Positions 1 to 49,064 of a DNA stretch of 49,064 nt are shown piece after piece; positions within the stretch are counted from its first letter, which is position 1, and each line of letters opens with the position of its first letter. The stretch lies in assembly GCA_030167865.1 (NCBI GenBank), contig JALAGF010001350.1, forward strand, positions 1 to 49,064. The letters run 5' to 3'. Made by a program: the position numbers and the translations under genes. The notes beneath the pieces are model-generated. The model was not told the origin of the DNA and did no database searches. It saw nothing but the letters and a program-made list of their open reading frames with translations. This DNA is from Craspedostauros australis (Eukaryota).

Positions 1-429
1 TATGAGTCCTATGGGATTCTAAGACCAGCCAAGACCAGGCAAGATTAGACAAGATCAGACAGAGATGTAGAAAGACCCAAAGGCAAGAATAACACGAGAT
101 ATCGTGTAGATCGACATTCCATCTTGGGCAATGTTTTAGAAAAGACTGCGAGAGAAACCACGAGGTAATCGAGCAGCATGTTAGCAACCGTGCAATAGGC
201 ACCATCTTTAGAAATAGGAGATCATCATCTCATAATTTCAAACTCAATCATCAATTGACACACCAATAACTTAGCAACCAAATACACCAAACATCTCCAA
301 CTTCACCTATTGGATTGATCACCCTGGCGGCGTAGTAAGTGCAGTGTTTGGTGCTCCCCTCTTGTCCTGTGTGTAATTGCTGATTATCATGTGGTGATTG
401 TTGGCTCTGTGTTCACAATCTTTCCGGTT

Positions 430-584
430 CATCTCAGACCTTGTTGGTGTTGTTGTCGTTGACGCTGCCGTTGTTGTTTTCGTTGATGTTGTCGTTGTTG
501 CCTTTGCGGGCGGCGGTGTCGGTGGTTGTTGGTGGTGGTTGTTGGTGGTGGTTGTTGGTGGTGGTTGTTGTCGTAGTTGTTAGT

Positions 585-623
<39 letters not shown>

Positions 624-760
624 ATTGGTGCTATCGTTATTATTGTTATGTTGTAGTTGTTGTTGTTGTTATTGGTGCTATCGTTATTATTGTTATGTTG
701 TAGTTGTTGTTGTTGGTGCTGTCGGTGTTGCCTTTGATGTCGCGTTGGCCTGATGTTGAT
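430..760. repeat. (GTT/AAC)n-rich low-complexity tract containing a 47-bp tandem duplication (copies start at 621 and 668)
   Basis: Runs of GTT/GGT. The unit gttattggtgctatcgttattattgttatgttgtagttgttgttgtt occurs twice in tandem. Confidence 0.9.
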
Positions 761-987
761 GCCTGTGTTGTTATGACTGTTGTCGATGATCTCTGTCGCG
801 GTACGTTATGCTTCGATGGTGCCGTATTGTATTAGTTCGTTTCCTTGGCCGTCTATCTGTACAGCTGTGAGTTGCCTTGCCCTCGTCTCGTTGTTGTGTT
901 GCCGTTGTCTTGATCGGTGTCTTGTTATTGCTGTTGCTCGATTTTCCGTCGTGGCTCCTTCTTGATGGATCTTTCTGGTTTTTTTTT

Positions 988-3408
988 TTACTCGATTCGT
1001 GCGGCGTCTGCGCCTGCCTGCTTGGTTTGTTCGGTGTCCATTGGATCTTCTGTTTCCATGTCCTCCACACTCTGCTCCTCATCATCGCCCTCATCATCGC
1101 TCTCGTCGTCCTCACTCAAGGTCGCACTGCTTTCTTTGTCATCCGTTCCCGCTGCCATAGATAGTGCTCCGTCGTCTGTCTCACTCTCCTCGCCTTCAGG
1201 GATGCTGATGCCCGGGTTGTCCACATCGAAGTCTGTTTTCGCCGATGGGTCTGCTGCGAATTGCCGCGGATTGGCCGACTTGTTCCTCGCTGTATTGGCG
1301 ATTGCCGTGCCTACGTGGGCCGATTGCTGCGCTACTGTGGCCGTCGCAAAGGTTGCCACCGTACCATTGTCTCCGTTTTGGATTCTGGGATTTGACGTCA
1401 TTTCCACTTCAAATTTCAGAAGGGGAACGGGCTTCATTTTTCCGTTCTCGTCAACGTAGCCTTCCCACCCGACATCTGCCGCAGTTAGGCCAATCATCTC
1501 TTCTTCATCAAGATCCAGGAAGTGTGCTCCTGCCTGCACCAGCTGTCCCATTTTGAGTTCCTCTTTGCTTCTCACAAGTCCGGTTTCCCAGTCCACGTCG
1601 TAAAACTCGTTTTGCGCCCAGGATTCTGGTGTGAACCAGCCTTGGCACTTGTGATCAAGCTTCTTGCTGCAGAAGAATGGGAGCTTTGAGATCAGCTCTC
1701 TGGCCTCCACTTGTCGTTTGGGATGGAACACAAAGAAGGCCCTGTTGCGATCCGCTTTGTCCGTGTCCACTGACACAAACAGTGTGTAGTCAGGGTCTTC
1801 AAAGGAGCACAGGTTCATGACCACCTTGCGGAGTGTGAGGTTCCAGATAGGCACTTCGACATCCAGCTGCATGATGGAGTAGACGCCTTGAGACATCATC
1901 TTCTTCTCGAACGTCACTTGGTGTGCCACCATCGAGCTCAGGTTTGCGAGCTCCGACGGAGGGTGATGGAATCTCTGGTCAAGCGCATCTGGCATGAAAC
2001 GCATCTGCTTTCCCAAGAGATGGACGGTGTCCGCTCTGTGGTTAAACATCTCCTTCATCGCCACGCGACACACCCTTGACTTGGATTCCCCGCACATAAT
2101 GTGGGTCGCCCTGGGTCGGTTCCGGTAGTCGTCCGTGTCTGGTCTGCGGCCGCGTCTCCTGACCAGCTGGATTTCCCTCACCCGAAGCTGGACCACGAAT
2201 TGGTTTTTCACCAGCTCGTTGACGTTGATCACTTCAGCAAGGTCGTCGGTGTTCATGGAGCTATGGCTTCCAAACAGCCATCCTGCCGCGACGACGTTGT
2301 GTTCTTGGATGTCGGACTTGCGGAAGGAAATCGCGGCTGCTGCCAGGGTGCCGTCGTCCTCGAACACGTCCAGGTCTTGTTTGTGGGCCACCCAGATGCG
2401 GGTGTAAGTCATGAACCCAGTCCGGGTGTATAGACTTTCCACGAACTGCTTCAGTGTCTCCCTGTTTGTCCAGGCCACATCTGCTACCGTCCAGGGCCGT
2501 AGCTCTTTACTCTTGCGCCACGCCAGAATTTGCGCTTTAGAGTCCGCGCGGAAGATGAATGCTCTGAGGGCGTTGAGGCTCGCGATGACTTGCACCAATG
2601 GGGTTTCGCTGCCTTCCCTGGACATCGGTAGACGCACGTCGAAGAACGTTTTGTGGAACTCGCTCAAGACGTCGTTTACGCTCTGCAGTTCCCTGGCCTG
2701 TGGGGCCTTCCGTGGGTACGCCATGACCTTCCTGCGTGGCTTGCGCAACTTCTTCTTCGAAGACGGGTTCGGGGAGGTTGCTTGTGCTTCATCCTTGTCC
2801 TCGTCGTCATCAAATCGGATTCCTTTCACTTGCATGAACACCACTCGGGCGGCGATCCAAGCCGATGTCTCGTGTGTGGCTTTGATTTGTCCCAATTTCC
2901 ACATTGAGGACGAGAAGATGTTCGAAGTGGCCACCAGCCGCACCATGACTTGAATCACCTGCAGGTTGGATTCCGCTGGCAATTTGTTTTCGTACGCGTC
3001 CTCAAAGAGCACCTTCCATTGTTCCAAGGTTGCTCCGTCTGCTAGATCGTCGCTCATCTCTCTCACGAAGGCAATCGACTCGTCAAGCGCTCCATCTTCT
3101 CCGGTGGTTGCAGTGAACGGCTCTGTTCCGCGGGTCATCAAGTTTCTCTCTCTGAGGATGTCGCCCCAGCTTCTTTCGTGCTGGTGGCTCCAAATCCAAC
3201 GGTTCTCGTTTTGGATCGCACCCTTTTTGGGGGACTTTTTGGTCGGCGAGTCTCTGGCCTGCCTCTTCCCTCGTCGGCCTCCTCCTTGGGCGCCTTTGCC
3301 ACGGGCCTGACGGCCTCCTCTTCCTGAACGTCCTTGTCCCATTGTCGATGGCTTTCGAGGGGTCTGGTTGGCTTTGCCAACATCGTTTTGGGCGTCTGTG
3401 CGCACCAT
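988..3408 (-). CDS. Intronless ~806-aa protein, probable ORF1 of a diatom non-LTR (LINE, Ambal-like) retrotransposon
   Basis: Long uninterrupted ORF (ATG 3408, MVRTDAQ...) with an RGG/basic N-terminus and acidic C-terminus. Motifs AAGWLFGSH and LLGKQMRFMP resemble, from memory, diatom retroelement-associated ORF1 proteins. It lies within a TE nest. The ORF is certain; the family assignment is inference. Confidence 0.5.
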   Translation of the reverse strand: MVRTDAQNDVGKANQTPRKPSTMGQGRSGRGGRQARGKGAQGGGRRGKRQARDSPTKKSPKKGAIQNENRWIWSHQHERSWGDILRERNLMTRGTEPFTATTGEDGALDESIAFVREMSDDLADGATLEQWKVLFEDAYENKLPAESNLQVIQVMVRLVATSNIFSSSMWKLGQIKATHETSAWIAARVVFMQVKGIRFDDDEDKDEAQATSPNPSSKKKLRKPRRKVMAYPRKAPQARELQSVNDVLSEFHKTFFDVRLPMSREGSETPLVQVIASLNALRAFIFRADSKAQILAWRKSKELRPWTVADVAWTNRETLKQFVESLYTRTGFMTYTRIWVAHKQDLDVFEDDGTLAAAAISFRKSDIQEHNVVAAGWLFGSHSSMNTDDLAEVINVNELVKNQFVVQLRVREIQLVRRRGRRPDTDDYRNRPRATHIMCGESKSRVCRVAMKEMFNHRADTVHLLGKQMRFMPDALDQRFHHPPSELANLSSMVAHQVTFEKKMMSQGVYSIMQLDVEVPIWNLTLRKVVMNLCSFEDPDYTLFVSVDTDKADRNRAFFVFHPKRQVEARELISKLPFFCSKKLDHKCQGWFTPESWAQNEFYDVDWETGLVRSKEELKMGQLVQAGAHFLDLDEEEMIGLTAADVGWEGYVDENGKMKPVPLLKFEVEMTSNPRIQNGDNGTVATFATATVAQQSAHVGTAIANTARNKSANPRQFAADPSAKTDFDVDNPGISIPEGEESETDDGALSMAAGTDDKESSATLSEDDESDDEGDDEEQSVEDMETEDPMDTEQTKQAGADAARIE

Positions 3409-4217
3409 TGTCAACAACTTTGTGCTGGTAGTGTTTCTACATGTTCTACGTAAAAGTTTTTGTACTGGTCCTACGTACGTCATCAACAGTGGAAGAGTCA
3501 CGGGACTGTGCCAAGATGAGCCACTCTGCCCAATCAAGACAGACTTCGGTCTTGGGTGCGACACATGCGAATCTTACCATGACCTTCTCAAGTGAATACG
3601 ATCAATCGTGTGATCGTACTACTCGCAACATCGTGAGGAGTTGCACCCTACAACACGGCGTATCGCGGTGTTTGTTTTCTGACTTTTGCAAATCTGAACC
3701 CACGCAGTAACACGCACATTTGTCGTGTTGTCTCCGTGTTATATTCCATCTGCAATCGCATGAGACCTGCAAGTTGCCTCTCATGCTCACAGTTCCAAGA
3801 TCTCAATCTTTGGAGCTTGTCAACATCCTATCATACAAATAGCTCAATAACAAACAATCATCCTCACCAACAACTACGAATTGATCACTCTGTGTTTTCG
3901 GTGCGGTACCCTACCCATCTTTGATTGCGTTCTAACATTACATGCTTGGAGGATGCATGCATGTGCTCCTGCGCGAGCGACCACGTGTCACGCCATACAA
4001 CACAGTCACCGGAGTCCATCAAAACAGCACGGTGCCATCGGATCTCGCAGAACTACCCGACGACATGGATGACGAGGAAGACCAAAATCCAGGGAACGAA
4101 GACGGAGTCCACATAGATGACGATGAAGGAGAGTATGACGATGAGATAGCTGCAGCCGCCATGGAGCAGCTCCACGAGCTGAACACAAAATACAAGGAAA
4201 AGGTCAACAAGGACACC

Positions 4218-5564
4218 TGGCTCGCCAACAGCGGAGCTTCGTGTCACATTGTCAACTTGGACGCCGCTCTCTTCAACATGTGGCACATCAAGTCCTTCGT
4301 CCAAGTGGGAGACAGCACAAAGCTGGACTCTCCCAAAATGGGATCCATTCGCTTGAAGGTCAAGCAACAAGACAACACTGGCCACATCATCCGGCTCGAT
4401 GATGTGAAGTACACACCCAAGATGGCGGTGAACCTTTTCTCAATGAACAAGGCGCTGTACAACGGTTACCAGCTTGGTAACAATGGCATTCTGATGGACA
4501 TCATCAACGGATCCAGAACAAAGATTGTGTTCGATCGAGTCTTCCCCACATCCAACGGATTCATCACGGGAGTGCAGATGCATCCCATCATGCCAACGGA
4601 CGACGACAAGGCTTGCACAGCCATCATCAAGAATTCATCCAAGGAGATCAGTGCAGTGAACTTGCATCGAATGCTTGGCCACACACCACTCGAGACCATG
4701 AAGCGGACGGCCGCTCAATACGGATGGAAGATTATCGGCGAGATGCCGGTATGTCGCGACTGCGCGGTCGCGAACGCAAGAGTGAAGAACATCCCGAAGG
4801 CAACCATTCCAAGAGCGACTCGCCGTGGCAAACGTCTGTTCATTGACATTAGTTACACTAAACACATGAGCTTTGGAGATAAACGCTACTGGACCCTGAT
4901 CGTGGACGACTGCACAGATCACTCCTGGAGTTTCTTTCTCAAGAACAAAAGTGATCAACCAGGGTACATCAAACGATTTGTCCAGACGATCAAGTCACAG
5001 ACTGGTGATCAACAAATCATCTTCCAAGGAGACAACAGTGGAGAGAACAAATCCACACAGGATATTCTCATCGATGCAGGACTCAACGTGAAATTCGAGT
5101 TCATGGCATCGAACACGCTGCAACAGAACGGCAGAGTGGAACGCAAGTTCGCGTACCTCTACACCAAGATCCGCTCCATGCTCAACGGAGCACAGCTCGA
5201 CGAAGAGTATAGGCATGGCCTGTGGGCAGCAGCTGCAAGCACTGCCACCGCCATTGCCAACATCACCGTAGCAAAGAATCAGAAGGAGTCACCACATCGC
5301 AAATTCTTCGGCAACGATCCACCATACGCAGATGCACTGCGAACATTTGGAGAAGTGGGTGTCATGAAGACTACCCACGGCGGGATCACTGCCAAGCTCA
5401 AGAATAGAGGAGAAGAGATGGTGTCCATTGGATATGCACACCAACATGCATCAGGAGTCTACAACATGTACAGACCATCAACCAAATCACTGGTCTGCTC
5501 TTGCGATATCAAGTGGCTCAATCAATCATACGGACAGTTCAGTGGCTGGGCGCCAACACACTGA
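4218..5564 (+). pseudogene. Copia protease + GAG-pre-integrase + integrase core (inactive)
   Basis: The catalytic Asp of the protease DSG motif is replaced by Asn (4227-4229). The DDE integrase motifs are recognisable. The frame is lost at ~5550. Confidence 0.88.
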
Positions 5565-6225
5565 ACACATCCAACAAAGCAGGAACAACGGACGCAGATG
5601 GCTTCACAATCATTGGACGGAAAGGAGCAATGCCAAGGACGGCCATGCGTCGAACGTCAGAGGCAAAGAGAGTATCTTTTGCCAACACGAACAAATACCA
5701 CATTCTATCAGACAGCGATGATGAGGATGATGAGGACGATGGAGTAGTAACTCAACTAATCAACAACGAGGAGGAAGATCGGAGCAAACCAACCACGAGG
5801 ATGATGAGATCCTATCATCCGGCGACGAAGCCGACGATGACACAGGCATCACTCCTCCAAACACACCAGCAAGATCTACACATGGCACACCATCGAGACC
5901 TCCACCAACCAAACCAAACAAGTGTGACATAGCTAGAAAGGAGAGAATCCGACGTCACGAAGCACGAGGCAGGAAGGGAGAAGCTAACCCCAAGCTGACT
6001 ACAGGGAAGAGTATTCCCAGAGCTCTGTGCGAGCTTGCAGACTTCAACGAACGAGGTCGAAAGGAAGAAGGTTACGAGAGCGAGTCATCATCCAACGAAG
6101 ATAGTGACAAACTGAACGATGAGGTAACCGACAAATCCAACAACGAAACTACAGATGATGAGGAAATCATAGACGAAGAAGAAGAGATCGAGATTACCCA
6201 TCATAGCACAACGGGACTATATGAA

Positions 6226-6710
6226 ATGAATGCAATCATCACCAAAGCACCAGCGATCGACATCGGACTGTCGATGCAGGACGAGAACAAAGAACCAGAG
6301 AAGCACATCGAACCTACAACGTTCGACGGAGCCTTCAATCACCCAGATCCTATCCATCGAAAGGGATATCGAGCAGCCATCGAAAAGGAGCTCGACTCCA
6401 TGGACACACGAAAGGTGTACAGCAAGATCAAACAAGACGCCATCCCACACAGCCGCAGATGCTGCAAATGCAAATGGGTCTTCAAGTTGAAACGCGATGG
6501 TACACATCGAGCGCCGCTCGTTGCATGTGGCTATTCACAAGTCGCAGGAGTAGACTTCCAAGAGCATTACTCACCCATCATCCACGACGTGACCTATTGA
6601 GTCATGATGGTGATGATGCTGATCAAGAAGATAGACTGCGCACTCGTCGATGTCGTAACGGCATTCCTACATGGAGACCTCGACGAGGAGATCTACACGA
6701 ACTGTCCCAG
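6226..6710 (+). pseudogene. N-terminal half of a Copia-type reverse transcriptase (RVT_2), interrupted and truncated
   Basis: EPTTFDGAFNHPD...AIEKELDSM...KWVFKLK...GYSQVAGVDF...HDVTY*VMMV...AFLHGDLDEEIY. The sequence ends before the YVDD motif. Confidence 0.88.
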
Positions 6711-6808
6711 TTGTCTTGCCCGATGCTCTCGGCGCTTCAATCTGTTTTGTAGATTCAGTCTCCGACTATGAGTCGGTACGCAAGATGCTCTCTCGCTCCT
6801 CTCTGTAT

Positions 6809-6828
6809 TCTCTCTCTCTCTCTCTCTC
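6809..6828. repeat. (TC)10 microsatellite
   Basis: Directly visible. Confidence 0.9.
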
Positions 6829-7394
6829 AACATCGTGTGCTCGTGCTACACGATACTCCGTGTTCAATGCGTACTCCGCATTCGACACTCCGTTCGTTCA
6901 GTACTGGTTCCTACTCCATGAGTACTTACCATTTGAACTTCACCTTCTGTATCCATGATCTTGATGCCCTTTGGTCATCAGATCTTTGCCTCCTGATCTG
7001 ACTTGGAGACAGCTGTTGACGTGGTGACACGATGACATCCTGTTGACATCAGTAGGCGTCCTTCTGCTCTCCAGATGTCACATTCCATTGGTGATGCAGT
7101 GGTCTGTCAGATGATATTGTCATCTGAGGTTTAGTTGGGAAGTACCTCAAGATTCTCTTGGTACCATTGATGCATGGACGGACGATCTTCTGATTCTCCC
7201 AGAAATCGTAATTTGCAAATTTCCTCCAGAAATCCTGCTCATTTTCGTGTGTTCCATTTCTACTGTAATTCTGACGAATCACAGCATACTATCGACACTA
7301 ATGTAGTTGTACCGTCCAAGTGCGTATGAGAGAATAACGGGTAAACGATGCACATATACACGTACATCTCGACATATACTCACATGTACACCTC

Positions 7395-7773
7395 GAGACG
7401 GCCGGCCGACACCATCCCCGCCGTCCTTCGTCCGCTGTGGCACCAACCACCCCCTCGAGACCAGACCCAATCGCTGGTCGCCTGGATCCAGGCCATGCGA
7501 CAAGGTCTTGGTGACTCCGCACCACCAGCGGCCAGAGTGCTGCTAAACTGGATGCGCAGCTACAGACGAAGAGGCCCAACTCCTGCTCAACAAGACCCTG
7601 ACGCGCAGACGACAGCCGCTCGCCCGCGACGCCCTCCTCCACACGTCCCTGACTAGGAGTATATGCAGCATTTGGTCCGTTCCCGCTGCGTGCGCACACG
7701 TAGAATAAACGGGCGGAATGAAAGCGCCCTCGGCGCACGACTTAGCAGTTATAATCAGTGAGGTATATATATA
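7395..7773 (+). mobile_element. Possible 5'-truncated 3' end of a non-LTR retrotransposon
   Basis: GC-rich reading-frame remnant ending ...RPRRPPPHVPD* (7656). It is followed by a short structured UTR with nested stems (7689-7695/7733-7739 and 7711-7715/7725-7729) and a (TA)n tail. No target-site duplication was identified. Confidence 0.4.
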
Positions 7774-7920
7774 TGATATGGTGGGTAACGTAACATAGAA
7801 TGTGTTCTACTCGTGCTTTACTGGCAGGTGCATCCTTTTTATATTCGTGCGTATCTACCTCGACATCACAAAACATGAGGAGCAGAAGGAGACCTGTGTG
7901 CCCATTGCGAGAGAGTGGTT

Positions 7921-10900
7921 TTACTGACGATTCGCCATGTATATCGCTCCCACTTGCGCCACCAGCAGGCAGCAACCCATGCTGAATAGAATGCAAACGT
8001 CGGCGATGATGTTATCGTCGTCCTCGATCACACCGAAGAAGGTCCCCAAATACTCCAGTATGACTTCCTCCGTGCAATCCGGGAGGAAGCATGTTCCGTT
8101 GAAGTCATGCGATGTGATCAATGAGTGAACGAAGCTGCGAACGTAGTACCGCAACGGGGACAGGTACACCAGCAGTCGGAATGGCCAAACGACCCCCTTC
8201 GTGGGTGGGATGATGCCGGCGAACCAAACAATGAAGATGGTTGTGACGATCACAAGAGGTCTGCGTTTGCCACACAGGATCATGGTCGCCGTGCTTTCGT
8301 AGACCCACAGCAGCATGAGGGTGAGCAACCAAAGGACCGTGAAGGATTCCTTGGGAAAGCTCAAGATGGCGTAACCAGGGATGCCGATGGCGTAGATGGA
8401 AAGAATGAGGATGGTCGGAAGCTGGATGGTGATGGTGGACAGGATGTAGCTTGGAATGGAGATGACGTTGTTCTTCAATTCATTTTCAAAGATGTACGTC
8501 ATTTCCTGCTGTGTCGTCTCCATGTTCCAAACGGAGGCTGTGTAGAGTAGAGTAGAGTAGAGTAGAGTAGAGTAGAGTAGAGTAGAGTAGAGTAGAGTAG
8601 AGCAGAATAGATTGGAACGATGAAAAGCAAGGGAGTGATTAAATTGGATTGGATTGGACATGTGAGTGAAAATCTGTTTCGGGAAAGGTACACATTTCCC
8701 ATAATCACAGTGTACCACATGCAGCAAATGTACGTACTGAGATGCGTTGTGAGGGCCCACAGGATCGAGGTCCACGTCATGACGACGAATGCGGTGGATT
8801 CGTCACTCTTGTCCTCCAAATCACGATGCTTGAGAAAAGCAAACGCAATGAGAATGTTGAAAATCAGGATCAGGATGCATCGCTGCATCAATGAAATGAT
8901 GGCGGATGCCATGCATTGCCGCCGGATGAAATGGATCATCTGTGGAACGAGAGACGGCGACTGCTTGGCGTTGGTATTGGGCCCGTCTTTCTTGTATTCC
9001 CGACATTGTTTGACTGTGGATTCGATCAGCTGCGAGCTGGACGATTTGGTCCATGCCTTTTGCAATTTGTTTTCATCAGCATCTTCCTGGATGACATTGA
9101 CGACGAACTCAACGGTTCCCGTGTTTTTGGGACATTTGTGTCCACGGCGGTCCATGTAGGATATCACCTTGGATGAGCCAAAGTAAACCGGCACATCGTC
9201 TTGGGCAAGCAGAAGCAGCCGATCGCATTGGTGCAGCACCTGCGTCGTGGTTGTGGTGGCCATGGCACAGAGGACCACGAATTCATCGCGATGGGCTATG
9301 TCGGACAGGTCCTTCAGTATAGATTGGTGGATGGAATGCAGATGATCCAGGACAATCAGGTCGGGCTGTCGCAAGATGGCCATGAGGATCAACAACCGCA
9401 AATGCTGGTCTGAATTGAGGTCACCGATTTTCGTCGACGCTGGTATCTTTGGTTTCTCTTGCTGCTGCTTCGATCGTTGCGTTTCCTCGTCATTTTCCTT
9501 AGTCTCGTCTGCGTCCTCATTATCTGCATTGCTGTTGTTGTTGCCGTTGCTGTTCCCTTGATCTATCCGAAATCCCATTTGCTCGACGGTATCATTGAGC
9601 TTGGTCACATCGTACTCGTACAACTGCCCCACATACTGCAGCATGTGCTGACATTGCAAATGGGGCCACGGGAAATGATCCTGCTGCTGGGCAGTGACGA
9701 AGTAAACTCTGGATGGATCCATTGCGTGCTTTTTCCAGCAGATGGTGGCAGATTCGGGAGGGGACCGGAAGGCATCGAGGAAGGAGGATTCGAACGGCGT
9801 GAGGATGCCAACGATTTCGCCGACACGCGCGTAGCCCTGCAGGTTATGCGATGGCGGTGTTGGTGCTTCTGCCTCTGCTTCTGCCTCTGCGTCTCCATCA
9901 TCCTTTTCTGGTGGACCGTCACTCGGTTTGGAAAAGATGACGTTATCGAACCAAAAGATGGGAAGGTTGGGTTCGTCCTTCGCTTTCTTTCCATCACTAT
10001 TTTCTTCGCCATCGTCATTGCCTTGCTCATTGCCTCGCTCATTTCCGTTGTCTGCTTTGCCATCATCGCCCTTGTTGTCGTTACTATCGTCTTGCCCGGC
10101 TCCTGCATTCTGTTGCTGCTGCGGATCGTCCGTGGACTCCGGCGTCGTGCTGATTGCTGCTGGGATGGAGCTGCTGCCCGGCAGCTTTCGGCTGCTGATC
10201 TGGACGGAGGCCGTTTCATCCTCGCTGGACGCGTCGCTCATGTAGTCTTCGTCGCTGTTATTGTACCTGGTATTCGCACGAGCGTCCTTCTTGGAACCCT
10301 TGCCCTTGCCCTGACCAACTCCATCCGCAGTCGCAAGATTCCGATCATCCTCCGGCACCATCGCCAAGGAGGCCGAGGATTGACTTCGTTTGGAGGGCGT
10401 TGGCAAACTGGGATTGCTGATGCCGGGGAGTGAGAGATGGTTGCTAGACGTGGTGGAGTTGGAATCATCATTGTGCAAGTTGGCATCGGAATAGTCAAAG
10501 AACAGCTTGGAAGACGGGGCACCGTCGATGCGATTGGTGGAAGAGCGATCATCGTAAAACACAATTTCATCATCATCAATGTCATCATCGAGATCCGAGC
10601 TGCCAAGATTCGCAATCGCAGTGCTCTTTCGGACGGAGTCTGTTTGGGGTTTGGCATACCTGTTGTTGTTCTTGTTGCTCTGGGACTGCTGCGGCTGACC
10701 GTCCTCCCCGTCGCCATCGATGTCGTTGAGCTCCCTGAGCCGCTGGCGCACCAGCTTGCGATCGCGCTTGCGCAAGGTGACGAGGAAGTGGTTCTCCACC
10801 TTCTCGTACATGTCCGACAGGGTCGAGGACTGGATGTCCAGCCGGTCGAACCAGTGATCAACGATGGCGAAGATGGCATCCTGGCTCAGCTTGGATTTTG

Positions 10901-11021
10901 TCATCGGCGATGAGCCGCTGCCGGAGCTGCCCTCGCTTCCGCTGTTGCGGGTGCTCTTCTTCTCCTCGGCCTTGGCAGCGTCCTTGGCCTTGCCTTTCGT
11001 CTTGTCCTTGGTCTTGGCCAT
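7921..11021 (-). CDS. ABCG/White-family half-transporter-like protein with N-terminal DEK-C-like domain and degenerate NBD; exons 11021-8738 and 8537-7921
   Basis: NBD remnants (NLQGYARVGEIVGIL, LRQPDLIVLD, DRLLLLAQ..VYFG, GHKCPKNTGTVEF) are followed by an ABC2-type TMD (VVWPFRLLVYLSPLRY). Phase-1 intron 8737-8538 (GTACGT...ACAG) joins the two ORFs in frame. Confidence 0.8.
8543..8602. repeat. (TAGAG)12 pentanucleotide repeat inside the ABCG intron, next to the acceptor
   Basis: Directly visible; it explains the spurious LLYST repeats in the ORF track. Confidence 0.95.
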
Positions 11022-11818
11022 CCTGGTGTAATGTGGGGATGAGGATGGACACTACGAGCTATGATATGATATTGTCTGAGTATGACAGTTCCCTGGTTGG
11101 ATGGAACTCAATTGGTGAAGTAGTCGTATTGGTAATGGGCGAAGTGATGGATGAATGGAGCGATGGGCGGAACAATCGATGGTCCTGCTGCACTCACAAA
11201 ACTGTCACTCGGCCACACAACCACCTTGGTCGCAGCCGACTGGTCACACGAGAGATCCTCGGCGCGTATCGAATGGACGAATGGATCGATCGATCAATAC
11301 ATCAATCGGTGGACATGTGAGTACGAGTTGTCATGCGGGGAGCATGAATGCAAAGAAGTACCATCACCACCAACACAAACACAAACAACACCGACAACGC
11401 GCAGGGAACCGTTCTTTCCCTCCGCGACACATTGTTCCCATCCTTCGCCTCCCAATCTCCCAATCTCCCAAATCCAACTAACACACACACATGCGATGAA
11501 GATCGCCAGATCGGTCGGCTCCCTCACACGTTTGTTGTGTCGCCGCAATTGGTGGCGAATCCCGTTGCGCAACGTGACACACGAAAATAATGACCTCCAC
11601 AAAAGACCCGAAGTGAAGGTATCCAGAACTAGTCGTACTAATCTTAATGGTCAATTGAGTCTGTTGGGATCCATCAGGTCGTTTCAATTCAACACGTGAC
11701 AAAAGTTGAAAACGCGAACCAATGCGAGAAATCACGATTGCTTTCTTGTTCTCCACAAAACGCCCACAAAATCAAGGTTCACGACATCACCAAAGACAAA
11801 ACAACAGGAACGACAAAG

Positions 11819-12687
11819 ATGATGGCAATCACATCGCGAGCAAATGCTTGGATGATGTTGACCATGACGCTCATGGTTCTCTTCCTTTGCAATCACGTAA
11901 CGCATGCCAAGGGTTACGCCTTTCGTGGTCGCTGGCGCAGCGGTCGTGATTGGGGATGCTGCGGTCATTCGTCACCTGGATGGGGTGCCACTCCAAGCCG
12001 GCTGCGTTCGCGAGGTACGAGTCATCCATGCTGTGCTTGACGATGTACACTGTGCCTTCTCGATGGTGCTTCGCGCGGTGCATACTCTAAATCGAGTATC
12101 TGTGCTATGCTGTGATGTCCGAAATCACAATGCCCTCACATCTCCATTCATGTGCAACGTGCTCGAATGTACCATACCATACGTACAACGCCACATTCAC
12201 AGATTTGAATTCACAGTCCGCACCCAAGGACGGTCGCGACGATCGCAGCCGCGGCAGAGACAGTACCGCCACCAACCACAACGATCCGTTCTCCCGCTAC
12301 GTCACGCCTGTCCACAGCATCGATGAAAGCGATACCCAAGTCACGATCCGGATGGAAATCCCAGGCGTCAACATCAAGGATATCGATGTCGAAGTCAGCA
12401 ACAATCAGCGACGGTTGAATGTCCAGGGCTCTCGCAAAGCCCTGGCCTCTGATGACTACCACCTCAAATTCGATCAAGTCTTTGAGTTTGACACCGAAAT
12501 TGACGTGGATCAGATGAATGTCTCGTTGTCCGATGGTGTTCTGATGCTCGTGATTCGCAAACTTCCCAGCGTGCGTTCTCAAAAGATCAAGATTGATGTC
12601 AAGGAGAAGCAGGACAAGAGCAAGGAGGACGAAAAGACAACAAAGAAGAAGACGGGCAGGGGAAGGAGACCATGGGATAATGAGTAG
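11819..12687 (+). CDS. Small heat-shock protein (HSP20/alpha-crystallin) with predicted N-terminal signal peptide; exons 11819-12014 and 12203-12687
   Basis: Alpha-crystallin motifs MEIPGVNIKDIDVEV, LNVQGSR, LSDGVLMLVIRK and C-terminal I-x-I (IKI). Phase-1 intron 12015-12202 (GTACGA...ACAG) gives an in-frame join. Hydrophobic N-terminus. Confidence 0.85.
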
Positions 12688-12923
12688 AGTATGGTAGAGC
12701 GGAGTCATTGAATCGTTGACAAACGATGCAATTTATAGGTTAGCCAATAGACGGGCGCGGATGGTTCATCCACAGATACGATAGATCCCGTCATCAAGTT
12801 TCCATTGTTGTATGTTCTATCCTCTCCCACTCTGTTGCTGCCATGATCTCTACTCTACTAGAGTTGCTGTTCAAGCATTGCACTTCTTGCCACATCATCA
12901 TGTCTCGAGCGAGAGGATACGGA

Positions 12924-14495
12924 TTACTGCAACCACATGCGACGCTTCCATGCATTCCACATCATGCTGAGCTCGTGCTGCGATCCACCCGCGATGGAAC
13001 TGTTCTCCTGCGCACGGCGGATCAAGTACGGCATCACCTCGTCGATTTGACCATACGGCAAGTACTTGTAGACGCGATATCCACGGCTCGCCAACGGATA
13101 CGACAGGGTGTCACTCATCCCGTACAGTTGCGCGAAGGATATGAAGGAATTCGATGGATCCACGGAATCTTGCATTGCGTCCACGGCCAACGCGATACTT
13201 TCGGCATTGTGCGTGGCACACATGATTTCGATCTGACCATGCTCGATGCCTTCCTGCAGCAAGTACCGCACGTTGTGATTGTAGCAATCATGCGTGTCCT
13301 GGATGGAATCATGGATCAGCTCCGCGGGTTCCGTCTCCATGTACGCGCCGCGTACCAATTTCGCACCAAAGCTGTATCCTTCCCGCTTGGCGCGTTCCAC
13401 ATCCTGCTGGATGCGATGTGTCGCGTCCTTGAGGTAGCATTGGTACGTATTGTAGACGACGGGAAAGGCGCCCGCTGCATTGTGCTGACGTTGCAATAGC
13501 ATCACGATATGGTCGATCGCGGGTTGGTACTTGGATTGTTCGGCATCGATCAGAAGACGCACGCCGTTCTGTCGCGCGGTGTCTGCGACCTCGCCGGCAC
13601 GTTTCAGCACGGTTTGGAGGAGTTCCATTTCTGCTGATGACAGTTGTGGCTCTGCAAGCTGCGACGAGTGGTGCGAACCCGTCATGCTTGGACACGCGAC
13701 GGGATCGAGCTTGCCATCGACGCTGCGCTGCACAGAATCGGCTGCATCTTGAGATATGATCTGCTTCAAACCATCGCCGGTGACGTCGCGGCCATCGTTA
13801 CTCATCGCGTCAAATCGCCGCCGGCTCTCCACAATGGCCGTCGAGACCCTGGCCAACAATTGGGGATTGGCCAATGCCGTCATTTTGACAGCGACGTACC
13901 CCCCATCCTGATTATTCGCCGCAGCCCGCACACACTTTTGGAAATCCGGAACGCGCTCGTCGCATTGCCGCTCAATTTCGGGCAGAGACTGTGTGGAGCC
14001 GTCGCTCTCCACGGCGTAATCCAAGATGCCGCCAATCGAATGTTGCTGCAACCTGCGCAGGACGGGCTGGATGCTGTGCTCATCTTCGCCGGCACAAAAG
14101 TGGCCAAAGAACGTGCGACGCAGGACTTCGTTTGTGACGCGCCGACCCAGAATCGTCCGCGACACATGCAGCAGGACCTCGGCATTGCGCACCAGAAATG
14201 GGAATTGGCACAGTTGCAAACAGACGGCGGCGCGCAACCATTCGCCGGTAGATCGATGCGCGAGGAGGCTGGCATCAATGAAGTTGGGTGTGTCGTCGTG
14301 ATTGGGATGCTCGATGCTGGCGAATGGACGCTGGAACGTGGATAGCGACTGCGTGGTGGCGGCCGTTGCGCTGCGTGTGGACGATGCCATTGTATGGAGT
14401 GGACGCGAGCGTAGGTATCGTGATGGCCGTATTGCTGTTGACCTCGATGCCCCTATCGTTGCTCGTGTTGCAGCGCATGCGAACCTGCTGCTCAT
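12924..14495 (-). CDS. PRODH: Mitochondrial proline dehydrogenase (proline oxidase)
   Basis: ILDYAVE, AVKMTAL, LLIDAEQ, YNTYQCYLKD, GAKLVRGAY, ATHN, FAQLYGM, YKYLPYG...PYLIRRAQEN. An Arg/Ser/Thr-rich presequence follows ATG 14495; the upstream ATG at 14597 is less likely. Confidence 0.95.
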   Translation of the reverse strand: MSSRFACAATRATIGASRSTAIRPSRYLRSRPLHTMASSTRSATAATTQSLSTFQRPFASIEHPNHDDTPNFIDASLLAHRSTGEWLRAAVCLQLCQFPFLVRNAEVLLHVSRTILGRRVTNEVLRRTFFGHFCAGEDEHSIQPVLRRLQQHSIGGILDYAVESDGSTQSLPEIERQCDERVPDFQKCVRAAANNQDGGYVAVKMTALANPQLLARVSTAIVESRRRFDAMSNDGRDVTGDGLKQIISQDAADSVQRSVDGKLDPVACPSMTGSHHSSQLAEPQLSSAEMELLQTVLKRAGEVADTARQNGVRLLIDAEQSKYQPAIDHIVMLLQRQHNAAGAFPVVYNTYQCYLKDATHRIQQDVERAKREGYSFGAKLVRGAYMETEPAELIHDSIQDTHDCYNHNVRYLLQEGIEHGQIEIMCATHNAESIALAVDAMQDSVDPSNSFISFAQLYGMSDTLSYPLASRGYRVYKYLPYGQIDEVMPYLIRRAQENSSIAGGSQHELSMMWNAWKRRMWLQ

Positions 14496-15474
14496 GGTGA
14501 TGTGTGATGTGATGTAGCGTGATGTGCAATGGCAAACTGTTCGCGTTGCTTTGTGTGCAAGCATGTGATTATGATGCGACGTGATGTGATGCTTCACAAA
14601 TTATGAGAAGAAAGATGGGAATGAATGGAATGAGGAACAGCAAGACGGAGGTGAGAAGCGGAAGGGAACTGGTGGGAATGCGGAGAGATGCATGGAAGGC
14701 AGAGAGGGCATGTGGGAAGCAGACACAGATAGAGCATGAGGCTGGCCACGATTGGTCCCCTCTTGACGCCTTGCTTCAACGGATGGAGACGTGTTGGAAG
14801 GAACATCGCTGATTCCAGTTGTCATCTTTGAGAACTTCTCGTCGCCACCTTCCGCACACACTTTGTGTGTGATGGTTTGTGTCGTTGCATTGCCTCTCAG
14901 GTTGTCTTGTGTCGTGTGCAAGTGTGCCGCCTGGTGTGCATGTTTGCGCACCCACGAAGCAGAACGGAGAAGAAGCAGAAGACAACGGAGTGTGGAACAC
15001 AAGAAGAGAGAGAAAGAGGGAGCCGGAAACGGAAGGAAAGATTGCGTGCGATAAGCCATTTTGATTGGTGAAGAAAAGGTATCTGTACGATTCAACCGAC
15101 CAAATAGTTTTAGCAAATGTCAAAGACAGAGACAAACGGCTGACTCACAGACGACAGAAAAGCTCAGATGGCCATGTGCTGACGTCACATCGAAATCTTG
15201 TGACAAGTGACGTGTCAACCGCACAAACGCAACGCATTGACACGACGACCATGGCGGTGATGACGATTGCGTCGTTGTTTCCTTGGTCGATGTCCTCTTT
15301 GTTGCGTTGTTGTGGTCGTTGAAGCTGCTGATGATCGTGCCGCTGTGCGCCTGTCCGTGCGGTTCTGTCTGCGTTGCGACCAATCCCATCTTCAGGACCA
15401 CCTTCTCGGACGCCATCATGTGCGCATAACACCAAGCAAGCAAGCAACGTCGAGCACCCCACTTGTATCCCACC

Positions 15475-16401
15475 ATGATGTTCACCAAAGCCACCGCCGC
15501 CCTCGTCGTCGCTGCCGTCGCAGCACCATGCGCCAGCGCCTTCGTCGCCCAGCCAAAGGCCTCCACCAGCACCGCTCTTGACATGAGCTTCGGCAAGAAC
15601 GTGCAGACGGCTGCCGTCTCCTTCGCCGCCGCCGCATTCCTCATGGTCAACACCGTCGACGTCGCCCCAGCCAACGCTGTTTCGGATGACTTCTTCGGCT
15701 CGACCGAGATCCTCGCTGCCCGCAGCGGTGGACGTGCCGGTGGACGCTCCTCCTCCGTCTCCTCGCGCCCCTCCGCTTCCGCACGATCCTCGTCGTCGTC
15801 CTCCACCAACACGCGCGTCATCGAGCGCACCACCGTCGTGCAGCAGGCACCAACCGTCGTGGCCGCACCACCGGTCATCATGGCCGCTCCATCGTACGGA
15901 TACAACCCAATGCCAGGTCTTGGTAAGTCATGTGTTAGCATGTGCACGTATGTATAGTGCATTTGCTGGCATGTTGGCATACATGGTGTTTATTGTATTA
16001 GTGTGTGTGAAGTAAACATGACGTGGACATGGCTTGGTCATTGATTGGTCATCGATTGGCAACTGCCCCCTTTCTCACATCATTCATCCCTTCATTCTCC
16101 ACGTACGCCACCCATCACTTCAATGACGCAATCCATCAACACAACCAATCCACCAACACGAACAGGCCTCAGCCTCGGCCTCAACGCCGTCAGCCAGATC
16201 GGCAATGACATGCGCGATGCTCGTCAGCAATCCGAGATCCGCCAAACCCAGAGCGAGCTCATGCAGTCCAAGGCCAAGGAGGCAGAGCTCTCCGCGCGTC
16301 TCTCCTCCCTCGAATCCAATCAGCAATTCGCCCAGCAGCAGCAGTACGCCATGCAGCAGGCGCAGCTGGCAGCCGCCCAGCAGGCCGCTCTCGCCAAGTA
16401 A
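15475..16401 (+). CDS. Plastid-targeted (possibly thylakoid) protein of unknown function; exons 15475-15922 and 16166-16401
   Basis: Signal peptide ending CASA|FVAQP (ASAFAP-type), a second hydrophobic stretch ending in ANA, an ARSGGRAGGR motif and a C-terminal coiled coil. Phase-1 intron GTAAGT...ACAG. Strong C-ending codon bias. Confidence 0.85.
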
Positions 16402-17299
16402 GCGACAACTATACTTCTCTCGTTTGTTCAAGCCCATTTGACAGTGCAATAGATAACTGCTCTTGCTGGTCGGTCCATAATTTTATCATTTTCCACCTTC
16501 CTTTCAATGGCGTCTGTTAACCATTAGCACGTGTGTGTGTGTGAAGCGACCGTGGCAGAATGCTGAGTAGAGCCGAACCATGCGCCAAAGAGGCAACGTC
16601 TTCGGCAAGCACGTTCGTCCCATAACTGAAGATCAATGGAAACACTCGGGAACATTGAAGTGCAGGTCGTACTGGAGCGGAGATGTATGTATTCCACCCA
16701 CACCATGGCGACTTTGAAACGCAAATGTATGACTAGCTATGAGTTAAGTGTGCGTTTTCTAACAAATAGATGACTGAAATGTGAGGGGTTGTTGTTGATG
16801 TTGTTTTTCTTGGCACATGGTTTTGTTGGAGTGCATTTCCAGAGGACGGCGAGGCAGCGACGCATGGATGGAAGGCGAGGAACCTGCGAGAGGTGAAGAT
16901 GGCAGCATCAGTTGTAGTAAAACTACTCCTTCTCCTGTCATCAGAACCGTTGCTGATCTTTCTTTCCACCATCGTATTGGTACTGCGGTGTCCGAGCCCT
17001 GGTCTGCACGGATTGGCTTGGTATCGCGCTGAGGATAAGCGTCTTGGTTGTTTGGTTTCGTTTCGTGCGCAAATGGCATCGTTTCAGTTCTCGTTGCTTT
17101 GCTTGTCTCTGTTTGGGTTCAACTCCCATCAGCTCAACTGAAAATGGAGTGAGCTGGAGTGAATCCAGGACAAGCATCTCATCCCGCAAAGGACGGATCA
17201 AAATCATGAAAACGACACGCTTCGCTAGCACTCATCGATTCGAGTCACCATGAACTACTGATCTCCTCGTCCGCGCTTCGGTGTGGCGCGACTGCACGT

Positions 17300-20378
<3,079 letters not shown>

Positions 20379-23300
20379 ATGGCAGTGGCAACAGCGATAG
20401 CACCTGCGCGTGATGCAGTCAGTGATGCTTCCAATGATGCCAACAATGATGCCATCAATGATCCCGCGACGGATACTGTCAATGATGTGAACATCAAGGT
20501 CTCAGAACAGCTCCTGTTTGCGGAACTCCAGGACGTGCGAGACAAGATTTGTCTGCTGTCAACGAACGATACGAGTACGACGGCGGCGTCGCTTTCCAAA
20601 GCCCAACGCAGTCAAACTGTCCATCAGCTGAAGCAAATCCTCGACAAGTACCTGGCATATCCCACTCTGCTGGACAGGAGTGTGGAGTCCATCGTGCAGC
20701 AGATCTCCACGGCTTGCATTCAATGTCTGGAAGCTGTGCAGGAATGGAACCGGGAGACAGTGGAGTCTGGTGCCCTGCCGTACCTGCTGTCCGTTCTTTA
20801 CGCCCTCTGCAAGGTGCGAGGTCGCAAGCGGATCCAGAACTTTCTGTCTCATGAGGTTGGTCATCTCGAAGTTGTGTGGCGAGCGCTGTGTGCGATTGGT
20901 TCTGTTTCCGACGATCGTGGGATGGGATCAGATCAGCCACTTGCACAACCACACTCGCCATCACAAACGCAACAGCAGTTGAGTGCATCCAACGCGACTT
21001 CCAGTGATTCCTTTCCTCAGCACCCACCAGCGACTGCTGCTCCGGATCGGTGGGAATCCGTCTACAGCCTCTGGACCTGGATGGGAACGTTCAGTCTGGT
21101 CCCCTTTGATTCGAAGGTCGTCGTTGGCGATGGTGTCATTCACAAGCTCGTTGACCTGGGCATGCAACATCTGCAAGATGCTGGCCCGACGCGTGACATT
21201 GCCAGTTCTTCGTTGGCGTCCTGGTTAGCACGTCCCGATCTGCAGCGTGACGAGCTGGAACGATTCGTCACTTGGTCGCGTGAAGCACTGGTGGAGTTCT
21301 CGCGGACGAAGCGTCACATCTTCCGATGCATGGGCGTACTGCAGACCATTGTGGCATTCATGAAGGTGTCCAAGAGCGACCGACAGGATGTGCTGCGCGT
21401 TGCAAGTTCCTACTGGCAACCCATGAATGCCATCGCGGAATCAAACCCATCGAATCAGATCCTGCGCCGGTTGCTCGTCAAGTACTGGACCAGAACGGCC
21501 ACCTTGCACATGCCGCCGAGGTTGGTCGTCTGGCGGTATCAACGCGGCCGCCGTTCCCTCAAGAACAATCTGCGCAAGGCACAGCGCAATTCAACCACCA
21601 CGAATGCCACACAGCGTACACAGAAGCCACCCAAACAGCATGCTGCAAACGACACCAGCGACAACCTCTTGTTCGAAGTTCCCAGTGAAGTCGAAGACGT
21701 CATGGGTAGAATCCTCGAGTGCTTGCAAGATCCTTCCACATCTGTGCGATGGTCCGCGGCCAAGGGCGTCGGCAGGATCACAGAACGCCTTCCCGCCGTC
21801 TGCGCTGACGATGTTCTGGATGCCATCGTCGATCTCTTCGAGGACATCGAAAAGGACCATGCCTGGCACGGGGCTTGCCTGGCGCTGGCCGAGCTCGCGC
21901 GGCGCGGTCTGCTGCTGCCGCAACGGTTGGATGACGTTCTCCCCAAGGTCGTCGATGCCATGCAGTACGATCTACCGCGACGCCAGACAAGTGTCGGGAG
22001 CCACGTGCGCGACGCGGCGTGCTACACCTACTGGGCCTGCGCACGCGCCTACGATCCGTCCATACTGAAACCCTTCATCCCTGACATGAGCCGTTCCATC
22101 GTGGAGACCAGCTTGCTCGACCGCGAAGTCAACTGCCGGCGTGCGGCCAGCGCAGCCTTCCAGGAGATGGTGGGACGGCAGGGTGCGGACAACTTCAAGA
22201 ACGGTTTGGACATCCTGACATTGGCGGATTACTTCTCGCTCGGCAATCGCAAGAATGCCTACACCGCGATCTGCTGGAAGGTCGCTGAGTTTGCAGAATA
22301 CCGCCATCCTCTCACCGACAATCTGTGTCGCAAGAAGTTGAAGCATTGGGATGAGAACATCCGTAAGCTCGCCGCGACGTCGTTGGGAGGGTTGGTCCAG
22401 CTGGACCCTGCCTACTTTGCCAGCAACGTCATCCCCTACCTATTGGAAACCAGCGTAGACCCCAAATCTGTCATCTCGCGCCACGGCGCTGTCATTGGTC
22501 TTGCCGAAGTCATTTTGGGGTATGCGCGGAACGTCCCGCACTATCGCGATCATCTCTCCGATGCCACGCTGAAGGAGATTACCGACTTGGTGCCGACCAT
22601 CGAGAAGAGGCGCCTCTACAGAGGTAAGGGTGGGGAGATGATGCGATCGGCCGTCTGCCGACTCATTGAGTGTACTGCGACGGCAGAACTATCACTGACG
22701 GTGCCGCAGCAGGTCAAGCTGTTGGACACCATCGATGCCTGCATCCCGCATCCATCCGACGTGATCCAGAAGCAAGCTTGCGCCGGTCTTGGCAAGCTCA
22801 TGTCCACGTACTTCCAAGTTGGTCCAAAAGGACCGTCAGATCGACTGCAAAAACGAGTTGTCGACAAGTACGTCAAGCAAGTACGGACAAACACCAATCC
22901 AGCGGCAACACGTGGTTTCTCAATGGCGCTCGGATACTTGCCAGCCAAGCTGCTGGCACCGTCCGAGAAGGTCCTGGACACAGTGCTGGCAACGCTATGC
23001 CGCTTCGCCAAACCCAACGCGACGGTCGGCAACGAGAAGGATGCTGAGACACGGCGCAACTCAGTGCAAGCGCTCGTTAGAGTTTGCAACACCGTCGGGA
23101 TCAACGGGCAGGCACAAGCATATCCACTCAGTCATCTCCAAAGCAAGCAGATCGGTCATGTCTGGAACACGCTGCTTGCGGCGCTCGCGGATTACAACAT
23201 GGACCGACGCGGCGATGTTGGCTCGTGGTCGCGCATCGCTGCCATGGAGGGATTGGTATCCTTCGCGTCTCTCATTCAGCGTGATTGTGGAGCTTCCAAC

Positions 23301-24194
23301 GAGTATTTGAACCAAGAGAGAGTCCTCAAAATTCTATCCGGCCTGTTCCATCAATTCACAGGCAAGCTGGATGCGGTACGCGGCACCGCGGGCGAATGCT
23401 TGCAACGAGTAGTCAGGATGAAGGATCCGAGCTTTCCACATCTCCCCGACGCAGCTCTCCTGCAAGAGTTGTTCAACGCAGACGCAGGCGCAGACACGGA
23501 TACGGACGATGTGACACAGAACTGGTCCAGCCCATGCGTCGCCTTTCCAGTCGCGATGAAGGCAGCTTCCATCGATGCATTGTTCCATTCGATTGTTTCA
23601 GGCCTGATTATGAGTGCTGGTGGTTTGACGGAGAGCATATCGAAGGAGGCAATGCGAAATCTGATTCAATGGATCAAGGCGACGCAGGCCCTCGATCGTT
23701 TGAACATGTTGGGTGATTCGTTTCTTCGACACTTTGCAGAGCACAAGCACCAGGGGCATTTCATCAATCCGCTGCTGAAAACCATCCATCTGCTCATGGA
23801 CAAGATGTGCATGAATCGGTTGCTGGAAAGTACCGACTTCGCGCAGCGCCTATTGGCTCAATTGGAAGTGGAGGTGCAGAACTGCACGGACGTTACGCGC
23901 ATACTATCAATCAGCGATGTTGCGCTGGGGCTGCTGGCCGCGGAAGATCGAGATGCAACGTTACGGTTCGTTGTGGACGTGCTGAAACATCAATTCCCGC
24001 GCGTGCGTCGGTACATGGCGGAGCAACTGTACGTGCGGTTGCTGGAGATTCCTGATCTTGGGCGCGATGACGATGCGCAGATGGAGGCATCGGAGTACCT
24101 GCTATCGACCTGTTGGGATGCCGAGATGAACGAAGACGAATGTGAGCGGATGGCTGAACAGGTGACCACGTTGTTGAAGGATGGATCAAGCTGA
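20379..24194 (+). CDS. TBCD: Tubulin-specific chaperone D (tubulin folding cofactor D), intronless
   Basis: YALCKVRGRK, VRWSAAKGVGRIT, AWHGACLALAELARRG, HVRDAACY, LLDREVNCRRAASAAFQEMVGRQG, DYNMDRRGDVGSWSR, GGLTES. Confidence 0.96.
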   Translation: MAVATAIAPARDAVSDASNDANNDAINDPATDTVNDVNIKVSEQLLFAELQDVRDKICLLSTNDTSTTAASLSKAQRSQTVHQLKQILDKYLAYPTLLDRSVESIVQQISTACIQCLEAVQEWNRETVESGALPYLLSVLYALCKVRGRKRIQNFLSHEVGHLEVVWRALCAIGSVSDDRGMGSDQPLAQPHSPSQTQQQLSASNATSSDSFPQHPPATAAPDRWESVYSLWTWMGTFSLVPFDSKVVVGDGVIHKLVDLGMQHLQDAGPTRDIASSSLASWLARPDLQRDELERFVTWSREALVEFSRTKRHIFRCMGVLQTIVAFMKVSKSDRQDVLRVASSYWQPMNAIAESNPSNQILRRLLVKYWTRTATLHMPPRLVVWRYQRGRRSLKNNLRKAQRNSTTTNATQRTQKPPKQHAANDTSDNLLFEVPSEVEDVMGRILECLQDPSTSVRWSAAKGVGRITERLPAVCADDVLDAIVDLFEDIEKDHAWHGACLALAELARRGLLLPQRLDDVLPKVVDAMQYDLPRRQTSVGSHVRDAACYTYWACARAYDPSILKPFIPDMSRSIVETSLLDREVNCRRAASAAFQEMVGRQGADNFKNGLDILTLADYFSLGNRKNAYTAICWKVAEFAEYRHPLTDNLCRKKLKHWDENIRKLAATSLGGLVQLDPAYFASNVIPYLLETSVDPKSVISRHGAVIGLAEVILGYARNVPHYRDHLSDATLKEITDLVPTIEKRRLYRGKGGEMMRSAVCRLIECTATAELSLTVPQQVKLLDTIDACIPHPSDVIQKQACAGLGKLMSTYFQVGPKGPSDRLQKRVVDKYVKQVRTNTNPAATRGFSMALGYLPAKLLAPSEKVLDTVLATLCRFAKPNATVGNEKDAETRRNSVQALVRVCNTVGINGQAQAYPLSHLQSKQIGHVWNTLLAALADYNMDRRGDVGSWSRIAAMEGLVSFASLIQRDCGASNEYLNQERVLKILSGLFHQFTGKLDAVRGTAGECLQRVVRMKDPSFPHLPDAALLQELFNADAGADTDTDDVTQNWSSPCVAFPVAMKAASIDALFHSIVSGLIMSAGGLTESISKEAMRNLIQWIKATQALDRLNMLGDSFLRHFAEHKHQGHFINPLLKTIHLLMDKMCMNRLLESTDFAQRLLAQLEVEVQNCTDVTRILSISDVALGLLAAEDRDATLRFVVDVLKHQFPRVRRYMAEQLYVRLLEIPDLGRDDDAQMEASEYLLSTCWDAEMNEDECERMAEQVTTLLKDGSS

Positions 24195-24490
24195 ATAAGA
24201 CGAGCATTGCAGGGCGCTCGTCGTCATGACTTGGTGAGTGTCGAGCGTGATGCATGTACTATCTTCATGTAATATGAAAGGGATGAAGAGTTACATTTTT
24301 ATTTCGATACACTGCAACATCTAACGTAGTAGACTATGGTAGAGCAGATACATACACCTCTACCCAAATCTTCACTTCGATACACACGAGTACTCGCAAG
24401 AGGATGGGACCTCATTTTCACATGCAAAATGCCATTCCCCTGCTTTGTCGGCCCCTCTGTTCTTGTGACAACGAACCCCTGCTCGCACAA

Positions 24491-26583
24491 TCACACGGCA
24501 CTCTCTGTCGGATGCTTGTCGGGAGTCACGGTGCCGTCCTCGTTGCCCTCGTTGGTGACATCCAGCTTACGCGCGGTGGTTCCAGCGACCTCATCGTCGT
24601 CCTTTCTGGGATTGATTTTGATGGGGCTCGTCTGTGGCGCCACACCTGATGGGCTGCCGGACGGTGGCATGTGCGCAGGCTGGGAATACCATGGATATCC
24701 ATACGACGGCGGATAGGAATAGCCAGCGTAGGCACCGTGTGGCGGTGATTGGGGGTGGTGCATGGACTGCGGCATTGAGCCTTGCTGTGCTGCCGTGTAG
24801 GGCGATCCGCCATATGGTGGATACACGGGCGGGTACATGTATCCGTTCGAGCTGTACGGCGATGTTGCCGGAATGGGTGGTTGGGGGTACGGCGTGCCTG
24901 GTGTGATCGGCGGGTATGCGTAAAAGCTGTACGAAGAAGAAAAATAAAGAGGAGAGGATTTCAGAAGAGCGAGAAGAATCGTGAGCTTGGTATCAGAGAG
25001 GAGGATTGTCGCAGGTTGAACAGCACTGAGAGTATGGGTGGCGCACATCATTGCTGATGCACACCGTACTCGTATTTACGGGATACTGCTACGTACTTTG
25101 GTTCCGTGTCGGGGTCTCTCTTTAGTTTCTGATTCCCCTTCACTTTGGTGCGTTTCATGTTGACGCACAATCCTGGTCGTCCCTTGAGGAACAGCTCATG
25201 ATAGTAGCCTGTGTGAGGAGGAGTGACAATGGATGGCAAGGTTGAGTGTGAGAGTATCTAAATGTATACAGTGCAACACATTGCGCGGCATCATGCGAAC
25301 GATGGTGTCTTGTTTTTTCTTTTGCGATGAGACGGTGAGGTGACTAAAGCAGAGCTTGAGAATGTCAGCTTCCACATAATCACGATGACAGCGACAGCAA
25401 CAGCCATGATGGCAGCAACGTACCTCCATTATCTGGCCCTTGTGATATTCTTCGGAACCCGTAGAGATTGAGCTGACGTTGGAAGCTGGTGAGCTTGCTT
25501 TGTCGGAAGAACTTGCTCATGACCTCTGTGACGAAGCGTCTTGGCTTGTGGATCGCGAAGGCTCGACCATGCGAAAAGAAGGAAACGACGTCCGTCATAC
25601 CGTCGCGCTCCGTGCACTCCAGCATTCGGTGCAGTTTTTGTGGGAACGGTTCTGCGGATACAGAAATGTATGGATGAAAAAGATAGTTTGGTATGTGAGT
25701 GAGTGAGTGAGTGAGTGTCAGTGTGTCGATGCAACATTTGAAAGCAATGCAGGATTGGGCAAGTTTGTCACTGATCAATGGACGTACCTGTGACTCCTCC
25801 ACGGTTTCGTTGATCATCCTCCGGCGGATCGGCGTGGTACGAGGCATCCTTGTAGTGGTACGGATTCGTCTGTCCTGTCATGAGGCAGTCAGGTGGCGAT
25901 GTGGTCGGCGGAGGCACCCCTGTGTGTGACGGCATGTAGCCTGGCATGGGGGGATAGTAGGGATACGGCGAATACGCGTAGGGCTGCGTCGGTGTTTGGG
26001 GTGTAGCAGGGATGGTCTCCGGCGTCTCCTTTGGTTGTTCCTGCTCCGGGTAGACCGACTTTTGTTGTTGTGCTGCCTGTGGCTGCGTTTGCGTTTGCTC
26101 TTGCATCTGCGGCCGTGTTTGGGGATGTTCTGGTTGCTGCTCCATGTCTTGTTCGTGCTGCTCTTGTTGGACAACATCATGAGGCTGAGTCTGGGGCATC
26201 TCATCTTCATTGGCGGCTTCGGTTTCGTTCGGTTTGAATTCTGCGAGAGGCAACTCTGCGGTTTCATCGAGCTTGGCTTCCGTGTTTGGGGGAAGCGCCA
26301 CGACGGTCACCATCGATTCTGTCGCAACAGCCTCCGATTGTCCTTGTTCATCAGGCAGGAGCATCGGTTGCGTATCGAGACTGACTTCGTCATTGACGTT
26401 CGCGCTGATGTCGATGTAAGTGGTGTTGGTGTCGTTGAGACTACCAGCAGCTCCAGTTCCAGCAACGGTACCAGCGACAACGACAGTCTCCGCGGCAGCA
26501 ACATCGCCGTTGGGCTCCATGACGTCTTCGACGTTCTTCAGGTCGTCGCTTTGATCGATGTCAACAGTGTTGGCGTTGCCCAT
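24491..26583 (-). CDS. Heat-shock transcription factor (HSF-type DNA-binding); exons 26583-25788, 25651-25424, 25208-25097 and 24926-24491
   Basis: RGGVT|EPFPQKLH, HGRAFAIHKP, SFQRQLNLYGFRRI, G|GYYHELFLKGRP, EP|NFY. All three introns begin GTACGT, end CAG and restore frame. The start codon is tentative. Confidence 0.93.
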
Positions 26584-27222
26584 GAAGCAACTCACTCAAC
26601 AAGGGAGTATTATATGGATTAGTACGGTTCTTCCTCTCTTGCAATGCTACAGTGTTCCCTCTTTCTCCCTCCGACTTCTCTTTTGATGAAACCAAACACA
26701 ACAACGAAAGGGGATTGATGTGAGGAATGGCTTCGATGAAGTTGCAGCCACCTCGCCCCGCTTGTTGTCAAGGATGTTCTCAAGGATCGAACTCGTGGTG
26801 TTCGCTGCTATGACCGTGGTGTTCTCAAGACGCGTAGAATCATTACTAAGTTCCACGTGCAAGCGTTGGATTCGGACGCAACAACGCCTGGCATCCGTCC
26901 TTCGACCGCTTCACGATTCAATTTTCTGTTGAATCTTGTGCGACGCGCGAAGAATTGTGTTCTGTCATGTCCGTGTTGTCACGCTCGTTGTTGTTGGAGG
27001 GAATTGAAGAGCCAGACTGCATCGCATCACCACGTTGGGAGGGAAGAATCGCAACGATGACGGAATATAGCAGACAACATGTTGGAAAGCCATTCCTAAT
27101 ACTATACTCGAATATAGTACTGCTCTGTGTTGCTATATTCATTGATCTACATCGACGATCATGAAGGATCTCTCCTCTGCCCTCAGAGAATCTGTCTAAT
27201 CCAATCTGCACCCACCACAGTG

Positions 27223-27837
27223 TCATATCTTCTGCTGCTCCCTGCCCACCCAGTAATTCGATCCGTAGTCAAAGCAAAGCTCCTCACCCGCCTGTATCTG
27301 CCTGGCCGTGAAGAAGGCAACTTCCCCATCTTCCAACAGACGCAAACAGTTTGCCTGCGTGTTCTGCTCGTCGCCGTCGGCGTGATTCAAGAAGACGGGG
27401 CAGAACTGATCCCTCGTTTTCGACCATTCGTATCCATCCAGGAAGGTCTGCCCGCCATCGACGCCGATCACGTAATCCATGTTCGTCGCGCCCGACGCCA
27501 CCATCTCGTCGAGTTTCTCGCGTGACGTGATGCGGTTGCCTGGATAGAATCCCAGGAATGCGTGCTGCGCGATGGTCGTCGTGGCAAACACCCCAAATCC
27601 TTTGGGCGTGCCCGTGTCGCGAACATCCAGCGATTGCAGGGTTGCATCATCGGCCGTGCTGCCCATCGCGGGGAAGGGTGGCAGTCCTTCTTGATCTTGC
27701 AGTTGGATGCGCAGCACGCCGCTATTGTCCAAGCGTATCCTGCCTCCGCCTGGCAAGGGGATCTGCCAGGCCTGTGCGGGGTTGTGCAGACTGAGAAGCG
27801 ATGCTGCGAAGATGCACCGCCTAATGGATCTCGTCAT
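27223..27837 (-). CDS. Small SET-domain protein (lysine methyltransferase-like) with signal peptide
   Basis: KGFGVFA, FLNH, GEELCFDYG..YW. N-terminal signal peptide ending AQA|W. Confidence 0.9.
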   Translation of the reverse strand: MTRSIRRCIFAASLLSLHNPAQAWQIPLPGGGRIRLDNSGVLRIQLQDQEGLPPFPAMGSTADDATLQSLDVRDTGTPKGFGVFATTTIAQHAFLGFYPGNRITSREKLDEMVASGATNMDYVIGVDGGQTFLDGYEWSKTRDQFCPVFLNHADGDEQNTQANCLRLLEDGEVAFFTARQIQAGEELCFDYGSNYWVGREQQKI

Positions 27838-29604
27838 ACTCCAAAGTACTCTATTCCTCTTTATGTTGGTCGTTATCTTACGTCACTGGTGGTGTGTACG
27901 ATGAATAGAGTAGCAGTATTACATTATATAATAGAAAATGTACGAGCAGGAATGGTGTCTCTTTGTGCACCCATGTTGGGCCTTGCTCAATTGTGTGCCT
28001 TGTGTGGTCGCTGTTGGTTGCGCGCCACAAACGAGTTCGTTGTGGTCGCGACAGGCGACACGTCCGTATCTTTGATTCGTTCGACCTGGAGCGAGCGCCA
28101 AAAATGTTTGGATTTGTGGTCAGGTCCGTTTCCAGTGTTCATCGCCTTGCATCCGTCGCAGGACGTGTTCCGTCCCAGTTCCTATCCCAATACTATGTTC
28201 CACGTGCAGTACTTCGGCTCTTCAGTGACTGTATCGATGAAGCTCCACTTTGCACAAGATGGAGAAAGGGGCGCATGAATTGCGTTGCTCGCTTCTTCGA
28301 ACTTATTGTACAATACTTGCAGAGATTGTCATGTCCATACGTAGTGATAGTTTCATGCACTCTCTTTCCAGCAAAATGCCCTATTCCACTTCGAGCAATC
28401 CTTTCTTGTTCATTTGCTGTTGACTAGTGTTGGCGATGATGGTAGGGTTTGGAGGTCTTCAGCACCTACTTGATTGGTTGAGAACCTGATGGAGCCCGTA
28501 GCCCTGCTTTCTTTGTGCGATTGATTGTCGATTGTTGCATCATGCTACGAGGCTGTTCTTGGTCGGTCCATGACAGCGATACCAATATGTGCTCTAGAGT
28601 TGATAGTCCAGCACATATGCATGTATCTATGGAATCCGCGACTTCCATTTACGCTCTCATCCCAAGCATGGCTGTGCGGCCTCATCGGTGTGGAGCATCT
28701 CTTCATTTCTGGAGATCAATCCGTGCTAGATGGGATCGACACAGGCTGCGGGCGACCTGGACTGTTCAATTGGAGTGAATCATCCTCCAACCATGTGCTG
28801 GCAGGTGCATGGTTCGTGGTATCGCCCGTTGCCTGCGGGACATGCACTGATCTTGCCTGACATCGCTGGATCTGGCGCAATGACGATTCATTCTTGCCTC
28901 GCGCAACACCTCCCGCGTGTTAGGCAGTCGTAAGAGGTCCTCAGCTGCGTGCCAAGGACGTTGATCTGCCAGCATTGCTTTCATCGCAGACAATGTATGA
29001 GTAAGCAAAGTCGGATCACGGAACATCAAGACCTGGAATAATGGCTCGCTCAGTTTGAAATCTTCGGTGTCATGTCACCTCTCCACCTTCCATCTGGTGC
29101 TCCCATGGGCGGTCCATGCCATGCCATGCCCTCTGGTATCAAGATGCTACGGCGATTGATGGTGTGAAGATAAGGGGCTACGCAGGAGTTTCCATTGGAC
29201 GAAGATCGACATGCAATCACAGCCGATCAGGACAACGGATGTCGAACTAAGGATGTGTACAACATGGCTTGGACGGTAGAATCGCATGTCGTCGGAGAGC
29301 ACAAGAGTATGTTGCACCAGACCAGTCAACCAACCGCACCGCAATGCAACACGGAACATGGGACGAAGAGACAACCGATGGCATGCAGCGCGCTCTCTCT
29401 CTCGCTCTGACCCATACCCTCTGGTGCAAATGAGAACAAGAAGCTCTTCTTGCTGCATTCTGCTTGGGTTTGAATCGGAAGCAAGCCAATCAACAAGTGC
29501 GTACGAGACAGATAGACAAAGAGAGAGAGGATTGCACTGAGCTCGGATTCCGAGTTCCAACTTTTCTGATGACAGACAATGTCATCGTGGCTCCCGTCAT
29601 GGCA

Positions 29605-29640
<36 letters not shown>
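29605..29640. repeat. (CAT)12 microsatellite
   Basis: Directly visible. Confidence 0.95.
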
Positions 29641-29641
<1 letters not shown>

Positions 29642-32600
29642 GCAACCATCGTCGTCGTCCTCGTGGTGACTCCCGACATATTGCACGTTCTCACATCACG
29701 GTCACCATCCCATCAACTTCGATTCCTCCGATCATCGACACGGTTGCAAATTGACGAGGGCGTAATCATTCAAGATGGAGAGATCACAGAATCGTTGACG
29801 TCAACCTCGCCATCGACATCCGCCGTCTGCAGAGAACAAGGTTCAAATGAGAAGCTATTGCACGCCAAAGACTGACACCCGTGTTCTTCATCCAAGAAGG
29901 GCATCAGCCATCTGCTAGCAAGATTGATTGATCAGTTTCAGAATGGGTCTGTGGCATCCATTCCAGACGTTCACAAGTGAAGCTCTTATGAACTATCGAC
30001 ATCGAAACAGAGTCTTTAACACACCTCGGCATCTTTGTCGTCCTGCTCTTCCTCGTTCACCTCCTCCTCCGCTCTGTGCCTCAGACGTGAGCCTCCAAAG
30101 GTGATGCTCATTGTGCTCCGTACCATCTTCTTCCTTCATCCAAACCGGACCACTCCTTCAGCAAGTAATCTTTGCCACTCGGTGCTTTTGTCTTGGAGTC
30201 TTTCAGACGGTTCCAGCAACTGGGACTTCCCTCGAAGCAGCGTCCATACAGTAGATGCCAGTGGGTGGTGATACGGCCATCCATGCGAGGCTAAGGCTCG
30301 TCCAGAGAAGCCGTTGCCCCTGGTACTTGCTCCACATACCCAAGACATGCACAAACAAGTAAGAAATCGAGCGGGAGCACTTGCGATGTAGTGATACAAA
30401 CAGAGACATGCATTTGCGTGTCTGGATGTGCGTATGTGTATGGTATGTGTCCATGTATGGGTATGGCCCGCTTTGCATTCCTCCATCTCCATGTATCTCA
30501 TTGTGTTCCATTGCGTCTTGCTGCGGTGACCGTGAAAACGAAGATGATGAGCAAGACACCGCATACCTACTCCTCTTGGTACATTTCCTACAGCAGAGTT
30601 ATCTTCCTCCACCATCCTCGTGCAATGTCCAGAAGGTCACAGCATCCCCTTTACCTCGCTACTCGTACTCTGGAGAACTTCTCTGTTTCTCAGACACGCA
30701 CGGAGATCCTCGGTGAGATCCAGACTTTGATCCTCTTTCACGTGCCTCCATCTCTGCCCGTTCACTCATCAAAACGTGCGGCAATACGTTTCTGTCAGAT
30801 TCCTACAGCAGAGAAACCAGTGACTTTGCCACTTGATTCTTGCCACGAGCAAGAATAGTCGTTCGAGTTGGATGTCCCCCTGATCGTTGTGATGTCTCGT
30901 GAACTTCCATGCACCCAGGACCCCACCGTTTTCCGCCTCATGGAAATGGACAGGAAATCGATGAGGGGAAATGTCAACCCTGCGATCGCCTTCAACAAAC
31001 TCGAACTTGTGGATGGAGCATGTCTGCCATGTGCGGATGATTGGTTGGCGAGCACCGCTGAAAGAGAAGCGTGGCATTCTGGATTGCGCGTAACCCAAAA
31101 ACTCACCTCACGTCTCGCGCTCGCCGTCACTCATCAATTCGACGGCGCCCCTCTCAGGTAGCGATTCTTCGTATCCCATCGCATGCTTTGTCATGCTTCA
31201 ACTCCATTCGATACTCTGCCACACTCAAGAACCATGAGGAACATCGGATGAAGGTTGCGGAATCTTTGGATACTGTGCCAAAAGGAAGCAAAAGCGAAAG
31301 AGAGACACGCACACATCACATGAACGCAAGCTATCAAATATGAATGCGAGTAGAGTACTCCAACGTACTCGGATGGTATCTTGCCCATGAACAGACGTGC
31401 ACATGGCGAAGACTCTTGTCTTCGAAATCCATTCGGGCGAAAGGCCGTCGCGTGGGCCTCTGGCGGCAACCAAACGAGCTACGGCAATTGCGCCAAAATC
31501 GCAACTCCGACGAAAGGATACCAGTTTCTGGCGCGTGATCTGCCCACTGTTGGAAAACGAATGAGACGACCGTTGATGTTGCACTTCTCGTCGACTTCGG
31601 TCACGATGTCATGATGTCTAAGTTGACTGACGGATGCGCAGAATGCAGACGAAACCGCCATGTGGAACGCCTTCTGCCTCGTTCCGTGAGTACAAGTGCG
31701 TGTGGAATGTACTGATGCAGTACTATTACAGTGGACATAGGGATAGGTATGGTGTCAACGGTGGGTATGTACAGCTGTTGCGATGATGCGGCATCTCTGC
31801 ACGGTGAAGTCAAGTTGCATCCTCTTGCCTCCCTTGCGTTTCGTTGATTCTCTCTCTCTCTCTCTTGCTGCACACGCCACTTTCACTGCACATTGGATTG
31901 GATGTATTCCTCTCGTGCTCTTCATGTTTCCGCACTAACCCCAAGGAAGATCAAGCACTCCACTACCACATTCTACTTCGCTCTACACATACGTGCTCTA
32001 CTCGACCTCTCCTCTACTATTCTATTCTATTCTGCATACAATACTCCGGTACTACGGCTACTCGTGCTTCTACAAGTATCTGTGTCCAGAGTAGGTCATA
32101 TCTCGCGCGCACCATTTGTGGTCTTGTCCCAACTTGTCCGACCAATTCGCTCCCGCTGCCAAACCTCCCCGCCCAGTCACAGCACTAGGACAAAGACGAA
32201 AAACTGTTAAGTATTCCAGTGATGATCAGACGTGCAGATTCACATGCAGTTAATGCCGATGGCATCCCGTTGTTATGCCTAGTGACGTTGGGAGAACAAG
32301 GTCGCGACTTGTTCCGTCCCCATGAGCCATCTGCCAGTGGTTGGTGTCTTCGTTGTTCCCTGCCTGGCTGAACCGAACCCCGAATTGGGCAAAACCGCCT
32401 CGTCGACATCGCCCCCACCATCAATGGTTGGTGTTTGCCAGACACAACAGCAGAAGGACGAGCATCGATGACGACCATCAATGACGAGCGGCTGTTGGCC
32501 GCGTCATGTGTCTCGTGACGGTTGTGCTGCAGATGTCGGTGTCCGTCCTCTGCTGCATGCATCCGTACTCTGCCTACGGAGTCGTTCCATCGTTGGTCTG

Positions 32601-32949
32601 TGGACGCACACACTCCACCAATTGATGTGCTTGCCAATGTCCTTGTGATCTCCGTTCTGCGTTGCTTCACACCCACTTCGTTTTGATTTGATTTGGTTGG
32701 TCCATCCTGATCCTCTCTTCTTCGAACTTTGTTTTCCTCATAAAATCCAACAGGAGGCGAGGAACATCACTCCACTCCACCACAACCAGCAACCACAACA
32801 ACAGCAACAACCACAATCACAACCACAACCACAACCACCTCATTCCCCCGTTACCAATACCAAAAAGCAAGACCAATTGTAACAGCAATACAGCAACGCA
32901 GCTATCATAAAATACTTCCAAATCATATAATACAAATCAACAAACAATC

Positions 32950-34945
32950 ATGTGCAATCCAAACGTCGCTCTTGCCAGTAGAAAGCCAAAGGTGGTCGCC
33001 CGAGAGCAAGTCCCTCTCGCGCAGAACATCACGCTGCCCACCCCATCACCCCCTACCAATCCAACTGGAGGAGGACTCCCAGCGTCTAGCACGACGGAAA
33101 TCGCTTGCCAGGTTCTGAGGTCGCTCTTCTCGAAGCACCCGACATCAACGGATGCGTCTCATCCTGTTGGAAGCAGCATCGCAGTCCCAGCGAATGGCGC
33201 TGCTGCCGCCTTCCCCTCCTTTGGCCATGGCGGGATTTGCTTCATCCCCGCCATCGTCAGCCCTGTGGATCACGCCGGTAACGCTGTGAATCCATCACTA
33301 CCAGCAGCAGCAACAACAGCAACTGCGGCCTCAGCTGGAGCTGCAACGGCCACGACCACGCTAGCCTTTCCCGACGTCAAGGCTACATGGTCGTACTCTG
33401 CCATTCCATCCGGCCCAGTGACCATCGGATCGGACGCGACAGTGCAAGCCGTGGTGCCCGTGGAGAAGACCAAGCCAAAGCGCCGACGCCGCAAGCCCCA
33501 GAAGCCCGGCAAGACCGCCAAGAACCAGGAGCGCCACTTTGTGGTCCACAACTACACCGACCGCGCCGACGCCGTGGACATGGACGCCCACGAAAAGTCC
33601 AGCAAGAACCGCAGCGGGTCGTCAACTTCCTTCCCCATGAAGTTGCACTCCGTGCTGGAGCAGGTGGAGCAGGCTGGATACACGCACATCGTCTCATGGC
33701 AGCCACACGGACGCTGCTTCGTCATTCACAAGCCAAAGCAATTCGTTTCCGAGGTGATGCCGAAGTACTTCCGCCAAACCAAGCTCACCAGCTTCCAACG
33801 CCAGCTCAATCTATACGGCTTCAATCGCATCACGCGGGGCCCAGATGAGGGAGGATACTACAACGAATACTTCCTGCGCGGCAAAGCCTTTCTGTGCAAG
33901 AACATGATGCGCACCAAAGTCAAGGGCACCCGCTTTAAGGCCGCCAGCAGCCCAGAGCTCGAGCCAAACTTCTACACGATGGTAAGTCCGCAATCGAAGT
34001 ATTCCTCCATGCTCTCATTCCTCTGGGAGTTTTCGCCTTGCTCCTTTCCTTCCTCTTCATGATTGTGCGTTCCATTGAGCAGACGTGCACTCTAACGCAA
34101 CTAACCCTTCCCTTTGCACCCATGCCAAATACGTACTTGCGTATTTTCATTCATATTCGGATTTGTTCTTGCAACTGCCTATTCGTACTCGTACCTCCAA
34201 CGCCATTCGCAACGTCACCCACCTTTCCTCTCAATTCCTACAGAAGCCAATCGCGGTCCGAGCCCCCACCCCACCAGCGCTGCCGGTGAAGCTCACGCCG
34301 ATCGCAGAGGACCCATCCGCGTCTGCAGCACAGCCCAAGTTCGTGCTGACCATTCCAAACACGCAAGGGCATGGCTCAACCGCTCACACGGTCACCCCGC
34401 ACCCTTCATTGAACAGCCTGCTATTGACCGCCCATCCCAGCCTTGGCAACGGTCACCACCAACAATACACGCTAGCAACTCCCTCTATCGCTACATCCGA
34501 CCCCAATATCGCATTCACCAGCCTCGCCCACCAGGCCTCTCCTGCAGAGAATGCTAACCAAGTGCATCTGAGCATCGACGCGAACGCCACAGCGAGCAAC
34601 AGCCAGCCCGCCGCCCACAGCAACGCGTTTCTGAACCAAACTTTCGCCCTTCCTTCCGTGTCCAGCGTAGCATTCCTGCAGCAGCCAGCTGCCCAGCCGG
34701 CCATGCACCATCACGTGTACCAGCCAGCGGCAACGGCAACGTTCGCAGACGCAATGGACCCTCCCGTCGAGGATATGTTCAACCAAGAAGACGGACACGA
34801 TGACGAGGAGCACATCCTCGACTTCGTGAACACTTGGCACACGGGAAAGCACGAAGAGCACGAAATGGAGGTTCCGGAGTGCGCAGATAACGTGAATGAC
34901 TCGCAGATGGGCGACATGCTGGACCAACTCTTGGCGGAGGTATGA
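32950..34945 (+). CDS. Heat-shock transcription factor (HSF-type DNA-binding); exons 32950-33981 and 34244-34945
   Basis: FPMKLH, IVSWQPHGRCFVIHKP, SFQRQLNLYGFNRI, GGYYNEYFLRG, EPNFY. Phase-0 intron 33982-34243 (GTAAGT...ACAG). Acidic C-terminus. Confidence 0.94.
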
Positions 34946-35857
34946 CGGTCAGCTGGTTGGTCGTCCTGTCGTGGTGGCATGCAGCTCGTACGACTATCAT
35001 GCTTGTAGTCGTCACTCTACTCCACATCGTCGCACGAGTACGTGCCCAATACGACAGAACGATCCAGAATCATATTATGTTCTACACGCTACTCTCAATC
35101 CATGTACCTACCAATATTAACATATAATACTGTTCTAGTCTACGCTATACGAATCCAAAGAAACATACGGCTATTCTGTGCATAGTCGTAGTGCTTTCCT
35201 CTGCTCTGGCTTGTGCTCTCTTTGATGAAGCTGTTGCGTTGTGTGCAGCAGTGGTGATCGTCGTTTGGCTGGAGTGGATTGGGTTGGACATCGAACAGTT
35301 TCGAACTTCGCCCTTCAGGTTTTTGGATGGCGAAGAACGCTTCTCTAGTCGACTCGATGGATTGATCTTGTTCTTCAGATGAGTCGACTTGGTCAATGGT
35401 GGGAATGTCAAAATGTCTTCTTGCACGCAGCATCGAACCACGGAAGCAACACAGCAACGCTGCACAGAGACGATGACAATGGCGAGAAACGGGACGGCGA
35501 AGAAGTTCATCGCTCGCGCCGCATCATGAGCAAGAGGCAGTTCTTGTGCGAGTTACCTACGATCTGTTGTGCTATTTGCCATACCTCATGTTATTTGTGC
35601 ATGAGTGAGTGTCCGCAGCATACCGTGCCTCTACATACCATACACAACAAGTCCGTGCTCTACTCGCACATCGAGTGGCGAGACGCAGTCCGCAGAACAG
35701 CGCAGAGGAGGACCAATCGCTGATCGTGCGGTGGCTTGAGCGGAACAGCAACCACGACTGCCTTGAAACGCAAGCAAGAACGATTCATTCTCGCGCCATT
35801 CTCTGCCCTGCCCTGCTCTGCTCTACTCTCTCCAGAGAGTAACACAGCATCGACACC

Positions 35858-38800
35858 ATGAGACAAGGGAGCCTTTCCTTCACGGACCCGCCGTCGCAGC
35901 ACATGGGACAGCATCAGCAACATGGCGACGCCCACTTCAACCGCAGCATCGACTCCAGACGCAAGGCCGTATCGTGCTGCGACTGCCGCTGCTGCTGCGA
36001 CGCGAGTCCCATGCAGCAATGCCTGCAGCGCGTCAGCCACCAGATCCGCGGCACCGTGCTGTGGAAGAGCCTCAACGTCTTCTTCACGTTCGTGCTGCTG
36101 TTCGGCTCGCCGTTGCAAACGCTGGCGGCGCCCAAGAGCTGGGATCTGGGATTCGACATCCTCTACACCACCACGCTGTCCTTCTTCTTGCTCGACATGC
36201 TCTTCAGCTTCCTCACGGACCGCGAGTACTTCTCGATGTGTCGCCGCACGCCGTTGGACAACGCGGTGGCTCAGTCGACGCCCTCGTCGTGGCGATGCAA
36301 GTTCGGCTCCTTCAACTTCTGGTGCGATGTCATCTCCACGGCGACGTTGGTGGCCGACATATCTTACGTCAATCGAGAAGGCTTCGAGATCAAGCGCCTG
36401 GACATTGAGTTGAATCAATTTGGGTTGCCGGTGAGTTGTGGGACGGTTGTGAGAAGGTTGTGAGACGGTGATGTTCTTGTGCTTGTGCTTGTGCTTGTGC
36501 ATATGCGTTGGTGTTAGTATTGATGTTGATATTGATGTCTCTGCTGTGGCCATTCATCACTTCACCATTTCCAAACCTCTCACTCACACACTTGCATGCA
36601 ATTGCATACACTCGAATCCACTTGCATACTCTCGAATCCACTCACATGTACAGACAAACTTTGGCGAACAAATCAATCCACCAATCCCCATCGCGGTCGA
36701 TTCGGAGATCCTCGTGGTCATCGCAAGAGCCGCCCGCATTGCTCGCTCGGTGCCCTCGTCCACCGTGGTGGAGGTATCGTTGTGGCTCAACCTCTACTGG
36801 TACATCGAACGCCTCATGCCGGGATTTTACATCGGCAAGATCCAATCGTGGCGACAGAGGAAGCAGAAGGAGGACGAGGCTGCCAAGAACCCACCCACGA
36901 GACGCCCGGTTGATCTCAAGGAATCCGTCTTCGCCGCCAAGGCCAAGCAGCTGCAGGAGGCCAACGAGAAGCAGCAAGGCTTCATGACGGCCTCTCTGCG
37001 CTCCGGCATGCGCTTCCTCGGTCTGGCACCGGACTCAAACCTCGAACTCAAGCGCAACATGGCCGCGACCAAGATCCAAAAGGCATGGAGGCGCAAGCAG
37101 ATGAGGCACAGCGCCATCCACGATATTGGTGCTCACGCAGGGGAGGACAACGAGAGCTCCTCGTGGCGTGGGCGATTCCGTCGATCGTCCGCCCTCATCC
37201 AACGGGTGTTTGGCAAACGGTCCTCACACCCACGCAACAGCCAGGCCTCCGAAGGCGGTTTGGAAAGCGCGCGCAACGCACAGAACGTCGTCGAAACCAA
37301 ACCAGAGTCGCAGCTGGGTACGGCCATGGGAGAACTGACGGGCCAACGATTGGCGCTCGGGGTCCTCTTCGGCCTCATCCTCACGAGTCTCCTCACGTAC
37401 CGGCAGGCCAATTCCACACCCGCCACAACCATGGTCATGCTGCATGGCCAGACCATCGCCAACGCCAATACGGATCACATCCAGCTGGCGTTGGGCGCGG
37501 CGCGCAACAGCTCCGCCACGGACCTCTTCTACTTCAAGAGCGATCGCTTGGATGACGGCGATACCAATATCGAGCTCGATTTCAAGGACAAGAAGGACAC
37601 CGACGATCTGCGCGATCGTGAAAAGCTCGCGATCACCGGTACGTTGGTTTGGTGTTTGTTGGTTCCTAAATGGCAATGTCAATCGTCGTTCGCGAAACTT
37701 GCATTGTTGCCGTTGGCGGTGCTGATCAACTCGTCCAGTTCGTTTCTCAACTCCACCATCCAACTCACTTTGTCCACCGTTCCCTTCATGTCCGTTCGTT
37801 TATCCAATTACGAATCGACCACTCTACCATACACATCTTCTGCGATACCGTTCATCATCATCATCATCATCATCAGTCATGTCCGATCTGGGAGTCACAA
37901 CAGGCATGTTTATGTACAGATCGCAACGTGAAGATGAGGCGCTCGTCGAGCTGCTCTCAACAATCTTCGTGCTTCTCATGTGGTTCCTGGGCGTGACGGC
38001 ATTCGCGGGACCAGTCATGACGTTGGTCATCACACCGATCGAACGCATGGTCCGCCTGCTGCAGATGCTCATGCTCGACCCGTTGGGTTACCAAAGCTCT
38101 TCGCGTTTCAAGAAGTTCATGATCGAAGATGAGAAGCTCACGAAGGATTCGCGTTGGACCAAGGAGGTGCTCAAGGGCATGGAGACGTCCTTCCTCATGT
38201 CCACCATCCTGCGTATCGGTTCCTTGATGAAGGTCGGTTTCGGAAGTGCGGGAGTGGAGATCATCCGTAACAACCTGTCCGCAGGGCAGAGCACCAACAC
38301 GCTTTTCCTTCAATCCGAAGGTTCCACCGTGTCCTGCATCTTCTTGTTTTGCGACATCCGCCAATTCACCGACGCCACAGAGTCGCTGCAGGAGGAGGTG
38401 TTCGTCTTTACCAACCGCATCGCCGCCGTCGTGCATTCCAACTGCCACGCCTACGGTGGGTCCGCCAACAAGAACGTCGGCGACGCCTTCTTGGTGAGCT
38501 GGACCCTCGGCGAAGACAAGAAAGCGGTCGGTCATCATTACGGCGGCGGAGGCAATGAGCACTCCCTGTGCGCTAAGCACAATCAAGCCGACAAGTGCAT
38601 GCTCAGCGTGGTGCGCATTTGCATCGCATTGCGCTTCGATGACTTCTACCTCGAACCATTGTCCATCCCAGCACGCAATGCGCTGCTATCGAAGGTGAAG
38701 AAGCGCAGCGGTCCCGTCGTGCAGATGGGATTCGGTCTGCACGCCGGCAAGGCTGTTCAGGGTGCCATCGGTTCCCAGCGTAAAATCGATGCCACGTACG

Positions 38801-39630
38801 TCTCAGAGGCCGTGGAACGTGCGGAGTTCCTGGAGTCTTCCACGAAACTGTACGGCCTCCCGATGCTCATGTCGGACACATTCCACAGCCTCCTCCACTC
38901 CAGCAACCGACGTCGGTGCCGTAAGATCGATCAGATCATGTTCGAGAACGATGACGAAGAAGAGGAGGATGATTTCGACACTGGCGACCGGATGGACATG
39001 TACACGTACGACATGGACATCGGTGCGCTGAGCAGAAGCAATCCCGGGTTGCAAGGCGACGGACACGACGCGTTCGGCGGAGGCGGCGGATTGAACCGTC
39101 AGCAGTCGACACGCATCGGTCCCGGCGGCGGCACCGGGCGCAAGGTCCGCAACCGCCGCAAGAGCATGCTCGGATTCACCGACATGGGCAAGAGCGAGGA
39201 GATGAAATCCGGCCCTGCAGCATCCATGGAGACAGGAACCGTCACGAGCGCGACCACCAAGAGCACCGACGGCGTCAGCTCCGCCTTCTTCATCGGCGAC
39301 AGCGGCGACAACGCCAAGGGCGACGCGACACGTGGTGGACGAGCATCCGCGCAGAAACCGGAGCTGCCGACGGGTCCCAAGCCGTACAGCGCCAAGGACT
39401 GGCTCAAGGACGACATGAGCAAGATCCGCCAACGATACACAACCGTCATGTTCCAAAAGTTCAACACAGGCCTCGAAGCGTTCTACTCAAAGGATTGGGA
39501 CAGAGCCCGACAATGCTTCGAGAGCGTGCAGACCGATTTCCGCGACGGACCATCCGAATACTTTTTGGGACAAATCCTCAAGAACAATGGTCGACCACCA
39601 CGGGGATTCCAGCCGTACGGCAGGGCTTGA
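35858..39630 (+). CDS. Ion-channel-type class III adenylyl cyclase-like protein (voltage-sensor-like TMs, IQ, cyclase, TPR), paralog 1; exons 35858-36430, 36654-37638 and 37877-39630
   Basis: TM helices with FWCD and S4-like ARAARIAR; IQ motif AATKIQKAWRR; KVGFGSAG; FCDIRQFT, NKNVGDAFL, GFGLHAG, GAIGSQRKIDATY; C-terminal TPR-like FYSKDWDRARQCF...DGPS. Two canonical frame-restoring introns. Confidence 0.9.
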
Positions 39631-39954
39631 TCGGTGAATTGGGAATGCAATTTTATCAGCCGTGGCAGCAGTGCATATAATAGTTCGATAGCTGAATGAA
39701 CTAGTGCAATGTTCTACTGTGTCTTGTATCCTCGCATGTGCGATAATAGCTTGGAGTATGAAATCGCGCAAGTCTACGTTTTGTTATTGAGTGGTGCAGA
39801 TATAATAGTTGGTTGAGATGATGCTGATTCCTTTCAGCCCTCGATGCTCTGCTCGTCTTGTTGAGGCTGCGCGACGGGTATGCCACTCCGTAGTATCAAC
39901 GGAGTACGTAGACATGCTCGAGCAGAGTCTTCCACTCCAATTCACCGTTCGACT

Positions 39955-40401
39955 CTACTCCGTCCGCTCGCTGACGTAGATCAAATGATACCCAAACTGC
40001 GTCTTGATGGGACCATGCACCACCCCCACATCATCGTTGAAGACCACGGTGTCGAACTCTTTCACCATCTGTCCAGGCCCGAACTGACCCAAGCTGCCAC
40101 CCTGACGGCTCGATGGACAGGCCGAGTACTTCGTCGCGGCCTCGGCGAACTTGATGGGGCTGTTGTCGATCTCCGCCTTGAGGTCCTCCAGCTTGTTCTC
40201 GGCCTCGGCTCCGCCCTTGATCAGGATATGCGACGCTGTGGCCTTCGTGGTGAAGCGCTTCAGGAAGTCACCGAAGAAGCCATGCAGCTGCTGCGTGTTG
40301 CTGCGCTGCGCAGAACGGTGGTGGATGGGCTGGAAGGCCTCGACGGCCATCAGCGACCAGCTGCACGCGAAGAGCACAAGGAGATGGATGAGGCGGTTCA
40401 T
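39955..40401 (-). CDS. Parvulin (PpiC-type) peptidyl-prolyl isomerase, plastid-targeted
   Basis: ATASHILIK, FAEAATKYSACPS...GGSLG.F.PGQMVKEFD, GPIKTQFGYHLI. Signal peptide VEA|F followed by a transit peptide. Confidence 0.95.
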   Translation of the reverse strand: MNRLIHLLVLFACSWSLMAVEAFQPIHHRSAQRSNTQQLHGFFGDFLKRFTTKATASHILIKGGAEAENKLEDLKAEIDNSPIKFAEAATKYSACPSSRQGGSLGQFGPGQMVKEFDTVVFNDDVGVVHGPIKTQFGYHLIYVSERTE

Positions 40402-40816
40402 GATGTTTCCGTTGAAACTGTTGCGGACTGTGAGCGTTGCAAAGAAGGTTGCTGATGCTGATGTTGATGTTATGAAGAGATGAGCGGCAAGGGGAGACGC
40501 CTTGACACCACATGACGTCAAAAGAGAGGCGCAACGAGGCGAAGGGAGGAACGTGTGAGGAGGTGGGAACAAGCGTCCCATTTTGTGGAAAGATACTTCA
40601 ATCACGGATATTACGGGACTCATTAACGTGACTGAACCTTTGGGTGTCTGTGACGATGGTGAGTACGCGTCGTAATGCGGCACCACGGCATGGATTGAAT
40701 GTAAAATCAAGTACGAAGAGCATACCTCTGCTTCGATGGTCGGAAGTACCCTTACTCTACAAACAGTATGCCATGCCATGCCATGCGATGCCCTGTCATG
40801 ATGTAAATAAAGCGCA

Positions 40817-43800
40817 CTATGGTATGCTGTAAGGCCGGAAATCACGTGGCGGTTTGCCATCATGTTTCTTGATTTGCGCCACAAAGTACTTGGAGGGTCC
40901 ATCCTCGAAGGTGTCCAGAATGTGCTGAAAGCATACCGCAGCGTTGTCCCAATCCCTGTTGTAATATGCCTGCAGACCTTGATCGAACTTGTGAAAGAAG
41001 AGCCCGTGGACGTACCGATCGCGGATGCGCTTCATGTCGGACCGGTGCCACGAGTTGAGGTTGTACGGCAAGGGGCCCGTCGGGAGGCGCAATTCGGCCA
41101 TGCCTGCGCCGTTGTTGGCGTTGTTGAAGTCACCGGCCTCGGAGACGTTGGAGCTGACGCTCGTGCCGGCGTGGTGGCCGTGGTGCGACGTCGGTCCGTC
41201 ACCGCCGTTGGAAGCCAGCTCTTCGCTCGGGTTCACCTTCTGGATCATGCTGCGCCTTCGTCGCATGCCGCGTGCCGAGGTCTGGGGACGCCGGTTCAAC
41301 CTCTTGCCTTGCAGCGTGATGGATCCATCGCGGATTGAATCCGTGTCGGAGTGGACGTCAGATCCGGTGCCGGGTCGACGGAACGGCGTGCGGAACAGTG
41401 CGTCGATGTCCATGTCGAACGTGAACAGGTCCATCCTATCGCCGGAGGGTTCGCCAAGGTAGCCGTCGTCCGCATCCACGTCCTCGTCGTCATCCAGCAG
41501 CATCACCTTGTCCACCATGCGGCATTTCTGCCTCGTCTTGGGATGCAGCAGCTCGTGGAAGCTGTCGGACATGAGCATCTTGACACCGTACTTCTTGGTC
41601 GACGACTCCAGGAATTCCGAACGCTCCACCGCCTCCGAAACGTACGTCGCGTCGATCTTGCGCTGCGAACCGATGGCGCCTTGCACTGCCTTGCCGGCGT
41701 GGATGCCGAATCCCATCTGCACGACGGGTCCCGGCCGTTTCGACAGCTTGTTGAGCAAGCGCTCGCGTGCAGCCTCGCTCATGGTTTCGATGTAGTACTT
41801 GTCATGATGCAGCGAGATGCAGATCTTGATGACGGAAAACAGAGCCTTGTCGGCCTGGAAGTTCTTGGCTCGCGCGATGCGGCCACTGTTGTTCCTGCCG
41901 GCTTCAGCGTTGCTGCCGTCGTCCAGGATCCAGCTCACGAGGAAGGCATCGCCCACGTTCTTGTTGGCCGATCCACCGAAGGCGTGGCAGAAGGAATGCA
42001 CGACGGCTGCGATCTTGTTGGTGAACACGAAGACTTCCTCCTGCAGGCATTCCGTGGCATCCGTGAATTGCCGAATGTCGCAGAACAGGAAGATGCATGA
42101 CACGGTCGTACCTTGCTCCGTCAAGTTCAGCATGGTGTCCGATCCCTTTTGCAGATTCTTGCGAATGATCTCGACACCGGCGCTGCCGAAGCCGACCTTC
42201 ATCAAGGAACCGATACGCAGGATGGTGGACATGAGGAAGGAGGTTTCCATCCCGCGCAGCACTTCCTTGGTCCACCGCGTGTTGCGAATCAGCGTGTCTT
42301 CCTCGGCCAAGAAGCGCTTGAAACGCGACGTGCTCTGATAGCCCAACGGATCCAGCATGAGCATGCCGAGCAGCCGCACCATGCGTTCGATGGGCGTGAC
42401 GACCAGGCTCATGACGGGTCCCGCGAAGGCCGTGACGCCCAAAAACCAAAGCAGCAGAACGAAGAGGGTCGCCGATATTTCCGCCCATGCCGAGTGGACA
42501 CGTTCGGAGCGGTAGGCGAACTGTCCCTTCGTCTGCTTGTCGTCGGTGTCGCTGACCGTGATGATGAGCTTCTCGCGGTCCCGCAGGTCGTCAATGGAGG
42601 CGCCCTTCTCGCGGACGTCGTCGAATTCCAGCACCGTCTCATTCTGCAGCTGGTACCAGAAGAGATCATGCGCGGAGGTCCGCTTGGCCGCCTGCAGCGC
42701 CTGGTGTTGGAATGCCGTGTGCTGCGTCTGCTTGTGCAGGACGACCATGGCGTTGAGTCGCGACGATTCCTCCTCGGAGTAGGTGAAGAGGACCGTGAAC
42801 ATGAGCGCCAGGACGATGCCTATGGCCACGCGCTGTCCCGTGAGATCCCGCATGTCGCTACCGATCTGCGATTCGCGTTGCATGGTGGCGCCGTTGCGCG
42901 TGGACGTGGCAGCCGTCGTGACGGTGGCCGTGCCGTTGCGCATCTGCCTGGAACGTCCATTCCACGAGGCCCCCCATTCATCGTCATCTTCCTGGCTGCG
43001 GGCTGCCCGACGCCTGGAACGATTGTAGCGACGAAACGAACGCTGGATCTGCATGGCCGCGATGTGACGCTGGATCTGCACCTTCTTGCTGGGCACGAGA
43101 CCGACGGCACGCAGCATCCACTGCAGCGTGGAAGCCTCGCGCTCGCACTTGACGAGGGAGAGGAGATGCAGCTGCGTTGTGCGCCACGTGACGCGCGTAC
43201 GCGGTAGACGTGAGCGGCTGTGCTCGCTGACGTGGTCCGAACTGAACTCCATGTTGAAGTCGTTGCCGGACATCATGGTGTTGCTGGGGTTGGTGTCGTC
43301 GTCTAGGGCGCTGTCGCGTCGTCGCTTCTGCTGTCGGTTGCGGCGCCATTGGCAGATGTGCCAGACGGGGTTGAGGAGGTGGCTGTTGCGGAAGATCCAG
43401 AAGAAGTCGAACATGGAGGATCGTTTGACGACCGTGTGGGATCGGACGTAGCGAGCGACGCGCAAGGTGCGGAAGATGATGACGAGGAGGTCGCGCTCCA
43501 GCTCCACTGGTTCGAATCGTGTGATCTTGGTGAAGCCGCTTGTCTGTGAATGAGGAATTGTGCGTCAGGAGGTGTTGGTGCATTGCATGAGTACGAGTAC
43601 AAGCAGGTAGAGGGTGAGTATAGGTGCATGTGCAAACAAATACCACACAGACATGCAACAACATGCAATCCCATACAGACATGCAACAACATACAACAAC
43701 ATGCAATGCCATATAGACATGCAATGACAAGCATTGAAGAAAGAATGACAAGCAAACTCACCGGAACACCATCCAACCCCAACCGAATGTGAATGGAGGG

Positions 43801-44259
43801 ACTCTGAAAGTGATCCGGATTGATGTAGGAAATGTCGTATAGGATCATGCCCGTCGATATGAAGTCGCACCAGAAGATGTAGCTGCCGATGCCGTTGGCC
43901 AGATTGCACTGGAAGTAGTTTGACTTGCACGCGAGACGAAAGCATATCTCGAGCACGAAGAAGAGGAAGGTGATGATGAAGACGATGTCGTTGGTGGCCG
44001 TGGTCGTCGTGAGCAGCAGCTGCTGGATCTGCGTGCCGAAGAGCAGCACGATGGTGAAGAAGGTGGCCAGCAGCCTCCACGCGCGGTGGTCGATGATGCC
44101 CTCTATGATGCCCACGGCTCTGCTGGCGCAGGTCTGGTACCACGGCGGCGTGCGCGGGAACATGTGCCGCGAGGAGTGCTGGCTGTTGGACTGTCCGCGG
44201 AAGGACTGCGAGCTGTAGTTCAGCCCCGCGCCGTCGTACGTGTCTCTTCGGTTCGGCAT
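40817..44259 (-). CDS. Ion-channel-type class III adenylyl cyclase-like protein, paralog 2; exons 44259-43762 and 43543-40817
   Basis: Same architecture as paralog 1: FWCD, FRTLRVARYVR, AAMQIQRSFRRY, KVGFGSAG, FCDIRQFT, NKNVGDAFL, TPR. Phase-0 intron 43761-43544 (GTGAGT...ACAG). Confidence 0.9.
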
Positions 44260-45247
44260 CGTTGCAGTGTGTTACACTCTGTTGCAATCTGTTGTGATGA
44301 GTAGAGAGTGTGGCGCTCTGAGAGTACCAATATTGTGATCTACTCAGAGATCTATTCTACTCGACAGTATTCTGCTCAATCCTCAGATAGATTTGTGATC
44401 AATCCAGTTCAACCCAATCCAATCCAACCCAATCAAAGCCTGATTGCTTGCTTGCTTCACAGATGGTTGATGGATGGAAAGATGGCGAAGGGAAAGTCCC
44501 GCTCCAAGTCGGATTCAGCAGCCTTCCCCTCTTCCTGCCTTCGCTCTCTGCCTCTGTTGCTCTGAATGCCTCTGTCTCTGTCTCCCTTTACTATAGCAGA
44601 ATACTATGCAACCAAGTCACCAGCGATGAACACTCCTCCTTGCAGATCACAGAGTATCGGCAGCAGCAGATCGCACTGTGTTGCTATGCGGAGTACGATC
44701 GGGTCGTGCTTCTATGGTGTTGCAACACAAGAGTTGCTTCCAGAGAGCTGAGATGCAGAGGCGATTCAGCTCTTCTCCTACCCACCTCCACTTTCGCACA
44801 CACACACACCGCTGTTACGACTACAACATTCCCACCAACACACACAACCGTCGCGTTCTTGTTCCGCGGAGAATTCGACATGGCGGTTGATCGCGGTCGT
44901 GTGATGACCACCAAACCCGTTTCCGGCATTGATCAAGCCGATTCAATTCTTCACAAATAACGAAGGCTACATTCACAAATGTAGAGTACTTGATAGTCAC
45001 ATTCACTCAAACGAACGCTCTACTTCTACTCCTTATCTACAGCACAGTTCGTTGAGCCATCATCGTTTCCGTTGACCATAAAATCCATTAATTCCATCCA
45101 TTCCATTACCAATCGTTTGGAGCGCACCACACCACATCACGCCACCACCAAAACCAACACGAATGCATGAACATGCATGTCCGCAAAAGCAATAGTGTGA
45201 GAATCGAGACAGGCTTCACGACAGCACACTTTCACTTGTTAGCATCA

Positions 45248-46093
45248 TCAAAAGTTCATCATGTTGCTCGCAACCACATCTGGATCATCCGGATTGCAGC
45301 ACGGGCAAGCCGCCTGATGGACACCCGGTGCGTAGGCCCTTTCCAACAGGCTGCTTGGTTCTGTTGCGACGGCGTTGCCCACCACAAATTGCGTGTTCGC
45401 GAATGCATCTGCACCACTGCTGCTGTTCCGCAAGAACGCCGATGACGACGACGCACCTTCCGCAGAACCGCCGCCATTCAATGCTGGCGTGAACGTGTCG
45501 TCTTCCGCCGATCGACGAATGACGAAGTTTCCACCATTCGCTTTCGACTCATCCCCCTTGCCGGCATCGCCCTCGGCGATTGTCTTCTCCTCGAATGCCT
45601 CTCCGAACTCCGGCGCGATGCAATCGTTGTCGATGTACCTTTGCAAGCACTGCTGCAGATACGCCGCCATCTCCAGGCGATCCTTTTTCGAATCGTCTTC
45701 CTCCTCGAACAGCTGCGTGATCTGCGCCAGCATCACATCGCGCGCCGCTCGGCACAGCCTGGCCATCGTGCGACGTCCACCTTCAAAGACCGGTGGCAAA
45801 GCATCCAGGATGTCGTCGTCCGTCACGTCCGCCATGGGTTTCAGGATCTTAGTCTTGTACGAGCCTCCGTTCTGGCTTTCGGGCAGCTGCGGCACCAGCT
45901 CCGTGCTGGCATTAGGAAACACGATGATGATGGCCGTCTCCAACGGCACGCAGCCCGGTGCCGTGCACGATACCTGCATCACCATCACGGACGTGCCCAT
46001 GTCCAACGCATCCTCGGGCATCATCGATTCCACCTTCTCCACGATGCGTCGCTTGTGCTGCCGCAGCAGCAGGTTTTCGTTGGCGGAGAACAT
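45248..46093 (-). CDS. Hypothetical protein (281 aa) with CxxPGC and C-terminal CPCC motifs
   Basis: Intact ATG-initiated ORF with gene-like composition; QVSCTAPGCVPLET, KILKPMADVTDDDI, ACPCCNPD. Confidence 0.8.
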   Translation of the reverse strand: MFSANENLLLRQHKRRIVEKVESMMPEDALDMGTSVMVMQVSCTAPGCVPLETAIIIVFPNASTELVPQLPESQNGGSYKTKILKPMADVTDDDILDALPPVFEGGRRTMARLCRAARDVMLAQITQLFEEEDDSKKDRLEMAAYLQQCLQRYIDNDCIAPEFGEAFEEKTIAEGDAGKGDESKANGGNFVIRRSAEDDTFTPALNGGGSAEGASSSSAFLRNSSSGADAFANTQFVVGNAVATEPSSLLERAYAPGVHQAACPCCNPDDPDVVASNMMNF

Positions 46094-47720
46094 GCTGGTG
46101 CCGATCTATTATATCAATTCGAACTACAGAGAGAGACAGAGAGGAATCTGCTCAACGTGCTCCATGAATAGTGCGAGTATGATACGATTCGAATAGTCGT
46201 ATGTGTGAATACGTATGAGTCTCGCTGCGTTTGGAATGAATGAAAGCCGTTGTCGATGTTGTGGTTACGACGGATGCAGTTGCAACCGAGTCGGCGATGT
46301 TGTTGCGTTGGGTGGAGATGATGACAAATGTGGCGGTTTCTTTTCTGTTCGCCGCATTTCTGATCCCGCAAGAATAGACAACATGGATCGAATCGAAAGG
46401 GCCTGTTCAGGAGAAACGGTAATTTAAAATTTACTGTCTATATTTGGCGTCACCGGTTGACGGATTGACACAATTACTGATGGAGTGCGGAGTAACACAA
46501 TCACACAACTTTTCCACTTTCAGGACAAAACGTCAGTTGCACAGCGAGGGTCAAGCCACAACACTTCATCGAAGGACAAATGTCAAAAGGCTGCGCTGTT
46601 GTGTGTGCGACTGAGCACACACAACACAATGTTCCGCAGCTTCGCATCTTGATTCGTTGCTTGCGGAAAGCCATCCATGCGCGAGGCACAGAGTGGAACA
46701 CGGGCTTGCTGTCTCTGCATGCCGGGGTCCAAGCCTGTTGCGAACTTAGGCAAGAGCGCAGGACCACTCTGCCCAGCTTCCGCTGTGTGTGGCTTCCACA
46801 CAACCTGTGGGGGTGGGATAAATCTTTCGTGCCATGTGCGAAGGGCTGGTTGCTGCTTGCAGGAAGACACAAAGGGACAATCACCACAACACAACCCGTC
46901 AGTCGCTGCAAATGAAGATGTTGCTTGCAGGGTTTGTGATGTTTCTTGCCTTCACGACAACAACACACGGCGAAATTGTGGCCGAAAGGACACTTGCATC
47001 ACTTCTTCGCGCGTGTTCTTGTGCTGTCTTTGTTTCGTTCTCGCAAAGTCACAAGTCGGCCGTGATAAAATGACTCATGAACGCGAACAGTCGTTGCACT
47101 TAAAGGTGACGAACCCGGAAAGGTGGGAGTTGTCAAATTGGGGGCAAAATGCGGTACTGTTATGAAATGGCGTGGAAGAGATGGAATCACGATTTCCAAC
47201 GGCGGAAAAGCAACTCGCAGGAGCGACACCGACATGTCCAGCACAGGAACCGGAACAAAAGGGGTGTTCCACCCAACCCCGACCCGCCGCCAAAGCAACA
47301 TAACCTTAACCGCACGTCGACGTGGTGTCAGTGCAGAGGTCGCAGTCCAGTGAACGATCGATCCCTGGGTCATGATTGCGCATCTATTGCTTGCACTGTG
47401 TGGCAGACACCACCACGTTTCCAAGTTGGCACCGCCATCGCCATTGTCGGAGCAAAGCAAAGCAACGCAACCAGCCAGCCAATTGTGTCCAAGGCTTGCT
47501 TCAATCAGCGCGTTCTCCTGTGTTGTGCACAATCGGCTCTTCTCTCCCATCTCTCCATTCTCCATCTGCTCTTGATTCATAACTCCAACTCCAACTCCAA
47601 CTGAGATTTCAACTGCGAGTTCAACCTCACACCAGCTCCACTCGGCCACGCACGAGTATAGTACGAGGACGCTCACAACGGGCATCATCAGCAGCAATAT
47701 CATCATCAGCATCATCATCA

Positions 47721-48936
47721 ATGCCAACATCTAGCATGTGGAAACAGCGCGGATCGGATGCGTCTGTAGTTCTGCCATCGTTGACGCCGTTGGACAGACG
47801 GTCTTCGCACTTGAGGTCATCGACGCATTCAAGGTCGTCACCGCGCCAACGCTTGAGACGCAAGTCATCACTCGTCGGCGGCACCTCCACCAAAGACTTC
47901 GAGGATGACAACACAGTCACCACAGCCGAGAACATCAGCAGCACCGTTGACGAATCGAAACATGAAATATATAACGTCAACGATGATGATGATGATGACG
48001 ACGACGACGACGATGGCCAGGGTAGCGGCAACTGCGACCACAACAACATCGAGAACGATTGCTTGGCAGAGACTAGTGGCGATGCAACTGCTCAGGGAAA
48101 TGCTGGAGTCACACCGGCAGGTGCTTTCCACCACAACAAGATCCATTTCGGCACCTTCGTTGGACGTGAGGACGAGCTAGAACGATTGAACTCCATCTAC
48201 GGCCGCATCTGCCGCAAACCATTGAAGACATCCAGCAGAAATGGCCACAACAAGGACATCCAGATCGTCCTGATTCATGGATACTCCGGATCTGGCAAGT
48301 CGGCGTTGGTGGACCGCTTCCTCGCACGGCTCAACACAGATGGATGCACCCCATCGAGTCCTGCTGTCAAAAACGAAGAGGAAGGTGCGGATACTGGCGA
48401 AGGAGGCATGGGTGCGGCAAAGAAGAAGCGACGAGCGGACTCTCATCCGTGCCACTACGGGAAGGGAAAGTACGATCAGTACAATACAGGGGGCAATCTC
48501 TCCGCCATTGCGGATGCCCTGTCGCACTTCTTCCGCAACCTTGCGGCATCTGGCGATGATGCAGAGTGCCAACGAATCCGAATGAAGATGAGTCGGAGGA
48601 TGGACAAGAGACGGCAGGACCTCGTCCGAAGAGTCATCCCGGGACTCTCGGCTGTGATGGGAGACGCTCCGGAGGATGGGACAGCGGACGGTACCCGACA
48701 GAGCTTGGGAAGCATGAGTATCGGGAGCATGATCCGGAGCAACACGAACGCAAAGATGCAGGGCGACGAAGCATCGCTGGCTATTGGATCAATGTGTACA
48801 GCGAGCATCTTTGAGGCTGACGGGGTTGCAAACACGAACTCCAGAAGCAAGGAGTGGGCTCAGCTCGTTTACACATTCAAGGTGATCCTCAAGGCCATCT
48901 GCACGGATGGTCGTCCACTCGTGCTGTATCTGGATG
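47721..48936 (+). CDS. STAND/AAA_16-type P-loop ATPase, first exon only; the gene continues beyond the window
   Basis: FVGREDELERL, Walker A GYSGSGKS, GKYDQ, and Walker B RPLVLYLD cut by the donor GTGAGT at 48937. Confidence 0.88.
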
Positions 48937-49064
48937 GTGAGTGAACGGGGAGTGAGAGGAATGTATGCTGCACCAATTCCGCATCCGGTTGTTCGCGCCC
49001 AGTTCGCATCCGTGCCGTATCTGTTGAAGCGTATTGGTATCTGTGATCTTCTTGACCTGCATGT

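Follow-up and report, generated by a model that had tools for sequence, protein, structure and literature searches.

Genes A and B, which face each other in the window (the entire 49,064-nt stretch of Craspedostauros australis DNA under analysis), probably encode anciently diverged diatom fusion proteins of the ACalpha type, in which a pore-less voltage sensor and a sensor-to-cyclase relay are combined with an altered catalytic centre. Both genes are confirmed to be intact and open at the following coordinates:

35858-39630, + strand: gene A, 1103 aa, three exons (35858-36430, 36654-37638 and 37877-39630, stop included), from ORFs and GT..AG splice sites
36071-36758, +: gene A voltage-sensor domain S1-S4, split by intron 1, assigned from the fold and homology of the orthologous domain
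36071-36133, 36158-36214, 36311-36370 and 36705-36758, +: gene A S1, S2, S3 (FWCD) and S4 (RAARIAR)
37074-37094, +: gene A IQ motif (IQKAWRR), Pfam IQ E 0.017, 15.3 bits, under the 20.3 cut-off; conserved in diatoms
37335-37403 and 37939-38013, +: gene A TM5 and TM6, with an ectodomain spanning intron 2, from hydropathy, translation and the model of the gene B equivalent
38014-38331, +: gene A helical linker on the cytosolic side, probably corresponding to PF26726 (Helical_RasGEFs), KVGFGSAG at 38230-38253
38332-38928, +: gene A class III cyclase-homology domain, RKIDATYVSEAVERAEFLE block at 38779-38835 with Glu and Phe at the expected Asn and Arg positions
39376-39627, +: gene A TPR-like C-terminal tail, TPR_2 E 0.012, 16.1 bits, cut-off 27; motif conserved family-wide
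39955-40401, - strand: parvulin-type PPIase gene with hydrophobic N-terminus, Pfam Rotamase_3 1.4e-21 and Rotamase 6.2e-21, and translation
44259-40817, -: gene B, 1074 aa, two exons (44259-43762 and 43543-40817, stop included), from ORFs, with the junction confirmed by the ortholog Staurosira P0001
44082-43433, -: gene B voltage-sensor domain; the same domain of the ortholog, modelled with AlphaFold2, matches voltage-sensor domains
44082-44020, 43986-43930, 43881-43822 and 43492-43433, -: gene B S1, S2, S3 (FWCD) and S4 (RTLRVARYVR)
43028-43048, -: gene B IQ motif (IQRSFRR), mapped on the translation
42835-42767 and 42484-42398, -: gene B TM5 and TM6 with an alpha/beta ectodomain (AlphaFold2 model me8fe9568986b, ectodomain pLDDT above 95; weak Cache-like matches only)
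42397-42098, -: gene B helical linker, KVGFGSAG at 42199-42176, from model and translation
42097-41492, -: gene B cyclase-homology domain, RKIDATYVSEAVERSEFLE block at 41662-41606; Pfam 24.0 bits; bPAC E 1.7e-7 with residue alignment
41086-40820, -: gene B TPR-like tail, motif only

The introns of gene A are all of the GT..AG type, and intron 1 interrupts both genes at the identical codon, within the S3-S4 loop. The acceptor at 37876/37877 was selected for gene A since with it the protein regains the ITV...D.G.T.G strand that the homologs conserve; for gene B, the orthologous full-length Staurosira transcript protein P0001 reads in frame across the junction. All the motifs of the layout proposed from the sequence alone (S1-S4 with FWCD and RxxRxxR, IQ, a further pair of TMs, KVGFGSAG and the class III cyclase domain) could be mapped in both genes, FWCD lying at residues 154-157 in A and 129-132 in B. 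These features are not there by chance, since 329 relatives (E<=0.001) retain them. Two details of that proposal held only in part. The pair is convergent in orientation but not adjacent, because the PPIase gene, itself no member of the pair, lies between them; and the C-terminal TPR is a single TPR-like motif (GLxxYYxxDWxxAxxCF, common to A and B), below the cut-off in A and without any Pfam TPR match in B.

As paralogs, A and B diverged long ago. Their products are identical at 490 of 1029 aligned residues (47.6%), with values of 76% for the helical linker, 69% for the cyclase domain and 39% for the voltage sensor. In the tree, gene A belongs to a clade of 6 rows (SH-aLRT 99) nested in one of 18 rows (98), and gene B falls outside the latter. 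The idea of two diverged paralogs with divergent sensors is thus borne out; that of near-identical cyclase cores was overstated.

A profile built from full-length diatom proteins (A1) retrieved 1205 cluster representatives at E<=1e-30, among which the Blepharisma stoltei protein P0244 (E 5e-96). The precomputed domains PF00520, PF00211 and PF26726 are annotated on relatives of the latter in Stentor, Stylonychia, Paramecium and Vitrella. The Atlas clusters nearest to a diatom member were "Adenylyl cyclase alpha, putative" from Apicomplexa (232 of 256 features, score 0.96) and one from ciliates, with bacterial dCache/HAMP cyclases at lower ranks. When 15 distant relatives were aligned, the order of the parts was unchanged. 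On these sequence comparisons, genes A and B belong, by homology along their whole length, to the alveolate/stramenopile ACalpha-type family of voltage-sensor/cyclase fusions, as the ciliate and apicomplexan layout had suggested. Weber et al. 2004 is the paper cited for the Paramecium/Plasmodium-type adenylyl cyclase. The likeness to the Paramecium enzyme and to the ACalpha of Plasmodium and Toxoplasma, as these are described in the literature (PMC5746546, PMC3283738, PMC10651576), extends to S1-S4 with a basic repeat in S4, two TMs, GXG after TM6, PF26726 and a single class IIIb cyclase domain followed by a TPR-like tail. The diatom proteins differ from the ciliate members by a short S4 (3 charges in A, RAARIAR, 4 in B, RTLRVARYVR, and 3-4 in diatoms generally, versus a median of 8 among ciliates and non-diatom ochrophytes), which is diatom-specific, by an IQ-like motif before TM5 and by the very long stem branch of their clade (3.72 changes per column, SH-aLRT 100).

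Known members of the family come from Paramecium, Plasmodium and Toxoplasma; oomycete members were recently reported (PMC12223298). The qualification of A and B as an uncharacterised transducer has accordingly to be tempered: that the family occurs in stramenopiles was already in print in 2025 (PMC12223298), with one protein from Phaeodactylum among the examples, the supplementary list of that article placing PHATR_46904 beside Plasmodium ACalpha. The Phytophthora parasitica "bimodal" Ion_trans-plus-cyclase proteins (PPTG_13136, PPTG_13761), compared here by their published description, are likewise stramenopile voltage-sensor-plus-cyclase proteins; they too are reported to be without pore-helix homology, and the oomycete bimodal proteins to be flagellar (PMC12223298).

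The voltage-sensor domain was modelled with AlphaFold2 as a monomer from the Staurosira ortholog (pLDDT 79.7, pTM 0.71). The VIA structure search gave 31 rows with Z>=8.0, of which 30 were voltage-sensor-bearing proteins, and the top row was the voltage-sensor domain of Ci-VSP (Z 11.1, rmsd 3.8 Å, 124 residues aligned), at a level where, for helical bundles, Z below about 13 can mirror a common arrangement. The 46 matches listed by Foldseek were all voltage-sensor proteins, every E-value being 0.11 or worse. The sequence-only reading had made its case depend on the N-terminus, and it is as a voltage-sensor domain, with Ci-VSP as closest match, that this region models. Profile evidence was divided. 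The diatom S1-S3 alignment matched the distant relatives in hhalign (probability 99.4%, E 5.7e-21, 115 columns), a query of the Atlas with the N-terminal part brought Ion_trans on 26 of 30 feature hits, and 15 of 30 distant relatives had a Pfam Ion_trans match at E<=0.01 (5 reaching the cut-off); but none of the 10 full-length diatom relatives searched matched Pfam Ion_trans at E<=1, nor did any exon piece of the window, and the diatom S1-S4 profile, run against solved structures, brought up no channel. In all 19 aligned diatom sequences, S2 and S3 each keep an acidic residue and S4 keeps two invariant arginines; this conservation of S4 charges and counter-charges argues that the voltage sensor is in use, and the proteins of genes A and B would sense voltage. 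Vegetative cells of pennate diatoms have no flagella.

The GFG after the last TM had been seen as pore-like, and a true ion-channel/cyclase fusion, conducting K+ with VGFG as its filter as proposed for Paramecium, might be envisaged on the grounds that VGFG[ES]AG is conserved family-wide (alignment of the 15 distant relatives). The literature offers a precedent: the purified Paramecium enzyme is credited with an intrinsic K+ conductance (PMC5746546, PMC3283738), and GXG after TM6 is described as a feature of the ACalpha-type family, which is nonetheless considered not yet classifiable as a functional K+ channel (PMC3283738). We regard a channel as highly improbable. An AlphaFold2 monomer model of residues 385-650 of gene B (pLDDT 82.1) displays TM5, an alpha-alpha-beta4 ectodomain, then a single continuous helix (127-179) made of TM6 and its extension, and KVGFGS lies ~67 residues past TM6, where a loop joins helices on the cytosolic side. 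No P-loop separates TM5 from TM6 in this model, its place being taken by the folded ectodomain, and the Ion_trans matches of the distant relatives all fall within profile positions 3-126 of 241, i.e. the S1-S4 half only. There is no recognisable pore module in genes A and B.

The ectodomain itself, an alpha/beta unit of roughly 90 residues predicted with high confidence, raises another question. As in bacterial 2-TM receptor cyclases (Cache/CHASE-HAMP), it is set between two TMs, the second prolonged as a long continuous helix into a class III cyclase. It could bind an external cue and make A and B ligand-regulated receptor cyclases in which the voltage sensor is secondary. The best rows of its fold search were ligand-binding domains of Cache/dCache chemoreceptors (5wbf, Z 6.0, 112 residues aligned; 9koo, Z 5.7; 6dtm, Z 5.6), in keeping with the lower Atlas ranks. 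These scores are, however, all in the noise range of the tool (Z below 8), and Foldseek with the ectodomain-region model gave nothing at E<=0.001. Unlike the bacterial enzymes, A and B have an extra N-terminal voltage sensor and PF26726 instead of HAMP, neither HAMP nor Cache being matched by Pfam in the proteins searched. We therefore give this reading little credence.

The cyclase-homology domain retains the FCDIRQFT and NKNVGD motifs in both genes. It is marginal in Pfam Guanylate_cyc (gene A at 21.8 bits for a cut-off of 21.9) and, as a profile against solved structures, closest to the class IIIb photoactivated cyclases bPAC (E 4.8e-10) and OaPAC (1.8e-6; PDB 5mbh, 5m27, 5x4t), with which it shares Thr at the adenine position. 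Of these, bPAC is a soluble BLUF-sensor protein with canonical N..R and VKG, unlike A and B, which both have Glu for the catalytic Asn and Phe for the catalytic Arg. Among 120 diatom relatives, Arg was never found and Asn only three times, while the VKG phosphate-Lys position (located by regular expression, not by structural alignment) held Lys in 14, Arg in 23 and another residue in 83. Paramecium P0306, aligned to bPAC, has N, R and VKG all intact. By this comparison of residues, cAMP synthesis by the diatom proteins is not assured, since their clade is without the Asn, the Arg and usually the Lys that Paramecium keeps; any cAMP output would therefore have to be weak or rely on non-canonical residues, and the name "cyclase" may misstate what they do. 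Of the proposed electrical-to-cAMP transducer, the homology of the domain stands; the assumption of an active cyclase is not supported.

Three accounts of this altered centre can be weighed. In the first, the proteins are voltage-sensing pseudo-cyclases: the domain binds metal and ATP without a useful rate of cAMP formation, and acts as a nucleotide-binding or dimerising scaffold with output through partners, e.g. via the TPR-like tail. The substitutions, the intact Paramecium site and the long diatom stem branch, which fits a functional change, make it a possibility that we take seriously while holding it to be less than even. Against it, active non-canonical class III cyclases exist, and the constraint is unusually strong for a dead enzyme: the metal-Asp and K..GD motifs are present in all 120 diatom relatives and the adenine Thr in nearly all, so that both metal-binding Asp and the adenine-recognising Lys and Thr are retained.

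Secondly, an active voltage-regulated adenylyl cyclase could use a relocated arginine, the Arg/Lys preceding the K-I-D block (GSQ-R-KID) substituting for the lost alpha4 Arg. Reciprocity among 298 family members agrees with this: in 187, a basic residue before KID goes with an aromatic one at alpha4, in 52 a non-basic residue goes with Arg at alpha4, and only P0238 (K..KR), whose branch in the tree lies between these two sets, has both the basic residue and Arg. An independent-contrast test was unsupportive (7 independent pairs differing at the first site, the second hardly ever differing; median p = 1), hence the pattern goes back to a single deep event or a few of them. As the relocation also leaves the Asn-to-Glu change and the loss of Lys unexplained, we find it unlikely.

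Thirdly, mammalian cyclases split their catalytic residues between C1 and C2 heterodimer partners, and the diatom domain, which keeps the Asp pair but has lost Asn, Arg and Lys, looks like a half-site of the C1 type. It might supply the metal-binding Asp pair to another cyclase-homology protein providing the rest. This is improbable: no diatom relative among the 120 has the Arg, and the adenine Lys and Thr, usually on the C2 side, are retained. Nor can A and B complement each other: in the suggested A/B heterodimer both partners would have the same substitutions, and no missing catalytic residue would be regained.

To return to the pore-less voltage-sensor fusion that we favour, its parts would follow each other as S1-S4, a cytosolic linker with the IQ motif, TM5, the small folded ectodomain, TM6, the helical transducer, the cyclase-homology domain and the TPR-like tail. 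Movement of S4 would be the input. It may be modulated by Ca2+/calmodulin, for which the IQ motif, diatom-specific (66 of 98 diatom relatives versus 0 of 53 ciliate-set proteins) though below the Pfam cut-off in diatom proteins, is by its sequence a candidate site that would bind calmodulin; an external cue at the ectodomain is possibly a second modulator. The helix from TM6 would run directly into the helical transducer (PF26726), which bears the conserved VGFG turn, and both would relay the signal to the cyclase-homology domain. With a single class IIIb domain per protein, this domain would have to dimerise for any enzymatic output. Ci-VSP (PDB 4g7v, 4g80; 20% identity, Foldseek rank 1) is the working analogy, since its voltage sensor drives an enzyme without any pore; that enzyme, however, is a PTEN-like phosphatase acting as a monomer, with no additional TMs or ectodomain. 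The sperm Na+/H+ exchanger SLC9C1 (PDB 8pcz, Z 8.2) also carries a voltage sensor on a non-channel effector, but this is a transporter, in another domain order. The mode of action of the diatom proteins would thus resemble that of Ci-VSP or SLC9C1 and not that of an ion channel.

The two cyclase-homology genes, gene A on the forward strand and gene B on the reverse strand, are both intact and convergent, as the sequence-only reading had proposed. They are not adjacent, however: a gene for a parvulin-type peptidyl-prolyl isomerase (PPIase) lies between them.

Genes and other features in the window (coordinates, strand, description)
3936-6600, + strand: Ty1/copia-type retroelement fragments (Pol_BBD 1.6e-12, retroviral SH3-like domain, RVT_2 5.8e-8)
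12924-14600, - strand: proline dehydrogenase (1.3e-62)
20241-24194, + strand: tubulin-folding cofactor D (3.5e-99)
32911-34062, + strand: HSF-type DNA-binding domain gene (2.8e-23), directly upstream of gene A
35858-36430, 36654-37638, 37877-39630, + strand: exons of gene A, intact, 1103 aa
39955-40401, - strand: parvulin-type peptidyl-prolyl isomerase (Pfam Rotamase_3 1.4e-21, Rotamase 6e-21)
44259-43762, 43543-40817, - strand: exons of gene B, intact, 1074 aa
47583-48944, + strand: AAA_16 STAND-type ATPase, running toward the window end (4.7e-10)

The proline dehydrogenase, tubulin-folding cofactor D and AAA_16 ATPase genes are ordinary nuclear neighbours. All the named relatives of gene B come from diatoms (Staurosira, Nitzschia, Seminavis, Fistulifera, Cylindrotheca and Amphiprora), which makes the first reading's 'diatom' a reasonable label. 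The parvulin gene encodes a hydrophobic, signal-peptide-like N-terminus, and it is over this gene (39955-40401) that the contigs of sequencing run X1, which is RNA only by guess, reach the highest depth of the region.

The introns of gene A (223 and 238 bases) and of gene B (218 bases) are bounded by GT..AG throughout, and intron 1 interrupts the same codon in both genes, within the S3-S4 loop. Across the gene B junction the reading frame continues in P0001, a full-length, transcript-derived protein that is the Staurosira ortholog, 62% identical to exon 2 and 59% to the full gene B protein. For intron 2 of gene A, an acceptor at 37903/37904 (1094 aa) was dropped because it left a nine-residue gap relative to the homologs; the acceptor at 37876/37877 (1103 aa) was chosen because it restores a conserved strand. 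The motif, Asn/Arg and reciprocal-residue counts, the comparison behind the 59% identity to P0001 and the 48-row tree were computed with the 1094-aa model; the nine residues in question belong to the ectodomain, and the motif counts are unaffected. The X1 contigs are identical to 39119-40451 and 40712-41431 and none of them spans an intron; the interval 37843-37882 was left out as a repeat when the X1 reads were placed. This interval is a simple repeat, a CAT run directly before the acceptor of gene A intron 2, and a TGCTTG-type microsatellite is found in intron 1 of the same gene (36471-36500).

Translation, hydropathy and motif searches recovered in both proteins the features that had been named at first reading, and each was mapped to window coordinates. 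The hydrophobic helices S1 and S2 and the FWCD of S3 are followed by an S4 with a basic residue at every third position (RAARIAR in gene A, RTLRVARYVR in gene B), by an IQ motif (IQKAWRR and IQRSFRR, respectively) that scores under the Pfam cut-off (E 0.017), and by TM5 and TM6. The cyclase motifs FCDIRQFT and NKNVGD are found in both proteins, with a marginal score for the Pfam Guanylate_cyc domain (21.8 bits for gene A against a cut-off of 21.9, and 24.0 bits for gene B); a profile of 25 full-length relatives matched bPAC (E 4.8e-10) and OaPAC (E 1.8e-6), class IIIb cyclases of solved structure. The linker would correspond to the helical domain PF26726, named Helical_RasGEFs in the Atlas: all 120 of the listed relatives of gene B, as well as the ciliate members, have a precomputed match to it. 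The C-terminal TPR that had been announced is reduced to a single TPR-like motif, with TPR_2 at E 0.012 in gene A and nothing in gene B (Pfam, E ≤ 10). The tail itself is conserved, with GLxxYYxxDWxxAxxCF in both genes and DW..A..CF...DGPS kept family-wide. Neither HAMP nor Cache was matched when the tail, the linker and the S4-TM5 stretch were searched against Pfam at E ≤ 10.

Full-length homology and a shared order of parts place genes A and B, by homology, in the ACalpha-type family, in which an Ion_trans-like S1-S4 domain is fused to PF26726 and Guanylate_cyc; its first descriptions came from Paramecium, Tetrahymena and Plasmodium (PMC5746546, PMC10651576, PMC12414865). The full-length diatom profile A1, run against 1.84 billion cluster representatives, returned 12,421 matches at E ≤ 0.001 and 1205 at E ≤ 1e-30. 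In the more distant full-length hits the parts follow one another as in the diatom proteins, and VGFG[ES]AG and the DW..A...DGPS tail are both present. One of these hits is P0244 of the ciliate Blepharisma stoltei (E 5e-96), whose relatives, with precomputed Ion_trans, Guanylate_cyc and PF26726 matches, come from Stentor, Stylonychia, Paramecium and the chromerid Vitrella. The relatives of P0206, an ochrophyte-type member, come from chrysophytes, Pinguiococcus and, more distantly, dinoflagellates. In the Atlas, the top score (0.96) sets a diatom member beside clusters named 'Adenylyl cyclase alpha, putative' (Apicomplexa). The assignment to the ciliate and Plasmodium layout made from the sequence alone was thus well founded. 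A quick maximum-likelihood tree with 48 rows unites the diatom sequences in one clade (SH-aLRT 100), the stem of which measures 3.72 changes per column.

The family and its stramenopile occurrence are already in print, the supplementary table of PMC12223298 setting one Phaeodactylum protein beside Plasmodium ACalpha, so that novelty is confined to the diatom-specific changes. Beyond that supplementary entry, no account of the diatom subfamily was found in the freely readable literature.

Several observations on the relatives were made along the way. In P0001, ~60 residues are imperfectly repeated in tandem directly upstream of TM5 (residues ~355-470), and A1 matches this protein in two stretches; the repeat may be genuine or may stem from the assembly. 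P0349 and P0352, two relatives reached via P0244, have precomputed Pfam matches to PDEase_I (PF00233) and PF26726 with no cyclase domain listed, and P0460, reached via P0206, to PF00233 alone; from the pairing in the first two, the PF26726 helical transducer may also be fused to cAMP-degrading enzymes. At rank 12 in the Atlas, with a score of 0.85 against the diatom protein, stands a 'Cya1 protein family' cluster with Guanylate_cyc in 100% and Ion_trans in 17% of its members, 83% of which are viral (Uroviricota named).

Direct searches did not reveal the voltage sensor. None of 10 full-length diatom relatives matched Ion_trans of Pfam at E ≤ 1, and no exon piece of the window did. With A2, a profile built from the S1-S4 segments of 19 diatom sequences, no channel came up in the solved-structure sequences, the only match being TatA (E 2.5). 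The AlphaFold2 model of the N-terminal domain of P0001 (a monomer; pLDDT 79.7, pTM 0.71) was compared with 48,161 solved chains, and 30 of the 31 rows at Z ≥ 8.0 were voltage-sensor-bearing proteins, the exception being CcsBA. The top match was the sensor of Ci-VSP (Z 11.1, rmsd 3.8 Å over 124 residues, 20% identity). With Foldseek, all of the 46 rows listed were Ci-VSP, NavAb, Kv4, Nav1.7, HCN or similar, the best E-value being 0.11. Mid-range Z values are common among helical bundles, and the argument for a voltage-sensor fold stems from the uniformity of the hit list and not from the score.

Other indications point the same way. In 19 of 19 aligned diatom sequences, S2 has an acidic residue three positions past an aromatic one, S3 has an acidic residue and S4 has two invariant Arg. 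When aligned by hhalign with the N-termini of distant members, the diatom S1-S3 profile gave a probability of 99.4% (E 5.7e-21), and 15 of the 30 distant members scanned contain Ion_trans at E ≤ 0.01, with 5 reaching the Pfam cut-off. A language-model look-up of the N-terminal segment, which is a lead only, gave Ion_trans clusters for 26 of 30 hits. Taken together, the fold model, the conserved charges and the alignment to Ion_trans-matching relatives uphold the initial proposal that the N-terminus is a voltage-sensor domain.

The pore-like reading of GFG fared differently. In the 15 relatives with an Ion_trans match, this match is confined to profile positions 3-126 of 241, that is, to the S1-S4 half. 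Residues 385-650 of gene B were modelled, again as a monomer, from a 99-row alignment (pLDDT 82.1). In this model, TM5 and TM6 are separated by an ectodomain of two helices and four strands (pLDDT >95), and TM6 is part of one continuous 53-residue helix which reaches the cytosol and is followed by three more helices. The KVGFGS sequence is the loop joining the last two helices, ~67 residues past TM6. No selectivity-filter motif in a re-entrant loop between TM5 and TM6 was found in the model or the two sequences. The sole GXG-type motif is in the cytosolic linker that follows TM6, a position that argues against a selectivity filter. KVGFGSAG is present in both genes and the motif is kept in distant relatives; a GXG after TM6 has been described for the ACalpha-type family (PMC3283738). 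Fold searches with the TM5-ectodomain-TM6-linker model gave nothing at E ≤ 0.001 with Foldseek, while VIA gave weak Cache-like and helical matches, all at Z ≤ 6.7; no pore domain was among the matches listed. The TM-ectodomain-TM part came closest to the sensor domains of Cache/dCache chemoreceptors, with Z values of 5.2-6.0 that do not rise above noise.

A first group of diatom-specific changes concerns the catalytic centre. The two metal-binding Asp motifs are each kept in 120 of 120 diatom relatives and both align to bPAC; the adenine-specifying residues are also kept, NKNVGD and KIDAT contributing a K and a T, respectively, that align with those of bPAC. The transition-state N-x3-R of helix alpha4 is lost: where bPAC has the canonical residues in AVNVAARLE, the alignment gives AVER[AS]EFLE without gaps, so that Asn is replaced by Glu and Arg by Phe. 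Among the 120 diatom relatives, Arg is never found and Asn in only 3, while 99 have the Thr/Glu/Phe type to which genes A and B belong. In the ciliate set, by pattern count, 42 of 70 have Ser/Asn/Arg at those positions. The non-diatom ochrophyte-type members have kept the Asn, with Arg already changed to Phe. At the phosphate-binding lysine of the VKG motif, a position set by pattern and not by structure, the 120 diatom relatives divide into 14 with Lys, 23 with Arg and 83 with some other residue, against 52 with Lys among the 70 proteins of the ciliate set. Gene A has Glu there, and gene B, whose alignment to bPAC ends before this position, has Leu. Paramecium P0306, which aligns to bPAC over the whole domain, retains N, R and the VKG lysine, in contrast to the diatom clade, which lacks the canonical Asn and Arg and mostly the Lys. 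The cAMP output that had been assumed does not follow from genes so altered.

Would these domains still make a cyclic nucleotide? We estimate that the chances that they do so at a physiologically useful rate are about even. That they are pseudo-cyclases, a reading which accords with the loss of Asn, Arg and Lys and must accommodate the metal-binding and adenine-specifying residues conserved across the diatom relatives, seems to us rather unlikely. One possible rebuilt active site would have Glu in place of the ribose Asn and an Arg drawn not from alpha4 but from the strand that precedes K-I-D. The alignment of 298 members led us to the hypothesis that the Arg may have moved from alpha4 to that strand: 187 combine a basic residue before K-I-D with an aromatic one at alpha4, 52 combine a non-basic residue there with Arg at alpha4, and a basic residue before K-I-D together with Arg at alpha4 is found only once. 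An independent-contrast test on a 358-row tree yielded 7 independent pairs in which the second site almost never changes (median p = 1). The reciprocal Arg/aromatic pattern thus goes back to a single deep event or a few of them, and provides no statistical evidence of coupling.

Two other changes accompany the derived catalytic form. In S4, basic residues spaced three apart form runs of at most 3-4 in diatoms (3 in gene A, 4 in gene B), against a median of 8 in the ciliate and ochrophyte sets. An IQ-like motif upstream of TM5 occurs in 66 of the 98 diatom relatives that cover this region, and in none of the ciliate (0/53) and ochrophyte (0/55) sets. The derived catalytic form coincides with the gain of the IQ motif and the shortened S4, and is held in at least two ancient paralog lineages.

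Genes A and B exemplify these lineages. Their overall identity is 47.6%, and it rises from 39% between the voltage sensors to 69% between the cyclase domains and 76% between the helical linkers; sensors are indeed divergent and cores conserved, 'near-identical' being too strong for the latter. In the quick tree, gene A falls in a 6-row clade (SH-aLRT 99) within an 18-row clade (98) that does not include gene B, which pairs with the Staurosira protein. The duplication is thus old within diatoms and not a recent local copying, in spite of the ~1.2 kb spacing. Class III cyclases are obligate dimers, and an A/B heterodimer is sterically plausible. Since the catalytic substitutions are identical in A and B, such a heterodimer would restore no missing residue, and complementation between the two does not follow. 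The proteins may need a different partner, or may be mainly ligand-regulated; we give both smaller odds than the pseudo-cyclase.

We favour a mechanism in which a pore-less voltage sensor would act on a dimeric cyclase-homology domain by way of TM6 and of PF26726 as the helical transducer, with a likely calmodulin input at the IQ site and a possible external input at the ectodomain. The working analogy would be Ci-VSP or SLC9C1, and not a channel. Voltage-sensor-coupled enzymes are rare, and these two are the classic cases. According to PMC10651576, the voltage dependence of ACalpha-family proteins has not been characterised functionally for any recombinant member.

To conclude, the earlier interpretation stands as to the family and the voltage sensor, while the pore-like GFG, the assumed cAMP output and the complementing heterodimer are not borne out by these results. 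Because the whole diatom clade is without the canonical Asn, Arg and Lys, its members are not to be treated as ordinary adenylyl cyclases in annotation or modelling, a caveat which bears, for example, on work on CO2/cAMP signalling. To our knowledge, the route from electrical events to downstream signalling in diatoms is poorly known, and a pore-less voltage sensor combined with a cyclase-type domain and a calmodulin-type IQ site readily suggests itself as a candidate for this route. Diatoms do fire fast Na+/Ca2+ action potentials, as reported in PMC2654917 and PMC6509283. We tentatively suggest, as a doubtful possibility, that diatoms may have rebuilt an ancestral voltage-sensor/adenylyl cyclase fusion into a protein with a new mechanism, either as a non-canonical active cyclase or as a voltage- and Ca2+/calmodulin-sensing pseudo-cyclase; if true, this would provide a direct molecular link from diatom action potentials to second-messenger signalling.
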